A DNA stretch of 63,357 nucleotides from a virus (taxonomy: Duplodnaviria > Caudoviricetes). The notes beneath the pieces are model-generated. The model was not told where the DNA came from. It did no database searches and saw nothing but the letters and a program-made list of their open reading frames with translations. Numbering within the stretch: position 1 is the stretch's first letter; each line of letters begins with the position of its first letter. Of the stretch, positions 1-63,357 are shown piece by piece. A program made the position numbers and the translations under genes. The stretch is taken from positions 1 to 63,357 of the IMG/VR virus record IMGVR_UViG_3300011116_000174; one strand, given 5' to 3'.

Positions 1-168
1 CGGCTTGCCCGATCGACCCCGACAAATCAATACCCACAGTGCTACGACCAACCGCCTCGCCGATCACGCTAGGTAGATACACACCCGACGCAACCAGTCT
101 ACGATTCGGACGTCGCCATGTAGCGTTGTCCTTGTCGTTGCAGATGGACGATACAAAGTCTCGCAGGA
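1..168. repeat. End overlap with 63190-63357 (circular assembly; complete genome)
   Basis: 1-168 equals 63190-63357 except 3 mismatches (positions 3, 25, 42); one reading frame runs across the junction. Confidence 0.95.
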
Positions 169-835
169 CTTCGCGCCAATTCACCTTGGCTTCCATGGCT
201 TCGCTAATTTCTCGCGGGACGTTGCCATTTAGTTTCCCCGCAAGTAGCGCACCTTGTCTCAGTGCTTGATCGACCTCACGAGCGAGTGCTTGTTTCTCGT
301 CCTCGGACATTTCACTGGCACTCTCCCAGTCGTGTTCGTCAAAGCCCTGCCCACCTTCCGTTTGTGAATCGCCATCACCATCGCCTTTTCCACCTTGACC
401 TCCTTGTTGTTGTAGTAGTTTGAATACTTGCCCCGCGTCCATGCCCCGATACTTCTCATCAAGACAACCACCCTCGGGCAACGCAACCATCGTGCCTTGC
501 GGGTCAGAGTCGTGAATCATCAGGTTAATCACATAATCGCATGCCATGTTCGCCAACTGCGGATTCTTCTCATAAAGATGTTTCCATACAGTCGTATGAC
601 GAAATGCTTTGTGCAAGTTCTCGTGCAAGATCAGACCCTTGAGTTCGGTATCCTTCAACTTGTCTACAAACTTACGTCCGTAGAATATGTTGCGCCCATC
701 GGTGCATGCAGTAGGCACACTATCGTCCACCTCGGTGCGCCCGAGCATAAAGATACCCGAATACAAACAATACTTAGGGTCATTCATCAATGCGACGTGC
801 GACTTTTGCACACGTTGTTCAGCAGTTAGTTTCAT
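1..835 (-). CDS. Metallopeptidase + VWA protein (DUF2201-like), 5' part; continues across the origin to 62846
   Basis: Not in ORF track. ATG at 835 after AAGGAG; MKLTAEQRVQKSH...PTACTDGR...LILHENLH (HExxH)...ANMACDYVIN; in frame with 62846..63271; ~392 aa in total. Confidence 0.85.
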   Translation of the reverse strand, partial: MKLTAEQRVQKSHVALMNDPKYCLYSGIFMLGRTEVDDSVPTACTDGRNIFYGRKFVDKLKDTELKGLILHENLHKAFRHTTVWKHLYEKNPQLANMACDYVINLMIHDSDPQGTMVALPEGGCLDEKYRGMDAGQVFKLLQQQGGQGGKGDGDGDSQTEGGQGFDEHDWESASEMSEDEKQALAREVDQALRQGALLAGKLNGNVPREISEAMEAKVNWREVLRDFVSSICNDKDNATWRRPNRRLVASGVYLPSVIGEAVGRSTVGIDLSGSIGQA

Positions 836-853
836 AGTTTCTCCTTGTTTGAA

Positions 854-870
854 ATACTGTCAGACAGTAT
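854..870. promoter_or_regulatory. 17-bp palindrome ATACTGTCAGACAGTAT (operator-like)
   Basis: Perfect inverted repeat, recurring 11 times in the early arc. Confidence 0.8.
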
Positions 871-1970
871 TAGAACAACCATTGGTTATCGGTAGCCCAC
901 TTCACAAAGTCCTTGTTGGATACCGCCATGGCTTGTTTGGTAGATGACTTCACGATCGACCGAGCGAACAACGCTTGTAACTCTTTGTCCAACCGATCGG
1001 CATACTTCAACCACTTGGGTAATGTATCTTTGTCCACCCGACTGATTGCAGAGAACACCAAGATACATTTAGCAACCGCGTCATCAGGAACTTTAGCGGA
1101 CGCAGGACTTTCACAGATGGCTTCCCATGTAGGTAACTTGTCCACCACAGTAAAAAATGCTTGCATATCACGACTAGCAGACTCGCCGATCGTGCCCGAC
1201 AACGCGCTGATAGTTACGGACTCGCCCAGTGCGCTACGTTTCTTAGCAATATGACTAGCCTTCTCGAGCGAACGTGGGGTTACAAATGCAGTCTGTCCCG
1301 CCCGAGTAGGATTAAAGATATATGGATTGTCCTTCTGAGCATGGTCAGTATATGACTCAAGCGCATGGGGAAACTGTTTAACCCAAGCGATAATCTCAGG
1401 CGCAATATCGTTATCCAACGCCCAAGCACCCCACGAATCGGGGTCAATACCATCAGCAGTAAACCCCGCGTGTGGCTTACGAACTGTTACAAAACACACA
1501 CGATTCCTTGCATGTGCCTCGAGCGAATCTCCAACACCATCGGTAGATAAGTTAGTCGTGCCGAACACAATGCTACCCTCGGGCAAGTGCATATCACCAA
1601 TGCGTTTCTCGAGCATGAGAGTAAGTAGCACATTCTTGACCGCCTTCATAGCCTTGCCGATCTCGTCGAGCATGACAATCACAGGCTTACCCGATTGGAA
1701 CTTGAACCTAGCGTTAGGCGCAAACTTGGTAACTTTCAAGTCGCTACTCACGTCCTCGGTATACGGCAACGCAAAGTCGCCAAGGTCTAGCAACGTGCAG
1801 TCGATGTATGCCAACTCATAATCGGGAAAGCGTTTAGCCAAGACCTTGAGCATAGATGACTTGCCAATTCCGGGCTCACCTTGACCGATCACAGTAACAT
1901 CAGACCCAACTGTTGCAACCATGTTTGCAAACTCGTTGAGAGATACAGAACTTCCGAACTTAATACTCAT
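870..1970 (-). CDS. MoxR-like AAA+ ATPase
   Basis: Walker A GEPGIGKS, Walker B VMLDE, TTN sensor, TPRS motif; start MSIKF after AAGGAG; adjacent to the VWA gene. Confidence 0.85.
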   Translation of the reverse strand: MSIKFGSSVSLNEFANMVATVGSDVTVIGQGEPGIGKSSMLKVLAKRFPDYELAYIDCTLLDLGDFALPYTEDVSSDLKVTKFAPNARFKFQSGKPVIVMLDEIGKAMKAVKNVLLTLMLEKRIGDMHLPEGSIVFGTTNLSTDGVGDSLEAHARNRVCFVTVRKPHAGFTADGIDPDSWGAWALDNDIAPEIIAWVKQFPHALESYTDHAQKDNPYIFNPTRAGQTAFVTPRSLEKASHIAKKRSALGESVTISALSGTIGESASRDMQAFFTVVDKLPTWEAICESPASAKVPDDAVAKCILVFSAISRVDKDTLPKWLKYADRLDKELQALFARSIVKSSTKQAMAVSNKDFVKWATDNQWLF

Positions 1971-2024
1971 AATAATTCTCCTTGATAAAGTTAAATGAAA
2001 ACAACCAATACCACTTGTCATAAC

Positions 2025-2041
2025 ATACTGTCAGACAGTAT
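2025..2041. promoter_or_regulatory. 17-bp palindrome (extends to 2021-2045)
   Basis: TAAC-ATACTGTCAGACAGTAT-GTTA, just downstream of the promoter at 2064-2092. Confidence 0.8.
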
Positions 2042-2063
2042 GTTACTTCTACAACATAATACT

Positions 2064-2092
2064 ATTATAAATCTTAATACAACCTATGTCAA
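2064..2092 (-). promoter_or_regulatory. Consensus sigma70 promoter
   Basis: TTGACA-17 nt-TATAAT on the minus strand. Confidence 0.85.
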
Positions 2093-3006
2093 ACTAGATT
2101 GGTTAGCACCTCACCCGCCTCGACATCAACCACCTTGGTAACATCGTTGGCTTTCTTGCAGATGTATTCAATGCGGGTAATCACTGATTGGGGGCGATAC
2201 TGATACTCACGAATATCACGTCGCTCAGTTCGTGTTGTGCCATCGTGATACTTCTGTTGAAATTCCTCAGTCCGCACAACCCTACTCTCTTGCGAGTTAG
2301 CCCCCATGGTTATCAATACCAACAAGTTTGGATACTCGTCCTCGGTAGCAGTTTGCATAAATCCAAACAACTGTTTTGCTCTACCCTCAGACAAACGATC
2401 GTTCACGTCATAGTAAGAGAATGATTCACCCCTAAATATCACGTTGCTACGCCCCCAATAGTCCTGAGTTCTACTACTATCCACATACTGTTCAACCAAG
2501 TCGCGGGTAATCCAACCATCAGCCAACTTCAACATGTTTCTACAATAGTCGCGGAATCCCTTGATTTGATCTCGGACGTCGCGGGACTTGGTTCGATCAA
2601 CTACACGCTGTTGCAGTTTGGGTATCTCGGCAGGGACGTATTCACCATTGACGTAGTTAAGTAAGAACATCTGTTCCTTGGGTAAGGGATAACTCTTACC
2701 GCCTACCTCAATCCATATAGACCCATAACGCTTAAAGCAACTGATTGCATAGCGACAATGCTTTTCGATAAACGCAGTAGTCAGGGGTGTTGCCCATGTG
2801 TCAATGCGTAGTTCGATTGACCCATCAGGTCTAAACATCACGCACTTGGTGTCATACAACTGCGCGCCATAGTTTTCACCATCTTGCACAACACGTTCCC
2901 AATCCCTACGACGTTCACCGATAGGACGAATATCCTCAGACCTACCTCGGATTGGTTTGGTGTCGTGATACTTGGACTTCATAATGTTATAACGTTCGAT
3001 ACTCAT
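2089..3006 (-). CDS. Hypothetical early protein (305 aa)
   Basis: Long ORF; likely start MSIERYN after AAGGAG. Confidence 0.8.
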   Translation of the reverse strand: MSIERYNIMKSKYHDTKPIRGRSEDIRPIGERRRDWERVVQDGENYGAQLYDTKCVMFRPDGSIELRIDTWATPLTTAFIEKHCRYAISCFKRYGSIWIEVGGKSYPLPKEQMFLLNYVNGEYVPAEIPKLQQRVVDRTKSRDVRDQIKGFRDYCRNMLKLADGWITRDLVEQYVDSSRTQDYWGRSNVIFRGESFSYYDVNDRLSEGRAKQLFGFMQTATEDEYPNLLVLITMGANSQESRVVRTEEFQQKYHDGTTRTERRDIREYQYRPQSVITRIEYICKKANDVTKVVDVEAGEVLTNLV

Positions 3007-3040
3007 AATGCTCTCCTTGAAATTAAAAAGATGTTTATAA

Positions 3041-3057
3041 ATACTGTCAGACAGTAT
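3041..3057. promoter_or_regulatory. 17-bp palindrome
   Basis: ATACTGTCAGACAGTAT. Confidence 0.8.
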
Positions 3058-3377
3058 TACCTGAACAACCACAATGCCAATGCTATCGGCAAAGCCATAC
3101 CCGCACCGATCCAAAAGAATGTCATAAACAATTCCCCGAACCAATCAACCGCCTCCCGCCAGTCGCTCTTGTGTCGGTATATAGCAGTGGCATACTCCGC
3201 GTCCCTAAACGCTTCACTTGCGCTTCGGTGTGTCCTACCCACCGCGTGTTGCAAGTCGTTAATGTGAACGAGCGTCGCGGGACTACGCAGGTCTATGCCC
3301 TCAACTGTCCCGCAGAACTCGCGCTTGGGTTTGTCTTTTACAAGACGTTGTGTAGATGTAATAGGGTTTACCCTCAT
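3057..3377 (-). CDS. Hypothetical membrane protein
   Basis: C-terminal hydrophobic helix; ATGA overlap with the upstream gene. Confidence 0.7.
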   Translation of the reverse strand: MRVNPITSTQRLVKDKPKREFCGTVEGIDLRSPATLVHINDLQHAVGRTHRSASEAFRDAEYATAIYRHKSDWREAVDWFGELFMTFFWIGAGMALPIALALWLFR

Positions 3378-3565
3378 TTTTTCTCTCCTTTAATTGCCCT
3401 GAGTTTCGCTTTCGCAATCGCCAATACCGCATAGGCATGGCAGTATTCCTCATACCGCGCCATGCTAAACGGATCGACATCCTTGTTGTGTTCCTTGAGA
3501 GTGTTCTCTAACCTATCAATCTCGCGCAATAGATCGGATACCCTCTCGCCTTTATAAAGTTCCAT
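3374..3565 (-). CDS. Hypothetical protein
   Basis: MELYKGE start after GGAGGT; coupled overlaps. Confidence 0.7.
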   Translation of the reverse strand: MELYKGERVSDLLREIDRLENTLKEHNKDVDPFSMARYEEYCHAYAVLAIAKAKLRAIKGEKK

Positions 3566-3666
3566 TACCAATCACCTCCATATAAAAGAAAACCCACTCT
3601 CAACATCAAGAGCAGTATGACCACAAAAAGCACATCACAAAGCGCGTTCCAAAACTTATCGCTCAT
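3565..3666 (-). CDS. Small membrane peptide (33 aa)
   Basis: MSDKFWNALCDVLFVVILLLMLRVGFLLYGGDW; fills the gap in a coupled gene run. Confidence 0.5.
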   Translation of the reverse strand: MSDKFWNALCDVLFVVILLLMLRVGFLLYGGDW

Positions 3667-3667
3667 A

Positions 3668-3754
3668 TCAGTCCCCCTTGAATAGTTCAACAACCTTGCA
3701 AACCGCAATTACTACGATAGCAAGAACCATAACTTCACCTAGCATTTCGTTCAT
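3668..3754 (-). CDS. Small membrane peptide (28 aa)
   Basis: MNEMLGEVMVLAIVVIAVCKVVELFKGD; ATGA overlap, GGAGG RBS. Confidence 0.5.
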   Translation of the reverse strand: MNEMLGEVMVLAIVVIAVCKVVELFKGD

Positions 3755-3945
3755 TTCACAATACCTCCTTTGTTATTTATACCTAATAAATCACTACGAT
3801 TAAAGACCGCCACATAGTTAGACTTGTGTAGCGGGACGATACAGAATCTTCGGGACTTGGCTACCTCGTCCCCGCAAGATAAACACGTCTTGTAGCCTAA
3901 CTCGGCTCGGCGACGCGGGACTTTGTTACCACATAAACATACCAT
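3751..3945 (-). CDS. C4 zinc-finger protein (DksA/TraR-like finger)
   Basis: CLC...RRAELGYKTCLSC; AAGGAGG RBS. Confidence 0.65.
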   Translation of the reverse strand: MVCLCGNKVPRRRAELGYKTCLSCGDEVAKSRRFCIVPLHKSNYVAVFNRSDLLGINNKGGIVK

Positions 3946-3961
3946 AGTGCACCTCCTTAAA

Positions 3962-3978
3962 ATACTGTCAGACAGTAT
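3962..3978. promoter_or_regulatory. 17-bp palindrome
   Basis: ATACTGTCAGACAGTAT, intergenic. Confidence 0.8.
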
Positions 3979-3982
3979 CGGT

Positions 3983-4204
3983 TTACCATTTGGACTCGTT
4001 GTAGTCCTCGGGGTCGGTATTGCGTAAGTCCTCGTAATCCACGCAATACGTTTCTATCTCCATGGCAAGGGTAGAATCCTCTGCCAAGTCCTCAGACCAA
4101 TCTTCGACTAGCCCATCGTTCCACACCGCGACAACCCGCCACTCCACAATCTCATACAGATTGCCATTCTCCACATCTTTAACTTCTCTCTTTCTGCGTT
4201 GCAT
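3983..4204 (-). CDS. Small acidic hypothetical protein
   Basis: MQRRKRE start after AAGGAGG; D/E-rich C-terminal half. Confidence 0.7.
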   Translation of the reverse strand: MQRRKREVKDVENGNLYEIVEWRVVAVWNDGLVEDWSEDLAEDSTLAMEIETYCVDYEDLRNTDPEDYNESKW

Positions 4205-4349
4205 AGCACACCTCCTTGTAAAAACCTCAAGCGGACAGACTGTTGCCAATCTGCCCTATGAAATCTCTATTTGTTTGTTTGCCCTCTGCTATTTTCTCGC
4301 AGTCCTGTTTGGGGTTCGGGCATGGGGTGGTTTACTGCGTGTGATTGAA

Positions 4350-4366
4350 ATACTGTCAGACAGTAT
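4350..4366. promoter_or_regulatory. 17-bp palindrome
   Basis: ATACTGTCAGACAGTAT. Confidence 0.8.
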
Positions 4367-4637
4367 GGGTCTGTAATGCACCCTGTATATATAGATAGTC
4401 GGTCTAATGTATTTCCTACAATAAATTACACCCGCAAGGATACTGCTCGGTATTCATTGACTTAGTTTGTCGGCTCTAACGGACTTGCTATTTTGAACTG
4501 GCGATACGCAACTTTGTATCTTTCTTCCGCTACTTACAATGGTCTGTATTCCCATAGCCTTAGCATATAGGCAACTGCAACCTACGCCTACCTTGCACTA
4601 GGATTAACCTAGCGTTCTACATATTGTTAAAGAGCAA

Positions 4638-4654
4638 ATACTGTCAGACAGTAT
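4638..4654. promoter_or_regulatory. 17-bp palindrome
   Basis: CAA-ATACTGTCAGACAGTAT-TTG. Confidence 0.8.
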
Positions 4655-4698
4655 TTGAGTGGCTCGACAACAACTCGCTTTACCCACTCTATAATACT

Positions 4699-4727
4699 AT
4701 TATAAACCTATGTTAGTCCTATGTCAA
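4699..4727 (-). promoter_or_regulatory. Consensus sigma70 promoter
   Basis: TTGACA-17 nt-TATAAT; shares TTGACATAGG...TATAATAGTATTAT with the 2064-2092 promoter. Confidence 0.85.
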
Positions 4728-4793
4728 TACCCCTAACTTGGAAACTTGACAGTCAGCGTCCCGCGAAACTCATTCTATAAAGATGTTTGCCAA

Positions 4794-4810
4794 ATACTGT
4801 CGGACAGTAT
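4794..4810. promoter_or_regulatory. 17-bp palindrome (central G variant)
   Basis: ATACTGTCGGACAGTAT. Confidence 0.8.
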
Positions 4811-4827
4811 TTTGTTTGACAATGTAT

Positions 4828-5264
4828 AGCGTGGCGGGACTTTGTTCACTAATTTGTTCACTCTGTTCGGGTTTGTTCACTGGTCAATGAACGGGCGGGA
4901 AGTTAAGCGTGGCGGGACTTCGCGGGATTTGTTGTGTGTTGTTCACTCAAAAAATGAAAATACACGACTTGCCAAAAGGCACTTAGTCCCGCGAAACTTT
5001 ACAATGCGTTCTACCTTTACAATGTCAAGAGAAAATTTATCCCCTGTATACTTTTTGAAAATGAGTGAACAAGTGAACATTTATAATAATAATAAATAAA
5101 ATAGATAGATAGAACAAGAACTTAGCCCTGCTTTGTCCCGAAAAAAGTTTGTTCACTCATGAGTGAACATTGTGAACATTGTGAACAAAATGGTTGGTGG
5201 CTACTAACATGCTCTCTCCGCCAAAAACTGGTTTCAACTCCACGTCCTGCGTAGTCCCGCGAAA
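4828..5264. repeat. Iteron-like repeat cluster (TGTTCAC x10, GTCCCGCGAAA, AGCGTGGCGGGACTT) around an AT-rich core; candidate replication origin
   Basis: Non-coding; repeats listed under findings. Confidence 0.6.
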
Positions 5265-5280
5265 TACTGTCAGACAGTAT
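5264..5280. promoter_or_regulatory. 17-bp palindrome
   Basis: ATACTGTCAGACAGTAT. Confidence 0.8.
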
Positions 5281-5463
5281 TTGGGTGTAATTGGGTATCT
5301 TTGTGGGTGCGTGATGTAACGTGAAAGAACTTTATGGAATGAAGCGGGACGACGTGCAACCTGAACGCAACCTACTCGCACCGACCCTCTCTCCCGCGCC
5401 CTCTCCCCAACTCTCCCGCCAACCAGCCCCACCAACCGAGATGACACCAGTTCCCAAAGGGCG

Positions 5464-5490
5464 AAAAAAAACCCCGCCTTTCGGCGGGGC
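5464..5490 (-). terminator. Rho-independent terminator
   Basis: CCCCGCC-GAAA-GGCGGGG followed by T8 on the minus strand, after the 5510..5989 gene. Confidence 0.85.
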
Positions 5491-5509
5491 TTAGTCCTGC
5501 GGTGTCCTG

Positions 5510-5989
5510 TTACTCGCCGTCGAACTCGTCGAGCGCGTCGATAACGAAAGCCACAAGTTCGGCGTATTGTTCGCGGTATTGCTCAACCGCTTGGCGTAAG
5601 CCCTTGCTAACTGAATCGGCGGGGCTATCCTTAACGATCGACAATTTGACGATCGGCTTGGATTCATTAGCCTTTGTTACCTTCGCGCCCTTCGCGGCGG
5701 GTTTGCGGTAAGCGTTCATGCTAAACGGGACGCCGTCATTGACCGCCTTGCGAAAAGCCGTCGCAAGGTTTTTAATGGTTTGCTCGGCTTTACCCGCTTT
5801 CGATAACACTTCAGTAAAGCGGATCATTACCGCATCTCCGCTTTTAACTGTGCCGAGGGGCTTACCCTTACGTGCCTTGCGTATTGCTTGGCAACCCTTG
5901 TCAATCTCCGCCGTAGCATTACCAGCCACTACAATATTGTTTGCTACGTCAACGCTTAATTGCTCTTGTTTGCTTAACTGAATAGTCAT
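5510..5989 (-). CDS. Hypothetical protein, monocistronic immediate-early candidate
   Basis: MTIQLSKQ after AGGAG; own promoter and terminator. Confidence 0.8.
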   Translation of the reverse strand: MTIQLSKQEQLSVDVANNIVVAGNATAEIDKGCQAIRKARKGKPLGTVKSGDAVMIRFTEVLSKAGKAEQTIKNLATAFRKAVNDGVPFSMNAYRKPAAKGAKVTKANESKPIVKLSIVKDSPADSVSKGLRQAVEQYREQYAELVAFVIDALDEFDGE

Positions 5990-6041
5990 AGTAATTCTCC
6001 TAATTATGTCGTAAGCGATATTGCCCCGATCCATAAGTGAT

Positions 6042-6070
6042 ACTTTACTCTTATGTTATCGCTATGTCAA
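6042..6070 (-). promoter_or_regulatory. sigma70 promoter
   Basis: TTGACA-17 nt-TAAAGT. Confidence 0.7.
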
Positions 6071-6092
6071 TAGGATTTTGTCAAAAAATCAA

Positions 6093-6109
6093 ATAATGTC
6101 CGACAGTAT
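6093..6109. promoter_or_regulatory. Degenerate 17-bp palindrome
   Basis: ATAATGTCCGACAGTAT (one arm mismatch). Confidence 0.6.
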
Positions 6110-6448
6110 TTCGCGACCCCAACCCCCCAAAATGGCGAGATGTTACTTGGCGTCCGCTCTGCTGCTGTAATGTGCACAAAGGATGTGCTCAAAATAAAAA
6201 TGACCCCCACCCCTATTAGGGTTTTCCCTAGGTTTTGTTTCTTATAATATACAAAACACCCCCCTTATGTATATTTTGGGACTCCTACCCCCGGGGGGTA
6301 TATAAAAATTTTAAAATGCCGGTGCCATATTAAAGTAGACTTTAATGACTCATAAATGTTGCATTAACCCACTTAAGGACTTATTTATGATACATTGTTG
6401 CAGCGCAGCAATTGTGTGATATACTACACATTATTTGAGGAGAACCTT

Positions 6449-6676
6449 ATGAAACAAGTACTTACCATCAAAGACTTTATCGACCAGCAGTACGAGTTGC
6501 AAAAGCGCTATGCTGATGTAGCCGACAAGTTTGTTAGCAAGGCTGTAGATTTGATGCCCAAAGCCCCAACTCCTGCCGAAGTTATTGATTCTGCTATGGA
6601 AATCAACAAACTAGCAGCCAAAGTGGTGCAGGATGAACTAACTACAGCGGCTAAAAAGTTCTACGACTTTAAGTAA
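6449..6676 (+). CDS. Small helical protein, possibly phasin-like
   Basis: ATG after GAGGAG; amphipathic helices; upstream TGC-rich inverted repeat. Confidence 0.6.
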   Translation: MKQVLTIKDFIDQQYELQKRYADVADKFVSKAVDLMPKAPTPAEVIDSAMEINKLAAKVVQDELTTAAKKFYDFK

Positions 6677-6787
6677 TTTTAGGTAAACTAAGTTTGGAAG
6701 GCGGTCTGGGCTAGAAGCTCACACCCGCTAACGAATCGACTAGCTGTCTACAGTCTCACGACGCCTTCCATTTTCCAGGGAGGCGTC

Positions 6788-7267
6788 ATGAAATTTTCAA
6801 TTCGTAAGGTTGATATTAGAGAACCCGCTAACGTCAATCTGCTATTACATTTGCAAAGAAGGATATTACCGAGTGATCGCTCCTATAAACCTGACCACGG
6901 GCATTGGTGGATTGCCTACGCTGAGTGTGGAAAACCTGTTGGCTTTGGCGGCCTCGTCCGATCTATTCGTTTTAGTGATACTGGGTATCTATGTCGCGCT
7001 GGTGTGCTTGATGCTTTCACTGGTCACGGACTTCAAAAAAGACTGATAGATGCCCGAGTGCGTAAAGCCAAAGAGCTTGGCTGGAACTGGGTCATCACAG
7101 ACACAACAGACAACCCAGCCAGTGCTAACAGCCTCATTAATGCGGGGTTTAAAATTTACACACCTGGAGAACCTTGGTCTTATAAACATAGCATTTATTG
7201 GAAGTACAAGGTCGACCAGTCTGCGTACAAACCCAAAAAATTAAAAAAGTCCTTAGCAACTGTTTGA
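6788..7267 (+). CDS. GNAT-family acetyltransferase
   Basis: YLCRAGV...GHGLQKRLI motif A; NPASANSL..AGF motif B. Confidence 0.85.
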   Translation: MKFSIRKVDIREPANVNLLLHLQRRILPSDRSYKPDHGHWWIAYAECGKPVGFGGLVRSIRFSDTGYLCRAGVLDAFTGHGLQKRLIDARVRKAKELGWNWVITDTTDNPASANSLINAGFKIYTPGEPWSYKHSIYWKYKVDQSAYKPKKLKKSLATV

Positions 7268-7309
7268 AAACAATATACAATTCGCTCATCGTTGCCACAA
7301 ACCGCACGT

Positions 7310-7930
7310 ATGCCAATTACTATTGAACCTGAATCAGGAATACCGTTCCCTTTCGATACAAACCCGGAAGAGATAGAACAGTTTCGAGAGCGCGCCAAGG
7401 CCGCAGTAGAAACCATTAAAGAAATCATCCATTTGGGTGGGGAGATAGAAATTACTGAAGACGACCGTGCTCAAGCTAGAAGCGCGGCAGTAGGTAATTC
7501 CACAATTAAAGTCAACGAAAAGAACGCAGGTGCGTTAGTACACCTAGAGGCTATTCTTGCCGAATACGACCGCGACTTACTGAATGTCTCCTCCCGCCTG
7601 CGGTCTTACGTAACCAACAAGCTCCTGCTTGAGACGATCGACGAAGATGCCCGTATAAGGATCAAAGCCTTAGAGTTGCTGGGCAAGGTTACGTCCGTCG
7701 GTCTTTTCTCTGAGAACCTAAACGTAGAAGTAAAGCATCGCAAGATCGAAGACATCGACAGCGAGCTAAATGTATTGCTGGAAAAGTACCTTGGAGTTGC
7801 AGAAGTTGTAGACGAAGAGGACGAGTTAGAGTCTTTAAACAAAGAGAAGAGTTTGCTCGAGATGAACGACGAGGAACTTGGACTAGAAGATGTTAAGTCA
7901 GAAGAAATTAGAACTCCTCCAGCAGCATAA
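7310..7930 (+). CDS. Putative terminase small subunit
   Basis: Directly upstream of and overlapping TerL; RIKALELLGK helix. Confidence 0.6.
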   Translation: MPITIEPESGIPFPFDTNPEEIEQFRERAKAAVETIKEIIHLGGEIEITEDDRAQARSAAVGNSTIKVNEKNAGALVHLEAILAEYDRDLLNVSSRLRSYVTNKLLLETIDEDARIRIKALELLGKVTSVGLFSENLNVEVKHRKIEDIDSELNVLLEKYLGVAEVVDEEDELESLNKEKSLLEMNDEELGLEDVKSEEIRTPPAA

Positions 7931-9416
7931 AGACAAGCTGCCTCCAGAGATCAGAGCTAAGCTGGGTGCTTTGTTAGAGGAGCGCGACGAGCTTGAGACC
8001 ACCACACAAGCCCAAAAAGATTTCATGACCTACGTAAATTACGTATGGCCTAGCTTTATCCACGGTAAACATCATGTAAAAATGGCGAAAGCCTTTGAAA
8101 GGGTCGCAAATGGAGAAATTAAACGTCTTATTATTAACATGCCTCCTCGTCATACTAAGTCTGAATTTGCTTCTTACCTGCTTCCTGCGTGGTTCTTGGG
8201 ACGCTTTCCTGGAAAGAAAATTATTCAGACATCTCATACAGCTGAGCTCGCGGTTGGCTTTGGACGTAAAGTCAGAAACCTTGTCGATAGTGACGTCTAT
8301 AAAGACATATTTCCAGACGTTGCGCTACAGGCGGACTCTAAAGCTGCTGGTCGATGGGCAACTAACAAGGGCGGAGAGTATTTTGCTATCGGTGTTGGAG
8401 GCGCTGTTACGGGTAAAGGTGCGGATTTGCTCATTATTGACGACCCTCACTCGGAACAAGAAGCAACCATAGCCGAAACGAACCCCGAAGTCTACGATAA
8501 GACCTACGAATGGTACACATCTGGTCCTCGTCAGCGTCTACAACCGGGCGGGGCTATCGTAATCGTGATGACAAGGTGGTCAAAGAAGGACTTAACCGGT
8601 CAAGTTGTCAAAGCAGCAGCCCAAAGAAGCGGAGAAGACTGGGAAGTTATTGAATTTCCTGCACTTTTGCCGTCTGGGAACCCACTTTGGCCTCAGTTTT
8701 GGTCAAAATTAGAGCTTGAAGCCCTAAAATCTGAACTTCCTAACTCGAAATGGATGGCTCAGTACCAACAACAGCCTACTTCTGACGTAAACGCCATCAT
8801 TAAACGTGAATGGTGGCAGATTTGGGAGGATGATGACCCACCACACTGCGAGTTTTTGATACAAAGCTGGGATACGGCCTTCTTAAAGACACAAAGAAGC
8901 GACTTTTCTGCCTGTACTACGTGGGGAGTTTTCTATAAACCCGACGATACAGGCCGAGATCAGGCAAATATTATCTTGTTGAACGCGTTCAAGGAGCGTA
9001 TGGAGTTCCCAGAACTAAAAGAACGTGCCAGAGAACAGTATGACGAGTGGGAACCAGACGCACTAATTGTCGAAGCCAAGGCTGCGGGTAGTCCGTTGAT
9101 ATTTGAGTTGCGAGCCATGGGTATACCCGTGCAAGAGTTTACGCCTAGTAAGGGTAATGATAAGATAGCAAGACTGAATGCAGTAGCAGATATATTTGCA
9201 AGTGGTAGAGTGTGGGTACCTAACACACATTGGGCGGAAGAACTTGTAGAAGAGGTAGCAAGCTTCCCTTCTGGTGAACATGACGACTTAGTAGACTCTA
9301 TGACTCAGGCGTTATTACGGTACAGAAAAGGCGGCTTCTTACGTCTGCCATCAGACGAAGAAGATGAAGTTAGAGAATTTAAATCCAGACGGCATGCTGG
9401 GTATTACAACGTATAG
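7890..9416 (+). CDS. terL: Terminase large subunit
   Basis: NMPPRHTKS Walker A, LLIIDDP Walker B, SWDTA and HDDLVDS nuclease motifs. Confidence 0.95.
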   Translation: MLSQKKLELLQQHKDKLPPEIRAKLGALLEERDELETTTQAQKDFMTYVNYVWPSFIHGKHHVKMAKAFERVANGEIKRLIINMPPRHTKSEFASYLLPAWFLGRFPGKKIIQTSHTAELAVGFGRKVRNLVDSDVYKDIFPDVALQADSKAAGRWATNKGGEYFAIGVGGAVTGKGADLLIIDDPHSEQEATIAETNPEVYDKTYEWYTSGPRQRLQPGGAIVIVMTRWSKKDLTGQVVKAAAQRSGEDWEVIEFPALLPSGNPLWPQFWSKLELEALKSELPNSKWMAQYQQQPTSDVNAIIKREWWQIWEDDDPPHCEFLIQSWDTAFLKTQRSDFSACTTWGVFYKPDDTGRDQANIILLNAFKERMEFPELKERAREQYDEWEPDALIVEAKAAGSPLIFELRAMGIPVQEFTPSKGNDKIARLNAVADIFASGRVWVPNTHWAEELVEEVASFPSGEHDDLVDSMTQALLRYRKGGFLRLPSDEEDEVREFKSRRHAGYYNV

Positions 9417-9424
9417 GTACATTT

Positions 9425-11893
9425 ATGTCTATTGAAAAAAGTTTAGCACAAGCCCCGCAAGGCCTAACAGACCTAATCGCGTCCAGCGAACCCGACTTAG
9501 AGATTGAGATCGAGGACCCAGAATCGGTCAAGATCGCGATGGATGGTATAGAGATCGAAATCGAGCCAAGAGAAGAAACAGACGAGGACTTTAATGCTAA
9601 CTTGGCTGAGTACATCGGCGAGAGAGAACTCGTTGAATTAGTTGGCGATTTAATTGGTGACTTTGATAGTGATATCGCGTCCCGCAAAGACTGGATACAA
9701 ACCTACGTTGATGGCTTAGAACTCCTTGGCATGAAGATCGAGGAAAGAACAGAGCCTTGGGAAGGTGCTTGCGGCGTCTACCACCCGATACTAAGTGAGG
9801 CACTTGTTAAGTTCCAAGCAGAGACTATGATGTCGACGTTCCCTGCTTCGGGTCCCGTTAAGACCCAGATCATTGGCAAAGAAACACCAGAGAAAAAAGA
9901 AGCGGCTGAGCGTGTTAAAGATGACATGAACTATCAGCTCATGGATGTGATGCAGGAGTACCGCCCAGAACATGAGAGGATGCTGTGGGGCTTGGGCCTT
10001 GCAGGTAACGCATTTAAGAAAGTGTATGTTGACCCAAGCTTAGATCGGCAAGTCAGTATGTTCGTGCCGGCGGAGGACATTGTGGTACCATACGGGGCTT
10101 CGTCCATCGAGCAAGCCGAGCGAGTCACACATGTGATGCGTAAGACGGAGAACGAGTTAAGGCGTCTCCAAGTTGCCGGGTTTTATCGGGACGTCGACCT
10201 TGGCACGCCAGACAATGTCATGGATGAGGTTGAGAAGAAGATTGCCGAGAAGCTTGGCTTTAGAGCAACTTCAGATGATCGGTATAAAGTTTTGGAGATG
10301 CACGTTGACTTGGACTTGCCGGGTTACGAGCATAAAGATGAAGACGGAAAACCCACAGGCATTGCACTGCCATATGTGGTGACTATTGAGAAGGGCAGCA
10401 ACACCGTCCTATCTATCCGTCGTAATTGGGAGCCAGATGATGAGACTCATCAAAAACGTCAGCACTTCGTTCACTACGGTTATGTACCCGGCTTTGGGTT
10501 CTATTGCTTTGGTCTTATTCATTTGGTCGGTGCATTTGCTAAGTCAGGCACTTCCATTCTCCGCCAGCTCGTTGACGCTGGCTCACTTGCAAACTTGCCA
10601 GGTGGCTTTAAGGCCCGTGGACTGCGTGTTAAAGGCGACGACACCCCGATAAGCCCCGGCGAGTTCCGCGACGTCGACTTACCGTCCGGCGTTATCAAGG
10701 ACAACATCATGACGCTCCCCTACAAGGAGCCGAGTCAAGTTCTTGCTGGGTTACTAAATCAGATCATCGACGAGGGACGTCGCTTTGCTACGGCAGGTGA
10801 TATGAAGGTGAGCGACATGAGCGCTCAGTCCCCAGTTGGGACTACGTTAGCAATTCTGGAGAGAACGTTAAAAGTGATGAGCGCTATTCAGGCGCGGATT
10901 CACTACTCGATGAAGCAAGAGTTTAAGTTACTCAAGCAGATCATCGCCGACTACACACCAGAGGAGTATAGCTATGAACCCGTGGAGGGATCGCCAAGAG
11001 CGAAGAAGGCTGACTACGACAATGTGGAGGTCATTCCTGTCTCGGACCCAAATGCGGCAACGATGGCGCAAAAGATTGTGCAGTACCAAGCAGTCTTACA
11101 ACTGGCGCAGCAGGCTCCACAACTCTACAACTTACCCTTACTACATCGGCAAATGCTCGATGTTTTGGGGATCAAGAATGCGGCAAAACTTATTCCGATG
11201 CAAGAGGACCAAAAGCCCACGGATCCAGTTACGGAGAACATGGATGCGATCCGTAACAAGCCGCTAAAGGCATTTATGTATCAAGACCATCAAGCACACT
11301 TGACTGCGCATACGGCGTTTATGCAAGACCCGTTTACGCAGCAGATGTTGCAACAGAACCCAGCAGGGCAGGCGATTATTGGCGCGATGCAAGCACACAT
11401 GGCAGAGCATTTTGCGTTCAAGTACCGCAACGACATTGAGCAGCAACTTGGGGCACCACTCCCATACAGTGAAGAAACTCCTGACAAAGAAAGAGAAGTT
11501 CTTCCTGAAGAGTACGAGGTACAAATCTCTCGTTTGGTTGCACAAGCAGGTGTTCAGTTATTAACTATGGATCAACAGCAAGCAGCAAAAGCGCAAGCAG
11601 CGCAGCAAGCTGAAGACCCGATCATTCAGATGCAGCAACAAGAGCTTGCACTGAAAGGTCAAGAAATTCAACGTAAAGCGCTAAAGGACCGGACTGATGC
11701 GCAGTTGAGAAACCGTCAGCTTGACATTGAGGAAGAACGCATTGCCTCGACGGAAGAGATTGAGGGTACGAAGTTAGGCGTTAAGTTGGCAAAAGACAAA
11801 GAAGAGCAAGAGTTCCGTCAAGAGTTTGAAGGAACTAAGCTTGGAATTGAGATAGCCAAGGCTAAAGACAAACCGACAAAAGGTAACGAATGA
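9425..11893 (+). CDS. Portal protein
   Basis: 822 aa directly after TerL; Q-rich coiled-coil C-terminus as in P22-like portals. Confidence 0.85.
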   Translation: MSIEKSLAQAPQGLTDLIASSEPDLEIEIEDPESVKIAMDGIEIEIEPREETDEDFNANLAEYIGERELVELVGDLIGDFDSDIASRKDWIQTYVDGLELLGMKIEERTEPWEGACGVYHPILSEALVKFQAETMMSTFPASGPVKTQIIGKETPEKKEAAERVKDDMNYQLMDVMQEYRPEHERMLWGLGLAGNAFKKVYVDPSLDRQVSMFVPAEDIVVPYGASSIEQAERVTHVMRKTENELRRLQVAGFYRDVDLGTPDNVMDEVEKKIAEKLGFRATSDDRYKVLEMHVDLDLPGYEHKDEDGKPTGIALPYVVTIEKGSNTVLSIRRNWEPDDETHQKRQHFVHYGYVPGFGFYCFGLIHLVGAFAKSGTSILRQLVDAGSLANLPGGFKARGLRVKGDDTPISPGEFRDVDLPSGVIKDNIMTLPYKEPSQVLAGLLNQIIDEGRRFATAGDMKVSDMSAQSPVGTTLAILERTLKVMSAIQARIHYSMKQEFKLLKQIIADYTPEEYSYEPVEGSPRAKKADYDNVEVIPVSDPNAATMAQKIVQYQAVLQLAQQAPQLYNLPLLHRQMLDVLGIKNAAKLIPMQEDQKPTDPVTENMDAIRNKPLKAFMYQDHQAHLTAHTAFMQDPFTQQMLQQNPAGQAIIGAMQAHMAEHFAFKYRNDIEQQLGAPLPYSEETPDKEREVLPEEYEVQISRLVAQAGVQLLTMDQQQAAKAQAAQQAEDPIIQMQQQELALKGQEIQRKALKDRTDAQLRNRQLDIEEERIASTEEIEGTKLGVKLAKDKEEQEFRQEFEGTKLGIEIAKAKDKPTKGNE

Positions 11894-12075
11894 CAGAACT
11901 AGAGCTTTTAATTAAGCAGATTGATGATAAGACGAACCAACTCAAGGATGCGGTGATAGTTGGTAGTCTCGATCACATTCAGTATCAAAGACTTTGTGGT
12001 GAAATTCGAGGTCTGTTCACTGCAAAGGGGTACATATTAGACCTCAAAGAACGAATGGAGAACTCAGATGAGTGA
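11890..12075 (+). CDS. Conserved phage hypothetical protein
   Basis: YQRLCGEIRGL; coupled between portal and GroES. Confidence 0.75.
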   Translation: MTELELLIKQIDDKTNQLKDAVIVGSLDHIQYQRLCGEIRGLFTAKGYILDLKERMENSDE

Positions 12076-12490
12076 AATCCTTATCGGCACAAACCCCGAT
12101 AAACCGCAGATAGTAGGTGCAGTAAATTTTGCAGCAACAAACGAAGAAAAAGCTAGTCAACTACCTGAACCGATGGGCTATCGCATTTTGTGCGCTATTC
12201 CAGAAGTAGAGGATAAGTTTGATAGCGGGATCTTAAAGTCAGACGAAACTGTCCGGCATGACGAGCTCTTAACTACGGTTTTATTTGTAGTCAAGCTAGG
12301 CCCAGATTGCTATCAGGACAAGACACGGTTCCCTAACGGGCCTTGGTGTAAACAAGGTGATTTTATTTTAGTGCGACCAAACGCCGGGACAAGACTGGTT
12401 ATTCACGGGCGTGAGTTCCGCATCATTAACGACGACTCTGTGGAGGCTGTAGTTCAAGACCCCCGCGGGATTACTCGTAAATTTGTCTAA
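12068..12490 (+). CDS. groES: GroES-like co-chaperonin
   Basis: PMGYRIL, SGIL, VVKLGPD, GDFILV, FRIINDDSVEAVV. Confidence 0.85.
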   Translation: MSEILIGTNPDKPQIVGAVNFAATNEEKASQLPEPMGYRILCAIPEVEDKFDSGILKSDETVRHDELLTTVLFVVKLGPDCYQDKTRFPNGPWCKQGDFILVRPNAGTRLVIHGREFRIINDDSVEAVVQDPRGITRKFV

Positions 12491-12501
12491 AGGAGTTGTA
12501 A

Positions 12502-13497
12502 ATGGCTGAAAACAAACAAGAAACTATGGAATTTGAGTTTCCGGATGAGGTTGAAGCTAAGGGTAAACCCTTAGAAGAAGTTGCCAAAGCTCTTGCAAAA
12601 GAGGAAGAGCCGGAGATTGAGATTGAGGACGATACCCCACCAGAGGATCGTGGACGTCAACCACTACCCAAGGAAGTAACCGAGCGACTGGAGAAGGATG
12701 AGTTAGACCAGTACGAAGGCGAAACCAAGGAGAAGTTCAAGCAGTTAAAGAAGGTTTGGCATGATGAACGTCGTGCTAAAGAAGCTGCGTATCGCGAGCA
12801 GCAAGAGGCGTTGGCAATCGCTAAGAAGCTTATGGAAGAGAACAAAGCCCTCAAAGCTAAAGTTACTTCTGGGCACGAAGTATTTGCTACCGCAGCTAAA
12901 GAGGCGGCAGATAACGAGCTTGCCTTGGCTAAACGCGACTACAAAGAGGCTTACGAGTCAGGCGATGCAGACAAGATCATCGAAGCTCAAGAGAGAATGA
13001 CGGTTGCAAAGTTTAAAGCTGAGCAACTTAAATTTTACAAATCTGACAGTGAAGCTTTACAAAATCAAGAAAATGATGTACAACTAGCGCAAGAGCAGCC
13101 TAGATACGTGCCTGATCCTAAAGCAAAAGCGTGGCAAGAACGCAATAGCTGGTTCGGTCAAGACGAAGAAATGACTAGTTTAGCCCTCGGGTTACATGAA
13201 AAACTAGTTAAGGAACATGGTATGTCCTACGCTACTACTAACGAGTATTACGACACCATTGACAAAACAATGCGTCGGAGATTCCCAGAGCAATTTGAGG
13301 AGTCTGAAGTAAAGGAAGATGAGCCACAAAAAACTAATCGTCCTAAAGCAAGCACGGTTGTAGCGCCGGCAACACGTAGCACCTCGCCTAAGAAAATTAG
13401 GTTAAGTGGTACGCAGGTCCAACTTGCCAAGAAACTTGGACTAACACCAGAGCAGTACGCCCGTGAACTTACAAAATTGGAGGCCCAAAATGGCTGA
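12502..13497 (+). CDS. Putative capsid scaffolding protein
   Basis: Acidic coiled-coil; C-terminal LAKKLGLTPEQYA; upstream of capsid genes. Confidence 0.7.
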   Translation: MAENKQETMEFEFPDEVEAKGKPLEEVAKALAKEEEPEIEIEDDTPPEDRGRQPLPKEVTERLEKDELDQYEGETKEKFKQLKKVWHDERRAKEAAYREQQEALAIAKKLMEENKALKAKVTSGHEVFATAAKEAADNELALAKRDYKEAYESGDADKIIEAQERMTVAKFKAEQLKFYKSDSEALQNQENDVQLAQEQPRYVPDPKAKAWQERNSWFGQDEEMTSLALGLHEKLVKEHGMSYATTNEYYDTIDKTMRRRFPEQFEESEVKEDEPQKTNRPKASTVVAPATRSTSPKKIRLSGTQVQLAKKLGLTPEQYARELTKLEAQNG

Positions 13498-13939
13498 AAA
13501 CAGATTATCGCGTGAGCTTCAAAGCCGCGCAACGACAGAGCGTCCTAAACAGTGGGCGCCCGCAGAGTTGCTCCCAGAGCCCGACAAACAGGCTGGCTAT
13601 GCTTATCGCTGGATTCGCACTTCGACTTTAAATACCGCTGACCCACGGAACTTATCCGCTAAATTGCGTGAAGGCTGGGAGCCAGTGAGTATCGAAGAGC
13701 AACCAAAATTAAAACTGTTAGTCGACCCCAATAGTCGCTTTAAGGACAATATTGAGATCGGCGGATTGCTACTCTGCAAAACCCCAGAGGAGTTTGTTCA
13801 GCAGCGTAATGAACATTACGCAAAGCAAAGCGAATCCCAAACTGAGGCTGTGGACAACAATCTCATGCGCCAGAGTGACCCGCGGATGCCGTTGTTTAAA
13901 GAACGGAAATCTTCGACAAGCTTTGGTAAAGGTAACTAA
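13490..13939 (+). CDS. Conserved head-module protein
   Basis: MAENRLSR after GGAGG; YRWIR, REGWEPV. Confidence 0.75.
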   Translation: MAENRLSRELQSRATTERPKQWAPAELLPEPDKQAGYAYRWIRTSTLNTADPRNLSAKLREGWEPVSIEEQPKLKLLVDPNSRFKDNIEIGGLLLCKTPEEFVQQRNEHYAKQSESQTEAVDNNLMRQSDPRMPLFKERKSSTSFGKGN

Positions 13940-13958
13940 ATTTAATTAGGAGTTTTAA

Positions 13959-14573
13959 ATGGCTTATCCTACCGTAGACGGACCCTATGGGTTCAAGCCG
14001 ATCAATCTGATCGGTGGTCAGGTATTTGCTGGTGCAACTCGTCAAATTCCAATTGATTCAGGTTCTGGCACTTCCATTTTTTATGGTGATGTCGTACGTC
14101 TGAATACTGCTGGTACTTTGAGCCGTGTTTCTACCACCGATTCCGCGACCGACGCTGTTGGTATTTTCTTGGGCTGTCAGTTTACTAACCCAACTACCAA
14201 GCAGCTCCTTCAGCAACAATACTATCCAGGCGGCACTGTTGCTTCGGATATCGTTGCTTATGTTTGTGACGATCCTGACACTCTCTTTAAAGTGGCAGTT
14301 CTCTCGTCTTCAACCGCAGTTGGCGGCTTGACCCAGACTGATGTAGGTAACAACGTTGGTATCTTTACCACCGCTGGCTCTACAACTTCTGGTGATTCAA
14401 ACGAAGGTGTACGTAACGCTACCAGCACTTCAGTAACAACTCTGCCATTCCGTATTATTGCGGGTGTTCCGGAGACTGTTAATGCGTCTGGTTCTTTCAC
14501 TGAGGTAATCGTCAAGTTCAACTTTGGCGTCCATACCTATTACAGTGCAACCCCTGTAGCAACCGCAGCATAA
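13959..14573 (+). CDS. Putative capsid decoration/minor head protein
   Basis: IFYGDVV beta-rich protein immediately before the MCP. Confidence 0.65.
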   Translation: MAYPTVDGPYGFKPINLIGGQVFAGATRQIPIDSGSGTSIFYGDVVRLNTAGTLSRVSTTDSATDAVGIFLGCQFTNPTTKQLLQQQYYPGGTVASDIVAYVCDDPDTLFKVAVLSSSTAVGGLTQTDVGNNVGIFTTAGSTTSGDSNEGVRNATSTSVTTLPFRIIAGVPETVNASGSFTEVIVKFNFGVHTYYSATPVATAA

Positions 14574-14584
14574 GGAGCATATAA

Positions 14585-15499
14585 ATGGCTATTTCACGCG
14601 CACAACTACTGAAAGAGCTGCTCCCAGGCTTGAACGCTTTGTTCGGTCTTGAGTATGCTCGATATGGTGAAGAACACAAAGAGATCTATGAAACTGAGAC
14701 CTCTGAGCGTTCCTTCGAAGAAGAAACCAAATTGTCTGGATTCTCTGCTGCACCAGTCAAAAACGAAGGCTCTGCCATCGCTTATGACAATGCACAAGAG
14801 GCATTTACAGCACGCTACAACCATGAGACCATCGCTCTCGGCTTCTCCCTCACGGAAGAGGCAATCGAGGACAACTTGTATGACAGCCTCTCGGCTCGTT
14901 ATACCAAGGCTTTGGCTCGTGCAATGGCTTATACCAAGCAGGTTAAAGCCGCTGCCGTGTTGAACAACGGTTTCACCAACTCTGCCCAATATTACGGTGG
15001 CGACGGTGTACCTTTGTTTGCAACTAACCATCCTTTGGTTTCTGGTGGTACTAACAGCAACACTCAGTCTACCGCCGCTGATTTGAACGAAACTTCCTTG
15101 GAAGCTGCCGTTATTCAAATCGCTGCTTGGACAGACGAGCGTGGCCTGTTGATCGCCGCTAAACCCAAGAAGTTGATTGTTCCTCCATCACTACAGTTCG
15201 TGGCTACTCGTTTGCTCGAGACACAACTCCGTGTTGGTACGACCGACAACGACATCAACGCTTTGGTAAACAATGGTTCGATCCCAGAAGGTTATGCAAT
15301 TAACCACTTCTTGACCGATCCAAATGCTTACTTCCTCACCACTGACGTTCCAAATGGTATGAAGCATTTCGTTCGTACTCCTTTGAGCAACTCAATGGAC
15401 GGAGACTTTGACACAGGCAACGTACGTTATAAGTCACGCGAGCGTTATAGCTTTGGCTGGTCTGATCCCCTCGGTATGTGGGGAAGCCAAGGAGCATAA
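14585..15499 (+). CDS. Major capsid protein
   Basis: MAISRAQLLKELLPGLNALFGLEY...GGDGVPLF...KLIVPP...RERYSFGWSDP; strong RBS; followed by a terminator. Confidence 0.9.
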   Translation: MAISRAQLLKELLPGLNALFGLEYARYGEEHKEIYETETSERSFEEETKLSGFSAAPVKNEGSAIAYDNAQEAFTARYNHETIALGFSLTEEAIEDNLYDSLSARYTKALARAMAYTKQVKAAAVLNNGFTNSAQYYGGDGVPLFATNHPLVSGGTNSNTQSTAADLNETSLEAAVIQIAAWTDERGLLIAAKPKKLIVPPSLQFVATRLLETQLRVGTTDNDINALVNNGSIPEGYAINHFLTDPNAYFLTTDVPNGMKHFVRTPLSNSMDGDFDTGNVRYKSRERYSFGWSDPLGMWGSQGA

Positions 15500-15517
15500 G
15501 GCTTCTGAAGTAACAAG

Positions 15518-15540
15518 ACCCCGCTTCGGCGGGGTTTTTT
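15518..15540 (+). terminator. Rho-independent terminator
   Basis: ACCCCGC-TTCG-GCGGGGT-TTTTT. Confidence 0.9.
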
Positions 15541-15580
15541 ATTACGTGTTATATTACCCGTATCGTAACTCGGAGGTAAT

Positions 15581-16153
15581 ATGAACTACCCAAAAACACG
15601 TAAAGAAGCAAAAGAACTAGGGGCTACACACTACTACACAGGGCAACCTTGTTCTCGCGGGCATATAGCTTTGCGTAAAACCAAGGGTGTATGTATAGAG
15701 TGCATGAAAGAAGACTGGGTTAAGGACAACGCCAAACGCGGCTTTAAACCTAAGTCTGAAGCGGCAAAAGAAGCCGGGCGCAGGTATTACGAGCGAAATA
15801 GAGAAATGGTTAAGGCACGCGCGCTTGCTAGAACCCCAGAAGAAAAGAAAGCTTGGAAAAAAACGCATAAGCAACGGCACCCAGAATACTATAACGCACT
15901 AACTAGTTTAAGAAAACGTAGGCACAGAAACGCAACGCCGCCGTGGTTAACCGCAAAACAAAAAACCGAAATTAAACAGCTATATTTAATTGCAATTACT
16001 ATGTCTAATACCACGGGTCAAAGGTATGTAGTAGACCACATAGTTCCTTTACTTGGTAAAGATGTATGTGGACTTCACGTACCTTGGAATATGCAAGTTA
16101 TAACCCAAGAGGAAAACCTCAAAAAGTCAAACAAACTGCTTGCAACTACGTAA
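15581..16153 (+). CDS. HNH homing endonuclease
   Basis: YTGQPC..GH N-terminus; VDHIVPL..VCGLHVPWNMQVI..EN..KSN. Confidence 0.85.
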   Translation: MNYPKTRKEAKELGATHYYTGQPCSRGHIALRKTKGVCIECMKEDWVKDNAKRGFKPKSEAAKEAGRRYYERNREMVKARALARTPEEKKAWKKTHKQRHPEYYNALTSLRKRRHRNATPPWLTAKQKTEIKQLYLIAITMSNTTGQRYVVDHIVPLLGKDVCGLHVPWNMQVITQEENLKKSNKLLATT

Positions 16154-16251
16154 AAAAGTAGTAATATGGTGAAAACTGGGAAACCAGCTTATTAAACTGT
16201 CCCAGCAGACGCATACACGATTAATAAGCTAACTTTGTATGGAGAACTATC

Positions 16252-16722
16252 ATGGGTTTTGCTACTCACTTAGGTCCTTGGCTATTAGGTACCGTTAAAA
16301 ACACTACCGGCACGACTGCCGGCACTATCCGCAACACAGGTTGCACCAACGTAACTCAAAACGCTACCGTAGCTTTTAATACTAGCGCTGCTACTCAAGT
16401 AGCTGTATTGCCTGCTGGCGCTTTGATTACCGAAATCTTTATTCTTCAGACCACCACGTTTACTTCTGGTTCGTCTGGAACGGTTACCGTGCTAATTAAT
16501 GGTACTGCCGCAGCTTCTGCCACCATTACTACTGGTACTGCTGGCGTACTAACGCTAAACGGCACTGCTGGTCAAATGAGCACTTGGTCTAACGTTGGTT
16601 CTACTGATGCAATCGTTACCTTTACCCCAGCTACACTAAGCGCTGGTGCTGGTACTTTGGTAATTCAGTATTCAGTTCGTAACTCTGACGGCGGACAGTT
16701 CCAAACCACGTTTAATAATTAA
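16252..16722 (+). CDS. Putative virion structural protein
   Basis: T/G/A-rich beta protein in the head module. Confidence 0.65.
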   Translation: MGFATHLGPWLLGTVKNTTGTTAGTIRNTGCTNVTQNATVAFNTSAATQVAVLPAGALITEIFILQTTTFTSGSSGTVTVLINGTAAASATITTGTAGVLTLNGTAGQMSTWSNVGSTDAIVTFTPATLSAGAGTLVIQYSVRNSDGGQFQTTFNN

Positions 16723-16774
16723 TCCAGCGGGCTAGGGTTTTCCCTAGTCCACTTTAACTTTTTGGAGATTAATT

Positions 16775-17089
16775 ATGGCGATGCAAACTGATGTACAAGC
16801 CTCAGCACCGTTAACTGCTACCGGGCAAGTTACCAACAATGCCGGCACGCCTGCTAATTTAGCGCGTATCCGCATGAAGGGCTTATATGTTGTGCCTGGT
16901 ACTTTAGCTGGTTCTGTTGTTTTTAGAGACAACGGAGCAAGTGGCGATATTCTTTTGACCCTAAATACCCCAGCCGTAGCAAATGCTGGTGCGTATAGCG
17001 TTATTATTCCAGGAGAAGGCATTCTGGTTGAAACCAACCTACATGGAACCGTAACTAATACGGCTTCTGTAGTTGTCTTTTACGGATAA
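16775..17089 (+). CDS. Putative virion structural protein
   Basis: IPGEGIL...VVVFYG C-terminus. Confidence 0.65.
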   Translation: MAMQTDVQASAPLTATGQVTNNAGTPANLARIRMKGLYVVPGTLAGSVVFRDNGASGDILLTLNTPAVANAGAYSVIIPGEGILVETNLHGTVTNTASVVVFYG

Positions 17090-17092
17090 AAA

Positions 17093-17863
17093 ATGTCAGA
17101 ACCAATGCAAGCACAAGGTTCATTTAATTTAGTAGGTAGGAAGATCATGCTTGGTCTTCCCGCTTATGACTTTAAAGTATCAGTAAAACTAGCTATTTCA
17201 CTAGCCCAGTTTTGCGTAGAGGCACCTAAACACGGGGTTCAAATTCAGATCTGTAATATCTCTGGATGCTCCGTAGTTTCCCGTGTTCGTAACCTGATTG
17301 CTAAAGATTTCCTAGCTTCAGATTGCACAGACCTAATGTTTATTGACTCTGATATTAACTTTAATGCAGAGGACATCTTTCGCTTAATGGCTTGGAACAC
17401 CGACCCTAAGAAGGGTATTGTTGGTGGAGTTCCCGTTGCTCGTAAGAAACAAAAGACATATATATCTACATTAGAGCAAGATGCTGATGGCGGTATTTAT
17501 ATGAACGCTTATGGATTGGTAAAGGCTAAACGGATTGCGACCGCTTTCATGCTGATTCGTAGAGAAGTATTTGAGACTCTCAGAGATAATCATCCCGAGT
17601 GGAAATATCATGATGACCGAGTAGAAAACGGACATCCCGACAAGTTTTGTTATTCCTTCTTTGACTTTAAATCTACGCCAGAAGGCTATGTTGGTGAAGA
17701 CTACACATTCTGCGATCGTGCTACAGCGCATGGATATGAAGTCTGGATTGATCCAACAATTAAGTTAAATCACATGGGCATTACTGAGTTTGAAGGTTCG
17801 TTTGGGGAAGATTATCTATACCCAATGTTACGCCCAGTAGACGCTAAGAAGGATGTCGCATAA
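17093..17863 (+). CDS. GT-A fold glycosyltransferase-like protein
   Basis: RN..AKDFL, LMFIDSD (DxD), FMLIRREVFE, GEDYTFC. Confidence 0.8.
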   Translation: MSEPMQAQGSFNLVGRKIMLGLPAYDFKVSVKLAISLAQFCVEAPKHGVQIQICNISGCSVVSRVRNLIAKDFLASDCTDLMFIDSDINFNAEDIFRLMAWNTDPKKGIVGGVPVARKKQKTYISTLEQDADGGIYMNAYGLVKAKRIATAFMLIRREVFETLRDNHPEWKYHDDRVENGHPDKFCYSFFDFKSTPEGYVGEDYTFCDRATAHGYEVWIDPTIKLNHMGITEFEGSFGEDYLYPMLRPVDAKKDVA

Positions 17864-18183
17864 TGGCTAAAACTCCTGCATGGCAACGCAAAGAAGGCAA
17901 AAACCCTAGCGGCGGTTTAAATGCTAAAGGTAGAGCTTCTTATAACGCAGCCAATCCCGGTAAACCCGGGTTAAAGCGCCCACAACCAGAAGGCGGCGCA
18001 AGACGGGACTCTTTTTGTGCCCGTATGAAAGGGATGAAAAAGAAACTTACTTCCGCTAAAACGGCTAATGATCCAAACTCGCGGATCAATAAAAGCCTTC
18101 GTGCTTGGAATTGCAAAGAAGGCGGTTCAGTTCGTGGCAGTGGATGCGAAATTCGTGGAAAAACTAAAGGTAAGATTGTATGA
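17863..18183 (+). CDS. Small basic virion-module protein
   Basis: GGLNAKGRAS, SFCARM; translationally coupled. Confidence 0.75.
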   Translation: MAKTPAWQRKEGKNPSGGLNAKGRASYNAANPGKPGLKRPQPEGGARRDSFCARMKGMKKKLTSAKTANDPNSRINKSLRAWNCKEGGSVRGSGCEIRGKTKGKIV

Positions 18184-18365
18184 AAGAACATTTAAGCGAG
18201 GGGACAAAGCACGTTTTAGACGGGCTATCCGTTATAACTGTATTAGGAGCTCTTGTGCAAATATTGCCAGCAGTAGCAGCTTTGTTTACGATTGTATGGA
18301 CCGGTATTCGTATTTACGAAACTGACACAGTTCAGAGGTTAATTAAACGTGCCAAGCGTAAGTAA
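18180..18365 (+). CDS. Small membrane protein
   Basis: Hydrophobic core LPAVAALFTIVW. Confidence 0.7.
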   Translation: MKEHLSEGTKHVLDGLSVITVLGALVQILPAVAALFTIVWTGIRIYETDTVQRLIKRAKRK

Positions 18366-18693
18366 AAAACAACACAATTTTATGGCTGCGGTGGCTAAAA
18401 ACCCAGCGTTTGCCAAAAAAGTAGGAGTACCTCGCTCTGTCGGTGAGGAATTTTTAACTGCCGATAAGGGCAAAAAATTTAATAAAGGTGGAGCTATGAA
18501 ACACGAAGATATTGCAAAAGACAAACCTATGATGAAAAAAGTCGCTAAGGCCGAAGTCAAGATGCATGAAAAGAAAATGCACAAGATGGCTAGTGGTGGC
18601 AAAGTTGGTCAGCTTTCCAAAGCCGACGGCTGTGCTAAAAAAGGTAAGTCCAAAGGTACCATGGTCAAAATGAACAAAGGCGGATACTGCTAA
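18349..18693 (+). CDS. Small basic protein
   Basis: MPSVSKKQHNFMAAVA; three xxGG motifs. Confidence 0.75.
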   Translation: MPSVSKKQHNFMAAVAKNPAFAKKVGVPRSVGEEFLTADKGKKFNKGGAMKHEDIAKDKPMMKKVAKAEVKMHEKKMHKMASGGKVGQLSKADGCAKKGKSKGTMVKMNKGGYC

Positions 18694-18968
18694 TGAGACC
18701 CTCTCGTGGAATGGGGGATATACTCCCTTCCAAAATGCCCGGTAAAAAAGTTATTAAGCGTAAAGACAAACCGCAAGATGTCGAAGTTTATAAAGAAGGC
18801 GGTAATGTTAATACTGCCGGTAATTATACAAAACCCGGCTTACGCAAACGGATTGTCGCGCAAGTAAAAGCAGCGGCAACTCATGGTACTGGCGCAGGAC
18901 AGTGGTCTGCTAGAAAAGCACAACTTGTAGCAAAAAAATATAAGGCGGCTGGCGGTGGTTATAAATGA
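18693..18968 (+). CDS. Small basic protein
   Basis: NYTKPGLRKRI, GQWSARKAQ, YKAAGGGYK. Confidence 0.75.
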   Translation: MRPSRGMGDILPSKMPGKKVIKRKDKPQDVEVYKEGGNVNTAGNYTKPGLRKRIVAQVKAAATHGTGAGQWSARKAQLVAKKYKAAGGGYK

Positions 18969-19216
18969 CTGGATTAGCAAAATCGCAACGTTCTTTAAAG
19001 GCTTGGGGAGACCAAAAGTGGACGACCAAGTCGGGAAAAAAGTCGTCCGAAACCGGCGAGCGATACTTGCCAAAAAAAGCGATCGAGTCGCTAAGCCCGC
19101 AGGAGTACGCAGCGACGACAAGAGCAAAGCGGGCGGGAAAGCGCCAAGGAAAACAGTTCGTAGCACAGCCACCAAAAATAAGGCAAAAAGTAAAGCCTTA
19201 CCGAAAGGTTAAGTAA
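18965..19216 (+). CDS. Small basic protein
   Basis: QRSLKAW..QKWTTKSGK, GERYLP. Confidence 0.75.
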   Translation: MTGLAKSQRSLKAWGDQKWTTKSGKKSSETGERYLPKKAIESLSPQEYAATTRAKRAGKRQGKQFVAQPPKIRQKVKPYRKVK

Positions 19217-20148
19217 TGTCTACATCGGGTACAACCACATTTAATTTAGACCTCAACAATCTTATAGAAGAAGCTTTTGAGCGTTGTGGTACTGAACTCC
19301 GTACGGGTTACGACATGCGTACCGCACGCAGGTCTTTAAATTTACTTACTATTGAGTGGGCTAACCGCGGTATTAACTTATGGACTATTGAACAGGGCCA
19401 GATACCGATGGTAACTGGGCAGGCTATTTATCCTGTTCCAGCGAATACTATTGACTTGTTAGACCATGTGGTGCGTCAAAACAATGGCGTAACAAGCAAT
19501 CAAATAGACATTAATATTAGCCGTATTTCGGAGTCTACTTATTCTACGATCCCGAATAAATTAACTACTGGACGCCCTATTCAAGTTTGGTTTAACCGCC
19601 AGTCTGGGCAGTCTAATTCGACCGCTGTATATTTGGCACAGTCAATTAACTCAACGGATACATCAATTACAGTTAGCGATGCCAGCAACCTTCCGATTGG
19701 CGGGTTTGTGAAGATTGACAACGAAACAATTAGCTACGCTAATGTTATTGGAAATGTTTTAACCAACTGCTATCGTGGTCAGAATGGGACAACCGCTGCG
19801 AGTCATACGGCTGGTGTGAACACTCTTTTAACAGTACAGAATCTTCCTTCAATTAATGTTTGGCCTACCCCAGATGCCGGCGGCGGTCCATATACATTTG
19901 TGTATTGGAGGCTACGTAGAGTTCAAGATGCAGGATCTAATGGGACAGTAGAGCCAGATATTCCGTTCCGTTTACTACCCTGCATGGTGTCTGGTTTGGC
20001 GTTTTATTTGGCGCAGAAGCTACCAGAAGGCCAAGCCCGGTTACAGTTTTTGAAGCAAGAATACGAGGAGCAGTGGCTCATGGCTTCTACGGAGGACAGA
20101 GAGAAAGCCGCTTCTAGGTTCGTTCCTAGGACGACATTCTATGCCTAA
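19216..20148 (+). CDS. Putative head-tail adaptor
   Basis: IEEAFERCG, ARRSLNLL, EWANRG, PFRLLP. Confidence 0.65.
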   Translation: MSTSGTTTFNLDLNNLIEEAFERCGTELRTGYDMRTARRSLNLLTIEWANRGINLWTIEQGQIPMVTGQAIYPVPANTIDLLDHVVRQNNGVTSNQIDINISRISESTYSTIPNKLTTGRPIQVWFNRQSGQSNSTAVYLAQSINSTDTSITVSDASNLPIGGFVKIDNETISYANVIGNVLTNCYRGQNGTTAASHTAGVNTLLTVQNLPSINVWPTPDAGGGPYTFVYWRLRRVQDAGSNGTVEPDIPFRLLPCMVSGLAFYLAQKLPEGQARLQFLKQEYEEQWLMASTEDREKAASRFVPRTTFYA

Positions 20149-20563
20149 TAAATTTAGTAGTGGTAAGTTTGCGATTGCCGAATGTGATAGATGTGGACAA
20201 CGGTATAAGCTAAAAGAACTTAGAAAATTAGTTGTAAAGCAGCAGATAAAGAATATTAAGGTTTGCCCCAGCTGCTGGGACCCCGATCAGCCACAGTTAT
20301 CGCTAGGTTTATATCCTGTCGACGACCCACAAGCTGTACGGGAGCCTAGACCTGATGTAAGCTATAAGGTGTCTGGAACAAGTGGTTTACAAATTAACGG
20401 GACTAATGACAACACAGAACAAGGTGTTGGCTACCCGGAAGGCGGTAGTAGGGTATTTCAGTGGGGGTGGAACCCGGTTGGTGGGGCTAGAGATGATGGG
20501 CTAACACCAAACGATCTTGCCCCTAGCTGCTTGGTGGGTAGTGTAACGGTATCAATAACGTAA
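20141..20563 (+). CDS. Zn-binding virion-module protein
   Basis: CDRCG and CPSC motifs. Confidence 0.7.
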   Translation: MPNKFSSGKFAIAECDRCGQRYKLKELRKLVVKQQIKNIKVCPSCWDPDQPQLSLGLYPVDDPQAVREPRPDVSYKVSGTSGLQINGTNDNTEQGVGYPEGGSRVFQWGWNPVGGARDDGLTPNDLAPSCLVGSVTVSIT

Positions 20564-20573
20564 GGAGTTTCAA

Positions 20574-20774
20574 ATGTATAAACGGGATGCAGACGGTGTA
20601 GCCAAAAAGGGCAAAACCGAAGGTAAAAATTTAGGTAATAGCGGCCCAACAGCCCCTATTGAGAAAGCTAAGACCGCTAAACACGGTGTTAGCTCTGCGG
20701 CTATGAAGCAAATGGGTCGCAATCTTGCTCGTGTAGCTAACCAAGGTATGAAGAAAGCCGGAAGGGGTCGTTAA
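20574..20774 (+). CDS. Small basic protein
   Basis: AAGGAG RBS; ADGVAKKGKTEG. Confidence 0.7.
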   Translation: MYKRDADGVAKKGKTEGKNLGNSGPTAPIEKAKTAKHGVSSAAMKQMGRNLARVANQGMKKAGRGR

Positions 20775-20776
20775 TC

Positions 20777-21034
20777 ATGGCTAAATTTAGCGCAAAAATG
20801 ATGGGTAAAGAAGTTGGCGATGCTGGCGTTTACGCCAAACCACATACTATGGCTGGTAAAGAAATTACTACCGCCGAAGACGCTGTGGTTAAAAAAGGCA
20901 ACCAATCCAATGAGTTGCGTCCATCTATTGGTAATGTTTTTATTAGCCAACCAGAGACCAAGACGTCTGGTATTAAGCAACGCGGTCATGGCGCAGCTAC
21001 CAAAGGCTATACCTCTAGAGGCCCAATGGCATGA
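20777..21034 (+). CDS. Small protein
   Basis: RGHGAATKG C-terminus. Confidence 0.7.
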   Translation: MAKFSAKMMGKEVGDAGVYAKPHTMAGKEITTAEDAVVKKGNQSNELRPSIGNVFISQPETKTSGIKQRGHGAATKGYTSRGPMA

Positions 21035-21690
21035 ATTACACGCAGTTAACGGCTGCAATCAAAGGGTTTGCTGAGAACGACTTCCCAGCAACAGTAGGTT
21101 CGTTTACGTCCGCTGACCAGATTGCTAGGTTTGTCCAGCTTGCTGAGCAACGTATATACAATACGGTGCAAATGCCTGCTTTCCGTAAGAACGTTACGGG
21201 AAACATGACTACTGGAAACAAATATCTAGCTACTCCCACCGACTGGTTAGCAACGTTTAGCCTTGCGGTAATTAATGCGGCAAACGAGTATCACTACCTT
21301 TTGAACAAAGACGTTAACTTTATCCGTGAATCCTATCCCGACACGGACGCGGCATTTTATGCAGAGCCTCAGTATTACGCTATTTTTGACAACAACACCT
21401 TTATTTTAGGTCCTACCCCAGACGCTAACTATGCGGTAGAATTACATTATTTTTACTACCCACAGTCTATTGTTACTGCCGGTACGTCTTGGCTTGGAGA
21501 TAATTTCGACTCAGTTCTTTTGTATGGCGCACTCTTGGAAGCTGCCGCATTCATGAAGTCTGACGCAGATTCTGTCGCTTTATATAAAGCTCGCTATGAT
21601 GACGCTATGGCAGAGCTTAAGCAGTTGGGTGATGCGAAGGATCGTCAAGATTCTTATCGTAGTGGTCAAGTGAGGTACCCAGTTAAATGA
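21031..21690 (+). CDS. Putative head completion/adaptor protein
   Basis: AEQRI, GPTPD, LLYGALLEA. Confidence 0.7.
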   Translation: MNYTQLTAAIKGFAENDFPATVGSFTSADQIARFVQLAEQRIYNTVQMPAFRKNVTGNMTTGNKYLATPTDWLATFSLAVINAANEYHYLLNKDVNFIRESYPDTDAAFYAEPQYYAIFDNNTFILGPTPDANYAVELHYFYYPQSIVTAGTSWLGDNFDSVLLYGALLEAAAFMKSDADSVALYKARYDDAMAELKQLGDAKDRQDSYRSGQVRYPVK

Positions 21691-21974
21691 TTAGCGTACA
21701 AGGATTAGGCGAGTCTAGCGGCATCCAAGTCTTTACTAAAGACCATGGCGGCTTTACTCCAGAGGAGTTAGCTGAGCGGGCATTAGACAAAATTATTCAG
21801 GTAGGGGATCAGTCTCACCCTTTGGTTCGGGAGCAAGCAATTGCTTTTAGAAATCATATTCGGGAAGTACTAGTCTTTTATATGAATGAAGCGGTAAAAT
21901 TTGATCGTGTAACACTAGCTTATAAGCTAAGAGAAGCTGGTCATCCTGAATTAATTAAACTTTTAAACGAATAG
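21687..21974 (+). CDS. Hypothetical protein
   Basis: Coupled ORF. Confidence 0.7.
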   Translation: MISVQGLGESSGIQVFTKDHGGFTPEELAERALDKIIQVGDQSHPLVREQAIAFRNHIREVLVFYMNEAVKFDRVTLAYKLREAGHPELIKLLNE

Positions 21975-21984
21975 GAGAACTATC

Positions 21985-22422
21985 GTGGCTTTTACTGGAA
22001 ATTTCATGTGCACCAGCTTCAAAGTAGAGCTGATGCAGGGCGTTCACAACTTTACAGCTAGTACTGGTAATACCTTTAAATTGGCTATGTATGACAATAA
22101 CGCATCGTTTACCGCTGCGACCACTGCTTATACAAGCTCTAACGAGGTGGCTAACTCTGGTACATATTCCGCTGGTGGTGGTACGTTGACTAACATTACC
22201 CCAACTTCTTCGGGTACAACTGCATTTACCGACTTTGCTGACTTATCGTTTACGTCTGCGACCATTACTGCATATGGCGCTATGATTTATAACGACACCG
22301 CAGCTGGTAATCCATCGGTATGTATTTTAGATTTTGGTGGTGCTAAGACCTCTACTAACGGTACGTTTACGATTGTTTTCCCAACAGCAGACGCAAGCAA
22401 CGCAATTATTCGTATTGCTTAG
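21985..22422 (+). CDS. Putative virion/tail protein
   Basis: GTG start after AGGAG; SFKVEL..G.HNF, GTYSAGG. Confidence 0.7.
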   Translation: MAFTGNFMCTSFKVELMQGVHNFTASTGNTFKLAMYDNNASFTAATTAYTSSNEVANSGTYSAGGGTLTNITPTSSGTTAFTDFADLSFTSATITAYGAMIYNDTAAGNPSVCILDFGGAKTSTNGTFTIVFPTADASNAIIRIA

Positions 22423-22432
22423 GAATGGCTAG

Positions 22433-23464
22433 GTGGCAACCTATTCTGGCTGGGGCAGAGGTGCTTGGAGTGCTGGACCATGGGGCGAGGACTACACTGA
22501 TGTAGAAGTCCCTCTTGGCGGCTGGGGTTATGGTGGCTGGGGGCAAAATCCCTGGGGTGAAAATAGTGGTGGTGTAGTAGCAAATGGGCAAGTAGGCTCA
22601 GTAACTGTACAAACCACCGTAGATGTAGTAGTAAACGTAACAGGCGTTGCTGGCACTGGACAAGTTGGAAGCGTAACCGTAACGGGTGCGTCAGTAGTAG
22701 AAGATGTAACTGGAGTAAGCGGTACAGGGCAGGTAGGATCAGTAAATGCTCAAGCTGGTGCGGATGTCCCAGTTTCTGGTCTACAGGCTTCTGGAAGCGT
22801 AGGTTCAGTCACTATAACGGCTGGGGCAAATATAAATGTCACGGGCGTAGCAGGAACGGTATTTGTAGGAACAGTAACAGTATCAAGTACGGTAGACGTA
22901 GATGTTACTGGATTGGCGGCAACGGGCAGTGTTGGTAGTGTAACAGTCGCTGGCGCTGCGGTAGTAAACGTAACAGGCGTTGTAGGGACCGTAGTACAAG
23001 GCTCCGTAACTGTAGAAGCAGCAGCAAATGCTCCAGTCACAGGGCTTCAGGCTACAGGTAGCGTTGGCAGCGTAACCGTACAAGAAGGTACGGATGTTGG
23101 CGTAACTGGAGTTTCTGGAACGGTAGATGTCGGTAGCGTAGCAGTTACGGGCGGTAGTTCTGTAGATTTAACGGGCGTAGAGGCAACGGCAACTACGGCT
23201 CAGGTAAACGTAATTACTGGGCAGAATATTGATGTCACAGGATTACAGGCAATAGGCAGTGTTGGAAGTATTGCGGTAGTCATTGGAGCAGTAGTAAGCG
23301 TAACAGGCGTACAGGCAGTTGGAGAGGTAGGAAGTGTATTAATTTGGCAGGTAATTGATGACGGACAAACACCAAATTGGGTAACTATAAATGACTCGCA
23401 ATCAGGCACTTGGAATGATATTATTGACACACAATCACCCAACTGGGTGGAGATAGCGGCATAA
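22433..23464 (+). CDS. Repetitive V/T/G-rich virion fibre-like protein
   Basis: ~26-aa repeats (VTGV.ATGSVGSVTV); W/G-rich N-terminus. Confidence 0.7.
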   Translation: MATYSGWGRGAWSAGPWGEDYTDVEVPLGGWGYGGWGQNPWGENSGGVVANGQVGSVTVQTTVDVVVNVTGVAGTGQVGSVTVTGASVVEDVTGVSGTGQVGSVNAQAGADVPVSGLQASGSVGSVTITAGANINVTGVAGTVFVGTVTVSSTVDVDVTGLAATGSVGSVTVAGAAVVNVTGVVGTVVQGSVTVEAAANAPVTGLQATGSVGSVTVQEGTDVGVTGVSGTVDVGSVAVTGGSSVDLTGVEATATTAQVNVITGQNIDVTGLQAIGSVGSIAVVIGAVVSVTGVQAVGEVGSVLIWQVIDDGQTPNWVTINDSQSGTWNDIIDTQSPNWVEIAA

Positions 23465-23474
23465 AGGATAGACT

Positions 23475-24185
23475 ATGGCATCGACTTATTCAGCACTAAA
23501 AATCGAGCTTATCGGTACAGGCGACCAGTCTGGGACTTGGGGTACAACCACTAATACAAACTTAGGAACTGCGTTAGAAGAAGCCATTACTGGCTCTGCC
23601 GATGTAACCTTTGCCAGTGGAACAGTTACTTTAACCCTCACAGACACCAACGCCAGCCAAACAGCCCGTAATCTACGGCTTAACTTAACAGGCACTTCTG
23701 GCGGTGCGCAGAACCTTATCGTCCCAGCTATCGAGAAACTGTATCTCGTAAACAATGGATGTGCGGATACCATCACTATTAAAAACTCCACAGGCTCTGG
23801 CGTTGCCGTTCCTGCTGGTAAGTCCATGTTTGTATTCAACAATGGTACAGACGTATTAAACGCAATTAGCTATGTAACTGCTCTGGCAACCGCAACTGCT
23901 ACGATTACTGGCGGTACAATCTCTGGGATTACTCAGTTAGACGTAGCTGGTACATCAGCCGCTGGAGCTAATCTTAAGCTCTATGAAGACACAGATAACG
24001 GTACAAACTATGTATCGTTAAAAGCAGCAGACAATATTGCATCAAATATTACCTTTACCTTACCAAGCGCAGATGGTTCTAGTGGTCAGGCTTTAGTTAC
24101 AAACGGTTCAGGGACTTTGAGCTTTGGTTCAGCAGGTATTTCAACAGGTAAGGCAATCGCTATGGCGATGATTTTCGGATATTAA
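23475..24185 (+). CDS. Putative tail fibre base protein
   Basis: GTWGTTTNTN N-terminus; TLPSADG..GQAL.TNGSG.LSF; TGKAIAMAMIFG end. Confidence 0.7.
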   Translation: MASTYSALKIELIGTGDQSGTWGTTTNTNLGTALEEAITGSADVTFASGTVTLTLTDTNASQTARNLRLNLTGTSGGAQNLIVPAIEKLYLVNNGCADTITIKNSTGSGVAVPAGKSMFVFNNGTDVLNAISYVTALATATATITGGTISGITQLDVAGTSAAGANLKLYEDTDNGTNYVSLKAADNIASNITFTLPSADGSSGQALVTNGSGTLSFGSAGISTGKAIAMAMIFGY

Positions 24186-24197
24186 TGGAGCGATCAA

Positions 24198-24575
24198 ATG
24201 GCAAATCCTAATATAGTCAACGTAACATCAATCTACGGTAACACTACGTATGTTGCTTTAAGCACTACAAGTGCGACTACCCTTCTATCCAATGCTGCTT
24301 CTAGTGGCTTGGTTTATAAGGTAGATAACATTGTGGTATCTAACGTCAACGGCTCAACTGCCGCTAACGTCACGGTATCGGTTAACTCAGCCGCTGCGGG
24401 TGGCGGTACAGCCTATCGACTGGCGTACCAAATCTCCGTTCCTGCTGGTGCATCATTGATCGTAACCGACAAATCAACCGCATTTTATTTAATGGAGAAT
24501 CAGTCCGTAGTGATTACAGCGGGAACAGCTAACTATTTAGAAGCCGTTCTTTCCTACGAAAACATTAGCAGCTAA
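24198..24575 (+). CDS. Putative tail/fibre-associated protein
   Basis: MANPNIVNV; beta-rich. Confidence 0.65.
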   Translation: MANPNIVNVTSIYGNTTYVALSTTSATTLLSNAASSGLVYKVDNIVVSNVNGSTAANVTVSVNSAAAGGGTAYRLAYQISVPAGASLIVTDKSTAFYLMENQSVVITAGTANYLEAVLSYENISS

Positions 24576-24584
24576 GAGGCTTAG

Positions 24585-27071
24585 ATGTCTGATCGCTACA
24601 AAGGCGCAATACTTTCGCCAACTGCTCCTACTGTCACACCCCAGTCGGCTGGCGGTATTTACACGTCTAGCCAACAGCTACAGTATCAGGGACAGGGAGT
24701 TTGGCCCACCGCTTTTAATAATCCTATAAACAATTCGTTACGCTTTCGGGCTAGTGCCAGTGCTTTTTTAAACAGGACTCCTGCTAGTGCTGGTAATCGT
24801 AGAACTTGGACTTATTCTGTATGGGTTAAAAGAGGAGCCTTAGGCGGGAACATAACATTGCTTGATGCGGGCAGACCTAATAACCCTTGGACAGCTTTTT
24901 ATTTTTCAGATGGTGACGGGGTTGCTGGGCTTAATACTTTAGCTTTTGCTACCACCGCTGGTACTCAGCCTGGAACACATACCAATGCTACATTTAGAGA
25001 TGTTTCTGCCTGGTATCATTTTGTTCTTGCTGTAGATACCACTCAAGCCACAGCAGCAGATAGAGTAAAAATTTGGGTAAATAATGTTGCTCAAACTTTC
25101 TCATATACAAACTATCCATCACAAAATTACGATACTTACGTAAACAGCACAACTTCCCATAGTATCGGTGCTTTATCCAATGGTGGCGCATCAAACCATT
25201 TTGATGGCTACATGACCGAAATAAACCTTATTGACGGGGCAGCCCTAACCCCCTCTTCGTTCGGCACAACCGATGCCTATGGTATCTGGCAACCTATCCC
25301 ATACACAGGTGCGTATGGTACGAATGGATTTTATTTACCATTTACAGACAACTCCGCCCTCACGACTAGCTCAAATGTTGGCTTAGGTAAAGACTTCTCT
25401 GGTAATGGAAACTACTGGACAACCAATGGTATAAGCATTACCGCTGGCTCCACATACGACAGTATGAAGGATGTGCCGACCAACACGAACTCGAATACGG
25501 CTAATTATTGTGTGATGAATCCATTAAATCTTCCTAAAGGTGGAACACTATCAAATGGAAATCTTTTATGGACAGCCCCATCTGCTGAAGGTCAAGCTGT
25601 TGGAACAATGTATGCTTCTAGCGGTAAGTTTTATTGGGAGATGGTATTAAATACTGCTGGTGCTGGATGTGCTTTTGGTATTGCAAGCATTACTACAGAT
25701 ATTAACAATATTAATTTAACTGCTGGTTCTTATGTTTATTACACAAATGGTAATAAATACAATGGTGGTTCTGGCTCTGCTTATGGTGCAACATTTACTA
25801 ATGGTGATATTATTGGTGTTGCATTAGACCTTGATGCTGGAACACTTGTTTTTTATAAAAACAATACAAGTCAAGGGACTGCATTTACTGGTTTGTCAGG
25901 AACTTTTACTGCCTTAATTTATGACGGAACAAGTGCAAGCACACCTACATATACAGCAAACTTCGGTCAACGCCCATTTAGCTACACACCCCCAACAGGT
26001 TTTTATCCGTTAAACACATATAACCTCCCAACGCCTACGATATTGGAAGGCGGGGAGTATATGAATGTTGTTACTTGGACTGGGACTGGAACAAGCTCAG
26101 GTCGCTCCATTACTGGTGTTGGGTTTCAGCCTGATTTTGTTTGGGGTAAGCCAAGAAGTCTTGCCTATACCCATAGCTTATCTGATGCAGTAAGAGGGGC
26201 TAATAAAAGATTAAATAGTGGGTCAACATCCGCAGAAGATACTAACTTCCAATACGGCTACACCTCCTCTTTTGATACCGATGGGTTTACTACAACTTCT
26301 GGTTCATCAAGTAATGAAAACTGGAACACTACTAACGAAACATTCGTAGCATGGAACTGGAAAGCGTCTAACGCTGCTGGAGTATCCAACACCCAAGGCA
26401 CAATAACCTCAACCGTCTCCGCAAACACAACCGCTGGATTTAGTATTGTTACTTATACAGGTAATGGTTCAAATTCAACTATCGGTCATGGTCTTGGTGT
26501 TGCTCCGTCATTCATTATTGCTAAAGCAAGAAACTCAGCACAAAGGTGGACTGTTTACACAGGCGCATTAGGTAATGCTTACTATGGTTATTTAAATGAA
26601 ACCTTTGCTTTTGACACAGCTAATGGAAGTTTAAGATGGAATACTGCACCTACAAGCTCTGTATTTGGTGTCGGAACTTCTGTTGATGTAAATAACAATA
26701 CAACCACTTATGTAGCCTACTGCTTTGCCCAAGTCGCTGGTTACTCTGCCTTTGGGTCTTACACGGGTAACGGGTCAAGCGATGGTGTGTTTGTGTACCT
26801 TGGATTTAGGGCAAGATACTTGATGATTAAATGCTCTAGTAGCACAGGTGGTTGGGTATTGCTAGATACTGCTAGAGACCCATATAACGATGTAGATAAT
26901 TATTTATATGCAAATTCATCTGCGGCTGATGCTGGTTCTTCAAACGTTTTGGACATTAATGCTAACGGCTTTAAAATAAGAAATTCGTGGACCGACATTA
27001 ATGGAAGCGGGACAACATACATCTACGCAGCTTTCGCAGAAAACCCCTTCAAGATTGCTAGGGCAAGATAA
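24585..27071 (+). CDS. Receptor-binding fibre 1 (LamG/ConA + SPRY-like domains)
   Basis: WTYSVWVKRG, WYHFVLAVDTT, GKFYWE, IGVALDLD, GFQPDFVW. Confidence 0.8.
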   Translation: MSDRYKGAILSPTAPTVTPQSAGGIYTSSQQLQYQGQGVWPTAFNNPINNSLRFRASASAFLNRTPASAGNRRTWTYSVWVKRGALGGNITLLDAGRPNNPWTAFYFSDGDGVAGLNTLAFATTAGTQPGTHTNATFRDVSAWYHFVLAVDTTQATAADRVKIWVNNVAQTFSYTNYPSQNYDTYVNSTTSHSIGALSNGGASNHFDGYMTEINLIDGAALTPSSFGTTDAYGIWQPIPYTGAYGTNGFYLPFTDNSALTTSSNVGLGKDFSGNGNYWTTNGISITAGSTYDSMKDVPTNTNSNTANYCVMNPLNLPKGGTLSNGNLLWTAPSAEGQAVGTMYASSGKFYWEMVLNTAGAGCAFGIASITTDINNINLTAGSYVYYTNGNKYNGGSGSAYGATFTNGDIIGVALDLDAGTLVFYKNNTSQGTAFTGLSGTFTALIYDGTSASTPTYTANFGQRPFSYTPPTGFYPLNTYNLPTPTILEGGEYMNVVTWTGTGTSSGRSITGVGFQPDFVWGKPRSLAYTHSLSDAVRGANKRLNSGSTSAEDTNFQYGYTSSFDTDGFTTTSGSSSNENWNTTNETFVAWNWKASNAAGVSNTQGTITSTVSANTTAGFSIVTYTGNGSNSTIGHGLGVAPSFIIAKARNSAQRWTVYTGALGNAYYGYLNETFAFDTANGSLRWNTAPTSSVFGVGTSVDVNNNTTTYVAYCFAQVAGYSAFGSYTGNGSSDGVFVYLGFRARYLMIKCSSSTGGWVLLDTARDPYNDVDNYLYANSSAADAGSSNVLDINANGFKIRNSWTDINGSGTTYIYAAFAENPFKIARAR

Positions 27072-29608
27072 TGAGTAAACGATATCCAGGCGGAATACTC
27101 CGCAAGACTCCTCCGACACCAAGCCAGACATCTGCTCAAGGTATTTGGGATATGGCGTCCGTCACTCAGGCGGTTAAGGAGAATACTTGGCCCATCGCTG
27201 GCGTCCCTGATCCAATTAGTAAGTCCTTGCGGTTTAGAGCAAGCGCTTCTGCTTATTTAGGCAGAACTCCAACTAGTGTTGGGAATCGTAGAACTTGGAC
27301 TTTTTCTACTTGGATTAAATTAGGGGAAATTGCGGCAAGCAACGGAACTATTTTTGCGGCTGGAACTGCAAGTGGTGAAACAACCAGATTTTATTTACGC
27401 TATACAGGAAGTCAGTTTCAAACTGGATATGGAAGCCAAAACTTAGATACTACGTCAGCAGTTTATCGAGACCCTTCTGCTTGGTATCATTTAGTATTGG
27501 CTGTAGATACAACACAAGCAACCGCTGCAAACCGTTTAAAAATATATGTAAATGGGGTTCAACAAGCGGTTTCAACTAGTGTTAACTATACTCAAAACGT
27601 TGATACTGCCGTTAATAATTCGGTAACCCACTCTATCGCTAGAGATCATATAATTCCTGGCGGGTATTTTGATGGGTATTTAACCGAAACATACTTAATT
27701 GACGGTCAAGCCCTAACCCCATCATCCTTTGGCTCTACTAACGACCAGACAGGCGTATGGCAACCCATCGCTTACACAGGTACATACGGAACCAACGGCT
27801 TTTACTTGCCGTTCTCCAACACCGCCTCGACCACCACGCTAGGCTACGACTTCTCAGGTAACTCCAACAACTGGACAACCAACAATATCTCATTGACCAG
27901 CGGTACTACCTATGACTCGATGGTAGACGTGCCAACCCAGTGGATACCCTACAACACAGCGGGCGACACAGGAGCGTTGTTTAGGGGGAATTACTGTGTG
28001 TTGAATCCTTTAGCATCTCGGTCTGTTGGAACAATGCAAAATGGTAATTTAACTTGGAAAAAGTCTGATGCGGCTGGAGATAATTATTGCTGTGCATCAA
28101 GTATTTCTATTCCGTCTTCAGGAAAATGGTATTGGGAAGTAACTATTACTGATGGTGCTTCGGGTGCAAATTGTATTGGAATTATCCCTAGCACATCTAC
28201 AACACAGCAAACAGCCAATACTATTCCTGGTGATTTTGGCATAACAACAAATGCTTTTGGATATTATTCTGACGGCACTAAACGAAATAGTGGGTCATCT
28301 ACTGCTTATGGCAATTCATTTACAACTGGCGATATTATTGGTGTTGCAGTAGATACCACCAACGGCAAAATATGGTGGTCTAAGAATGGCACATGGCAAG
28401 CAAGTGGTGACCCTGCGGCTGGCACAAATGCCGCCTTTACTACATTGTCAGGAAGTTATTATGCCGCTAGTTCTGTTCGCTATAATGGCAATCAACATGA
28501 TTACAATTTTGGACAACGGTCATTTAGCTACACCTTACCATCAGGCTTTGTAACACTAAACACACTTAACTTATCTACTCCTACTATTGGTGCTACTGCA
28601 TCTACTCAGGCTAATGATTACTTTAACGCAACGCTTTATACTGGCAATAACTCAACACAAAGCGTAACAGGAGTCGGATTCCAGCCAGATTTTGTATGGA
28701 TTAAAGAAAGAGATGCAGTAGAAGATCACTTTTTATTTGATTCTGTAAGAGGTGCAACTAATTTTCTTAGATCAAACACAACCGATGCTCAGGGAACATT
28801 AGCAAACTATTTAACAGCATTTAACTCTGATGGTTTTTCTCTTGGCAATGGTGGCGGTGTTAATGGTGCAAGTGATTTGTATGTTTCATGGAACTGGAGA
28901 GCATCTAACGCCACAGCCGTAACCAACACAGCAGGCTCTATTACATCTACAGTAAGTGCTAATACGACTGCTGGATTTAGTATTGTTACTTATACAGGTA
29001 ATGGAACAAATGGTGCAACAGTAGGGCATGGTTTAGGTGTTTCACCTAGTATGATTATTGGAAAAATAAGAAGCACTACTGGTGATTGGTATGTGTGGCA
29101 AACGGCTATGGGCGATAATTTTATGAAACTAAACACAACTGCAGCCCAACTCGCATCTACCGCAAACGGAGTATATAACACAGCAAGTTTTAGTTCTACT
29201 GTGTTTGCACTTGGTTCTAGTATTGCCATGAATGCAAGCGGTGGAACTTTTGTAGCCTACTGCTTTGCCCAAGTCGCTGGCTATTCCGCATTTGGTAGCT
29301 ATACAGGCAATGGCTCTAGTGATGGTCCTTTTATATTTACTGGGTTTAGGCCCGCATTCGTGTTAACGAAGTGTTCAAGCACTACAGGCAACTGGATGAT
29401 TACAGATGATGCAAGAAACCCATCTAACCTTGCTGGTGAAATATTAATGCCAAACAATGCAGATACAGAATACAGCCAAGATGGTATTGATATGCTTTCT
29501 AACGGGTTTAAACTAAGAGCTTCCACAAGTAACAGAAACTCAAATGGTGCTACTTACATCTACATGGCTTTTGCCGAATCACCCTTTAAATACGCACTCG
29601 CCCGCTAA
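27071..29608 (+). CDS. Receptor-binding fibre 2 (paralog of fibre 1)
   Basis: Same motif order as 24585..27071. Confidence 0.8.
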   Translation: MSKRYPGGILRKTPPTPSQTSAQGIWDMASVTQAVKENTWPIAGVPDPISKSLRFRASASAYLGRTPTSVGNRRTWTFSTWIKLGEIAASNGTIFAAGTASGETTRFYLRYTGSQFQTGYGSQNLDTTSAVYRDPSAWYHLVLAVDTTQATAANRLKIYVNGVQQAVSTSVNYTQNVDTAVNNSVTHSIARDHIIPGGYFDGYLTETYLIDGQALTPSSFGSTNDQTGVWQPIAYTGTYGTNGFYLPFSNTASTTTLGYDFSGNSNNWTTNNISLTSGTTYDSMVDVPTQWIPYNTAGDTGALFRGNYCVLNPLASRSVGTMQNGNLTWKKSDAAGDNYCCASSISIPSSGKWYWEVTITDGASGANCIGIIPSTSTTQQTANTIPGDFGITTNAFGYYSDGTKRNSGSSTAYGNSFTTGDIIGVAVDTTNGKIWWSKNGTWQASGDPAAGTNAAFTTLSGSYYAASSVRYNGNQHDYNFGQRSFSYTLPSGFVTLNTLNLSTPTIGATASTQANDYFNATLYTGNNSTQSVTGVGFQPDFVWIKERDAVEDHFLFDSVRGATNFLRSNTTDAQGTLANYLTAFNSDGFSLGNGGGVNGASDLYVSWNWRASNATAVTNTAGSITSTVSANTTAGFSIVTYTGNGTNGATVGHGLGVSPSMIIGKIRSTTGDWYVWQTAMGDNFMKLNTTAAQLASTANGVYNTASFSSTVFALGSSIAMNASGGTFVAYCFAQVAGYSAFGSYTGNGSSDGPFIFTGFRPAFVLTKCSSTTGNWMITDDARNPSNLAGEILMPNNADTEYSQDGIDMLSNGFKLRASTSNRNSNGATYIYMAFAESPFKYALAR

Positions 29609-29632
29609 CAATTTTTTACAGGAGCAAATAAC

Positions 29633-30244
29633 ATGAGTAACTTTGCAGTAGTACAAAACGGACAAGTAGTACAGATTGTCCCCTTAGATGTACCGTTCAC
29701 CGTAGGAACTAAGACCTATTCAGGTTCGTTCTTGCGTTCTTCAACCCCTGCCGAAAAGCTACAAGCTGGCGTTTGGGAAATCATTCATGGCGCACGCCCT
29801 GACGATAAGTATTACTGGGTCTCTGGTCCTACCTATCGTGTGAATGAAACCAACAGCACCGTAGAAGCGACTTATTCTGGCACGGCTAAATTGCTTGACG
29901 ACCGTGAAGAGTCTGACGAGAATGGCAACCCACTATACGTTCAAGAGTACGACCCAACCGCTAACAACGGTCAAGGCGGCATGGTTAACACCACCGAGCG
30001 TCTAGTGACCAAAGGTCTGAAGTCTAACGAGATTGCCGCAGTTAAATCTGCCGCTGGTTCGCTCTTGGCATCGACTGACTGGATGATTATTCGCAAGGTT
30101 GAGCGTAATGTGGATGTCCCTGCAAGCGTAACCGCCTATCGTGCAGCCGTAGTTGCTGAAGCCGACCGTTTAGAAGCAGCGATTGCTGCTGTTACTGACG
30201 TTGATGCCTTAGCTGCGATCAAGGCAAACTGGCCCAAAGCATGA
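29633..30244 (+). CDS. Putative tail fibre assembly protein
   Basis: LLASTDW.IIR, YRAAV, C-terminal WP. Confidence 0.7.
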   Translation: MSNFAVVQNGQVVQIVPLDVPFTVGTKTYSGSFLRSSTPAEKLQAGVWEIIHGARPDDKYYWVSGPTYRVNETNSTVEATYSGTAKLLDDREESDENGNPLYVQEYDPTANNGQGGMVNTTERLVTKGLKSNEIAAVKSAAGSLLASTDWMIIRKVERNVDVPASVTAYRAAVVAEADRLEAAIAAVTDVDALAAIKANWPKA

Positions 30245-30450
30245 AAGCCGTATACGAAGCTCAACTAGTGGATGGGCAAGTACAGCCTAAGCACGAGGTT
30301 GAGATCGTGTGCGCAGCGTGTGGATATGACTTAGATGAGGCGGAGTTGACCGCAGACACTTGCTCCGACTGTGGGACTCCCCTTAACCTAAAACAGCATA
30401 TCTCCATTCATGCTACGTCCGTTCCTGCCGCTGGCGGAGAGGTGTTTTAA
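30241..30450 (+). CDS. Small Zn-ribbon protein
   Basis: CAACG...CSDCG. Confidence 0.7.
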   Translation: MKAVYEAQLVDGQVQPKHEVEIVCAACGYDLDEAELTADTCSDCGTPLNLKQHISIHATSVPAAGGEVF

Positions 30451-30458
30451 ATTGAGAT

Positions 30459-30911
30459 ATGGCAGACGAATTGGGGTTATCGGCTGGTGCTAAAGGCATC
30501 AGCGAAGGAATTAAGGTCGGCAGAGATGCTGGCAAAGAGATTGGTAAGAACATCGAGGATGTTCAGAAGGAGGCAGTAGATTTAGCAAGGCAGAAGGCAA
30601 ACCAAAAGATACGGGAGCGCAGAGAAGCCGAGCTAAGAAAAGAACGTGCAATATACAAAGCCCTTGAGGAGTACCGTCACCGCAAGAAGATTACGGATGA
30701 AGAGTACAAATTGAGGGTTGATTTTATAAAGCAGCATGGTACGAAAGAGTGGGAAAAGGTTATACAGATCAAAGCCGAGATTGAGAAACTAGAGAAGGCA
30801 GACCAAGAGTTTTTTGATGCGGAGTTGGCAAAGGTTAAATGGGTGCAGTTCTGGTGCTTTTTGGCGGCAGCTTGGATTGCTTATTACATAGTATGGGGGT
30901 CTAAACAATAA
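30459..30911 (+). CDS. Coiled-coil membrane-anchored protein
   Basis: C-terminal TM helix; in the lysis region. Confidence 0.7.
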   Translation: MADELGLSAGAKGISEGIKVGRDAGKEIGKNIEDVQKEAVDLARQKANQKIRERREAELRKERAIYKALEEYRHRKKITDEEYKLRVDFIKQHGTKEWEKVIQIKAEIEKLEKADQEFFDAELAKVKWVQFWCFLAAAWIAYYIVWGSKQ

Positions 30912-31393
30912 TGCTTACACTAATATCTACCACGCTATCCTTCCTGATGGGAGGACTACCTAAGCTCCTAGACTTCTTCCAAGACAAGGGCGACAAGAAG
31001 CATGAACTTGCCATGGCTGCTATGCAGATGGAACGGGAACTCAAACTCATGGAGGCTGGCTACGCAGCCCAAGCCCGTGTAGAAGAGATCCGCACAGAGC
31101 AGGTAGCGATGGAGACTCAGGCTCAAGAACGTCAAGCCCTGTACGCACACGACATCGAGATTGGTAAGGGTGCATCCCAGTGGGTCATTAACCTGCGTGC
31201 CTCAGTCCGCCCAGTCGTAACCTATCTGTTTGTCCTCCTATTAATCGTAGTAGACATCGCCTCTATTTGGTGGGCATGGTCTACGGGAGCCGCTTTTGCT
31301 GAGTCGGTAACGATGATTTTTGACAGTGACGAGATGCAGATTTTGGCGTCTATTATTGCTTTCTGGTTTGGTACACAGGCATTTAAGAAGTGA
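30911..31393 (+). CDS. Putative holin
   Basis: VRPVVTY + TM helices + IIAFWFG; directly before lysozyme. Confidence 0.6.
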   Translation: MLTLISTTLSFLMGGLPKLLDFFQDKGDKKHELAMAAMQMERELKLMEAGYAAQARVEEIRTEQVAMETQAQERQALYAHDIEIGKGASQWVINLRASVRPVVTYLFVLLLIVVDIASIWWAWSTGAAFAESVTMIFDSDEMQILASIIAFWFGTQAFKK

Positions 31394-31866
31394 ACGTAAG
31401 CGATAAAGCCATCAAAATGATTAAGCACCATGAGGGTGTACGGCAGAAGCCTTATCGTTGTCCAGCTAAGTTATGGACGATTGGGGTAGGCCATGTTTTG
31501 TACCCCCGACAGGCTCAGGTCAAGTTTGAAGAACGAGATGCTTATCCACTAGAAGAACGAGACAACCGAACATTCTCCATGGAGGAAGTCGATGGAATAC
31601 TTAGGGATGATCTTAACCGCTTTGAACGAGGTGTTGAACGCTTCTGTCCTGTCAAGCTCACTCAAGGTCAGTTCGATGCTCTTGTTAGCTTTAGCTTTAA
31701 TCTTGGGCTTGGAACACTACAGCGCTCAACCCTCCGTCAGAAGGTTATTCGTGGCGATATGGAAGGGGCGGCGGAAGAGTTCTTGAAGTATACGATGGCT
31801 GGCGGTAAAGTACTAAGAGGGTTAGTAACCCGCAGAAATGATGAACGTGCCTTATTCTTGAGTTAA
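31390..31866 (+). CDS. Endolysin, GH24 lysozyme
   Basis: HEG..PY.C..WTIGVGH; QFDALVSFSFNLG; GLVTRR..E. Confidence 0.9.
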   Translation: MNVSDKAIKMIKHHEGVRQKPYRCPAKLWTIGVGHVLYPRQAQVKFEERDAYPLEERDNRTFSMEEVDGILRDDLNRFERGVERFCPVKLTQGQFDALVSFSFNLGLGTLQRSTLRQKVIRGDMEGAAEEFLKYTMAGGKVLRGLVTRRNDERALFLS

Positions 31867-31867
31867 T

Positions 31868-33739
31868 ATGCCATTACAGAAACTACAATTTAAGCCGGGC
31901 GTTAATCGGGACCAGACCAACTATACCAACGAAGGTGGTTGGTTTGAGTGCGATAAAGTACGCTTTCGTTCAGGATACCCACAAAAGTTAGGCGGCTGGT
32001 TACGCTACGGCACATTTACGATTATCGGGGTCTGCCGTCAGATGTTTAATTGGGTGACTACTCTTAGTGATAACTTCCTTGCGATGGGAACTAGCAAAAA
32101 GGTCTACCTAGAGGCTGGAACTGAGGTCTATGACATCACCCCCCTACAGCATACTTCTACGACCCTAGGGGCTGCTGCGGGTCCGTTTACGGCTACTTCA
32201 GGCTCTCCTACGCTGACAGTCTCCTACTCAACGGATACCGCCTACGACCCAGAGGTAGGGAACTATGTAACGTATTCAGGTGCAGCTAGTCTGGGTGGGG
32301 CTATTACCGCAGATGTCTTAAATAAAGCATTTGGCTATGAGATTCTGACCGTTAATACAGCCGCAAAAACCTATACCATTAATGTAGGAGTAAACGCCAA
32401 TGGCTCTGATACTGGTAAAGGCGGGGCAACCGTTACAGCCAAATACGACATTGATGTCGGTTATGATATAGATACCTACGGCTACGGTTGGGGTGCTGGT
32501 GCTTGGGGTCGTTTAGGTTGGGGTTCTGGAGCAGTTACTCCAGTTGTTTTACAGCAACGGGATTGGTTCTTCAATAACTTTGATAACGACTTAGTGATGA
32601 ATATCCGTAACGGTCCAATTTATTACTGGGAGCGTTCTGCTGGTATCACTTCTCGTGCAGCATTACTGTCTGCTACAACCATTAATGGCGTGGCTCCAGC
32701 CGATGTTCCGGCAGAAGCTACTGAAATTCTAGTATCTCAGAATGATAAACACCTGTTGGCTTTTGGTGCAACCCCCTATGGTGGCGGTACATTTGACCCA
32801 TTATTAATCCGTTGGGCTACACAAGACCAGCCTAATGTCTGGACTCCTCTAACTACTAATTCAGCAGGATTTTTACGGCTTTCCCGTGGTTCTAAGATTG
32901 TTTGTGCCATAACAACTCGCCAAGAGATTCTGGTTTATACCGAGGGAACGCTTAATTCATTACAGTTTTTAGGCACAGCAGATGTGTTTGGAATTCAGGA
33001 ACTTGCAGATAACATTTCGATTATTAGCCCAAGGGCCGTATCTGTAGTAAATAACGTAGCCTACTGGATGGGTAAAGATAAGTTCTATGCTTATTCTGGA
33101 CGGGTGGAGACGCTTCCGTCTACTTTAAGAAACCACGTTTTTACTAATCTTAACTTTGCTCAAGCAGACCAGATTGTTTCTGGCACTAACGAAGGATGGA
33201 ATGAGATTTGGTGGTTCTACCCAACGGCTAATAGCCAAGTAAATGATGCCTATGTGGTCTATAACCACTTGGAAAAAATCTGGTACTACGGCACAATCCA
33301 TCGCACTGCATGGCTAGATTCTCCTGTTAGGGAATACCCTCAAGCGGTTGGCGACTATAAGCTCTATAACCATGAGCAAGGAACAAATGACGATAATCTG
33401 CCAATGACAGCAACTATTTCATCTTCGGACTTTGACCTTGTAGATGGGGATCAGTTTATTTTGACGAAACGAATCATCCCAGACCTGAGCTTCTCTGGGT
33501 CTACTGCCAATACCCCAACGGCTACGATGTATATAAAACCAAGGAATTTCCCTGGCAGTGCTTATTCAAATATTGATTCTGATAACGTGATTGAGACCTC
33601 GGTAGATGTATATACCGAACAGATATTTTTGCGGGCTAGGGCGCGCCAGATGGCTATCGAGATTGAGTCTACAGAATTAGATGTTCAGTGGCAGTTGGGT
33701 AGTCCTCGTTTAGACGGTAGACCAGATGGAAGACGCTAA
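31868..33739 (+). CDS. Putative tail hub/nozzle (DNA stabilisation protein)
   Basis: 623 aa beta-rich; position before the ejection genes. Confidence 0.65.
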   Translation: MPLQKLQFKPGVNRDQTNYTNEGGWFECDKVRFRSGYPQKLGGWLRYGTFTIIGVCRQMFNWVTTLSDNFLAMGTSKKVYLEAGTEVYDITPLQHTSTTLGAAAGPFTATSGSPTLTVSYSTDTAYDPEVGNYVTYSGAASLGGAITADVLNKAFGYEILTVNTAAKTYTINVGVNANGSDTGKGGATVTAKYDIDVGYDIDTYGYGWGAGAWGRLGWGSGAVTPVVLQQRDWFFNNFDNDLVMNIRNGPIYYWERSAGITSRAALLSATTINGVAPADVPAEATEILVSQNDKHLLAFGATPYGGGTFDPLLIRWATQDQPNVWTPLTTNSAGFLRLSRGSKIVCAITTRQEILVYTEGTLNSLQFLGTADVFGIQELADNISIISPRAVSVVNNVAYWMGKDKFYAYSGRVETLPSTLRNHVFTNLNFAQADQIVSGTNEGWNEIWWFYPTANSQVNDAYVVYNHLEKIWYYGTIHRTAWLDSPVREYPQAVGDYKLYNHEQGTNDDNLPMTATISSSDFDLVDGDQFILTKRIIPDLSFSGSTANTPTATMYIKPRNFPGSAYSNIDSDNVIETSVDVYTEQIFLRARARQMAIEIESTELDVQWQLGSPRLDGRPDGRR

Positions 33740-35127
33740 TGGATTGCACACCGTACAACGTCAGGGCGCCCTCGTTACCATTACCCACGCCCGAATACAA
33801 TCAATCCCAACAAGACCAATTTCAGTATGCCCTACGCCTCTACTTTAACCGTCTTGATAACTATTTAACTGAGCTAAGTGCGTGTATTAATATGAGCGGA
33901 ACTATTACAGACCCAACTTATGTAACCTTCCCGCCTACTAACGTAGACGCTTTTAACCGTCTAAACGTAGCGCAGCCCTATACGCTATTTGACAGCCAGA
34001 ACCGCTTTGCGATTGACAATCAGTTTGATACTTCAACTGCATCGGGTGGTTCTACAACCTACCTACCTAATGAGTCTACGGTTCAATTAGGCGTTACAAC
34101 TACTAGTGGCTCTGAGGTAGTCCGCCAGTCTTACCGCAACATGCCGTACCAGCCAGGTAAGGGATTAGGGCTATTGGCAACCTTTACGATGAACCAAGGA
34201 AAGACGGGTCTTCGGCAACGGGTGGGGTACTTTAACACTCAGAACGGGGTATTTTTCCAGCAAAACGACACTACCCTAGCGTTTGTTATGCGGTCTTACA
34301 CTAGTGGTGCGCCTGTCGATACAACTATTACCCAAGCCAACTGGAACGGGGATAAGTTAGACGGCACAGGAGCGAGTGGTAGGACTATTGACGTAACCAA
34401 AACCCAGATTCTAGCGATTGACTTTGAGTGGCTAGGGGTAGGGGATGTACGGTGCGGGTTCTTTATTGATGGTCAGTTTGTAATCTGCCATACCTTCCAC
34501 AACGATAACGTCAATACTGCCGTCTACATGACCACGGCTATCCTGCCTGTACGGTACGAGATTAGGAATACGGCTGCTACGGCTTCTAGTTCTTCTATGA
34601 AACAGATCTGCTCAACTGTCTATTCTTCGGGCGGGTACGAACAAACATCTATTGACCATGTGGCTAGGCGAACCACCATCTTTAATAACATTACTACCGC
34701 AGCAACCTTCTTCCCCATTGTCTCTATAAGACTAGCTTCAACGGCTTTAGGGGCGGTAGTCTTACCTAACCGCATCCAGTTTTTGCCCACAACCAGCCAA
34801 AACTATGAGGTGGCTTTACTTAAGAACCCAACTTTGACGGGTGCTACTTGGGCGGCTGCTGTGCCATCGGACGCAAACGTAGAGTTTGACGTTGCAGCTA
34901 CGGCTATTTCTAACGTTGGAACTATTGTACAAACTGACTATGTAACTGCATCTGGTAGTGCTGGTGTAGGTAATACAAGTGAACCAACAGGATACAACTG
35001 GGATTTGCAGCTAGGAGCATCTCTGGCAGGTGTTAGCGATATATACACTTTAGCCGTCAGGACGGTATCTGGCGCTACTAATGGAGACGGTGTAGGCTCA
35101 ATTAGCTTCTATGATTTAACGCAATAA
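33739..35127 (+). CDS. Virion protein with lectin-like beta domain
   Basis: YQPGKG, IDFEWLGVG. Confidence 0.65.
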   Translation: MDCTPYNVRAPSLPLPTPEYNQSQQDQFQYALRLYFNRLDNYLTELSACINMSGTITDPTYVTFPPTNVDAFNRLNVAQPYTLFDSQNRFAIDNQFDTSTASGGSTTYLPNESTVQLGVTTTSGSEVVRQSYRNMPYQPGKGLGLLATFTMNQGKTGLRQRVGYFNTQNGVFFQQNDTTLAFVMRSYTSGAPVDTTITQANWNGDKLDGTGASGRTIDVTKTQILAIDFEWLGVGDVRCGFFIDGQFVICHTFHNDNVNTAVYMTTAILPVRYEIRNTAATASSSSMKQICSTVYSSGGYEQTSIDHVARRTTIFNNITTAATFFPIVSIRLASTALGAVVLPNRIQFLPTTSQNYEVALLKNPTLTGATWAAAVPSDANVEFDVAATAISNVGTIVQTDYVTASGSAGVGNTSEPTGYNWDLQLGASLAGVSDIYTLAVRTVSGATNGDGVGSISFYDLTQ

Positions 35128-35166
35128 CATGATAAACTTAACCCCAAATAACCCCATGAGGTTTTT

Positions 35167-36621
35167 ATGAATTACAATTCCAAGGGCGGGCAGCCGCACG
35201 GACTAAAAGCTATTGCTCAAGAACTCACCCGTTACGGACGTAACGGAGATACTATTCTTGCGCACATTAACCCAGACGAAGCGGCTTTACTTAAAAAGCT
35301 AGGGGGTTCTGGAAGCATCAATCCGGTTACGGGTTTACCCGAATATTTTTGGAAATCGGTTACTAGGGCAATTGCTGCACCATTTAGGGCAGTAAATGAA
35401 GTAGTTAAGGCCGTTCCTGTTATTGGCCCCGCTATTGACAAGGGGCTGGTAAGTTTAGATAAAGCCGTTGGTAGCGCTATTCCGGGGGGCTGGAATACTC
35501 TTGCCCAGACCGCTTTGGCATTTACTCCTCTTGGTCTACCGGCTAAAGTAGGTCTTGCTGCCCTAGGTGGTAGCGGCGCTCTTGGACCAAAAGGCAAGTT
35601 TAATTTTCAAAAAGCACTATTAAGTGGCGCTTTAGCTTATGGTGCCAATCAACTAGCCGAAGGGCTTCAGGCTGCTGGCGGTCCTGGAGCTGACGCTTCT
35701 GTAACAGATGTTGCTTCTAAATTAGGTGTAGAAGGTGTTTCTACTGCTCCCACCGATGCAGCGGCAATGTTAGCTAAACAGGCTGAAGGTCTTGGTCCAG
35801 AAGGTTTACGAAATATTGCTTCTAGTGCAAGTTACGCGGGAGCGCCTACTAATGTAGACGTGTTTAGTGGTTTAGCTGGTACACAAGGTGCTATTCCTGT
35901 TACTGCCTCCCAACAAGCAGCCCCCGGATTTTTTGACAAAATTGCCTCATCAGACTTTGTTACTCAAACAGGTGAAAATTTATCCGCTGCTGGACAAGGT
36001 ATCAAAAACCTTACTGGATTTGGTAGCGGCGCAAAAGCCGCAGCGTCTGCGTTTACTGGTCCAGTAACCGCTGGCGGCATGACTGCTTTAGGTATTGGTG
36101 CTATGGGCCTCATGCAGCTTAATGAGCAAGAGAAGATGTTAAACGAGCAGCTTGCGTCCGGTACTATTGCTCAATCTGAATACGATGCAAACATGGCACG
36201 GATTAATGAAGCAAGAGCTCGCGCTGAACAAGCAGTTCGCGAGAACCCATATCAGTTTGCTGCTGGTGGCTCTATTGACGATGAGCCCGGTATGGATAGC
36301 GCACGCGGCATAGACCCAGGCAATTTACAAAAAGGTCTTTTTGGTTTAGGTTACGCTACGGGCGGGCAACCAAGATTTTTGTCGGGTGGCGGTGATGGAA
36401 TGAGCGATTCTATCCAAGCTACTATTAACGACAAACAACCAGCCAGACTTGCCGACGGCGAATTTGTTATTCCTGCCGATGTAGTATCTAATTTAGGAAA
36501 TGGCTCCTCTAAAGCAGGAGCTAAGCGTTTATATGGAATGATGGATCGGGTGCGTAAAGCCCGCACCGGAACTACCAAACAGGCTAAAGCGATTAACCCC
36601 GCTAAAGTAATGCCAGCTTAA
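35167..36621 (+). CDS. Putative internal/ejection protein
   Basis: GRNGDTILAHI..SINPVTGLPEY; GDGMSDSI; LADGEFV. Confidence 0.7.
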   Translation: MNYNSKGGQPHGLKAIAQELTRYGRNGDTILAHINPDEAALLKKLGGSGSINPVTGLPEYFWKSVTRAIAAPFRAVNEVVKAVPVIGPAIDKGLVSLDKAVGSAIPGGWNTLAQTALAFTPLGLPAKVGLAALGGSGALGPKGKFNFQKALLSGALAYGANQLAEGLQAAGGPGADASVTDVASKLGVEGVSTAPTDAAAMLAKQAEGLGPEGLRNIASSASYAGAPTNVDVFSGLAGTQGAIPVTASQQAAPGFFDKIASSDFVTQTGENLSAAGQGIKNLTGFGSGAKAAASAFTGPVTAGGMTALGIGAMGLMQLNEQEKMLNEQLASGTIAQSEYDANMARINEARARAEQAVRENPYQFAAGGSIDDEPGMDSARGIDPGNLQKGLFGLGYATGGQPRFLSGGGDGMSDSIQATINDKQPARLADGEFVIPADVVSNLGNGSSKAGAKRLYGMMDRVRKARTGTTKQAKAINPAKVMPA

Positions 36622-36630
36622 GGATAAATT

Positions 36631-37530
36631 ATGCCAGTACAAACAACTACAGTCACAGGCCAACAGGCAATCCCAACCGAGTTAATGCCGTACTTTACAG
36701 GTACGGGCGGTGTTGCTGGTCTATTACCTAAAGCCCAAGAAATTTTTTCAAAAGATTACGCTACACAATATGGTACGCCGTTACAAGAAGCCGGCTTAGC
36801 TGGTACTGGGCGTGTAGCACCTATGTCTGCTATGCAACAACAAGTTGGTACACAGCTTGGTGCGATGGGTACTCCCGGACAATTTCAAACAGGTTATGGC
36901 GCGGCTGGTATGGGTCTAGGTGCTTTGGGCTCATTAATTAGCCCCGAGATGACTCAGCAATACATGTCTCCATACGTGCAAAACGTCATTGATGTAAACA
37001 AAGCCGAAGCTTTGCGTGATGCACAAAAGGGATTATTAGCTGGTAATCTTGCTGCGGCGCGTCAAGGTACTTATGGTGGCGCTCGTCAGCTATTGGCACA
37101 GACTGAGCAAGAGCGTAACCTGCAAACTAAGCTTGGTCAAATCCAAGCACAAGGTATGCAGTCTGCGTTTGAAGCCGCACAGAAAGCTCAACTCGGTTCC
37201 GCGGCGGCCTACGGCTCTCTGGGAGACGTCTTAACTCGTAGTGGTACAGCCCAACAAGCGTCGGATATTGATCGACTCAAGACGATGGGCGCTTACGGCG
37301 ACCTACAACGTGCTCTTGAGCAACAACAGATTGATGCTCGCTATCAAGACTTCCTTACCCGGATTGGCTACCCACAAGAGCAACTTGGTAAAATGGCTGA
37401 CATCTTGCGTGGTGTACCTATTGCTAAGGTTGGTGAGAGCACAACAACGACAACCCCACCCCCCAGCTTTGCTAGTCAGTTAGCTGGTATGGGACTAACC
37501 GGCTTGTCTTTATACAACATGTTTAAGTAA
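36631..37530 (+). CDS. Putative DNA ejection protein
   Basis: Q/A/G-rich; YMSPY, GTYGGARQ. Confidence 0.7.
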   Translation: MPVQTTTVTGQQAIPTELMPYFTGTGGVAGLLPKAQEIFSKDYATQYGTPLQEAGLAGTGRVAPMSAMQQQVGTQLGAMGTPGQFQTGYGAAGMGLGALGSLISPEMTQQYMSPYVQNVIDVNKAEALRDAQKGLLAGNLAAARQGTYGGARQLLAQTEQERNLQTKLGQIQAQGMQSAFEAAQKAQLGSAAAYGSLGDVLTRSGTAQQASDIDRLKTMGAYGDLQRALEQQQIDARYQDFLTRIGYPQEQLGKMADILRGVPIAKVGESTTTTTPPPSFASQLAGMGLTGLSLYNMFK

Positions 37531-37539
37531 GAGATAACT

Positions 37540-38970
37540 ATGAGCATACTTGGCGCACTCAAACAAATGAAGCAACAAACAGGCTCGCTAGATGAGCTTG
37601 CTGGTCTGCCACAAGCTATGATTATGCAGATGGCGCGCAACGGGCAGATACCCAAAGAGCAGGTATTGCCAATACTTAACCGTAAAGCAGAACTAGCTAA
37701 TGCTTCAGCCAAGACTCAAGCAACACGACAAGCGGGCGGTCAACCTACCGTTCTTGAGCAAATACTTGCTGCACCACAACAGCAACCACAAGAAATGGCA
37801 GACGCCGGTGTTGCACAGTTACCGATTCGTGAAGATATGTATAACGAGCAGCGTATGGCTGGTGGTGGTATTGTTGCTTTCCAAAATAACGAAGATCAGC
37901 CTGTAGATGAGAATATGCCAACTACAGATGAGACCAACCCATACTTGCGTCGTAGCCAAGGTGTGTACGAAGCAGGTCGTCAGTTGTTTAACCCAAGAAA
38001 CTACAACCCGTTTGCCAAGGCAAGCGATCTATATCAAGCTTATCAGCAAAATATTGGGCAGCCTTTTGCTGGTGCCGTTAATCGGTTTATCAATGAAACC
38101 CCTGAGCAACAAGCAGATCGTTTTCGCCGCGCCTCACAAACCCGGGAAAATATTGGTAAGCGTGTAGCTGGTGTTCCTACTACTTCTGAAGAAGTACGTC
38201 GTTTAGCCCCCGCAGAAAAAATTATTGGTAGCGAGCAAAAACTATTTGAGGATGAAGCTGCGGCTAAAGCTGCAAAACCAAAAAACGCCCCAACAGTAGA
38301 TGCTGCGGGCAACATTGTTCCAAACGTTAACGCTTCTAAAACTAAACAAGCAGCTGCAGCTGCCGCAAACGCCGTTGGAGACGCTACTGGCGCCCCTAAA
38401 CCAAGCATATATGAAGAGATGCTTTTAAAACAAGGTGAAGACGCCGCTAAAGCACGACAGGAAGCCAAATACATGCGGCTGCTCGAAGCGGGACTTGGCA
38501 TCATGGGCGGTACATCCCCATATGCCTTTACTAATATTGGTCAGGGCGCTATTGGTGCCGCTAAAGGCTACGCTGAAGATATCAAAGGATTCCGTACAGA
38601 AGAACGCGAACGCGCTAAGACTCTTGGTGCTTTAAGCATGGAGAAAGAAAAGATTGCTGCAGATCGCGAAAGAACAGCTATGCTTGAGCGTCGATATAAG
38701 GAAATGGCTGACGTAGACCGCCAAAAGATTGGGGTTATGTCTGCGCAAAATAGAGACGAAAAAACAGCGCGTTTAGTGGGTCAAGCATTTAATACCCTTA
38801 TGAGCGAGTACAAAACTAGACTTGATCGCGGAGAAGTTACTCCGTCCGATTTATACTTACAAGCACAACAAATGGTAAGTTCAAGTTTAGGTACAAACGT
38901 AGGGGGCGCAGCGGCGGCTCCGGCTAATCCAACCTTTTCTTGGTCTTCGTTAAACACAAAGGCTAAGTAA
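37540..38970 (+). CDS. Putative internal/ejection protein
   Basis: MAGGGIVAF; helical, low complexity. Confidence 0.7.
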   Translation: MSILGALKQMKQQTGSLDELAGLPQAMIMQMARNGQIPKEQVLPILNRKAELANASAKTQATRQAGGQPTVLEQILAAPQQQPQEMADAGVAQLPIREDMYNEQRMAGGGIVAFQNNEDQPVDENMPTTDETNPYLRRSQGVYEAGRQLFNPRNYNPFAKASDLYQAYQQNIGQPFAGAVNRFINETPEQQADRFRRASQTRENIGKRVAGVPTTSEEVRRLAPAEKIIGSEQKLFEDEAAAKAAKPKNAPTVDAAGNIVPNVNASKTKQAAAAAANAVGDATGAPKPSIYEEMLLKQGEDAAKARQEAKYMRLLEAGLGIMGGTSPYAFTNIGQGAIGAAKGYAEDIKGFRTEERERAKTLGALSMEKEKIAADRERTAMLERRYKEMADVDRQKIGVMSAQNRDEKTARLVGQAFNTLMSEYKTRLDRGEVTPSDLYLQAQQMVSSSLGTNVGGAAAAPANPTFSWSSLNTKAK

Positions 38971-41900
38971 TGCCATACAACGTTAGGCTTCCTGACGGAA
39001 GAATTGTTTCGGACATCCCCGACGATGTATCGAAAGAAGATGCTAGAAAGAAAATTCTAGAGTCTTTTCCTGACCTTGCCGCAAAACAAAAACGCGGTTG
39101 GGGCGAAGCTCTAACTGACGTTGGTGCTAGTCTTGCAACGGGTGTAGGACAATTAGCTCAGCTGCCCGGACAGGTCGCCGAACTTACCGGTATCTCCAAA
39201 CCAGAAGAACGAGACACAGGCCTACAAGGTTTGGGTAGAAGATTAGAAGCTTTTGGAGAAGAAGTTAAATCTCCAATACTAAAAGGCAAAGAAACTATGC
39301 GTGCGCAAAAAATTGCGCAAGCCGAGGGGTTTATTCCTGAGTTTACAACTGCCATTAAAGAAACAGTACGCGATCCCGCGTTGCTTACGTCGTTTTTCAC
39401 CGAACAACTACCTAATTTAGTTGGTTCATTTGGTGGTGGTATGTTAGCTCGCGGCGCTACTAAAGCGCTGATGTCTGACACTATTAAGACATCTCTAGGT
39501 AAAGCCGGTGCAGAAAAAGTTTTAGGTAAAGCTGGGGTATCAGGTGCCGTTGGTACCGGTGCAGTTATGCAGGGTGCTGATATTGGCGCGGATACTTACG
39601 AAACTATTTATACCCAATTACGCGAGCAAGGCGTTCCTGATGACGAAGCTAACGGTATTGCACTATCTAAAGCACGGGTAGCAGCTATTGAGGCTGCCGG
39701 ACTATCTATTGGTACTGCGTTTTTACCCGGCGGCACTACTATTGAACGCGCATTGGCTGGTAAAGGTTTGCCTCGTGCCGGTGGGTTTACCCGCGGTCTT
39801 GTAGGCGAAGCCGCTTCCGAGGCTATTGAAGAAGGCGGTGGTGCATTTGCTAAACAAGTTGGTGTACAAGAAGTATTTCCCGAGACTGACTTACTAAAAG
39901 GTGTTGGTGCTGCAGCAGGTTTCGGTGCATTAGGCGGTGCGTTATTTGGTGGCCCCGCTGGTGCATTTAACGCTCGTGCAGTAAAAGAAGCACAAGTTAC
40001 GGCAGCAGAAACTAATCAACCACAGCAGGTAGTTTTGCAGTTGCCATACGACGAGAGGGTATCTGCTCCGACGACATTTGGTACCGTGCCGATGATTGTC
40101 TATCCCGACGGTACTACGGCTTTTCAAAGCGAAGCTGGTCCAATACCTACGTCTGAATTAAGTGAAGAAGAATTTACTAAAAAGTTTGCTCCACAAACAG
40201 TACCAAATGTAATAGGGCAAAAAGATTTGGATGCTATGGGGCTAGACAAAGCCAAGGGTGTAGCATTTAATAAACTTAAAAAAGCTATTTTAGATAAAGA
40301 CATAAGCGACCCGGCACAGGCACAGGAAGTAAAAGAAGCAATTGAGGCTTATGGGCAACGTAAAACAGTTAGCAATAAGGTTACTCCTAAGCTTGAGGCT
40401 TTCTTATCGCGTCCTGAGTTTCAAGAACCTGCTAAAGTAGAAGAAACAATTGAACCAATTGTAGAGCCCAAAAAGCGGGCTAAAAAAGTTAAAGAAGCTA
40501 TTCCCGCGGAAGAACAAGCCGCATTACAAGCCGAGCTAGAAGCAGAGCTTGCCCAACCGGAGACGACAGATGTTAGACGGCCTACTGAAGTTATCGCCCG
40601 AACAGATGAGTCGGGCATTCCAGTGCTTAGCGAGCGAGGAGAACCCGCCGCCGGAGTTACAGAAACTGAACGACGAGGAATGGTTACTCCTGAGCGTCCT
40701 ATTGGACGGGCTATTACAGGAGAGGGACCAGTCGAGCGTACATTAGAAACGCCCGCTGTAGAACTAAACCCACGCCAAGAAAAAGAATTTCAACAAGCAG
40801 CGGCTAAATACATTCAACAAACTAAGTCTCCTGAGCAGGCTTTAGAGTATTTGGCTGGAGATTTATACGCGAGAGAAAACCTAACACAGGCTAATCGCTT
40901 CAAACGTGGTCTATCTCCCGAACAAATGGAGATTGTTAACCGCAAGATAGCGGAACTTAAACAATACGAAGCTCGGGGTAATGTATCTTTGTCTCGTCGT
41001 AATGCTGAACAAAAGCTACGCCGGGCTGAGTTGGCTCAAAACGAAGAAGCTATTGCCGCTGCTCAAGAAGAACTTAAGAAGATCAAAGCTAAGATGCCCA
41101 AGGTAGAGCGGGACGACGTCTATGGCGGAGTAACCCCACGACTTGTTATGGCAGTAGAGCGCGGCAATACTCGTGCTGCACTGCAAGAAATTATTGATAA
41201 TGACTCAGGCGCTTATAACATCTTAGAAAAGCTAGTGGCAAAACGCCTACTGGCTGTTCGCGCTACGCTACCTAATATTGAAGTAGCGACCAAAGAACAA
41301 ATCGGTGCAGATGGTGAGTACAACCCATTTACTGATACCGTACGAATTGCCCAAGGAGAGATTGACTCGCATACTGTATTGCATGAGCTAACACATGGCT
41401 ACTTGCACTCAATTATTCAAAAATATGAGGCGGGTGCATTTAACAAAGGTGTTGCAGACTTAGATCGTATCTATAAGTATGTGTTGCAAGAGCGACCAGA
41501 CTTGGCAAATATGTATGGCATGACCAACCTCTCTGAGTTTGCGTCAGAAGCTATGTCTAACCGTGAGTTCCAACGTGAACTAGCACAGATACCTACACAG
41601 CGGGGTAACATATTTACTGAGTTTGCTCGTGCTGTATTACGTGCCTTAGGTCTTAGCCCAACTGAAAAACTCAGCGCATTAGCAGATACCTTAATAGCCG
41701 CAGATCGTAGTTTGGCGTTTGGTCGCAAAATTCAAGAAGACGTAGTGACCGGTAAAGAAACCATACCTACGGCACAAGTATCCCGTTATGACTCAATAGA
41801 AGCCGCTGCTGGTTATACCGGCAAACGTCCTGAGAAGACCCAACCATTCCAAATTCGTAAGATAACGCCTGTTGAAGCTAAGCAAGGACTCAACAAGTTC

Positions 41901-44357
41901 TTAAATAAAACTGAGACCATGTGGTTCTCGTCAGATGCGGCTTTGTCTAACAGAATTAGACAAGAATTAGAAGCAGCCGGAACTAACTGGGAAACTATTA
42001 AAGAGCAGATGTTTAAGATTAGTACCTCCCAAGCTACGCATGCTGAGGCGGTGGCTATGAAGTTCTTAGAGCAAGGTAACGTTGAGTACGACACCGAAGC
42101 CTTTAAATGGGCGGCTAAAGACGACAAGAATAACTGGAAGAGCCTGATCCAAGATATTTCTGCTTTGGCTGGGAAGTATGGGGTATCAACAGAAAAGATG
42201 AGTGATTATGCGCATCAGGCGTTTGTTGCCGAGCGTTTGCAGGGATTAAGCAAAAATAAGAAACAGTTTTACAGTCACAAGAGCGCCGAGCAAATTAAAG
42301 CTGGCTTAGAGTGGTTTAACGAGTTCCCCGAACTAAAAGAGCTTCGTAACAAGTGGAACGCTATCCGTAAGAACGCTATGGATGTAGCCGTGCAGTCTGG
42401 TCTGTATAACAAAGCACAAGCAGAAGAACTGCTTGATGCTATGGACTACGTCCCGTTTTACCGTGTTGAGCAACTCGAAGCTAAAGCCGGTCCCAAGGAG
42501 TTTGGTCGCGGCTTACTAGACTTTGCTAAGAATTACAAAATCCGTGGTAGCGAAGATGAAGTATCTAACGTGTTTGATAACATGGAGCGTTGGATTAGTT
42601 ATACCGTTTCTCGGTCGGTCAAGAATAAGACCGCCCTCAATATGTATGACATCGCCAAGCAACTGATGCCCGACGAAGTCAAAGACTTACGCCAAGACGA
42701 GCGTGTACGTCGTGACCAAAACGTAGTGGACTTATGGGTTGATGGTAATCGCCGTAAGGTAGAGTTTAAAGACCCAATGTTTATCTATGCCTTCCAAGGC
42801 ATGGAGCCTGTCGTATTGCCATCATTAAAAATTTGGGCACAAGCGGCAAATATGTTACGTAAGAATATCGTGCTTATTCCGTTCTTCTCAGTCAGTCAGC
42901 TATCGCAGGACTCCTTTGCGGCTATGTTGTCGTCAGGCTTGAAGCGTCCGTTTAAGTTACCACTAGAAGTAGCTAAAGAGTTTACAAAGACGTTGATGGG
43001 TACAAGTCAGGCTGCCGCCGCTTTGAACAAGTATGGTGCAGTGGGTATTAAAGACTACTCCGCAGTTATCGCCCGTAACGAGGCAGAGATTGCTGCAGGA
43101 CTTAAAAAGCCAAGTAATTGGCAGAAGGTATTGTCGCCACTTGAGCGTATCGCTATGGCATCAGATAACGCTGTGCGTCAGGCTGTATACAATTTAACAC
43201 TCGAAGAGGGTGGGGATAAGGCTACGGCTGTGGAGCGTGCCTTTGAGATTATTAACTTTAAGCGTAGCGGCGCTAGTGGCTACGTGCAGATTTTGCGTCA
43301 GGTTATTCCGTTCTTTGGTGCGTATCTCCAAGCACAGAACGTAGTCTATAAAACCCTGACTGGCAGGAGCATTTCCCCATCGCAGAAGAAAGAAGCTCAG
43401 CGTATTTTGCTTAGCAACGCGGCAAAAATTGCTGCTCTGGCATTTGTATATACCGCCCTTGTTAGCGATGACGAAGATTATCAAAACATGGACCCAACCA
43501 TCCGTGATAGACACTTAATCATCCCAGGAACTGGCTTCATGTTACCGCTTCGTACCGATATATTCCTCTTCCCCAAACTTACGGCTGAGTATGCGTATCA
43601 GTACCTAACTGATGCAGGTTACACCGACGGTAAGAAGATGCGTAGAGGTATGGCTGATGCAGTGGCTAACGCTATCCTTAGCCCAACCGTAGCACCGCAG
43701 GTAGCTAAGCCGGCCCTTGAAGTATTTGCAAACTACAACACGTTTACAGGTAGGCCGATCATTGGGCAAGGCTTGGAGAACTTACCGACCGCGCAACAAT
43801 ATTCTAACTACACATCTGAGTTAGCCAAGATATTAGGTAAAGCGGGAATTATAGCGCCGGTCAATATTGACCATTTAATCAGAGGTTATTTTGGTACTAC
43901 TGGTGGGTTGTTCCTATCGGGTACAAACTGGATGATTAACGCCGGTCAAGACATACCCGCACCTGAAAAGACCATGCAAGATGCCTTGGCTACGTTCCCC
44001 GGACTTAGTGCGTTCTTCTATCGTGAGTACGGTAGTGCCGCTAAGAACGACTTCTATGAACTACGCACCGAAGTAGATAAGGCAGTTAACGGCTTTAACC
44101 GCATGAAGAAACGCGGGCAGATTGAAGAAGCCAAAGAGTTTATGGAAGAGAAGAAAGATTTATTGGGTCTTCGTAGCCAAGTTAATGCAATTAACAATCA
44201 GCTGGCGAAGATTCGTGCTCGTGAAAACGAGATATATGAAGCCCCTGAGTCGCAGATGTCTGCCGAGCGTAAGGGCGAGGAACTTAGAAAACTTCGTGAA
44301 CTAGAAAAGAAAGCCCTCGAGCAAGTTTACGACCTACGCCAAAGGGCTGGGTTTTAA
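38970..44357 (+). CDS. Large polyvalent (ejected) protein with zincin metallopeptidase motif and LPD38-like C-terminus
   Basis: 1795 aa; GEYNP...VLHELTH...EFASEA; YVPFYR; IPFFGAYLQ; NYNTFTGRPI. Confidence 0.75.
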   Translation: MPYNVRLPDGRIVSDIPDDVSKEDARKKILESFPDLAAKQKRGWGEALTDVGASLATGVGQLAQLPGQVAELTGISKPEERDTGLQGLGRRLEAFGEEVKSPILKGKETMRAQKIAQAEGFIPEFTTAIKETVRDPALLTSFFTEQLPNLVGSFGGGMLARGATKALMSDTIKTSLGKAGAEKVLGKAGVSGAVGTGAVMQGADIGADTYETIYTQLREQGVPDDEANGIALSKARVAAIEAAGLSIGTAFLPGGTTIERALAGKGLPRAGGFTRGLVGEAASEAIEEGGGAFAKQVGVQEVFPETDLLKGVGAAAGFGALGGALFGGPAGAFNARAVKEAQVTAAETNQPQQVVLQLPYDERVSAPTTFGTVPMIVYPDGTTAFQSEAGPIPTSELSEEEFTKKFAPQTVPNVIGQKDLDAMGLDKAKGVAFNKLKKAILDKDISDPAQAQEVKEAIEAYGQRKTVSNKVTPKLEAFLSRPEFQEPAKVEETIEPIVEPKKRAKKVKEAIPAEEQAALQAELEAELAQPETTDVRRPTEVIARTDESGIPVLSERGEPAAGVTETERRGMVTPERPIGRAITGEGPVERTLETPAVELNPRQEKEFQQAAAKYIQQTKSPEQALEYLAGDLYARENLTQANRFKRGLSPEQMEIVNRKIAELKQYEARGNVSLSRRNAEQKLRRAELAQNEEAIAAAQEELKKIKAKMPKVERDDVYGGVTPRLVMAVERGNTRAALQEIIDNDSGAYNILEKLVAKRLLAVRATLPNIEVATKEQIGADGEYNPFTDTVRIAQGEIDSHTVLHELTHGYLHSIIQKYEAGAFNKGVADLDRIYKYVLQERPDLANMYGMTNLSEFASEAMSNREFQRELAQIPTQRGNIFTEFARAVLRALGLSPTEKLSALADTLIAADRSLAFGRKIQEDVVTGKETIPTAQVSRYDSIEAAAGYTGKRPEKTQPFQIRKITPVEAKQGLNKFLNKTETMWFSSDAALSNRIRQELEAAGTNWETIKEQMFKISTSQATHAEAVAMKFLEQGNVEYDTEAFKWAAKDDKNNWKSLIQDISALAGKYGVSTEKMSDYAHQAFVAERLQGLSKNKKQFYSHKSAEQIKAGLEWFNEFPELKELRNKWNAIRKNAMDVAVQSGLYNKAQAEELLDAMDYVPFYRVEQLEAKAGPKEFGRGLLDFAKNYKIRGSEDEVSNVFDNMERWISYTVSRSVKNKTALNMYDIAKQLMPDEVKDLRQDERVRRDQNVVDLWVDGNRRKVEFKDPMFIYAFQGMEPVVLPSLKIWAQAANMLRKNIVLIPFFSVSQLSQDSFAAMLSSGLKRPFKLPLEVAKEFTKTLMGTSQAAAALNKYGAVGIKDYSAVIARNEAEIAAGLKKPSNWQKVLSPLERIAMASDNAVRQAVYNLTLEEGGDKATAVERAFEIINFKRSGASGYVQILRQVIPFFGAYLQAQNVVYKTLTGRSISPSQKKEAQRILLSNAAKIAALAFVYTALVSDDEDYQNMDPTIRDRHLIIPGTGFMLPLRTDIFLFPKLTAEYAYQYLTDAGYTDGKKMRRGMADAVANAILSPTVAPQVAKPALEVFANYNTFTGRPIIGQGLENLPTAQQYSNYTSELAKILGKAGIIAPVNIDHLIRGYFGTTGGLFLSGTNWMINAGQDIPAPEKTMQDALATFPGLSAFFYREYGSAAKNDFYELRTEVDKAVNGFNRMKKRGQIEEAKEFMEEKKDLLGLRSQVNAINNQLAKIRARENEIYEAPESQMSAERKGEELRKLRELEKKALEQVYDLRQRAGF
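40570..40746 (+). CDS. Candidate overprinted gene inside the polyvalent protein gene
   Basis: GGAG-spaced ATG; 58 aa helical protein in a different frame. Confidence 0.45.
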   Translation: MLDGLLKLSPEQMSRAFQCLASEENPPPELQKLNDEEWLLLSVLLDGLLQERDQSSVH

Positions 44358-44384
44358 AAAAGAACCCCGCAGGAAGTGGCGGGG
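44357..44384 (-). terminator. Terminator between convergent operons
   Basis: CCCCGC-loop-GCGGGG-TTCTTTTT on the minus strand. Confidence 0.7.
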
Positions 44385-44425
44385 CTAAGTCCTCGTGCTT
44401 TTTGAGGAGAAGAGTGACTTAATTA

Positions 44426-44626
44426 TCACTCAACCCTCCATATTCGCAAGCCATATAGACCCTTTTCTATAACTTCTTTACAGATAATCTTATAGCCCCA
44501 CCGCTCTGCTTCAGCTTTTAAAGTTTTGCAGTGGGTTTTCCGGTCTAAACAAGGGACAAATAAAGACTGCCCCGGCTCAAACTTCTTCCACGGAATCAGC
44601 ACTATCAGATTCAGGATCTTCAGCAT
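44426..44626 (-). CDS. Small hypothetical protein
   Basis: W..F.PG.S.FVPC...G.YGLRIWRV; overlaps the primase 3' end. Confidence 0.7.
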   Translation of the reverse strand: MLKILNLIVLIPWKKFEPGQSLFVPCLDRKTHCKTLKAEAERWGYKIICKEVIEKGLYGLRIWRVE

Positions 44627-47444
44627 TTAAGAACTTGTCTTCACGGAAAAAGTCTAGCTTGGTAGCATCAAACATAAAGGCCGGTACGTTTACTTCCGCA
44701 CCCATAATAGTGCCGGCAGTCATACGCTTGCGCTTAGTGCCAAGGAACGCCTTGTTCTTCCTGTGCATTGACAACGACTCGTCAACGTTGAGTTGCATCT
44801 TGGCACATTCGGCTCGGTATTCCTTAGCCACTACAAACAATAGCTTTGTGTCGGGCTCGTAGCGGATAGTAAGTGCGCCTTTGGGTTCTCGGATAGGTCC
44901 GGTTTCCAGTCCGGTTTTTCCGTCTTTCTTACCGTTAATCGTAAGAGTCTCATGGAACTTGCGATTAATGAACCCACCCAAGAAGTCGCTACTTTCAAGC
45001 ATCAGCATCTTGTTCTGATGCCTAGAATCTTTAATGTGCTGAATAATATACTTCAGAACCGGCTTGTGGTCAATATCGTGTAGTCCAAGGTTCTTGGAAA
45101 TAATCCCGCCTACGATAGCAATCGTAGACATAGCCGACCAGTAGCGCTCATGCGATTTAATCTCCGCGGCTTGCTCTATCTTGGACTGCATCGTGCCAAT
45201 AAACGTGATTACTTCGGGCAAGTGGCTAACAATGTATTGGATGTATGGGAATACAGCGTGCCCATAATTGTCATACAGCCGGTTAAAGTGTTTGCGAGAC
45301 CATTCAGGATCATCATTAGGATCGTTGAAGATATGCAACTCCATAATACGCATCAGTTCGCCTTCGGGAAATGCCTTGATAGATAGCAAGTCATCCCGCA
45401 ACGACCGGTTGGACGTTGTAATTAATCCTGTTGCCCACTTCGTATGATTGACGCGCTCTGCGTTTTCTTGTGAACGCATACGGTTCTTGGCGCGACCTTC
45501 GGTAATGTCATACGTTAGGTTTGACTTTTGGTCTGCGGGCATATTGGTCATCTCGTCAAACAAAATTGGTATGTTTTGGAACGTGCCAATACGCTGAAGC
45601 TTTTGGTTGTAGGTATCTTTGACCCGCATCAATGAGTCTTTGGGGTGTCCGTAGATACTACCAATAGCGTGCAGGATAGTCGTCTTACCTGATCCTGAAC
45701 CTTGCGACTTAAGACTTAATAGATAGCCCTCTAAGTTAGTAAATTTAAGCAGGACGTTGCCAAACCCCATGAACAAAGCAAATGCTTTGGCTTCCATGTG
45801 ATCTCGAGAATAGGCATTAATAACATCTTTCCATATGTGGAAGTCGCCCTTTTGCCTAAACATTGGCACAAGTTCTAATGTAGTTGCCGTGGGTGGGCTA
45901 TATTTAATTTCCGTAGCCGTGATCTCTTTGTCGCCAAGAATAAAGGCGCTATCGTCAGACAACCACCCAAATTGCTTGCGTGCTAATTCTGCTTCTGAAC
46001 TAGCTTGCAGTTCTTCTACCCATCTAGTTATGTAAGCCATCAGTGTTTCCTGTTTCTTTCCTAAAACCGCTACGCCCTTTTCAGCAATAGCATCCCTAAA
46101 TCTATCTTTGGATAGCACCGCAGTCAAAGGCATGATGAACTCACGAACACCGTCCTTTGGTAAGTGCAGTCTTAATAAAATACATTCACCCTTATCGGGA
46201 TCGTGCATACGCTTGACTACATAAAAGTCGTATGCGTAGACAAGCGCATCTTCGTCTTCATCCGTATCGGGGTTTTTACTGCGTACGTACACCCCTCCAA
46301 CCTTGCCTCGGAAGAAAGGGTATGGGTACTTTGGGATTGTGTATTCCTTGAGTTCGTTTGTTGCCTTTTCTTTCTCGACAACCACGCTTTCTTCTTCGGC
46401 TTCCGCAATCTCCTTACCAAGTTGGATTGGCGAGGTAATTTTGTGCGGGCATCCTTGGCACAATTTAGGATTGATCTTCTTAAATGTAGCGCAGGTATAC
46501 GGTCCTTTAGTATCGTTTGCTTTCTTCTCTGTTGTGTATTTGGAATAGTCGGGGTGATTCTTAGAGATTATGTGTATTGCCTTTTCCCCATCTACACAAG
46601 CATGGGCAATACTAAGTCCCGCTCTCCATAAGGGTTCTTCTATCGAATCTTGGTTTTCATAGATATTAACTATCTGTGGGCATCCTTCACCTTCCAAGCT
46701 TTTAATTAGTATCGTCTTAAACCTAGACTGGCTATTACCCATCAGTGCCATGGTCAGCGCATCCATCTCCCTAGGGATAAATGGCTTGCCTTTCATTCCA
46801 GCAAAGATATCTTGCTCTTGTGTTGTTTCTGTGTCAGATACTTTTAAAAGATCTTTGAAAACAGAGTTAGCTACCAGGGAACCTGAAATCAGCACCTCAA
46901 CAGGTATGGGCGTCTCGTCCTTAAAGTTGAACGTATTGGGAATACGCAGGATGCGGGCTACGTCAGCCGTAACTACTGGGTCAGCCTTCAAGTCATAGAC
47001 GTCGCAGAGAAGCTTAAATGCCTCGGCATGGGGCTTCCATTGTTCCTTTGGCATAGGCTCTTCTAAAGCCCAGTAAACGTGCAATCCACGCCCTGAATTC
47101 ACTACCGTAGGCTTAGGCAACCCAAGCTTCTTAACAAACGCTTTGAGCGCTTTCATGCCCTCTTCTTGGGTTTCGTAAGGCTTGCCCTGCCCACAATCCA
47201 AATCTATAAAGAAGGACTTCAACGCTACGGCATTAGCGTTTACCCTACCCCCCTTGGGGTCTGCAAATGATGCTAATGCAAAGTATGTTTCATATCCGTC
47301 GTTTGCTAATGCGTTACCTAATCTTTCTAACTCTTCTATTGACGCGACCAATTTTTGTCTTGGTGCGCCGTCTTTCTTCAATCCAACCACGCAGTATTGT
47401 CCTGTTGGTGGGAGGATTTGTTGCAAAAATATATTCGTTAACAT
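44577..47444 (-). CDS. Primase-helicase (AEP primase + DUF927-like P-loop NTPase)
   Basis: FFIDLD, VNSGRGLHVYW, RILRIP; GSGSGKTT; ILFDE. Confidence 0.85.
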   Translation of the reverse strand: MLTNIFLQQILPPTGQYCVVGLKKDGAPRQKLVASIEELERLGNALANDGYETYFALASFADPKGGRVNANAVALKSFFIDLDCGQGKPYETQEEGMKALKAFVKKLGLPKPTVVNSGRGLHVYWALEEPMPKEQWKPHAEAFKLLCDVYDLKADPVVTADVARILRIPNTFNFKDETPIPVEVLISGSLVANSVFKDLLKVSDTETTQEQDIFAGMKGKPFIPREMDALTMALMGNSQSRFKTILIKSLEGEGCPQIVNIYENQDSIEEPLWRAGLSIAHACVDGEKAIHIISKNHPDYSKYTTEKKANDTKGPYTCATFKKINPKLCQGCPHKITSPIQLGKEIAEAEEESVVVEKEKATNELKEYTIPKYPYPFFRGKVGGVYVRSKNPDTDEDEDALVYAYDFYVVKRMHDPDKGECILLRLHLPKDGVREFIMPLTAVLSKDRFRDAIAEKGVAVLGKKQETLMAYITRWVEELQASSEAELARKQFGWLSDDSAFILGDKEITATEIKYSPPTATTLELVPMFRQKGDFHIWKDVINAYSRDHMEAKAFALFMGFGNVLLKFTNLEGYLLSLKSQGSGSGKTTILHAIGSIYGHPKDSLMRVKDTYNQKLQRIGTFQNIPILFDEMTNMPADQKSNLTYDITEGRAKNRMRSQENAERVNHTKWATGLITTSNRSLRDDLLSIKAFPEGELMRIMELHIFNDPNDDPEWSRKHFNRLYDNYGHAVFPYIQYIVSHLPEVITFIGTMQSKIEQAAEIKSHERYWSAMSTIAIVGGIISKNLGLHDIDHKPVLKYIIQHIKDSRHQNKMLMLESSDFLGGFINRKFHETLTINGKKDGKTGLETGPIREPKGALTIRYEPDTKLLFVVAKEYRAECAKMQLNVDESLSMHRKNKAFLGTKRKRMTAGTIMGAEVNVPAFMFDATKLDFFREDKFLNAEDPESDSADSVEEV

Positions 47445-47526
47445 AATCGCCTTTAACCGTCAAAAATGGATGGGCAGGAGTGGACGGCGATACACTCTCT
47501 TCGGGTGCTACCCTAGCCCCCCAGTA

Positions 47527-47763
47527 CTACTTAATCATCAATTTATCAACAAGCTTTTGCATCTTTTCTTGGTGCTTCTGTGGGACATTAGTTTTACCAC
47601 GAAACCAAGAATAGACTGTCATGCGTGAAACATCAAAGAAGGTGGCTACGTCGGATACAGGAATATCCTTTTTAATACAAGCACTTCCGAATAACACACC
47701 AATCTTTGATTTGTCGGCACTATTCACTTCGTTAATAAACGTAACCGAATAGCCTTTGGACAT
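47527..47763 (-). CDS. HTH DNA-binding protein
   Basis: VSDVATFFDVSRMTVYSWFRG. Confidence 0.75.
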   Translation of the reverse strand: MSKGYSVTFINEVNSADKSKIGVLFGSACIKKDIPVSDVATFFDVSRMTVYSWFRGKTNVPQKHQEKMQKLVDKLMIK

Positions 47764-47766
47764 GGT

Positions 47767-48666
47767 CTACTCCTCGTCATCCCAATCGGCAAGAACCTTA
47801 CTCAAGTCTTTCTTGGGTGCGGGCTCTTCCTTCTTAGTTGCACGTTTAGTAGGCTCTTCTACTTCTTCCGGCTCTTCGACTTTGGCTTGTGCTTTTGGCG
47901 CAGGCTCGGCTTTAGGGGCAGGTGCTTCTAGCTTGGGCGTTGCATCTGTCTTAGGTTTAGGAACAACCATGGTAATTGCACGCATAGCTGACTCGCTCTT
48001 GCCTTGCTCGATAGCTACGGCGATTTCGTTGGATTCCAAAAAGCGCACTGGCTTGAATGTAATCTTAGGAGTGGAGGATGCCGTATCAAACCGCATCTCA
48101 GTTACTACCGCAGTAATCGGAACGCTCTTAGCGCCAATCATCTTTGCATACATTTGCAAAGGCCATTTACCTGCTTCGCCCTCACCAAAAATAGATGTGG
48201 CAGGTAGGGTTAATTGGAACACGTCGCCACCAATATCGTTATCTAGCACAACTGCAATACGCTGACTGTATCGGCAAGCACGGCTATCGCCCTGTCCTGA
48301 ACCTTTGATGTTTTGTGGACAGCTTGCACAACTCTTAGCTTGTGGTTCGGCAATACTATTGTCGGGGAAATCTCCGTTAGCAGACCAACAATCAGGAGGT
48401 CCGGATTGTCCCTTCTTGTATACACCTGCGTAATATGTGCGGGATACCTTTGAGGAAGCCGCGACAATTACAACATTCAGCGAACGCTCTTCTTTAATGG
48501 CTACTTCCTTACCATTAATCAACAAGCGCCATACACCGCCTTCGATAGAAATACGCTTGCTTCCACCGCCGGTATCGCCCATCAGGGCTTTAGTAGTGTC
48601 GTCAAGTTCGGCAACTTTAAGGTGCGCCGGCAACCCTCCATCTAACATAGCAAGTTCGTTGCTCAT
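47767..48666 (-). CDS. Putative ssDNA-binding/annealing protein
   Basis: PPDCWS.NG, CASCPQN..GS, ACRY; acidic C-terminal tail WDDEE. Confidence 0.65.
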   Translation of the reverse strand: MSNELAMLDGGLPAHLKVAELDDTTKALMGDTGGGSKRISIEGGVWRLLINGKEVAIKEERSLNVVIVAASSKVSRTYYAGVYKKGQSGPPDCWSANGDFPDNSIAEPQAKSCASCPQNIKGSGQGDSRACRYSQRIAVVLDNDIGGDVFQLTLPATSIFGEGEAGKWPLQMYAKMIGAKSVPITAVVTEMRFDTASSTPKITFKPVRFLESNEIAVAIEQGKSESAMRAITMVVPKPKTDATPKLEAPAPKAEPAPKAQAKVEEPEEVEEPTKRATKKEEPAPKKDLSKVLADWDDEE

Positions 48667-48678
48667 TATCTTCTCCAT

Positions 48679-49059
48679 TTATTTACGACGAATAACCGCA
48701 GTGAACTGACGGTCAACCTGTAGCCCCGGTGGTAATAGATCGGGGTTTTCCTCAAGGAACGCAGACATCGTTGATTGCGCTATACGCTTTTCTAATAAAT
48801 CAACGGCATCGTGCTTCTTAAGAAAATCATAGAACGAACTCCAATCGCTCGTCCAATATCTTTTGCTGACTTTACGAGAGACAGTGCCAAACTCTGTGCG
48901 CAAACTTTCTGCGCCAGTAGCTTTGCAAATCTCAAGTAATTCAGACTCAATTATTTTTTGTTGTTCTTCAAGATCGTCGTCCTGCTTTTTAAGTTCAGCA
49001 CGTTTATCACGAATCTTGATGTAGGTTTTAACTAGCTTATCAGCCGTAATATTTTCCAT
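48679..49059 (-). CDS. Conserved replication-module protein
   Basis: MENITAD after GGAG; YIKIRD, RTEFGTV, DWSSFYDF, LPPG. Confidence 0.75.
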   Translation of the reverse strand: MENITADKLVKTYIKIRDKRAELKKQDDDLEEQQKIIESELLEICKATGAESLRTEFGTVSRKVSKRYWTSDWSSFYDFLKKHDAVDLLEKRIAQSTMSAFLEENPDLLPPGLQVDRQFTAVIRRK

Positions 49060-49085
49060 ACTCTTCTCCATATAGTTATACCTAT

Positions 49086-49114
49086 AATTTAGTACCAATA
49101 TTTGACTTTGTCAA
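49086..49114 (-). promoter_or_regulatory. Putative sigma70 promoter
   Basis: TTGACA-17 nt-TAAATT. Confidence 0.55.
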
Positions 49115-50658
49115 GAGTCCTCCAAAATATTTTTATAAAGGTCAATCATCTGTGTGTGAATATCAATCTTAGACTGCAACATCTTGTACATTTTCTTTTC
49201 GACCGGCGAGCCTTGTAGATGCACGACTGTGGTGGGGTTGCGTTGTCCCGCACGATGCACGCGAGCGTTAGCTTGTAGATAAGTTTCTACCGATGTAATA
49301 GGGGAAAACCATACCACTACGTTTGCTTCAGTCAGCGTTACACCATGAGAAGCCGCTTGTGGTTGTATTACAAGCACTCTTGGGTTGGGTGTTTCTTGGA
49401 ACTGCTTAAATATTTCTGTGCGTTTGGTAGGTGGCACGTCGCCATTAATAATTTCTGTTGTTATTTTGCTACGCTTTAGTTCTTCGGTAATAATCTCAAT
49501 AGCATGGCGATACGGTACAAATACCAAAACTTTATGGCTTGCTTCTTCTATAACTTCTTTTAGTTCATTGATACGACTAGAAGCGTCAAACTCCACGACT
49601 TCGCCGTTGTCTGAATATACTGCACCGCAAGATAATTGTAATAACTTGTTTAGGTTAGCCGCCGCATTTACTGTTGTGATCTGCTCACCCGCGGCAAGGG
49701 CTATCATGTTCTTACGGATGATCTCGTAGTATTTCATCTGCTGTGCCGTAAGCGGAATATCCCTAGTAACATAGGTCATATCAGGTAAATCTAAACAATC
49801 TTCTTTTGTAAACCGTATTGCAGGTTGCAATATATCGTGAACTATCTTTTCTGAGTTTGGTTTCGGAACCCACTTAAACTGCGTAATCTTGTGCATTACA
49901 GTGTCGCGGAACGAACCAAAGAATCGCGGGACGCCGCTAGGGTTTATCAGTTTGGCTAATCCGTAAGCATCCGTGGGGGATTGGGATGCGGGTGTTCCTG
50001 TCAGCATCCATAACCATGTGTTTGGTTTAAGTATAGAGTTCAACGTTTTCCATCTTGTAGTCGAAACTGTTTTATACGCGTTTGCTTCGTCCACGACAAT
50101 TAGGTCAAACCCTCCTTGCTCAACTGCCTCTTTTATGATTCCTAATCCGTCAAAGTTACATATGACAAATTCTGAACCACTATTGACGGCTTGAATCCGC
50201 TTTTCTCTTGAGTAGCTATGAGCAACGGAACATGTGCGGTGCATGGCAAACTTAAACAAATCGTCTTGCCAAGCCGATTGCATAATGGATAGTGGGCATA
50301 ACACGAGCACGCGTTTGATAACGCCTAGCTTCATTAAATAATCAGCCGCCCAAATTACGCTACCGGTTTTGCCTGTGCCTTGCTCATTAAAGCAATAGGC
50401 ACGGCGGTGTAGGGTTAGGAATGAGGCGGTTTCTTTTTGGTGATCGAACGGTTTATACAAACCGGGCCACTCGTAGTGAGCAGTAATTGGGGACGGTACG
50501 TTTTTTATCTTTAGGTTTTTTAATACTTGGGACTCTTCGATGCCCCACTTAACAACTACTTCCCCGCTATCTAACATTCTGCTCTTAGGGATAACCGTCA
50601 GTATGCGGTTTGGGTCTTTGACTTTTAGTAATAATGCTTTGTTTTCTATTATTTGCAC
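49111..50658 (-). CDS. SNF2-family helicase
   Basis: EQGTGKT, VVDEA, LTGTP, HGVTLT, QANARVHRAGQ; likely GTG start at 50658. Confidence 0.9.
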   Translation of the reverse strand: MQIIENKALLLKVKDPNRILTVIPKSRMLDSGEVVVKWGIEESQVLKNLKIKNVPSPITAHYEWPGLYKPFDHQKETASFLTLHRRAYCFNEQGTGKTGSVIWAADYLMKLGVIKRVLVLCPLSIMQSAWQDDLFKFAMHRTCSVAHSYSREKRIQAVNSGSEFVICNFDGLGIIKEAVEQGGFDLIVVDEANAYKTVSTTRWKTLNSILKPNTWLWMLTGTPASQSPTDAYGLAKLINPSGVPRFFGSFRDTVMHKITQFKWVPKPNSEKIVHDILQPAIRFTKEDCLDLPDMTYVTRDIPLTAQQMKYYEIIRKNMIALAAGEQITTVNAAANLNKLLQLSCGAVYSDNGEVVEFDASSRINELKEVIEEASHKVLVFVPYRHAIEIITEELKRSKITTEIINGDVPPTKRTEIFKQFQETPNPRVLVIQPQAASHGVTLTEANVVVWFSPITSVETYLQANARVHRAGQRNPTTVVHLQGSPVEKKMYKMLQSKIDIHTQMIDLYKNILEDS

Positions 50659-50864
50659 TCTCTTCTCCGACGACAAATCGCTCAAAACACATGTTTTGAG
50701 TTGCACCTTACGGGTGCTAGTCGGCTATCTCTCTGCCCAAGGAGGGAAGTCGTATCTGCGAAAGATCAGATCAACTAACTGGCAACGATAACTGATATGG
50801 TTATTTGGGCTATGAGAACCCTGTCGCTATCACTCATACCTTACTTCACGACATCACTACAACA

Positions 50865-51182
50865 TCAAACCTTCTTTTTACGCTCTCTCTTACTTACTTC
50901 AGAAACTAAATTGCCTTGCGAATCTCTTTTAAAGGAACGATTCTTAGCCGGTGTGGTGATATACACACCATGTTTATTAGAACCACCCTTGTCTAATGCT
51001 TTTTTGTGGGCTACGTCTTTGCCCTCACGTGCGTCAGCTTTGCCGTTGCCATTTGCATCTTTACCGTTTTTATCAATAGCACGACGAGCACGTTGGCGCT
51101 CCATGCGGTTCTCGTGTTCGCCCCTTGCTTTTTGCAAGGCATATTCCCTTTTATAGGGTCTTGGTGATTTAGTGTATGGCAT
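50865..51182 (-). CDS. Small HNH-like protein
   Basis: GKDVAHKKAL.KGGSN...NRSF. Confidence 0.65.
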   Translation of the reverse strand: MPYTKSPRPYKREYALQKARGEHENRMERQRARRAIDKNGKDANGNGKADAREGKDVAHKKALDKGGSNKHGVYITTPAKNRSFKRDSQGNLVSEVSKRERKKKV

Positions 51183-51850
51183 TAGTGTTGTTTCCCATTA
51201 TGTTCGCAGTCGGTTACTGGACACCAACCCTTACAGGAAAAGTTTGGCTTTTTATTCCAAACGTTGCTCTCAATCGCTCCCTCTAAGCGCTTGGTATCTT
51301 CTAGCCACTTGCTCCAATACACCCCTTCGTTATCCTGCTCAAAGTTGGCTTTTATAAAGTCGTTGGCTACTACAAATAGTAACCCAGCTTTGACTTTTTT
51401 GACTTGCGGATAGTGCTTGAATACTGCCAAAGCAAGTAGTTCTAGCTGATCGGTTTCGGCAAATTTTGCCTTTCCGGTTTTATAATCAATAACATACGCA
51501 CGATCCTCTTGGATAATCAAAAGGTCAGCCACCCCGCGCCACCAAACATCCTTGGCAAAAAAGGTGCAGGGCTTCAAATCATAGGTCAGCCCTAACCGTT
51601 CTTCGCACAATTTCTCGCCGGGGATGTCTTTGAGTTTGTCGAGATGGTCTTGCATAAAGCTAAACTGCTCGGGGATTGGTGTGCCTTTTCCAATGTAGTT
51701 TTCGGCGGCTTTATGAACTTCATTACCATAGACCAAGTGTTCGCCAAGCGGTTCCGTAATATCTTTAACTACTTTTAGCCGATAGTATCGGTGCGGGCAC
51801 TGCTTAAATAAACTAAGCGACGAGTACGACCATGTATATTTGTTTGTCAT
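51182..51850 (-). CDS. PD-(D/E)XK (Cas4/RecB-like) exonuclease
   Basis: WSYSSL.LF.QCP, GNEVH, GVADL, IDYKTGK, QL.L.A, C..WCP...C. Confidence 0.85.
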   Translation of the reverse strand: MTNKYTWSYSSLSLFKQCPHRYYRLKVVKDITEPLGEHLVYGNEVHKAAENYIGKGTPIPEQFSFMQDHLDKLKDIPGEKLCEERLGLTYDLKPCTFFAKDVWWRGVADLLIIQEDRAYVIDYKTGKAKFAETDQLELLALAVFKHYPQVKKVKAGLLFVVANDFIKANFEQDNEGVYWSKWLEDTKRLEGAIESNVWNKKPNFSCKGWCPVTDCEHNGKQH

Positions 51851-51930
51851 TTGTTTTTCCAAAAGATTGCTGAAAGCACTCCAAGTATTGCTAAAAATAA
51901 TAGCGTTCCTAAAACTATGTAGTAGACCAT

Positions 51931-52233
51931 TTAGCACCTACTGTCGTCAAGCTTTTTCTTTTTCTTCTTGTATATTTTTTTAAGCATCTCTTCTCTATAT
52001 GCTTTAGCTTCGTCCGTAGCATACTCGTCAAGTTGCGCAATCTTTTTATATTCGTCAAATAACTTTTCGCAATACAGGTCAAGGGTATACTCGACCGCAA
52101 TTAGTTGATTTGCCATTTCGTCTTCTGTCATGACCTCGGGGTGATCCATATAGCGCCACAACAACGTCTGAATTTGTTGTTTGACTGTCCAAAGGTTATG
52201 TATGTGTGTTTCTAAATCTGTAATACTCTTCAT
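51931..52233 (-). CDS. Hypothetical protein
   Basis: Coupled ORF. Confidence 0.7.
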   Translation of the reverse strand: MKSITDLETHIHNLWTVKQQIQTLLWRYMDHPEVMTEDEMANQLIAVEYTLDLYCEKLFDEYKKIAQLDEYATDEAKAYREEMLKKIYKKKKKKLDDSRC

Positions 52234-52409
52234 TAGTCTCTCCCAAAAAAGTCTTTCATAGTGTAACCACGCTTCTTTAAAGCAATTCTAAGTTTGCGCA
52301 GAGCGTTCTTTTCTAAATCAGCCACCGCCGCACGAGATACTCCCAACACCTCTGCTACTTCCTGCTGTGTCATATTGGGTTGTGGTGGTTTATTTTTCTT
52401 GTCCTGCAT
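52233..52409 (-). CDS. Small sigma70-region-4-like HTH protein (58 aa)
   Basis: Not in ORF track; MTQQEVAEVLGVSRAAVADLEKNALRKLR. Confidence 0.7.
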   Translation of the reverse strand: MQDKKNKPPQPNMTQQEVAEVLGVSRAAVADLEKNALRKLRIALKKRGYTMKDFFGRD

Positions 52410-52554
52410 TTTTCGCTAATACCGTTAATAGTCTAAGTTCTGCTAGTGTATTTAGTGCATGCTCCTCTGCTTCTTTGTATTCCTTATCTCTCATCGCCTC
52501 TTCGTATAATTTTAAATTTCGTTTTGCCTCTAGTAAAAAAGACGAGTATTCCAT
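52390..52554 (-). CDS. Small hypothetical protein (54 aa)
   Basis: Not in ORF track; MEYSSFLLEAKRNL..., TGATG overlap with the pol stop. Confidence 0.6.
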   Translation of the reverse strand: MEYSSFLLEAKRNLKLYEEAMRDKEYKEAEEHALNTLAELRLLTVLAKNAGQEK

Positions 52555-54395
52555 CAACAATCTCCGTAACTATATCCATAACTTGCTTCACAATTTAAAG
52601 GCAAAGTATCCGCCCACGTTGGTCTCCAACGCATACATTCCATCACGTATTGAAGGGCTTCCTCTTTCTCTTCTTCTTTTGCGATACAGGCAACGGCATC
52701 ATGCACCGTTAAAACTACCCTATATCGTTGGCTTATTTTAATCATTTGTTCAGCAATCACACAACGCGCCACTGCTTGACAAATGTTCTCAATTACTTTA
52801 CCGCCGTAAAGCTTTACCATACCGCGTCTTGTCGGGTATTCAAATTGGGTATTACCCTGAGGGTCTGTAACTTTATCAATACCTTCGTAGCGTTGCCATA
52901 ACCCACTGGGTAATAAAAACCCTGCTTTGTATGGGTCAAATCCAACTACATCAGGCACACCCAAAGAGCATGCTTGCTTAGATATTATGGCGTCTAAGCA
53001 TCTACCCGCTTGTTTCCATAGTTCGGGTATCTTTCCGTAAGTCGCCCGATAAATTTGTATAATGTGGCTCGCTTCATCTTCCGGTATATCGACTCCGAAT
53101 GTTTTAAGTTGGGCTTGGAACTTCTTACCGCCCATGCCGTATCCGGCGCCGAGAATCGTCGTTTTACCCACAAACCTCTCTGCCGTAGATATTTCTGAGA
53201 CATCCTTGCTATATATAGCAGATGCCATGATTTTGTATACGTCCTCGCCATTCTCAAATGCCTCCACCAAATCTGTTTGTCCTGCTAACCACGCAACCGT
53301 TCGCGCTTCAATCTGCGACGAGTCTGCATCAATAACCACATACCCTTCGGGGGCGCATATGGCTTTCTTTAATTTGTTTGCGTTTGCCCCGCGACTAGGT
53401 AAGTTTTGTAGATTAATTTTGTCATCACCGCCCCACCGCCCAGTGTGCGCCGCGTAATATTTAATCGGTACAGGTAACTTCCCACGCTTGGCTATATCAA
53501 TAAAGCGTTGTGTGCGCGTCTCTTCAAGCGTAGTCTTGTTGCCCAATCTTGCTTCGACCAAAGCCTGAACGCGAGGATCAGGATGTGATGCCAGTTGCTT
53601 GAACGCTTCGTCGGTCTTAGCAAATGCCCACGCTTCCTTGCCAGTGCGCGCACTGATCTTTGTAGGGGGGTCTACACCCAAAGACTTTAATATATCTGCA
53701 AACTTCTCGTTTGACATCAGCGTATCTTTGTCTGCCACGCACGCTAGTAGTAGGGCTTCCTTTTTGTTTTTAGTATCCTCTAAGTGTTGCTCAAGTAGTG
53801 GTAGGTTTAGTTCCAGTACCGGTTCAATAAACATCTTTAGAGTTGTGTCGATTACCTTGAGTTCTTTCATAGGAAAGCCACCACCAATCCCAGGCAACAT
53901 AAGTATGTTAAACAACGTGTATGTCAAATCCACATCGTTCCTACAATACTCACCATAGGCATCTATCTCTGACTGGGTAAAGTTGTTACGGCGTTTGCCC
54001 ATAGCATTTATCACTTCCGTGCCTTTTTCGCCGATGTTATAACGTTCAGCTAATACTTTAAGACTACCGCCCGCCTCAACACCATGGGTAGCACGAGCCA
54101 TACAAAGTGTATCGAGCCAACCCTTCGGTTTGATACCATAGCGCCAAGATAAAATAGCGCCATCAAACTGAGTGTTGTGCGCTAGGACTAGGCAGTTCTT
54201 CCAGTCATATAGTTTGGCAAAGCGGGACTCGGTCATGTGTTTGTTGTCATACCAAACAGTTTCGCCGTCGTCTTCTTTCACCGCTACACCGATAACCTCA
54301 AACCGATCATCGCGAATGTACTCCTCGGTCGTCAATCGCGACAAAGAATATTCTCTGTCGTAATACGTTTCAAAATCTACCGTTAATATTTTCAT
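52554..54395 (-). CDS. polA: Family A DNA polymerase with 3'-5' exonuclease
   Basis: DFET, AHN..FD, HTGRW, NLQNLP, DSSQIEAR, RFVGK...LG.GYG, TVHD. Confidence 0.92.
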   Translation of the reverse strand: MKILTVDFETYYDREYSLSRLTTEEYIRDDRFEVIGVAVKEDDGETVWYDNKHMTESRFAKLYDWKNCLVLAHNTQFDGAILSWRYGIKPKGWLDTLCMARATHGVEAGGSLKVLAERYNIGEKGTEVINAMGKRRNNFTQSEIDAYGEYCRNDVDLTYTLFNILMLPGIGGGFPMKELKVIDTTLKMFIEPVLELNLPLLEQHLEDTKNKKEALLLACVADKDTLMSNEKFADILKSLGVDPPTKISARTGKEAWAFAKTDEAFKQLASHPDPRVQALVEARLGNKTTLEETRTQRFIDIAKRGKLPVPIKYYAAHTGRWGGDDKINLQNLPSRGANANKLKKAICAPEGYVVIDADSSQIEARTVAWLAGQTDLVEAFENGEDVYKIMASAIYSKDVSEISTAERFVGKTTILGAGYGMGGKKFQAQLKTFGVDIPEDEASHIIQIYRATYGKIPELWKQAGRCLDAIISKQACSLGVPDVVGFDPYKAGFLLPSGLWQRYEGIDKVTDPQGNTQFEYPTRRGMVKLYGGKVIENICQAVARCVIAEQMIKISQRYRVVLTVHDAVACIAKEEEKEEALQYVMECMRWRPTWADTLPLNCEASYGYSYGDC

Positions 54396-54625
54396 TTGTC
54401 TAACATGTCATCAACAAGGCACTGAGACAATACTTGTGCCAATCCAACCCTATGCGACTTGCGCTCCTCTTGTTCGTCAGTCGTGTAAATAAAAAGAGAG
54501 TCATCTTTGTGCATAGCGATTCCAACAAAGCTAACTATCTCACCATTTTCAAATTCTTTCAATAGGGTTTTCAATGATGAATAAACATCTTCTCGTTTTC
54601 TATTAATTGATACTATATTTGCCAT
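54392..54625 (-). CDS. Hypothetical protein (77 aa)
   Basis: MANIVSIN after AAGGAG, immediately downstream of the array. Confidence 0.7.
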   Translation of the reverse strand: MANIVSINRKREDVYSSLKTLLKEFENGEIVSFVGIAMHKDDSLFIYTTDEQEERKSHRVGLAQVLSQCLVDDMLDK

Positions 54626-54638
54626 TTCTTTTCTCCTT

Positions 54639-55297
54639 GATATCCTCACCCGACCACACCTAGACTCGCATCACCGCACCGTTCCATACCTTACCGAAAA
54701 ATCCATACCATGCCTTACATGACCTTCGCCATACAGCGCCTAGCCGAGCCACGAACTCCTTGCCATAACTCACCCCGCCGTATCGTACCGAACCGAGCCA
54801 TGCCCGAGCGCGAACTCCTTGCCTGACTGAATCCCGCCACTCCTAGCTATAACATGCCGAACCTAGAACTCCGTGTCTTACCAAACTTCGCCGTGCCCGA
54901 CCATGCCGAGCCGTACCGCGCTAGAACCACGATACCCAAACCTTGCCGATCCCAACTTCACCGCACCACACCTCGCCCCGCCTAGTGGGAACCGCAATAC
55001 CCTTGCCAAACCGGGCACGAACTGAACTCACCATGCCCAACCCTGAACTCCTCACTACACCGCACCTTACCCAACCATGCCTCTACTAACCATGAATCCC
55101 TTACCTCACCAGTACAAACCTCGCACCGCCCGACCCGACCTAACCGCATCGCGCATCACCAAAAAATCCATACCGAACCTTTCCTCACCCGACCAGACCC
55201 CGCCGTAGCTAGTCAAGAAGCCCAAGCCTTGCCCTGCCGGATCGGGACAGACCGATCCATGCCGGGACGCGCCATACACTACCGGAGCCTGATGCCC
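54639..55297 (-). ncRNA. Array of 11 putative guide RNAs: (GGY-NN)n pentamer tracts separated by 7-nt GGRNWUY linkers
   Basis: 5-nt periodicity NN-RCC on the + strand; 12 linkers; begins 3 nt after the stop codon of the RAMP-like gene. Confidence 0.85.
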
Positions 55298-55300
55298 TAG

Positions 55301-55912
55301 TTATGCTACTTTTTTGAGTGGCATTTTTACCGCTGCGAACTTTTTAACTTCATAGCGACCATGACGTGGTCTCCAATCGCCGATGCCAACGTAAGAACCC
55401 GCGTCTTCAACCCAACGCTTTAACTGCGCTTCGTTTGCTACGTCTGAGTTAATAGATACTTTGAACTTAGCAGTCCAGTCTTTGAAGTGCGGACGAGTGC
55501 GCATAACCTTTGCCATACCAACACGCACCGCAACACAGATACGATGGTCTTCGCTCTCAACCAACTGATCGACAGTCATTGTTCCGCCTTCGTATGTAAA
55601 CGTAGCATCGGTATCTACAAACATACCTGATAATGCCAATTTACCTTCCTTGCTTTTCTTAGCGCCTTCGACAAGCACCGACTCAAGCACACGACTTGGG
55701 ACAATTACTTCGTTCTTTTTGTTTAGGTATAACCCTGCACGATACTCGATGTTTGCCATAGCTTCATAGTCTGTATCGGTTTTCTTGCGCTTGCTACTAA
55801 TTTCTTTCATAGCTTTGCTAAACGGATTAAGCGGGTCTGCCGTTTGTCCGTTGTGCATAATCAATGAATCACCGCTTAATTCAACTTCATATTGTGTGTA
55901 GCCTTTTGGCAT
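55301..55912 (-). CDS. Cas7/RAMP-like RNA-binding protein (putative guide-RNA filament subunit)
   Basis: N-terminal strand + LIMHN; IVPSRVLESVL..GA helix; RTRPHF..W; C-terminal Gly-rich loop AGSYVGIGDWRPRHGRY; GAGGAG RBS. Confidence 0.75.
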   Translation of the reverse strand: MPKGYTQYEVELSGDSLIMHNGQTADPLNPFSKAMKEISSKRKKTDTDYEAMANIEYRAGLYLNKKNEVIVPSRVLESVLVEGAKKSKEGKLALSGMFVDTDATFTYEGGTMTVDQLVESEDHRICVAVRVGMAKVMRTRPHFKDWTAKFKVSINSDVANEAQLKRWVEDAGSYVGIGDWRPRHGRYEVKKFAAVKMPLKKVA

Positions 55913-55934
55913 GTTACTCTCCTCTTTATTTAAA

Positions 55935-56351
55935 TTATGGACGTCGTGATCGTTTGATCTCTTTCGTCCGCACAGTTTTAGGAACTTTTACCTTCCTCTT
56001 TTTTGGCTTGGAAGATTGTTTTGGTTTAATCTCCCTAGTCAAAACCTTTCGCAACGTCTGATCGCCAAGCGCCCGACGTCTACTTCTAATTGATTCCGTA
56101 ATCCCATCATGACAAGACTCGCATAACATAATCACGTCGTTGATAGTTTCCTCACCCCATGTGTCGTAGTGTCGATGATGTAACTCCATAGCGTATTCTT
56201 CGCTTGACCGCCAACATGTTCCGCACTGATACATTTGTTGTAGCGCTTTTAGGTTACGCAACTGAAACCAATGATCGGGATTTGGGTGGGACTTCGCGGG
56301 ACGTAGGACTTTATGTCCGTCGATCTCCCTAACTCTTTTCAATTGAGTCAT
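55935..56351 (-). CDS. HNH endonuclease with basic C-terminal tail
   Basis: CGTC...ELHHRHY..WGEE...LCESCH. Confidence 0.8.
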   Translation of the reverse strand: MTQLKRVREIDGHKVLRPAKSHPNPDHWFQLRNLKALQQMYQCGTCWRSSEEYAMELHHRHYDTWGEETINDVIMLCESCHDGITESIRSRRRALGDQTLRKVLTREIKPKQSSKPKKRKVKVPKTVRTKEIKRSRRP

Positions 56352-56643
56352 ACTTTAGCCTTCCAAATACTGTTGTACTGCCCAAACTTAACTTTTGGGT
56401 ATGTCTTGCTCTTTTAAGTGCTTCATCAAAAGGGTCATCCTCTTCTGCATGTAACAACTCTTTCATAACATCTCTAGTAAATTCGTCCGCCACTAACTTG
56501 CGTGCTTCATCGGTAAGTGGTTTTAGTTCGTTAGGAATGTATTCGTTATATTCAGCCAAAAGCGGAACCCACCTACCGCCCTTCATAAACTCCTCGGGGT
56601 GTGTCTTGATACGCTCGAGCAATAACCGGACGCCCTCGTTCAT
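56329..56643 (-). CDS. Hypothetical protein
   Basis: LLERIKTHPEEF; coupled. Confidence 0.7.
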   Translation of the reverse strand: MNEGVRLLLERIKTHPEEFMKGGRWVPLLAEYNEYIPNELKPLTDEARKLVADEFTRDVMKELLHAEEDDPFDEALKRARHTQKLSLGSTTVFGRLKYDSIEKS

Positions 56644-56918
56644 AAGATTTCCTCAAGGTCTTTTAGTCTTGCGCCCTCGGTTACATACTTGACCCGAGCA
56701 TCGCTATCGCATGGTGTTAGCTTTACCAATTTCTTTTTGACAAGCTTCTTGGTCAGGCGCGAGTGCAAGTTTGCCGGCGATCCCAAGTGCTTACAGTCTT
56801 CCAACACGTTGGTTACTCGCTCGTTCATACCCACACCAAGCAACATTAAATCAATACTATCTATACCGAACTTGGCATGCACCATGTTTAGTGTGTTCCC
56901 TATTTTTTCTACCTTCAT
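56640..56918 (-). CDS. Winged-helix (MarR-like) protein
   Basis: SPANLHSRL.KKLV..KLV...D.RVKYV. Confidence 0.6.
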   Translation of the reverse strand: MKVEKIGNTLNMVHAKFGIDSIDLMLLGVGMNERVTNVLEDCKHLGSPANLHSRLTKKLVKKKLVKLTPCDSDARVKYVTEGARLKDLEEIL

Positions 56919-57145
56919 CTTACTTTCCTATACTTAATTGGTATTGTGCCGTCCGTATGTAATACAACTTTGCCGTCTTGCAACAACTCTTTTAAATACC
57001 TGCCCGCCGTATACTTATGAACGCGTAGATACTTTGCTACTTCGCTTATTGTTTTTGGGTTTCCCTTTAATAGCCGTAGCACTTGCGCGTGTCTTACGCG
57101 CTTCGGCTCTTTTACGCATTTCGATACCCTTCTTCGCGTTTTCAT
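56915..57145 (-). CDS. Winged HTH protein
   Basis: PKTISEVAKYLRVHKYTAGRYLKELLQDGKV. Confidence 0.65.
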   Translation of the reverse strand: MKTRRRVSKCVKEPKRVRHAQVLRLLKGNPKTISEVAKYLRVHKYTAGRYLKELLQDGKVVLHTDGTIPIKYRKVR

Positions 57146-57281
57146 TTTGTTTTAGGTAATCCTTAATAATTGCTATAAATCCCTCTTGCACTAGAAACTG
57201 CAAGCCCTCTTTATCAAAGTCAAGCGTAACAACCCCCGACCCATCTTTGTTTTCTCTAACCATCGTGGCTTCAATTTTCAC
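57015..57281 (-). CDS. Hypothetical protein
   Basis: GTG start after GAGGAG; ENKDGS...LDFD. Confidence 0.6.
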   Translation of the reverse strand: MKIEATMVRENKDGSGVVTLDFDKEGLQFLVQEGFIAIIKDYLKQNENAKKGIEMRKRAEARKTRASATAIKGKPKNNKRSSKVSTRS

Positions 57282-57540
57282 GTTTTCTCCTCTCGATTTC
57301 TCGTTTAACATACCAAACTGCTTTTTCCAAATCCTCAATCGCATCGCCTTTTAAGTCGGCGCGCCATATGTATTTCATCGCGTTGCCCAAACAAAAACTC
57401 ATGTGTTCTGTAATTTGTATACAGTCAATCCCACTGGGGTGCGACGTGTAATGCTTGGGATTATTTACGTTGTCAATAACCGCGTCTTCATAGCCCGGAT
57501 GATATGGTGCTTCTTCAACTTTTTTTTGATATTCATTCAT
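57271..57540 (-). CDS. DUF3310 (SaV-like) protein
   Basis: VNNPKHY...FCLGNAMKYIWRA..K...EDLEKA.WY. Confidence 0.85.
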   Translation of the reverse strand: MNEYQKKVEEAPYHPGYEDAVIDNVNNPKHYTSHPSGIDCIQITEHMSFCLGNAMKYIWRADLKGDAIEDLEKAVWYVKREIERRKREN

Positions 57541-57763
57541 TTGATTTTTGTTCTTTCAACTTTGATTTTAAAACTTTGTTTTCCATAATTAGGTGGTCAA
57601 TTATTTTGAGATGTTCGGCGTGCCGGTCTTCCATTACTTTGACCATTCTTTCAAATTGATGTTGCCAACCCTGCATACTCGAGACTAACTGTTTAGAGTG
57701 ATACCAAACAAAGTCTTTAGTGATGCCCTCTACTGTTACGTTGTCTTTTATTTCATCAATCAT
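57533..57763 (-). CDS. Hypothetical protein
   Basis: Coupled ORF. Confidence 0.65.
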   Translation of the reverse strand: MIDEIKDNVTVEGITKDFVWYHSKQLVSSMQGWQHQFERMVKVMEDRHAEHLKIIDHLIMENKVLKSKLKEQKSNE

Positions 57764-57960
57764 TTAATCCCATGCCTCCTTCTTCTTTGTGCGGTTGCCC
57801 GATTGTTTCTTTGTACTGCCATACCAAGTTCTTTTGTTTCTTCATCGTAAGCCCACACAACATCATGGACTAACCCACAATCACAACAAGCCAATCTATA
57901 CAGTTCACCTAAAGGCACAACAAACCCCTCTCCGTCAGTTCTTTGTATGTATCGGGTCAT
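57760..57960 (-). CDS. Small Cys-motif protein
   Basis: MTRYIQ...CCDCGLVH. Confidence 0.65.
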   Translation of the reverse strand: MTRYIQRTDGEGFVVPLGELYRLACCDCGLVHDVVWAYDEETKELGMAVQRNNRATAQRRRRHGIK

Positions 57961-58223
57961 TCTTGACCTCTTGTTAATGCTTGATGATATCCTTCTAAAA
58001 ACCACGCCCTTGCACATTCTATGTTTGATTGATTACTTGTATCTAATGAATCCCAAACGGCAGTAGCTTCATCGCATATATCACTCCATGACCTATTTTT
58101 ATTGTTTGTTTGTGTGTCTAATTGGTCATAATGTCGCTGAATCATGTGTAAGTCTTTTTCCAACTCCGCTATTCGGTCTGCTTGTAGCTTTACTAACTCA
58201 TTGATTTCGTCATTGTCAGTCAT
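57957..58223 (-). CDS. Hypothetical protein
   Basis: Coupled ORF; QADRIAELEK. Confidence 0.65.
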   Translation of the reverse strand: MTDNDEINELVKLQADRIAELEKDLHMIQRHYDQLDTQTNNKNRSWSDICDEATAVWDSLDTSNQSNIECARAWFLEGYHQALTRGQE

Positions 58224-58450
58224 TTAATCCCATGCCTTTCTTTTAATAAAGATTTAGCAACATCTTGGTATTCATAATCCATAGCATTTACTGTAGCTAT
58301 CCAATCTAAGGCTTTTTCCAACTCCGCTATTCGGTCTGCTTGTTGGCGAAGCATATTGGCAACCTCTTGCATCCAATTAACATTAAAACCTTTTTGTTTT
58401 TCAGCGTTGTAATGTTCCATAACTTCATCTGCTAGTTCGTATGCGTTCAT
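58220..58450 (-). CDS. Hypothetical protein
   Basis: MNAYELAD...QADRIAELEK. Confidence 0.65.
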   Translation of the reverse strand: MNAYELADEVMEHYNAEKQKGFNVNWMQEVANMLRQQADRIAELEKALDWIATVNAMDYEYQDVAKSLLKERHGIK

Positions 58451-58517
58451 TCTTTCCCTTTCGGTAAAGTTTGCTTAGTGTTGCCCACATCTTGAGCATT
58501 ATTTCCCGATCGGTTCA

Positions 58518-58685
58518 TTACCATTTCTCCGACAATAATTCATCAACACGTTTACGCAACGCAGTGTTTTCCTCTTTCAATCTGTTCAGTTCCTCTTGAA
58601 CAATCTGTATCTGTTTACGCAACATCAACTCTGTATCTTCCACATCTTGCAACCACCCAAAAAACGGTATCGGCTCATTCATCAT
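58518..58685 (-). CDS. Small coiled-coil protein (55 aa)
   Basis: Not in ORF track; MMNEPIPFFGW...LKEENTALRKRV. Confidence 0.55.
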   Translation of the reverse strand: MMNEPIPFFGWLQDVEDTELMLRKQIQIVQEELNRLKEENTALRKRVDELLSEKW

Positions 58686-59025
58686 CTGTCCCCTTTAACA
58701 AATCAAAAAACGCACCGACGTCTTTCTGTTCCCGCTTGTGCAACACGTTTAGAAATGTCTTTAGCGTTTCAATCCCATTCTCATTAACCGCAATAGCATA
58801 GCCACCTGCACTAGATATATCCATCAGGTTCTTTTCTTGAAGCCCAGTTGGTTTACCTTTGCCTGCCTTGCACTCGATACCGACAAACTTACCGCCGATA
58901 CAAGCGACAAGGTCAGGCACTCCTGATCTACCATACCCACCAGTAGCGGGCATGAAGTAGTAAGCGCCGACCTCGGCTAGTAACTTCTTTACCTTGTCTT
59001 TGACTTTTTTCTCAGGCGTTGTCAT
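58675..59025 (-). CDS. VRR-NUC (PD-(D/E)XK) nuclease
   Basis: TPEKKVK, GVPDL, IECKAG.GKPT.LQ. Confidence 0.85.
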   Translation of the reverse strand: MTTPEKKVKDKVKKLLAEVGAYYFMPATGGYGRSGVPDLVACIGGKFVGIECKAGKGKPTGLQEKNLMDISSAGGYAIAVNENGIETLKTFLNVLHKREQKDVGAFFDLLKGTDDE

Positions 59026-59034
59026 AAACTTCTT

Positions 59035-59178
59035 TCAGCATCCAATTGGACGGAACGGCCCATCAGTTCTGATGTCCCAACAACATGTCCCACCGCTTGG
59101 GCTACGCTCACACTTGATTTGTGCTTGCACGTTCCATGACAACATACCAACAACTAATACTAATAATGCTTTTTTCAT
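59035..59178 (-). CDS. Small secreted Cys-rich peptide (47 aa)
   Basis: Not in ORF track; signal peptide MKKALLVLVVGMLSWNVQA, four Cys. Confidence 0.6.
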   Translation of the reverse strand: MKKALLVLVVGMLSWNVQAQIKCERSPSGGTCCWDIRTDGPFRPIGC

Positions 59179-59381
59179 TTCACTCTCCTTTTAGGTTTTA
59201 CTGCAACAATACCCGCTTCCTCGGGTTCTTTTGGTTCGCGCGCTTTCATCATCTGATCGGCATACTCATACGCAGTTAAGGACGCAGACTCCGTATCCTC
59301 ACCGCCATACTTAACTATGATCCCGACCAAAGCCAAGCCCGCAAACACATCTCTCAACATCTCTTTATCTTGTTCGCTCAA
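59175..59381 (-). CDS. Hypothetical protein
   Basis: LRDVFAGLAL...AYEYADQMMKAR; TTGA overlap. Confidence 0.65.
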   Translation of the reverse strand: MSEQDKEMLRDVFAGLALVGIIVKYGGEDTESASLTAYEYADQMMKAREPKEPEEAGIVAVKPKRRVK

Positions 59382-59560
59382 AATAAAGCCTCCCCACAAA
59401 TACGCATAGCCAGTGCGTATGGTGTTTCAACCTCGCGCTTGACCGATTTAACTACAACAAGTTTCATATCTTCCTTACCTTCCATAAAGCGTTCGGCTTC
59501 GTCTTTCCAATTAAAAATCCGTAATAGTCCCATGTCGTCGTGCACTTGATAACTTCTCAT
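59378..59560 (-). CDS. Hypothetical protein
   Basis: Coupled ORF. Confidence 0.65.
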   Translation of the reverse strand: MRSYQVHDDMGLLRIFNWKDEAERFMEGKEDMKLVVVKSVKREVETPYALAMRICGEALF

Positions 59561-59873
59561 GGAAATCCCCCCATTCGTTTGGTGTTACGTCTATATAAAA
59601 ACTATCCGGGCTCAACCACTTGCCTATGCCTTCCACATAGCCGCGTTCACCATGCACTTTAAGTATGGCGACCTTGTCAGTAATAAACGCAGGTAGGTGT
59701 TCTACCTTGCACGAAACTACTGGGGGTATAAACATCTTGCCCCCCAACATGTGAACTTCATCGTGCCCGATAAATTGAACTCGGATAGTGGCGGGACGGT
59801 CTTTGAAAGAATTAAGCAATCGCCTAACGTCTTCATCAAACCGCCGTCTTTTCTCCACGTCGGATTTAAACAC
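59511..59873 (-). CDS. Hypothetical protein
   Basis: GTG after AAGGAG; LP.FI..K.A.LK. Confidence 0.65.
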   Translation of the reverse strand: MFKSDVEKRRRFDEDVRRLLNSFKDRPATIRVQFIGHDEVHMLGGKMFIPPVVSCKVEHLPAFITDKVAILKVHGERGYVEGIGKWLSPDSFYIDVTPNEWGDFHEKLSSARRHGTITDF

Positions 59874-59905
59874 CCTTACTCCTTAATTTTGTAATATGTC
59901 TAATG

Positions 59906-59934
59906 ATTGTAACTACACTAAATTACAAAATCAA
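59906..59934 (-). promoter_or_regulatory. Putative sigma70 promoter
   Basis: TTGATT-17 nt-TACAAT. Confidence 0.55.
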
Positions 59935-60735
59935 CTACACATACACAAAATATTTTTGGTGTTTACCCTTATATCCAACCTCGGGAATAATTTGCTCGTC
60001 GCCCATAATCTTTAGTAAGGCTATGGCATCTCTATGTTTCTCGGGTAGAGCGTCAGCACTAGGCAATTCGGCTTGAACTCCGTCGTGGGTTATATAAATA
60101 ACCTTCTCATCGCGGAACATAATCGAGTCAGCTTTAGCTTTTATGCTCTTACGACGTTGATTTTCTTGCCATTCAGGAAACTTCTCGACCATACGCTTAA
60201 ACGCTTCAGTCTTGAACGTAACACCCAAACTTAAAAGATGTTGTAGTTCTTCAGCCACTTCGTTTGCACCGGGTCTAAACATCCACTGCAAGCTATCGCT
60301 CTCGTCCCTCCAATTTGCATGTGCTTTGAGCGCGTTGTTGCGTTCTTCGGCAACCAACTCAATCCATTCAAACGGCTTAACAAACTCCAAGATATGTTTG
60401 ATAGCTTTCTTTGGGTCTTTACTCCGTTTTGACCTATGCTCGTCCCTGTTCCAAGCATGAAAACGATCATTCTGAATCTTGCGGGACGTCGTAACATACT
60501 CTTTGTCATTACGAGAACCCCAAGCCCACCGCACAGTGCCGACCGCACCAACCTCTTTCTCATCAAAGCGCGGGTCTCTGAATATCAGTGTCCAAAACTC
60601 AGGGTTATTTGCGTCTTGCTTTGCTGATACTGTCAGACAGTATTGCAACTTGTTGTGCTTTATCATCAGATCGTCCAACAAAACCTTGATCGGTTCTGAT
60701 AACACATTTGTGTCAATATTAACTTGTTGTAGCAT
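59935..60735 (-). CDS. Hypothetical protein
   Basis: 266 aa; GGAGG RBS. Confidence 0.8.
   Translation of the reverse strand: MLQQVNIDTNVLSEPIKVLLDDLMIKHNKLQYCLTVSAKQDANNPEFWTLIFRDPRFDEKEVGAVGTVRWAWGSRNDKEYVTTSRKIQNDRFHAWNRDEHRSKRSKDPKKAIKHILEFVKPFEWIELVAEERNNALKAHANWRDESDSLQWMFRPGANEVAEELQHLLSLGVTFKTEAFKRMVEKFPEWQENQRRKSIKAKADSIMFRDEKVIYITHDGVQAELPSADALPEKHRDAIALLKIMGDEQIIPEVGYKGKHQKYFVYV
60627..60643. promoter_or_regulatory. 17-bp palindrome (intragenic)
   Basis: ATACTGTCAGACAGTAT. Confidence 0.75.
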
Positions 60736-61135
60736 GATCTTCCTCCTTGATAACTTTGTCTAAATCTTCGTCCAACACACCTGTTTCCAACGACTTCACT
60801 ACATACGGATACTCTAAGTCCCAACCCATTTCTCCATAAGCGTCCTCAGAAACGTCCTCCATGTTCTCGCCCGACCTTGCAAACCTGCACGCAAACTCCT
60901 CGTCATAGGCTTCTGCCATGTTTAGTATTTCGGCAAACGCTTTGTCTGATTCGTCATACCACTTCCAATAGCTATGCTTAAACATAATGTATTTACGCTT
61001 TTGGCGATCCTCAAAGTAATACATGTTGTCGAGCATTTCTTTTAGTGTGTCGTCTGCCTTTATCCTCATCAGTGATATAAACTTCTCGGGCTCTTTAACT
61101 TGTAGGCAAAATGCCACCTCGCTTCTATACCCCAT
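60719..61135 (-). CDS. Hypothetical protein
   Basis: MGYRSEV...KWY...RSGE. Confidence 0.75.
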   Translation of the reverse strand: MGYRSEVAFCLQVKEPEKFISLMRIKADDTLKEMLDNMYYFEDRQKRKYIMFKHSYWKWYDESDKAFAEILNMAEAYDEEFACRFARSGENMEDVSEDAYGEMGWDLEYPYVVKSLETGVLDEDLDKVIKEEDHATTS

Positions 61136-61331
61136 CTTTGACCTCCACTAATCTAGCGTCGCCATCTTCATCCAAAACTGCTTTTGCCTTACCTTCGGCG
61201 ATCAATTTAATTGACATACCCAAAAGCAATATTGCTCTAGTTCTGTTCTCAGCACGCTCTTTGAAATAGAACATAAAACCAGTCATGACCGCGCCCCATA
61301 TCAAACTAATTAGAACAATAAGATCACTCAT
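61125..61331 (-). CDS. Small membrane protein
   Basis: N-terminal TM helix. Confidence 0.65.
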   Translation of the reverse strand: MSDLIVLISLIWGAVMTGFMFYFKERAENRTRAILLLGMSIKLIAEGKAKAVLDEDGDARLVEVKDGV

Positions 61332-61506
61332 ACTTCCTCCTTGTTAGTCGTTCACATAACTTCACTACATCAGGCGGGTCTTTCTTGGTTACTTCGCCAC
61401 ACGCATAGACTGTTTTGTAATCTAGCGCATACTCGACAGACGTCTTGATTATTAAGACCTTAGTCCAAAGTAACAAGAACACACCCACCAGAATGAAGAA
61501 CTTCAT
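61324..61506 (-). CDS. Small membrane/secreted protein
   Basis: N-terminal hydrophobic stretch, two Cys. Confidence 0.6.
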   Translation of the reverse strand: MKFFILVGVFLLLWTKVLIIKTSVEYALDYKTVYACGEVTKKDPPDVVKLCERLTRRKYE

Positions 61507-61507
61507 T

Positions 61508-62347
61508 TCAGAACATGTTTAGAATTTCATCAACCTTGGACTTCACGTTACTTCTGATTGCTTCGCTCTCGCGAATATCCTCGGGCTCAACCCCTGCCAA
61601 TGCCTTCTCTAACTTCTGCCGAGCTTCCTCTAACTTGGGGTCATTGGTAACGTTCAGGCTAGTAAGCAGTGAGCATAGCTCGGTAGCATTGGTAATAGTG
61701 CTATCCCAAAACTTCTTTTTATTCTCGTCCGTATAGTCCATACGATCACTCAAATGCTTGAGCGTATCGTGCAGACGAGTCCATGCGTCCTTCATAGCCT
61801 CGGCTAGTTTGGTCTCATAGTAGGATTTGTATTGTTGTTGTAGTTCAGCTTTAGCCTGTTCCTCAACATCTATTCTGAAATCCCCCGCGTCAGGCACAGG
61901 GCAGAACACATACTTAAATCCAAACTTACCACGCAAACTATCTGCGTCAGGATATTCCCCTCGGTCAAACAAATTGCCGAGCGTAAAGGCGGAAGTTGAT
62001 ACCAGTTGCGGATACTCTTGCAGAAACTCATCAACCGCTTGGTTATACTGTTGCTCAAAGTTGTTGAGCGTTGCCTTATATGCAAAGAAGTTTTTCATTG
62101 GCAACAACCGACTACCGCCATCACTCCATGGCAACGTGTTGTTATAGTTCCAAGTGCGGACAGCAGATACGATCTTCTGTATCTTTTCTAACTTGTCTGT
62201 CCCTGCCAATAACTTCTTATGGTAGTTACCCGCACGCGCCTTCGTGCCTTTACTTGCGTCTACTTCTTCGGATACTTTCTTATCCATCTTGCGACCAGTC
62301 CACACCGAAATGTTTAGGTCTACTAACATCGCTGAGTTGCTAATCAT
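61508..62347 (-). CDS. DUF3150-like protein
   Basis: AMLVDL.IS.WTGRK.DK, TLPW...G.RLLP, LN.TNDP.LE. Confidence 0.7.
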   Translation of the reverse strand: MISNSAMLVDLNISVWTGRKMDKKVSEEVDASKGTKARAGNYHKKLLAGTDKLEKIQKIVSAVRTWNYNNTLPWSDGGSRLLPMKNFFAYKATLNNFEQQYNQAVDEFLQEYPQLVSTSAFTLGNLFDRGEYPDADSLRGKFGFKYVFCPVPDAGDFRIDVEEQAKAELQQQYKSYYETKLAEAMKDAWTRLHDTLKHLSDRMDYTDENKKKFWDSTITNATELCSLLTSLNVTNDPKLEEARQKLEKALAGVEPEDIRESEAIRSNVKSKVDEILNMF

Positions 62348-62637
62348 AGTAATTCTCCTTGTGTTGTATTCAAAAGTTTTGCTACTGAGTGTGCTTCGTG
62401 CTTGGTCAAATTGTCAGATACGATTAGTGTTTTATCAATACCATCCCTGTCATATGCTTTTGGCACATTAAGTTTGGCGCAAGGTTTATATACTGTTGTC
62501 AATGAAGAAAGCCAATTCCACTGTTCTTTTTCTTTTATCTTAAACTCAACCACCTCAATCACACACCAATTTTTGTAGTGGGTTTTGTCAATCGCGTTTT
62601 CCTTCCTACGCTTTTCCCACCATGGTTTCTTTAACAT
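62344..62637 (-). CDS. Hypothetical protein
   Basis: Coupled ORF. Confidence 0.65.
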   Translation of the reverse strand: MLKKPWWEKRRKENAIDKTHYKNWCVIEVVEFKIKEKEQWNWLSSLTTVYKPCAKLNVPKAYDRDGIDKTLIVSDNLTKHEAHSVAKLLNTTQGELL

Positions 62638-62832
62638 TTATTCCTCCATAGGCACGATCCTCATCTTTAACTTAATACTGTCAGACAGTATTTGGTCTGC
62701 CAATATCTCGATAGCATTTGAGTGTGTGAGTTCTACACCCAAGTCCTGTTCCATCTTAGCCTTCGCCTTACGGAACTTCTCTTTTGCTTCAACCTTCAAC
62801 ATCAATGTTTCAAATCCATTAGCCTTCGCCAT
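62638..62832 (-). CDS. Small ribbon-helix-helix-like DNA-binding protein
   Basis: Strand FETLML, helix VEAKEKFRKAKAKMEQDLG, helix THSNAIEILAD; AAGGAG RBS. Confidence 0.55.
   Translation of the reverse strand: MAKANGFETLMLKVEAKEKFRKAKAKMEQDLGVELTHSNAIEILADQILSDSIKLKMRIVPMEE
62675..62691. promoter_or_regulatory. 17-bp palindrome (intragenic)
   Basis: ATACTGTCAGACAGTAT. Confidence 0.75.
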
Positions 62833-62845
62833 AGTCATTCTCCTT

Positions 62846-63357
62846 TTATTCACCAACATGTATAGAAATACCGCAGTCAGCAGTAATGTTCTTGCTTGTA
62901 ATACCCCAAAACACAGGGTGCGCCCAACGTCCCCAACTAGATACATAACCATCGGTCAGCATGATTACGCACTCGGGTCTCATCTTATGTTCCAAGATGT
63001 AGTCAGATACACACGATGGATCAGTGCCACCACCGCCCTTGGGTTTAGTCGAACTCATCAGGGACTCATACTCGCCACGCTCATACTTCTCGTGTTGGCA
63101 TACCGCAGTATCCCAATACAACAAGTCGATACCCTCGGGCTGAACGTGATTGCAGATTGACAACAACTCGCCAAGGAACTGCCCGATCTCGTCTTGCCCG
63201 ATCGACCCCGACATATCAATACCCACAGTGATACGACCAACCGCCTCGCCGATCACGCTAGGTAGATACACACCCGACGCAACCAGTCTACGATTCGGAC
63301 GTCGCCATGTAGCGTTGTCCTTGTCGTTGCAGATGGACGATACAAAGTCTCGCAGGA
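62846..63357 (-). CDS. Metallopeptidase + VWA protein, 3' part (VWA domain)
   Basis: MIDAS motif IDMSGSI, GGGGT, LTDG. Confidence 0.85.
   Translation of the reverse strand, partial: LRDFVSSICNDKDNATWRRPNRRLVASGVYLPSVIGEAVGRITVGIDMSGSIGQDEIGQFLGELLSICNHVQPEGIDLLYWDTAVCQHEKYERGEYESLMSSTKPKGGGGTDPSCVSDYILEHKMRPECVIMLTDGYVSSWGRWAHPVFWGITSKNITADCGISIHVGE

What the first reader, a model, noticed from the sequence alone, without database searches (positions are those of the whole stretch)
55170..55216. Guide G2 decodes to the tyrosine-recombinase catalytic-Arg motif (LYTGLR)
RNA-sense NN: UU UA AC GG CU CG GA AA UC AU = [FL]YTGLR[DE][KN]S[IM]. L-Y-T-G-L-R is the box I motif of tyrosine recombinases, giving a second, independent integrase-directed guide next to G3. 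The last four residues are less canonical.
Basis: partly seen in the sequence, partly recalled or inferred. Interest (0 to 1): 0.8.

Follow-up and report, generated by a model that had tools for sequence, protein, structure and literature searches.

The report
Phage guide RNA aimed at integrase
This stretch is one guide in a phage's VIPR array, a recently described CRISPR-like system of pentamer-repeat RNAs, and its code matches the catalytic-arginine motif of the integrase of small mobile islands in freshwater bacteria.

Summary
Window 54644-55297 (minus strand) is a ~650-nt array of YNNGG pentamers. It lies directly downstream of a 203-aa Cas7-like RAMP gene (55301-55912). That is the anatomy of a VIPR system, described in 2026 preprints.

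G2 (55168-55217) has ten repeats with NN = TT TA AC GG CT CG GA AA TC AT. Under the published one-base-skip rule this reads [FL]YTGLR[DE][KN]S[IM].

A metagenome scan that allowed the two variants seen in sister phages gave 7 exact hits. Six lie in frame on L-Y-T-G-L-R-D-N-S-I of homologous P4-type tyrosine integrases. The Arg aligns with lambda Int R212. The seventh hit is non-coding noise.

The integrases sit in islands of about 6 kb. The two longer contigs read int, AlpA, then a replication gene, and one is at tRNA-Ser. The nearest genomic relatives are in Polynucleobacter, Methylophilaceae and Limnohabitans.

About eleven other guides from related arrays hit the same islands: 38 hits against 0 for shuffled guides. 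The skipped base is the wobble base at 14 of 15 sites.

No target was found for the window's other ten guides, so the G3 claim is untested. Silencing of the integrase to block excision is inferred from the SUSP1/F5 precedent. Verdict: a new member of a known kind.

The parts
55301..55912 (-). vipr gene: 203-aa Cas7-like RAMP protein (phrog_4652)
   Evidence: PHROG hit 6.6e-51 and no Pfam family. AF2 model pLDDT 92.4. Foldseek PDB top hits are Cmr4, Csm3 and type VII Cas7, E 8e-6 to 1e-4, TM 0.45-0.55. 33.5% identity (E 3e-28) to the Ounavirinae protein family; that family includes the phiSUSP1 protein, which is 97.9% identical to wV8 gp096.
54644..55297 (-). vrRNA array: about 11 units of 9-13 YNNGG pentamers, joined by 4-nt RNTT joints that shift the frame by -1 (staggered architecture)
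   Evidence: Lag-5 autocorrelation; phase map; unit parse. No Rfam family. Contigs from three RNA libraries cover 54712-55055 (weak).
55168..55217 (-). Guide G2: ten YNNGG repeats, NN = TT TA AC GG CT CG GA AA TC AT. The RNA has the same sense as the integrase coding strand.
   Evidence: Exact in-frame targets in L089 and L090. The TT variant carried by sister arrays matches L087, L088, L091 and L092.
55218..55227 (-). Two pentamers upstream, read in G2's frame (NN = CT GC). They overlap the 3' end of the preceding unit and the GCTT joint, and they extend the match to the targets (Leu-Ala).
   Evidence: 16/16 in windows starting at 55226 and 55221 on L089 and L090; codon table. May be chance (about 1/64 to 1/256).
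55232..55268 (-). Hairpin inside the first unit of the array (8-bp core stem)
   Evidence: MFE -19.8 kcal/mol, z -2.1, 3 of 200 shuffles fold as well. Also present in L067 but not in L003 or L004.
55935..56351 (-). HNH endonuclease gene directly upstream of vipr: possible accessory (vap) gene or an unrelated homing endonuclease
   Evidence: PF01844 1.2e-5; PHROG HNH families. The upstream flank is conserved in close relatives. Association with vipr was not tested.
54392..54649 (-). 85-aa ORF whose RBS follows the last array unit; DNA polymerase gene (52554-54395) follows. The array sits inside the replication operon.

Best explanation
The locus is a VIPR system: a Vipr RAMP protein plus a staggered vrRNA array, carried by a lytic freshwater phage that has no integrase of its own. 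G2 is one guide of the array.

Mechanism taken from the published work, not tested here. Vipr protomers polymerise along the RNA and sequester each GGY. They present each NN, and the NN pairs read double-stranded DNA while skipping every third base. Binding represses transcription.

Shown here. G2's 20 read positions match, in codon register, the box I segment L-Y-T-G-L-R-D-N-S-I of P4-type tyrosine integrases. This segment holds the first catalytic Arg. On the two longer target contigs the integrase is followed by AlpA and a replication gene, in islands of about 6 kb. Their closest genomic relatives lie in Polynucleobacter, Methylophilaceae and Limnohabitans. Guide alleles in sister phages (CT or TT at the second Leu) match target alleles that use CTN or TTR codons. 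Other guides of related arrays hit other genes of the same islands.

Inferred. The islands are satellites or competing elements of this phage. G2 silences their integrase so that they cannot excise, as reported for SUSP1 and its F5 satellites.
For: System identity. The 203-aa protein has a Cas7/Csm3/Cmr4 fold and is a sequence homolog of the SUSP1-family protein. 76 of 80 vipr-homolog loci from IMG/VR carry GG-period-5 runs of at least 6 units on the vipr strand. On the opposite strand the figure is 12 of 80. In 77 related DNA-polymerase loci without vipr it is 1 of 77 (plus strand) and 0 of 77 (minus strand). Pentamer tracts also lie next to homologs in Medea1, wV8, LittleE and MakoManhole. 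The system is described in bioRxiv 10.64898/2026.04.26.720920 (Results, Discussion and four Methods sections read).

Target. The metagenome scan gave 7 hits, 6 of them in frame in 414-aa integrases. Domains are PF00589 1.7e-22, Arm-DNA-bind_3 and Phage_int_M. R251 aligns with lambda R212, and H339/R342 with H308/R311. L089 and L090 match the window's exact allele. Wobble bases differ among the hits while the NN positions stay fixed.

Skip rule. Skip 1 gave 84 hits. Skips 0, 2 and 3 gave 5, 8 and 3. With shuffled NN order, 54 real hits compare with 0-3.

Convergence. 38 non-G2 hits at 18/20 or better came from arrays L115-L136 on the same loci, against 0 for shuffled guides. They fall on the integrase N-terminus, the primase/helicase genes and a 124-138-aa ORF. 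The skipped base is codon position 3 at 13 of 15 sites, and at a 14th site in a partial ORF.

Specificity. There is no match with up to 3 mismatches in the phage itself, and the phage has no PF00589 gene. Among 401 genomes of the family of G001, 1 hit with up to 1 mismatch was found, and it is out of frame.

Habitat. The phage occurs in freshwater metagenomes: 20 runs from 13 studies hold at least part of the stretch, mostly labelled freshwater, lake or aquatic. Integrase relatives are in freshwater Betaproteobacteria.

Precedent. SUSP1 VIPR targets the excision recombinase of the F5 satellite (10.64898/2026.10.15.759431, abstract and section 6 read).
Against: The six integrase hits are homologs (75-89% nt identity). 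They count as one or two independent lineages, not six.

The non-coding hit L093 shows that exact chance matches occur in a collection of this size.

The exact G2 pattern gave 0 hits in viral contigs and 0 in genome contigs. A 9-NN form of the TT allele also gave 0 in viral contigs.

Integrases in sequenced genomes match only 16-18 of 20 positions.

None of the window's other ten guides found a target in what was searched.

The contigs that carry the window's exact target allele are only about 2 kb, so that island is unseen.

Nothing shows the islands are satellites: no structural or packaging genes were identified.

There is no vap gene between vipr and the array.

Expression rests on low-depth contigs from RNA libraries, which may hold DNA.
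Confidence: 0.8

Rival explanations
1. Chance match. G2 is a VIPR guide, but its real target is something else or is unknown. The integrase hit is one of the few exact matches expected in a very large metagenome collection, multiplied by homology among the integrases.
For: One of the 7 hits (L093) is clearly noise. The six integrase hits are related by descent. There were 0 hits in two other collections.
Against: The hit is in codon register and on a mobile-element gene. It extends by 4 unsearched positions. It lies in the same habitat as the phage. About eleven other guides of related arrays hit the same islands, against 0 shuffled.
Confidence: 0.04
2. Same target, different outcome. The system destroys or nicks the island DNA through an associated nuclease (the HNH gene directly upstream of vipr) rather than silencing transcription.
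For: An HNH gene abuts vipr. The preprint says that the types with predicted nuclease vap genes probably destroy their targets, and that some Vap proteins contain HNH domains.
Against: HNH homing endonucleases are common free-standing genes in phage replication modules (general knowledge). I did not test whether HNH co-occurs with vipr beyond the close relatives. The characterised systems act by repression.
Confidence: 0.12
3. The target elements are not satellites of this phage. They are ordinary integrative islands, or remnants of competing temperate elements, and the guide serves general inter-element competition or forces some other behaviour.
For: No capsid, packaging or phage-sensing genes were recognised in the islands. 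The P. fulva VIPR clade targets resident prophages, not satellites.
Against: The islands are about 6 kb and carry int, AlpA and a replication gene. In L092 the unit is 6364 bp and is bounded by a repeat that starts in tRNA-Ser. This layout resembles known small satellites (recalled). Guides from several phage lineages converge on them.
Confidence: 0.25
4. G2 is not a discrete guide. The array is processed at other points, or read in overlapping registers, so the unit that acts on the integrase has different ends from 55170-55216.
For: The match runs 2 NN further upstream, across the joint. The joints are only 4 nt. [quoted passage not shown] L121 carries a version shifted by one repeat.
Against: The joint motif GG+RNTT recurs at regular intervals of 9-13 repeats. 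This fits the published 9-16 repeats per vrRNA.
Confidence: 0.3

Closest known systems
Type II VIPR of Escherichia phage SUSP1 (bioRxiv 10.64898/2026.04.26.720920)
   Same: A small Cas7-like Vipr protein, which is a sequence homolog. YNNGG tandem-repeat RNAs on the same strand beside the gene. One-base-skip reading with the skipped base on the wobble position. Targets on either strand of mobile-element genes.
   Different: There is no vap gene between vipr and the array. There is no long structured 3' tail; the units are joined by 4-nt joints with a -1 frame shift. There are eleven units in one array, against one upstream plus three downstream in SUSP1. The host is an uncultured freshwater lineage. 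Protein identity is only about 33%.
SUSP1 vrRNA4 against the F5 satellite excision recombinase (bioRxiv 10.64898/2026.10.15.759431)
   Same: A lytic phage's guide reads codon-determining positions of a resident element's recombinase gene, and the skipped bases are the variable wobble positions.
   Different: Here the target is the box I catalytic-Arg segment of a P4-type tyrosine integrase, with a footprint of 10-12 codons against 6. Function here is inferred only. I did not learn the recombinase class of the F5 satellites from the section I read.
Staggered vrRNA arrays (fig. S18 legend of the first preprint)
   Same: Adjacent guides abut, and the end of one marks the start of the next.
   Different: I saw only the figure legend. 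Which VIPR type carries such arrays, and whether the joint motif is the same, could not be checked.
Class 1 CRISPR Cas7 backbone (Csm3, Cmr4, type VII Cas7)
   Same: The fold of the protein. One protomer per fixed RNA step. Periodic interruption of base pairing.
   Different: A 5-nt step with 2 read bases, against a 6-nt step with 5 read bases. No CRISPR repeats, no cas1/cas2 and no other cas genes in the window region examined.

Membership tests
VIPR system | Small (~20 kDa) stand-alone RAMP (Vipr) protein with a Cas7-like RRM core | tested here: met
   203 aa. AF2 pLDDT 92.4. Foldseek hits to Cmr4, Csm3 and type VII Cas7, E 8e-6 to 1e-4. The G-loop and thumb were not inspected individually.
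VIPR system | Sequence homology to a characterised Vipr (SUSP1) | tested here: met
   tblastn of the window protein finds 130 phage records, including the Ounavirinae family, at 33.5% identity and E 3e-28. The phiSUSP1 protein is 97.9% identical to wV8 gp096, and that query gives the same tallies by organism (130 records).
VIPR system | vrRNAs of 9-16 tandem YNNGG repeats in the intergenic DNA flanking vipr, on the same strand | tested here: met
   About 11 units of 9-13 repeats immediately downstream of the gene. 76 of 80 homolog loci carry such runs on the vipr strand.
VIPR system | Targets follow the 1-nt skip rule | tested here: met
   Skip 1 gave 84 hits against 5, 8 and 3 for skips 0, 2 and 3. 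Part of the skip-1 excess is by ascertainment, because seven loci were found with the G2 pattern itself. The non-G2 guides gave 38 hits against 0 shuffled.
VIPR system | Skipped base falls on the codon wobble position; targets on both strands of mobile-element genes; no self-targeting | tested here: met
   13 of 15 sites at codon position 3, plus one in a partial ORF; both orientations are used. No own-genome match with up to 3 mismatches.
VIPR system | Accessory vap gene in an operon with vipr | tested here: inconclusive
   There is no ORF between vipr and the array. An HNH gene lies upstream and an 85-aa ORF downstream. Medea1, wV8, LittleE and MakoManhole have a second gene after vipr.
VIPR system | Invariable structured 3' tail after the repeat tract (type II) | tested here: not met
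   Units end in GG plus a 4-nt RNTT joint. This fits the 'staggered array' variant, which I know only from a figure legend.
VIPR system | vrRNA is expressed, processed and bound by Vipr; it represses the target | not testable with these tools
   The only data are low-depth contigs from three RNA libraries over 54712-55055 and 55291-55579.
Tyrosine recombinase (the target gene) | PF00589 catalytic domain with box I Arg and box II H-x-x-R | tested here: met
   PF00589 1.7e-22 and 4.8e-21. R251 aligns with lambda R212; H339 and R342 align with H308 and R311. The lambda residue roles are recalled; the numbering was checked.
Tyrosine recombinase (the target gene) | Tyr nucleophile | tested here: inconclusive
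   A Tyr lies in the C-terminal R-R-A-Y segment, but MAFFT did not place it under lambda's Tyr.
Phage satellite (the target element) | Small island with int, alpA and a replication gene that is mobilised by a helper phage | tested here: inconclusive
   Gene content is met. L092 has a 6364-bp unit bounded by a repeat starting in tRNA-Ser. Helper dependence and packaging cannot be tested here.

The most novel reading that the evidence does not exclude
The array records an ongoing codon-family arms race with a previously unrecognised family of roughly 6-kb minimalist satellites of freshwater Polynucleobacter and Methylophilaceae phages.

The one-base skip neutralises ordinary synonymous escape. 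The islands can then escape only by switching between the two codon families of Leu, Arg or Ser. The phage answers with guide alleles (CT or TT at the second Leu) and by swapping cassettes within a staggered array.

In that array, joint nucleotides may be read in two registers, so that neighbouring guides share bases.
Probability: 0.3. Interest if true: 0.6.

Novelty: new member of a known kind. Interest (0 to 1): 0.5.

Why it matters
It is an independent, purely genomic confirmation of the VIPR one-base-skip code. It comes from a phage lineage and habitat far from the E. coli and Pseudomonas systems in which the code was worked out.

It repeats the 'silence the rival's recombinase' logic, this time on the most conserved catalytic motif of a tyrosine integrase.

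It gives a host prediction for an abundant uncultured freshwater phage: bacteria that carry these islands, probably Polynucleobacter or Methylophilaceae relatives.

It points to a family of very small integrative islands as candidate satellites.

It supplies natural guide/target allele pairs (CTN against TTR Leu) for studying escape from wobble-skipping recognition.

It does not reveal a new kind of system.

Tried and rejected
Readings considered before the literature search and dropped:
- CsrA- or TRAP-like protein sponge RNA.
- G-quadruplex array.
- rut site on the C-rich strand.
- T7-type primase site cluster.
- Reverse-transcriptase template.
None of these explains the linkage to a Cas7-like gene or the gapped in-frame targets.

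Rfam gave nothing for the window region or for four other VIPR loci.

megablast of the region against phages found no match.

Pattern scans that found nothing:
- Exact G2 pattern: 0 in viral contigs and 0 in genome contigs.
- 9-NN TT-allele pattern: 0 in viral contigs.

A sliding search of the window's whole array against 21 loci (220 kb) found no guide other than G2 at 16/18 or 18/20 in register. The scattered 16/18 hits are off-phase or G-rich strings, at the level of the skip-0/2/3 controls.

The family-wide scan of 401 genomes found only one out-of-frame hit.

The search of solved structures matched only the N-terminal domains of the integrase. The catalytic Arg was therefore placed by alignment to lambda Int instead.

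RNA-library contigs did not cover 55076-55283, which holds G2. This is no evidence either way.

ARAGORN found no tRNA in the actinophage VIPR loci. Folds of their tRNA-like elements were not better than shuffles.

Supplementary files and figures of the three preprints could not be seen. Type assignment, data S3 targets and the staggered-array details may bear on the claims.

I read only the abstract and outline of 10.64898/2026.04.26.720927.

Full report
WHAT IS THERE.
The window is a complete 63,357-bp IMG/VR virus record. Around the finding the genes run on the minus strand:
- an HNH endonuclease gene (55935-56351);
- a 203-aa gene of PHROG 4652 with no Pfam family (55301-55912);
- a non-coding tract of about 650 nt (54644-55297);
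- an 85-aa ORF;
- a family A DNA polymerase, an exonuclease and a helicase.

The tract has a strong 5-nt period. Identity at lag 5 is 0.425, against 0.21-0.30 at neighbouring lags. It is the only such tract in the window. On the minus strand it reads as YNNGG pentamers, with GG every five bases. The phase shifts by -1 at recurrent 4-nt joints (GG + RNTT). This divides the tract into about eleven units of 9-13 pentamers.

No Rfam family matches the region.

WHAT KIND OF THING IT IS.
Close relatives of the phage (DNA polymerase 91-99% identical) carry the same tract as a mosaic of shared and unshared units. The other 77 related polymerase loci do not carry it: 1 of 77 on the plus strand and 0 of 77 on the minus strand.

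Distant phages that encode a homolog of the 203-aa protein also have NNGGY tracts beside it. These are Pseudomonas phage Medea1, Escherichia phage wV8, Mycobacterium phage LittleE and Gordonia phage MakoManhole. Gordonia phage Trine showed its period-5 excess inside the gene that follows the homolog rather than in intergenic DNA; I did not inspect it.

Among 80 IMG/VR loci that encode homologs at 30-100% identity, 76 have runs of at least six GG-period-5 units on the gene's strand. Only 12 have such runs on the other strand.

The protein model is confident, with pLDDT 92.4. Its best PDB matches are the Cas7-type backbone subunits Cmr4, Csm3 and type VII Cas7 (E 8e-6 to 1e-4).

A full-text search found the matching description. 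[quoted passage not shown] I read the Results, the Discussion and four Methods sections. The paper reports the following:
- VIPR systems pair a ~20-kDa RAMP (Vipr) with vrRNAs of 9-16 YNNGG repeats.
- The NN dinucleotides read double-stranded DNA with one skipped base per pair.
- The skipped base usually falls on the codon wobble position.
- Either strand can be targeted.
- The outcome is transcriptional repression.
- Natural targets are satellites and prophages.

The characterised SUSP1 protein belongs to the family my protein hits. phiSUSP1 is 97.9% identical to wV8 gp096. The window protein matches that family at 33.5% identity, E 3e-28.

The window's array differs from the type II layout in two ways. 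It has no long structured tail, and there is no vap gene between vipr and the array. The abutting, frame-shifted units fit the 'staggered arrays' that the paper mentions. I saw only the legend of that figure.

TESTING G2.
Exact G2 pattern:
- no match within 3 mismatches in the phage itself;
- 0 hits in viral contigs;
- 0 hits in genome contigs.

Sister arrays carry two alleles of this unit: TT instead of CT at the fifth NN, and AG instead of AA at the eighth. I therefore spent the single metagenome scan on a pattern with Y and R at those two positions. It gave seven hits.

Six of the seven lie in frame in homologous 414-aa ORFs, on L-Y-T-G-L-R-D-N-S-I within ...LRLALYTGLRDNSIRGALWGEIDLE.... 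The seventh (L093) lies in no open frame and is best read as a chance match.

The ORFs are P4-type tyrosine integrases, with Arm-DNA-bind_3, Phage_int_M and PF00589 at 1.7e-22. In a MAFFT alignment with lambda Int, the Arg of LYTGLR (R251) sits under the Arg of lambda's T-G-Q-R, which I verified to be residue 212. H339 and R342 sit under H308 and R311. That those lambda residues are catalytic is recalled knowledge.

L089 and L090 match the window's own allele (CT). L087, L088, L091 and L092 match the TT allele carried by L067, L116, L117 and L119. Across the six contigs the NN positions are fixed while the skipped bases vary (TTA/TTG, ACT/ACG/ACA, GGC/GGT, CGT/CGG/CGA, TCG/TCT/TCC).

In the window, the two pentamers upstream of G2 read in G2's frame give CT GC. 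The target there reads Leu-Ala, so the match in L089 and L090 is 24 of 24.

HOW MUCH OF THIS IS BEYOND CHANCE.
The six integrase hits are homologs. Within one group they are 88-89% identical at the nucleotide level; between the L087 group and the L089/L090 group the figure is about 75%. They are one or two independent observations, not six. L093 shows that exact chance matches occur in a collection of this size.

The case therefore rests on these additional points:
- The match is in codon register.
- It extends by four unsearched positions.
- Phage and target share a habitat. The phage region occurs in 20 runs from 13 studies, mostly labelled freshwater, lake or aquatic. The nearest genomic integrases (62-77% identical) are mostly in freshwater Betaproteobacteria: Methylophilaceae, Polynucleobacter, Limnohabitans and other Burkholderiales MAGs; one, at 62%, is in a Porticoccaceae MAG.
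- Other guides converge on the same elements.

On convergence: a sliding search with the 1-nt skip rule, using the arrays of 23 related loci (L114-L136) against the 21 target loci, gave 38 non-G2 hits at 18/20 or better, against 0 for shuffled guides. About eleven distinct guides account for these hits. They fall on:
- the integrase N-terminus (K-V-Y-Y-L-N-D-G-N);
- the primase/helicase genes;
- a conserved 124-138-aa ORF;
- an ORF fragment just across the att core from the integrase in L087 (19 of 20 positions).

The skipped base is codon position 3 at 13 of the 15 sites examined, and at a 14th site in a 54-aa partial ORF. Guides occur in both orientations relative to the genes.

Controls with 0, 2 or 3 skipped bases gave 0-10 hits, against 49-84 for one skipped base. 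Shuffling NN order gave 0-3 hits, against 22-54 real.

The guide is specific to a sub-family. In 401 genomes of the family of G001, only one hit with up to 1 mismatch appeared, and it was out of frame.

THE TARGET ELEMENTS.
- L087 reads int, a 196-aa ORF, AlpA, a 163-aa ORF, Prim-Pol/PriCT_2/DUF3987, then small ORFs.
- L092 reads int, a 157-aa ORF, AlpA, a 195-aa primase-like ORF and a PriCT_2/AAA_25 helicase. A 127-nt perfect direct repeat begins inside the 3' end of tRNA-Ser. The spacing is 6364 bp, which gives the unit length of the island.
- The Methylophilaceae genome copy (L094) has int, small ORFs and a family A polymerase-like gene, followed by host two-component genes.

No structural or packaging genes were recognised. 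The layout (about 6 kb, with int, alpA and a replication gene) resembles small phage satellites, but satellite status is an inference.

LIKELY MECHANISM.
Shown here:
- the anatomy of the locus;
- the homology and fold of the protein;
- the gapped, in-register match of G2 to integrase box I;
- the allele pairing;
- the convergence of related guides.

Taken from the preprints:
- Vipr filaments sequester GGY and present NN.
- The RNA-DNA hybrid skips every third base and forms an R-loop triplex (10.64898/2026.04.26.720927, abstract only).
- Binding represses transcription.

Inferred: during infection the phage silences int of resident islands and so blocks their excision. This parallels SUSP1, whose VIPR keeps F5 satellites immobile by targeting their excision recombinase (10.64898/2026.10.15.759431, abstract and section 6).

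G2 has the sense of the integrase mRNA, so it would pair with the template strand.

The target codons include Leu, Arg and Ser, the only residues with two codon families. The genomic relatives differ from the guide mostly at those codons (CTN/TTR, CGN/AGR), along with a few amino-acid changes. The CT and TT guide alleles fit such a contest, but two alleles are thin evidence.

LIMITS.
- The contigs with the window's exact target allele are about 2 kb.
- Expression evidence is limited to low-depth contigs from three RNA libraries covering 54712-55055 and 55291-55579.
- The role of the upstream HNH gene is open.
- Figures and supplements of the preprints were not available.

VERDICT.
The feature is a new member of a recently described kind, not a new kind.

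Noticed in passing
L084 5192-5250 and 5336-5396; L085 2978-3030 and 3094-3146: In the VIPR loci of the actinophages LittleE and MakoManhole, the pentamer tracts are punctuated by elements that look like tRNA minihelices. Each has a 5-6-bp acceptor-like stem enclosing a stem-loop with a GGTTCGA-type T-loop. This suggests that host tRNA-processing enzymes might cut the array. The preprint text I read mentions hammerhead-interspersed arrays but not tRNA-like ones. ARAGORN and Rfam call nothing, and fold z-scores are not significant.
   Followed up: partly
window 55935-56351 (-): An HNH endonuclease gene abuts the vipr gene, and its flank is conserved in close relatives. It could be a nuclease-type accessory gene of the system or an unrelated homing endonuclease.
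   Followed up: no
window 55232-55268 (-): A stable hairpin (8-bp core, -19.8 kcal/mol, z -2.1) lies inside the first unit of the array. It is shared with L067 but absent from L003 and L004. It may be a processing or termination signal.
   Followed up: partly
window 54645-54731, 54869-54989, 55049-55104: Contigs from other samples skip or replace whole array units at these places (one of the three joints is in an RNA-library run, two in a run that is probably DNA). This fits cassette-level gain, loss and exchange of guides between strains.
   Followed up: no
L092 114-240 and 6478-6604: A 127-nt perfect direct repeat starts in the 3' end of tRNA-Ser and runs to the contig end. The target island is either present in tandem or was assembled from a mix of integrated and circular forms. 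The unit length is 6364 bp.
   Followed up: partly
L083 3650-3880 and 5040-5270: In wV8 the repeat features annotated as 'DR_4' on both sides of gp096/gp095 coincide with the pentamer tracts and their conserved tails. A long-standing annotated direct repeat of Felix O1-like phages is therefore part of the VIPR RNA genes.
   Followed up: partly
L094 12718-14568; L087 2971-5352; L092 2168-4243: Islands with near-identical integrases carry unrelated replication modules: a family A polymerase-like gene, Prim-Pol/DUF3987, or PriCT_2/AAA_25. So the islands exchange modules behind a conserved int gene.
   Followed up: no

What the first reader, a model, noticed from the sequence alone, without database searches (positions are those of the whole stretch)
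55101..55290. The skipped base coincides with the codon wobble position at conserved motifs
In G1, G2 and G3 the gap falls on codon position 3 of strongly conserved, partly catalytic residues. Such guides would ignore most synonymous changes, so escape needs an amino-acid change, and one guide could cover a gene family. It also raises an acquisition question: foreign sequence must be rewritten by replacing every third base with GGY, and no reverse transcriptase or Cas1 is visible here.
Basis: inference. Interest (0 to 1): 0.88.

Follow-up and report, generated by a model that had tools for sequence, protein, structure and literature searches.

The report
Phage VIPR guide array, wobble-skipping
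This stretch is part of a phage-encoded VIPR guide-RNA array, a system described in 2026 whose guides skip every third target base, so the idea that the skipped base is the codon wobble position is already in print and could be confirmed here for one guide only, and not for the three that were named.

Summary
The stretch 55101-55290 belongs to a 660-base non-coding array (54637-55300, minus strand) of about 11 units of GGYNN pentamers. It lies directly downstream of a 203-aa protein that is a homolog of the solved SUSP1 Vipr protein. This is a VIPR system, described in three 2026 bioRxiv preprints. [quoted passage not shown]

For the three named guides (G1-G3) I found no target. I looked in the phage's own genome, in 3.03 Mb of related phage DNA and in 0.94 Mb around bacterial Vipr homologs. 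Their codon-phase claim therefore stays unverified.

The last guide of the same array (G11, 54646-54695) does show the effect:
[quoted passage not shown] - The skipped base is always codon position 3, the most variable position.
- The phage's own copy matches only 15 of 20, because of two amino-acid differences.

The genome has no reverse transcriptase or Cas1. How guides arise is still open.

The parts
55935..56351 (-). 138-aa HNH-domain protein, candidate VIPR accessory protein (Vap) of nuclease type, directly upstream of vipr
   Evidence: Pfam HNH with E 1.2e-5 and 25.8 bits, above the 21.4-bit cut-off. PHROG HNH endonuclease families also match. A homolog lies within 200 nt of vipr in 16 of 16 related loci that hold upstream sequence. 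A homolog lies within 1.5 kb in 25 of 64 distant bacterial Vipr loci.
55301..55912 (-). vipr gene: 203-aa RAMP-fold protein, homolog of SUSP1 Vipr
   Evidence: BLASTP against SUSP1 Vipr gives 33% identity, E 8e-37. The family profile hits PDB 36pp_D, 'SUSP1 Vipr protein', at E 5.2e-44. The AlphaFold2 model built with the alignment has pLDDT 93. The top Foldseek matches are Cas7-type chains of type III Csm/Cmr and type VII complexes, E about 3e-5.
54637..55300 (-). whole vrRNA array: about 11 guide units of GGYNN pentamers joined by 9-10-nt junctions of the form GGRNTTYNN, with no long structured tails
   Evidence: There is no Rfam match.
55224..55283 (-). G1: degenerate unit, 8 of 12 pentamers start with GG; holds an 8-bp hairpin; no target found
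   Evidence: The unit is shared with L006, L008 and L009.
55170..55214 (-). G2: 9 pentamers, 7 start with GG; no target found
   Evidence: The unit is shared with G003, L003 and G001.
55101..55160 (-). G3: 12 pentamers, 8 start with GG; no target found
   Evidence: The unit is shared with L003.
54705..55091 (-). G4 to G10: seven further guide units (55052-55091, 55003-55042, 54938-54992, 54873-54927, 54819-54863, 54760-54809, 54705-54750); no target above the null
54646..54695 (-). G11: 10 pentamers; the guide whose NN letters match the DNA polymerase gene of related phages under the 1-nt skip rule
   Evidence: Best match 19 of 20. In 3.03 Mb there are 74 places at 80% or more and 42 at 90% or more under skip 1. 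Under skips 0, 2 and 3 there are 2-3 places at 80% or more and none at 90%. The unit is unique to this window among 16 arrays.
54309..54338 (-). the phage's own copy of the G11 target site (codons 20-29 of its DNA polymerase), matched at only 15 of 20 NN letters
   Evidence: It differs from the 99%-identical polymerase of G003 by R20K and I27V inside the site.
52554..54395 (-). family-A DNA polymerase gene, the gene family targeted by G11 in relatives
   Evidence: PHROG 17 DNA polymerase, E 5.8e-87. 80 related loci were fetched with it.

Best explanation
The locus is a phage-borne VIPR system (Viral Interference Programmable Repeat). The operon on the minus strand reads HNH-type accessory gene, then vipr, then an array of about 11 vrRNA guides.

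By homology with the SUSP1 system, Vipr protomers would bind one pentamer each. They would hide the GGY bases and present the two NN bases. The NN bases pair with double-stranded DNA while every third target base is skipped. Binding silences the target gene, and here the HNH partner might cut it. These steps are inferred from the preprints and are not shown for this phage.

Because the period of the target is three, a guide aimed at a coding sequence in the right register reads codon positions 1 and 2 and ignores the wobble base. This is shown for one guide, G11. Its letters fit a conserved block of the replicative DNA polymerase gene of related, mostly VIPR-less phages. The phage's own copy falls below the 80% match level through two amino-acid differences.

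The targets of G1-G3, the units in the finding, are unknown.
For: Protein.
- The protein is 33% identical to SUSP1 Vipr.
- The five SUSP1 residues that the cryo-EM preprint says contact the two guanines or line the Y3 pocket (H17, R138, D177, W178, R179) align with H20, R140, D179, W180 and R181.
- R140 and R181 are invariant and D179 is nearly invariant in 43 homologs.
- The family profile hits the solved SUSP1 Vipr at E 5.2e-44.
- The model has a Cas7-like RAMP fold.

RNA.
- The 5-nt GG period is far above shuffles.
- The third base is C or T in 755 of 864 GG pentamers from related arrays.
- In 17 homologous guide clusters the variable columns are G1 3.0%, G2 1.5%, Y3 12.1%, N4 8.3% and N5 6.1%.
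- An array lies downstream of vipr in all 16 related IMG/VR loci.
- A same-strand GG-period stretch lies within 1.5 kb of vipr in 60 of 64 bacterial loci.

Targeting by G11.
- G11 matches only under the 1-nt skip rule.
- It matches at 80% or more in 64 of 81 distinct polymerase sites, and at 19 of 20 in 12 of them.
- Thirty permuted guides gave a best match of 16.0 on average and 17 at most.
- At the matching sites, identity to the majority base is 0.89 at codon position 1, 0.99 at position 2 and 0.52 at the skipped position 3.
- The target block is more conserved than its surroundings: 0.86 against 0.67 amino-acid identity.
- The phage's own site matches 15 of 20.
Against: - Only one of about 11 guides has an identified target, so the codon-phase statement for this locus rests on one independent guide-target pair.
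- The 64 matching sites are homologous copies of one site, not 64 events.
- The two self-avoiding amino-acid differences lie in a tract where nucleotide differences cluster: 17 of 44 fall in the first 129 nt of the gene. They may have arrived together with the guide by recombination rather than by selection.
- The units lack the structured 3' tail of the characterised type II vrRNAs.
- Processing at the junctions, RNA binding and silencing have not been shown for this architecture. Per the preprint text, staggered arrays were the one architecture not confirmed by sRNA-seq.
- The SUSP1 residues E71 and M72 of the pyrimidine pocket are not conserved here; they align with R74 and V75.
- Contigs from RNA libraries cover parts of the array only at depth 2-5 and cannot show transcription.
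Confidence: 0.85

Rival explanations
1. G1-G3 are real vrRNAs, but they do not read codons in register. They would target non-coding DNA, host repeats used as decoys, or other phages' vrRNA genes. The third preprint describes such targets for some solo vrRNAs. G1 might instead be a decayed unit. In either case the wobble claim would not apply to the three guides named in the finding.
For: No coding target was found for them in about 4 Mb of own, related and Vipr-neighbouring DNA. G1 has only 8 of 12 GG pentamers and contains a hairpin. The third preprint reports vrRNA-targeting and decoy-targeting guides.
Against: The pooled NN composition of related arrays fits codon positions 1-2 best. Mean log-likelihood is -2.749 in sense and -2.777 in antisense, against -2.796 to -2.908 for the other four registers, but the margin is small. 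Permuted guides already hit register 3 more often than registers 1 and 2. G2 and G3 are kept in other arrays, which argues against decay.
Confidence: 0.25
2. The array is not a set of guides. It would be a periodic protein-binding or structural element: an RNA wrapped around a TRAP-like ring, a CsrA-type sponge, two-tier G-quadruplexes, or a primase or Rho loading zone beside the replication genes. The G11-polymerase match would then be a coincidence.
For: GG recurs every five bases with two or three variable bases between. That resembles TRAP's triplet repeats with 2-3-nt spacers (recalled, not from a call). The array sits in the replication module.
Against: - The adjacent protein is a homolog of the solved Vipr and keeps the guanine-contacting residues.
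- Unit lengths vary from 8 to 12 pentamers, unlike a ring of fixed size.
- By my own calculation, a 19 of 20 match has a chance of about 6e-11 per position, or about 3e-4 over 6 million positions.
- The match is seen only under one skip rule and only in codon register.
Confidence: 0.04
3. VIPR targeting is real, but the wobble alignment is a by-product with no selective meaning. Any guide that must match many diverged copies of a coding target can only survive in the register that avoids the variable third positions. The alignment would then reflect which matches we can detect, not an evolved defence against escape.
For: Matches were found by asking for at least 80% identity across diverged homologs. 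That favours the conserved register. Position 3 identity at the site is only 0.52.
Against: Within a single close relative (G003, polymerase 99% identical) the guide still matches in register at 18 of 20. The preprints report the same register for perfect matches to single targets.
Confidence: 0.1

Closest known systems
Type II VIPR of Escherichia phage SUSP1 (KT454805.2; vipr ALH47069.1, vap1 ALH47068.1)
   Same: The Vipr proteins are homologous at 33% identity and the guanine-binding residues are kept. The guides are GGYNN repeats of 8-12 units on the vipr strand. The 1-nt skip rule holds with the skip at the wobble position. No self match reaches 80%.
   Different: SUSP1 has four separate vrRNAs of about 100 nt with a structured tail containing a pseudoknot, and vap1 lies downstream of vipr. 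This window has 11 tail-less units joined by 9-10-nt junctions, no vap1 homolog, and an HNH gene upstream instead. The known SUSP1 targets are a satellite's recombinase and other VIPR systems. The one target found here is the DNA polymerase of related phages.
'Staggered' vrRNA arrays of VIPR systems (fig. S18 of 10.64898/2026.04.26.720920; I saw the legend only)
   Same: Guides abut each other, so the end of one marks the start of the next. In this window the pentamer register slips by one base at 9-nt junctions, which fits the '1 nt overlapping positions' of the legend.
   Different: I could not see the figure or the supplement, so identity of the architecture is not established. The text says the ribozyme arrays and single-guide systems were confirmed by sRNA-seq, not the staggered ones.
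Nuclease-associated VIPR types (types III-V of the same preprint)
   Same: The accessory gene encodes a predicted nuclease. An HNH domain is named among the Vap examples.
   Different: Types III and V are described as enriched in bacterial defence islands and as acting for the host. This system sits in the replication module of a complete phage genome. I could not assign a type because the type tree and tables are in supplements I could not open.
Class 1 CRISPR-Cas backbone (Cas7/Csm3 filaments on crRNA)
   Same: Both have a RAMP fold, and the top structural matches are Cas7-type chains of Csm/Cmr and type VII complexes. Both use one protomer per RNA repeat and periodically interrupt base pairing (from the preprints).
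   Different: There are no CRISPR repeats, no Cas1 and no other cas genes. In VIPR the RNA period is 5 with 2 of 5 bases paired and the target period is 3. In CRISPR the period is 6 with every sixth base unpaired.

Membership tests
VIPR system | Vipr protein: a RAMP fold (RRM core, glycine-rich loop, thumb) homologous to known Vipr | tested here: met
   33% identity to SUSP1 Vipr, E 8e-37. Profile against PDB 36pp_D 'SUSP1 Vipr protein', E 5.2e-44. Model pLDDT 93. 53 PDB matches at E 0.001 or better, led by Cas7-type chains of Csm/Cmr and type VII complexes.
VIPR system | Residues that hold the two guanines or line the Y3 pocket in SUSP1 (H17, R138, D177, W178, R179) | tested here: met
   They align with H20, R140, D179, W180 and R181. 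H20, R140 and R181 are invariant and D179 nearly invariant in 43 homologs.
VIPR system | Remaining pyrimidine-pocket residues in SUSP1 (E71, M72) | tested here: not met
   They align with R74 and V75. The RNA still has C or T at position 3 in 755 of 864 pentamers, so the pocket may be built differently.
VIPR system | vrRNAs of 9-16 tandem YNNGG repeats next to vipr on the same strand | tested here: met
   Units have 8-12 pentamers. The period is far above shuffles. The array starts at the vipr stop codon.
VIPR system | Conserved structured 3' tail after each repeat tract (type II) | tested here: not met
   Only 9-10-nt junctions separate the units. SUSP1 tails are long hairpin-forming stretches. 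The preprint allows other architectures.
VIPR system | Targets match the NN letters with one skipped base per unit | tested here: met
   Met for G11 only. Under skip 1 there are 74 places at 80% or more and 42 at 90% or more. Under skips 0, 2 and 3 there are 2-3 and 0. For G1-G10 no target was found under any rule.
VIPR system | No self-targeting at 80% or more NN match | tested here: met
   The best own-genome matches are at the level of permuted guides. There are no perfect runs of 6 or more units. The phage's own polymerase site is matched at 75%.
VIPR system | Accessory gene (vap) linked to vipr | tested here: met
   An HNH gene is adjacent in 16 of 16 related loci with upstream sequence. 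A homolog lies within 1.5 kb in 25 of 64 distant loci. That it works with Vipr is inferred.
VIPR system | vrRNAs are expressed, processed and bound by Vipr, and the complex binds DNA and represses | not testable with these tools
   Short contigs of three metatranscriptome libraries from two studies cover parts of the array and of vipr at depth 2-5. The tool states that this does not show transcription.
CRISPR-Cas | CRISPR repeat-spacer array and the adaptation gene cas1 | tested here: not met
   No Cas_Cas1 match in the whole genome. There are no direct repeats of CRISPR type; Tandem Repeats Finder found only two short repeats in 53000-58000.

The most novel reading that the evidence does not exclude
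In this phage lineage VIPR would serve competition between close kin. A singleton guide at the promoter-distal end of the array is aimed at the essential DNA polymerase gene of related, mostly VIPR-less phages, and it covers 64 of 81 polymerase variants. The carrier is spared by two conservative amino-acid changes in its own polymerase. The linked HNH protein would turn silencing into cutting. Arrays would be rebuilt by swapping whole guide cassettes at the short junctions. The first making of a guide would need a process that rewrites a coding sequence into pentamers without a reverse transcriptase or Cas1.
Probability: 0.3. Interest if true: 0.6.

Novelty: new member of a known kind. Interest (0 to 1): 0.35.

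Why it matters
The central idea of the finding is right but already published. It adds no new principle.

The window adds a well-documented natural example outside the two model clades:
- a complete environmental phage genome with a dense, tail-less array of 11 guides;
- an HNH partner gene in place of vap1;
- a guide aimed at the replicative DNA polymerase of its own relatives.

Over about 80 diverged polymerases the guide's read positions are nearly fixed (0.89 and 0.99). The skipped positions are close to free (0.52). That is a clean illustration of why a period-3 gapped code resists synonymous escape.

The pair of own-type and relative-type sites differs by two amino acids. It gives a ready-made test of self versus non-self discrimination.

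It stays unanswered in the text I could read. The mosaic arrays here (64 guide clusters in 16 arrays, 31 of them singletons) are material for studying it.

Tried and rejected
Early ideas, dropped once the Vipr homology and the G11 match were seen: an RNA wrapped around a TRAP-like ring, a CsrA sponge, G-quadruplex beads, a Rho loading site on the C-rich strand, and a primase loading zone. All came from recall, not from calls.

Searches that gave nothing:
- Tandem Repeats Finder.
- Rfam at E up to 1 over 3 kb.
- blastn of 54392-55912 against the phage collection.
- The sigma-70 promoter and terminator scan: 8 weak promoter-like sites and no terminator.

Structure: the single-sequence AlphaFold2 model was useless (pLDDT 36). 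I repeated it with an alignment.

Target hunting that led nowhere:
- The phage's own genome.
- 274 kb, 1.27 Mb and 3.03 Mb of related phage DNA, searched with the window's guides and with all guides of all arrays held. Apart from G11, only hits at the level of permuted guides appeared: 125 places at 16 of 18 against 46 for permuted guides, and the excess is G11.
- 0.94 Mb around bacterial Vipr homologs.
- Degenerate peptides of all guides against 120 Vipr homologs.

G7 against the vipr gene (16-17 of 22 in several loci) looked suggestive. It is within the null and the loci are homologous, so I do not claim it. G2 at window 47612 (14 of 18) is likewise at the null.

The NN composition test favours the wobble register only weakly.

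SUSP1 vap1 and its Medea1 counterpart have no homolog in the window.

RNA-library contigs show presence only; parts of the stretch without cover say nothing.

The GG-rich stretch at window 5368-5440 is irregular and overlaps an ORF. I do not call it a vrRNA.

The supplements of all three preprints were not seen; data S3 and figs S10 and S16-S18 of the first may bear on the type, on the staggered architecture and on whether polymerase targets are already listed.

Full report
What is there. The window is a complete 63,357-base viral record (CheckV 100%). Around the finding all genes run on the minus strand. They are a 138-aa HNH protein (55935-56351), a 203-aa protein of PHROG 4652 (55301-55912), a 660-base stretch without a credible ORF (54637-55300), a small ORF, and a family-A DNA polymerase (52554-54395). 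Read on the minus strand, the non-coding stretch is G-rich, and GG recurs every five bases. Of 116 spacings between successive GG, 45 are exactly 5, 11 are 10 and 4 are 15. GG followed by GG at +5 occurs 58 times. Dinucleotide-preserving shuffles gave a mean of 20.8 and a maximum of 36. Inside 55101-55290 the count is 17 against 6.0 and 12.

A dynamic-programming parse and coordinates give about 11 units of 8-12 pentamers of the form GG, then mostly C or T, then two free bases. The units are joined by 9-10-nt junctions of the form GGRNTTYNN. At the 9-nt junctions the pentamer register slips by one. The finding's coordinates hold three of these units. G1 has 8 of 12 pentamers starting with GG, G2 has 7 of 9 and G3 has 8 of 12.

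What it is. [quoted passage not shown] I read its abstract, Results, Discussion, four Methods sections and figure legends. It describes VIPR systems. These consist of a small RAMP-fold protein, Vipr, and vrRNAs of 9-16 YNNGG repeats whose NN bases pair with DNA while one target base per unit is skipped.

Two further preprints were found. The first is a cryo-EM study (10.64898/2026.04.26.720927), of which I read the abstract and one section. The second is a study of SUSP1 and its satellite (10.64898/2026.10.15.759431), of which I read the abstract, two Results sections and the Discussion.

The window's 203-aa protein is a Vipr. It is 33% identical to SUSP1 Vipr. A profile of 43 homologs hits the solved 'SUSP1 Vipr protein' (36pp_D) at E 5.2e-44. 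The model built with that alignment has pLDDT 93, and its best structural matches are Cas7-type chains of type III Csm/Cmr and type VII complexes. SUSP1 residues H17, R138, D177, W178 and R179 contact the two guanines or, for R179, line the Y3 pocket. They align with H20, R140, D179, W180 and R181. The two pocket residues E71 and M72 are not conserved.

The same gene-plus-array layout is present in all 16 IMG/VR loci found with the protein. A same-strand GG-period stretch lies within 1.5 kb of the homolog in 60 of 64 bacterial and archaeal loci.

How this locus differs from the model systems. SUSP1 has four separate vrRNAs with long structured tails and a vap1 gene downstream of vipr. This window has no tails, only short junctions. 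That fits the legend of the preprint's 'staggered arrays', an architecture the text does not list among those confirmed by sRNA-seq. There is no vap1 homolog. Instead an HNH gene (Pfam HNH) sits directly upstream of vipr in 16 of 16 related loci that hold upstream sequence. A homolog lies within 1.5 kb in 25 of 64 distant loci. That makes it a likely nuclease-type accessory gene rather than a stray homing endonuclease. I could not assign a VIPR type because the supplements are closed.

The claim about the wobble position. The first preprint states that skip bases align overwhelmingly with the third codon position and that this would defeat synonymous escape. The third preprint shows a guide reading six codons of a satellite recombinase active site. 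Second positions are invariant across 119 satellites and wobble positions are the most variable. It reports that nearly 90% of vipr-targeting orphan guides are wobble-aligned.

For this window the claim needs targets, so I searched for them with scripts that read the guides from the window file. For G1, G2 and G3 I found none. I searched the phage's own genome, 3.03 Mb of related phage DNA in 256 sequences (and for all four skip rules), and 0.94 Mb around Vipr homologs in cellular genomes. Every best match lay within the range of permuted guides. The statement that these three guides read conserved, partly catalytic codons is therefore unverified, and I could not find what it was based on.

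One guide does show it. G11 (54646-54695) is the last unit of the array. It matches the 5' part of the DNA polymerase gene of related phages. Under the 1-nt skip rule its best match is 19 of 20 NN letters, with 74 places at 80% or more and 42 at 90% or more in 3.03 Mb. Under skips of 0, 2 or 3 there are 2-3 places at 80% or more and none at 90%. Thirty permuted guides reached 16.0 on average and 17 at most.

I picked the site in each polymerase by protein motif and found 81 distinct contexts. One of them was a false pick with stop codons, and one was the window's own site. Of the 81, 64 match at 80% or more, and 12 of those match at 19 of 20. In all of them the NN letters fall on codon positions 1 and 2 of the coding strand and the skipped base on position 3. 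Identity to the majority base at the 64 sites is 0.89 at position 1, 0.99 at position 2 and 0.52 at position 3, and four different bases occur at five of the ten skipped positions.

The ten codons (20-29) lie in a block that is more conserved than the rest of the first 66 residues (0.86 against 0.67). They start 11 codons after the ExoI glutamate, so they are near the catalytic residues but not on them. These 64 sites are copies of one homologous site. For the question of codon phase they count as one independent pair.

Self versus non-self. The phage's own polymerase site matches only 15 of 20, which is 75% and below the 80% level used in the preprints. The polymerase of G003, whose Vipr is 100% identical and whose array lacks G11, differs from the window's by four amino acids in 613. 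Two of them (R20K, I27V) lie inside the ten-codon site, and G003 matches at 18 of 20. This fits the idea that escape needs an amino-acid change. However, nucleotide differences cluster at this end of the gene (17 of 44 in the first 129 nt). The guide and the diverged site may therefore have arrived together by recombination.

Many of the polymerases that G11 matches thus belong to loci in which no vipr was found.

Evolution of the array.
- Splitting 16 arrays at the junction motif gives 64 guide clusters. 33 are shared by two or more arrays, in conserved order, and 31 are singletons, G11 and G4 among them.
- Public contigs show cassette-sized differences with ends at or near unit junctions: 54869 to 54989 with 54 other letters between, and 55047 to 55107.
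- Within 17 homologous guide clusters the two G columns vary least (3.0% and 1.5%). The third base varies most (12.1%) and the NN columns lie between (8.3% and 6.1%). That is the pattern expected if GG is needed for binding, Y is free between C and T, and NN is held by a target.
- The genome has no RVT_1 or Cas1 match.
- In the first preprint 'acquisition' occurs only in the author contributions. In the third, the only relevant mention is a phrase about 'acquisition of a new vrRNA'. These were searches inside two papers, not of the whole library. How a guide is first written remains open.

Verdict. The feature is real and is a VIPR guide array. Its stated evidence for G1-G3 is not reproducible with what I could search. 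The effect is shown here for one other guide. The locus is a new member of a known kind, with a tail-less array, an HNH partner and a DNA polymerase target, and these make it a useful natural example.

Noticed in passing
window 54646-54695 versus 54309-54338: The guide that targets the polymerase gene of relatives lies only about 300 bases upstream of the phage's own, diverged copy of that site. It is a singleton among 16 arrays.
   Followed up: partly
window 55935-56351: An HNH-domain gene is linked to vipr in 16 of 16 close loci and in 25 of 64 distant bacterial loci. That suggests a nuclease-type accessory protein in a phage-borne VIPR.
   Followed up: partly
window 5368-5440 (minus strand): A short G-rich stretch with partial 5-nt GG spacing follows a terminator-like hairpin with a T run. 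It is irregular and overlaps a 96-aa ORF (5157-5447). It is possibly a decayed or solo unit, possibly nothing.
   Followed up: partly
G001 10192-10304 and 26802-26922; G002 30200-30297 and 36370-36450; G004 8338-8436 and 15010-15090: Related phage contigs hold short GG-period stretches far from their main array. They are candidates for solo vrRNAs of the kind described in the third preprint.
   Followed up: no
L017 537-2165: A distant relative (Vipr 42% identical) has guide units separated by a longer repeated junction with a T run. It has three separate GG-period blocks, one of them after an intervening ORF. This is a different array architecture.
   Followed up: no
window 24585-27071 and 27071-29608: Two adjacent paralogous genes of about 830 aa match the same virion structural and tail fibre PHROGs.
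   Followed up: no
window 54869-54989 and 55047-55107: Contigs from public runs replace or skip whole guide cassettes, with ends at or near unit junctions. Natural populations therefore carry array variants.
   Followed up: partly

Follow-up and report, generated by a model that had tools for sequence, protein, structure and literature searches.

The virus genome analysed here (IMG/VR record IMGVR_UViG_3300011116_000174; the window, which comprises all 63,357 nt of the record and is 100% complete by CheckV) carries a VIPR locus in which a gene for an HNH nuclease directly precedes vipr and a long array of guide RNAs. In our reading, to which we assign a probability of roughly 0.6, the HNH protein is the accessory nuclease (Vap) of a phage-borne VIPR system: the target-bound filament would recruit or activate the HNH, rival DNA would be cut, and silencing would be turned into destruction. 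The partnership of HNH and Vipr emerges from comparative genomics, while we infer that the protein cuts, that it does so under the control of guides and whose DNA it attacks.

VIPR (Viral Interference Programmable Repeat) is a CRISPR-like, RNA-guided phage system that was first described in 2026 (10.64898/2026.04.26.720920). According to this preprint, Vipr is a minimal RAMP, and its guides, the vrRNAs, consist of 9-16 YNNGG repeats; the NN dinucleotides serve to read double-stranded DNA, one base being skipped at each repeat. In type II, the tested system, Vipr protomers polymerise on each vrRNA with the GGY triplets hidden and the NN dinucleotides presented, and the transcription of rival elements is silenced (10.64898/2026.04.26.720920). 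The resulting assembly is described as a right-handed filament on the vrRNA and as an R-loop triplex on the target (10.64898/2026.04.26.720927). In the accessible text, binding and silencing of DNA are the only activities demonstrated for VIPR to date.

Seven VIPR types with the accessory genes vap1-6 have been distinguished, and types III-V encode predicted nucleases or helicases. The predicted nucleases are limited to types III and V, both described as enriched in cellular defence islands, and some nuclease-bearing types encode a single vrRNA (10.64898/2026.04.26.720920). The authors read the predicted nucleases as a means of target destruction, name an HNH domain among the accessory genes in the legend of their fig. 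S21, and propose that the nuclease arm arose after capture by hosts (10.64898/2026.04.26.720920). The idea of an HNH as VIPR effector is thus no longer new, since HNH is already among the predicted nuclease accessory genes listed in the discovery preprint. By the authors' account it "remains unclear" by what means accessory nucleases or helicases sense the triplex filament (10.64898/2026.04.26.720927). The accessible parts of the three VIPR preprints (10.64898/2026.04.26.720920, 10.64898/2026.04.26.720927 and 10.64898/2026.10.15.759431) report no experiment with a nuclease Vap; they mention HNH a single time, in the legend of fig. S21, and contain no test of an HNH Vap.

Features of the VIPR locus in the window, in the order of transcription
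Feature	Position	Strand	Basis
HNH nuclease gene, vap-type accessory of the VIPR locus	55935..56351	-	Pfam, conserved residues, AF2 model
Spacer between HNH stop and vipr start, 22 nt	55913..55934	-	Shine-Dalgarno-like purine run
vipr gene, Cas7-like RAMP protein, 203 aa	55301..55912	-	PHROG, fold, PDB 36pp_D profile match
vrRNA array, 661 nt, about 125 NNGGY steps	54640..55300	-	GG periodicity, parse into units

The protein encoded downstream of the HNH gene belongs to phrog_4652 (E 6.6e-51); no Pfam family matched it, and none of the at least 784 proteins in its family bears an informative name. Its AF2 model reached a pLDDT of 91. The top Foldseek matches listed for this model were all Cas7-type RAMPs (type VII Cas7, Cmr4, Csm3; E about 1e-5, TM about 0.5), and an independent all-against-representatives structure search (VIA) likewise returned Cas7-type proteins as its top 14 matches (Z 11.0-8.5, 130-162 aligned residues). 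The initial annotation, which had called the gene RAMP-like, was therefore right in its label. The gene can now be named vipr: its profile matched the SUSP1 Vipr protein (PDB 36pp_D) with an E value of 2.6e-43 over residues 8-192, a shared GDWRPR-GR loop included, and its product is about 33% identical to the Felixounavirus homologues.

The array starts directly downstream of vipr, holds no long open reading frame and is 42% G on the transcribed strand. Spacings between its GG dinucleotides peaked at 5, 10, 15 and 20 nt, and 184 GG pairs were on phase versus 76.8 +/- 11.5 (maximum 121) in 500 shuffles. GG was followed by a pyrimidine 79 times out of 93 (T 47, C 32, A 14). Dynamic programming parsed the tract into about 125 NNGGY steps, 87 of them with GG, and into 9 or more units of about 49-59 nt. 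At most unit ends a short junction recurs, GGA and then GTTC or TTTT, and more such junctions are probably concealed in a block of 35 steps that stay in phase (55044-54870). It may be at these junctions that a 'staggered' array is processed. VIPR loci are recognised on sequence by a homologue of SUSP1 Vipr, a minimal RAMP that has an RRM core and a glycine-rich loop, with at least four YNNGG units on the same strand beside vipr, and both were found here. Since the match to SUSP1 Vipr and the Cas7-like fold coincide with an adjoining GGY/NN array, we regard HNH, vipr and the vrRNA array as one VIPR system.

When the array was compared with those of phages whose Vipr is 94-100% identical (L017, L019, L020, L007 and L023), it proved mosaic and hypervariable, with indels and replaced blocks, and the GG phase was kept throughout. 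This pattern fits guides under diversifying selection. Low-depth metatranscriptome contigs (2-5x) covered parts of the array, vipr and, in one run, the HNH gene, and contigs from three runs of two studies covered the array part 54712-55055, again at low depth; in both cases DNA carry-over is possible. A promoter and terminator scan of 54300-57700 gave nothing above shuffles that delimits the array, no Rfam family was matched in 54300-56400 up to an E value of 1, and blastn of 54300-57200 against named phages returned no match. Three other explanations of the G-rich tract, an R-loop replication origin, a TRAP- or CsrA-like protein sponge and G-quadruplex repeats, were dropped, because the Vipr match and the preprints account for the 5-nt period. 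Between the array and the DNA polymerase A gene lies an 85-aa ORF (54392-54649, - strand) with no tblastn match in 16 related loci, even those with a 100% identical Vipr; the related loci carry a different ORF in its place.

The putative nuclease itself, a protein of 138 aa, matched the Pfam family HNH (PF01844, E 1.2e-5, 25.8 bits versus a cut-off of 21.4) and several PHROG families of HNH endonucleases. Its core had been described in the initial annotation as intact, and it reads C43-x2-C46, H58-H59 and C77-x2-C80-H81. In an alignment of 27 diverse homologues (mean column identity 28%; identity to the protein of the window 18-75%), the residues W28, C43, C46, H58, H59, Y62, D72, C77, C80, H81, R89 and R92 were invariant. 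By our reading of the residue roles, these comprise the four zinc-binding cysteines and the HH...D...H catalytic set of a beta-beta-alpha-metal nuclease. An AF2 model based on the 27 homologues (overall pLDDT 84) predicted a folded core at residues 1-100 with pLDDT above 90, including strands at 55-59 and 73-77 followed by a helix at 78-94, in contrast to a disordered tail (100-138, pLDDT about 57). The K/R-rich tail reported earlier was confirmed: it holds 18 K/R within its 39 residues. The gene is a genuine HNH nuclease gene whose catalytic and zinc-binding core is intact.

The same residues bear on the possibility that the HNH binds DNA without cutting it, as a helper that reinforces silencing in the manner of type II vap1. 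There is precedent for such a helper: SUSP1 needs both Vipr and Vap1 against its satellite (10.64898/2026.10.15.759431), and its accessory protein enhances protection without any nuclease domain (10.64898/2026.04.26.720920; 10.64898/2026.10.15.759431). The basic tail of the HNH would also be expected to bind nucleic acid. However, H58, H59, D72 and H81 are invariant among proteins of only 18-75% identity, which would not be expected of a purely structural zinc finger, and we consider this explanation unlikely.

Among solved structures, the best relative of the HNH profile was the HNH domain of Cas5-HNH ("CasD") from a type I-E HNH Cascade (E 1.5e-7), followed by IscB (E 1.2e-6) and then by a group II intron maturase, a nicking endonuclease and McrA. 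Foldseek also placed Cas5-HNH first for the AF2 model, albeit weakly (E 0.03, 22-24% identity). In the two nearest solved relatives, those of Cas5-HNH Cascade and IscB, the HNH domain serves an RNA-guided DNA cutter. The likeness to HNH-linked type I Cascades that had been suggested for this gene is borne out in that its closest solved relative is a type I-E Cas5-HNH domain. Likewise, the gene differs, as had been noted, from the ORF at 15581-16153 (+ strand), which had been taken for a homing-type HNH. That ORF matched no Pfam family, and its best named PHROG match was phrog_1035, 'endonuclease VII' (E 3.8e-15), a different type of nuclease; it sits among structural genes.

HNH enzymes are mainly DNases, which is of importance for a further alternative: the HNH might cleave a long, continuous vrRNA precursor at the junctions between units to release single guides, in which case it would act in guide biogenesis and not as an effector. 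Loci of the HNH type do have long, uninterrupted arrays of about 500-900 nt, most units of the array terminate in the recurring short junction, and because Rfam revealed no ribozyme between the units and no pseudoknot tail of the type II style was seen, some nuclease must make the guide ends. Yet the nearest solved relatives of this HNH cut DNA, and we hold a role in guide processing to be improbable, with about one chance in ten.

The initial annotation had pointed out that the HNH gene ends 22 nt upstream of the RAMP-like gene on the same strand, which is the distance between its stop codon and the ATG of vipr, and had proposed co-occurrence with RAMP homologues as a check. This linkage turned out to be strong in both directions. 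On the Vipr side, we analysed the best 80 of 268 IMG/VR stretches with a relative (Vipr 43-100% identical), using an HMM built from 10 upstream HNH ORFs and counting matches on the same strand that lie directly upstream of vipr or overlap its start. An HNH of this subfamily was found in 70 of these 80 viral loci (best 80 of 268), and the HMM alignments extended beyond the basic tail and covered the true core. The viral loci without an upstream HNH were L029, L030, L040, L041, L059, L062, L063, L065, L073 and L036, the last of which is cut at vipr. L040, L041 and L059 share with Felixounavirus wV8 and Pseudomonas phage Medea1 the type II arrangement, in which a protein of about 150 aa is encoded behind vipr. 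In L029 and L030, vipr falls inside the HNH clade described below and has neither an HNH nor a G-rich tract. The next ORF (4094-4795) encodes 233 aa and matches an RNase H-like domain (PF13482, E 9.3e-6); it may, judging from this domain match, be an alternative accessory nuclease.

Cellular genomes were scanned with the Vipr alignment. Among the 63 loci found in species-representative bacterial and archaeal genomes, 38 carried the HNH directly upstream of vipr and 2 carried a weaker HNH match just downstream instead (L238 and L240, from Chloroflexi-type genomes; E 1e-7 and 2e-5); of those left, 6 are truncated near vipr. The flanks of three cellular HNH-VIPR loci gave a Pfam match for 1 of 10 ORFs, a phage integrase, which does not distinguish a prophage from a defence island. 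On the HNH side, vipr lay directly downstream of the HNH in every one of the 80 loci analysed (best 80 of 140 IMG/VR stretches with an HNH relative), and a period-5 G-rich tract followed vipr in 71 of the 78 loci with 400 nt of downstream DNA. In the others (L122-L125, L127, L130 and L131) HNH and vipr are present, the vipr ORF is longer and no period-5 tract occurs within 400 nt; any array there lies elsewhere or has been lost.

For a pooled analysis we used de-duplicated, full-length Vipr sequences with at least 450 nt of upstream DNA (n=136). An HNH accompanied 110 of these 136 (viral 75/82, a share inflated by the 80 loci fetched from the HNH side; cellular 35/51; named phages 0/3). In a quick maximum-likelihood tree with several long branches, all 110 HNH-linked sequences fell into a single clade of 123 (SH-aLRT 94), separate from the vap1-type phages, an actinobacterial clade and two long archaeal/Bacteroidota branches. 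The HNH label required 10 changes on this tree versus 24.2 in shuffles, none of 500 shuffles being as low. Pairwise distances of Vipr and HNH correlated with r 0.92 over 110 pairs, a value that none of 500 permutations reached. As physical linkage alone produces co-divergence, the tree and the correlation exclude independent mobility and do not prove a protein contact. Co-folding of Vipr and HNH from alignments gave a score of 0.00, which speaks neither for nor against binding. Among the closest relatives with upstream DNA the HNH was present in 14 of 14, and while the other upstream ORFs change, the HNH-vipr pair stays. Nonetheless, 13 of the 123 members of the HNH clade lack an HNH and the seven loci above lack an array within 400 nt, so that the three parts are separable. 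Taken together, genome comparison gives good support to the HNH as a fixed companion of vipr and no passenger.

Free-standing HNH genes are common in phages, and a selfish homing endonuclease that adjoins vipr by chance was also considered. Such an element would be consistent with the faster evolution of the HNH (mean distance 0.32 versus 0.20 for Vipr in moderately diverged pairs). It is at odds with the position, strand and order that are fixed in the viral, cellular and HNH-side loci counted above, with the co-divergence of the two proteins, and with the close relatives, among which no sporadic presence and absence was seen. We regard homing as very improbable, the least probable of the explanations weighed here.

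Nor is it probable that the HNH serves the replication, recombination or packaging of the phage itself and adjoins vipr through a shared early or replication module. The locus does lie between early genes and DNA polymerase A (52554-54395), and many relatives are also located near ORFs of polymerase or helicase size. On the other hand, the complete linkage on the HNH side (best 80 of 140) holds across very different flanks, and the linkage recurs in bacterial genomes. Packaging-associated phage HNH proteins of the HK97 gp74 type adjoin terminase and portal genes; here the gene for the large terminase subunit (PF17289, 7890-9416) is about 46 kb from the HNH and on the other strand, and we rejected this candidate. 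All told, we see only a slight chance of a function in the phage's own DNA metabolism.

Upstream of the HNH gene and in the same operon lie three small ORFs (56329-57145, - strand) of 104 aa, 92 aa and 76 aa. The 76-aa product is a MarR-like winged helix, and the ORF of 104 aa shares 23 nt with the start of the HNH gene. Since the three ORFs are kept only in the closest relatives (L001-L009) and not in L010-L014, they stand outside the conserved module. The junction between HNH and vipr also varies. In the clade of the window the two genes are separate and 1-83 nt apart, while in distant relatives (L032, L035, L044-L093 and others) the HNH ORF runs 65-209 nt into the vipr start in another frame. 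A conserved motif in the HNH tail of these distant relatives overlies the most conserved part of vipr and may thus be a by-product of dual coding.

We return to the HNH as accessory nuclease of VIPR, for which the following course of events can be proposed. The array would be transcribed with the operon and would yield roughly 12 vrRNAs. These would load onto Vipr, which, by the precedent of type II, would polymerise on each of them, and the filament would find DNA by the gapped NN code, again as in type II. Once bound to its target, the filament would recruit or activate the HNH, perhaps through the basic tail of the latter, and the HNH would nick or cut the DNA to which the filament is bound, be it from a rival phage, satellite or prophage. 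The initial interpretation of the HNH as an effector of the guide complex is thereby supported as a candidate role, in which cutting would depend on the guides.

A wider reading is more tentative, and we would sooner bet against it than for it. The nuclease-armed form of VIPR could primarily be a phage weapon, in which a free-standing HNH docks on the target-bound triplex filament and cuts the DNA of rival phages. The HNH-Vipr pairing would be old and common to phages and cells, and the same HNH lineage may later have fused into type I-E Cas5. If the pairing is old and shared in this way, the nuclease arm would not have arisen solely after capture by hosts, contrary to what the discovery preprint proposes. 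Whichever way this falls out, a complete phage genome here yields a compact example, with a 138-aa HNH, a 203-aa Vipr and about 12 guides, and it bears on the question whether DNA cutting can be directed by an RNA guide that is not contiguous. The broad occurrence of the HNH-Vipr pair in phages and the kinship between this HNH and the Cas5-HNH domain bear on how nucleases joined RAMP filaments at the origin of CRISPR.

Among known systems, the type II VIPR of Escherichia phage SUSP1 (Vipr, vap1 and vrRNAs; PDB 36pp) shares with the locus a homologous Vipr, guides made of GGY/NN pentamers on the same strand and a minimal, phage-borne layout with one accessory gene. The accessory gene differs, being an HNH upstream of vipr here and a DNA-binding protein of about 150 aa downstream of it in type II (wV8 gp095, phrog_5926). 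The array also differs: it is one continuous tract here, whereas type II encodes its vrRNAs separately, a few in number, each about 100 nt long with a pseudoknot as its tail. In Escherichia phage wV8 (L094) we observed GGT-type pentamer tracts of about 11 units at 2650-2870 and 4050-4260; they flank vipr (gp096) and the 146-aa gp095, coincide in part with the 'DR_4' repeats of the record's annotation and evidently represent the vrRNAs of type II.

The nuclease-bearing VIPR types III and V resemble the locus in their combination of Vipr, vrRNA and a predicted nuclease as accessory gene. The setting is different, a complete 63-kb phage here and an enrichment in cellular defence islands for the nuclease types of the preprint, and so is the number of guides, about 12 here versus a single vrRNA in some of those types. 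Among viral Vipr sequences the HNH is moreover frequent, at the inflated share of 75/82 given above. Going by the legend of fig. S21, the HNH-bearing type is most likely type III, but the assignment of this locus to a type is uncertain, because its phage setting and long array depart from the type description in the accessible part of the preprint.

A third comparison concerns the HNH-linked Cascades with type I-E Cas5-HNH or type I-F Cas8-HNH (8yb6, 8yha, 8zlu, 8ydb), in which, too, an HNH goes together with an RNA-guided filament of Cas7 type. Their HNH forms a fused part of Cas5 or Cas8 within a multi-subunit complex, whereas here it is a separate protein, and in place of a CRISPR array with contiguous guides the locus has a non-contiguous guide code and no Cas5, Cas6 or Cas8. 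A class 1 CRISPR-Cas system was rejected for the locus itself: repeats in the region are of pentamer scale only, with no TRF array and no Rfam CRISPR repeat family, and the neighbours are unrelated small ORFs and the MarR-like HTH, with no further Cas subunits. The comparison with HNH-linked Cascades nevertheless fits, because among solved structures the Cas5-HNH domain comes closest to this HNH, first in both sequence and fold. This likeness rests on a small domain and is closer than mere functional analogy.
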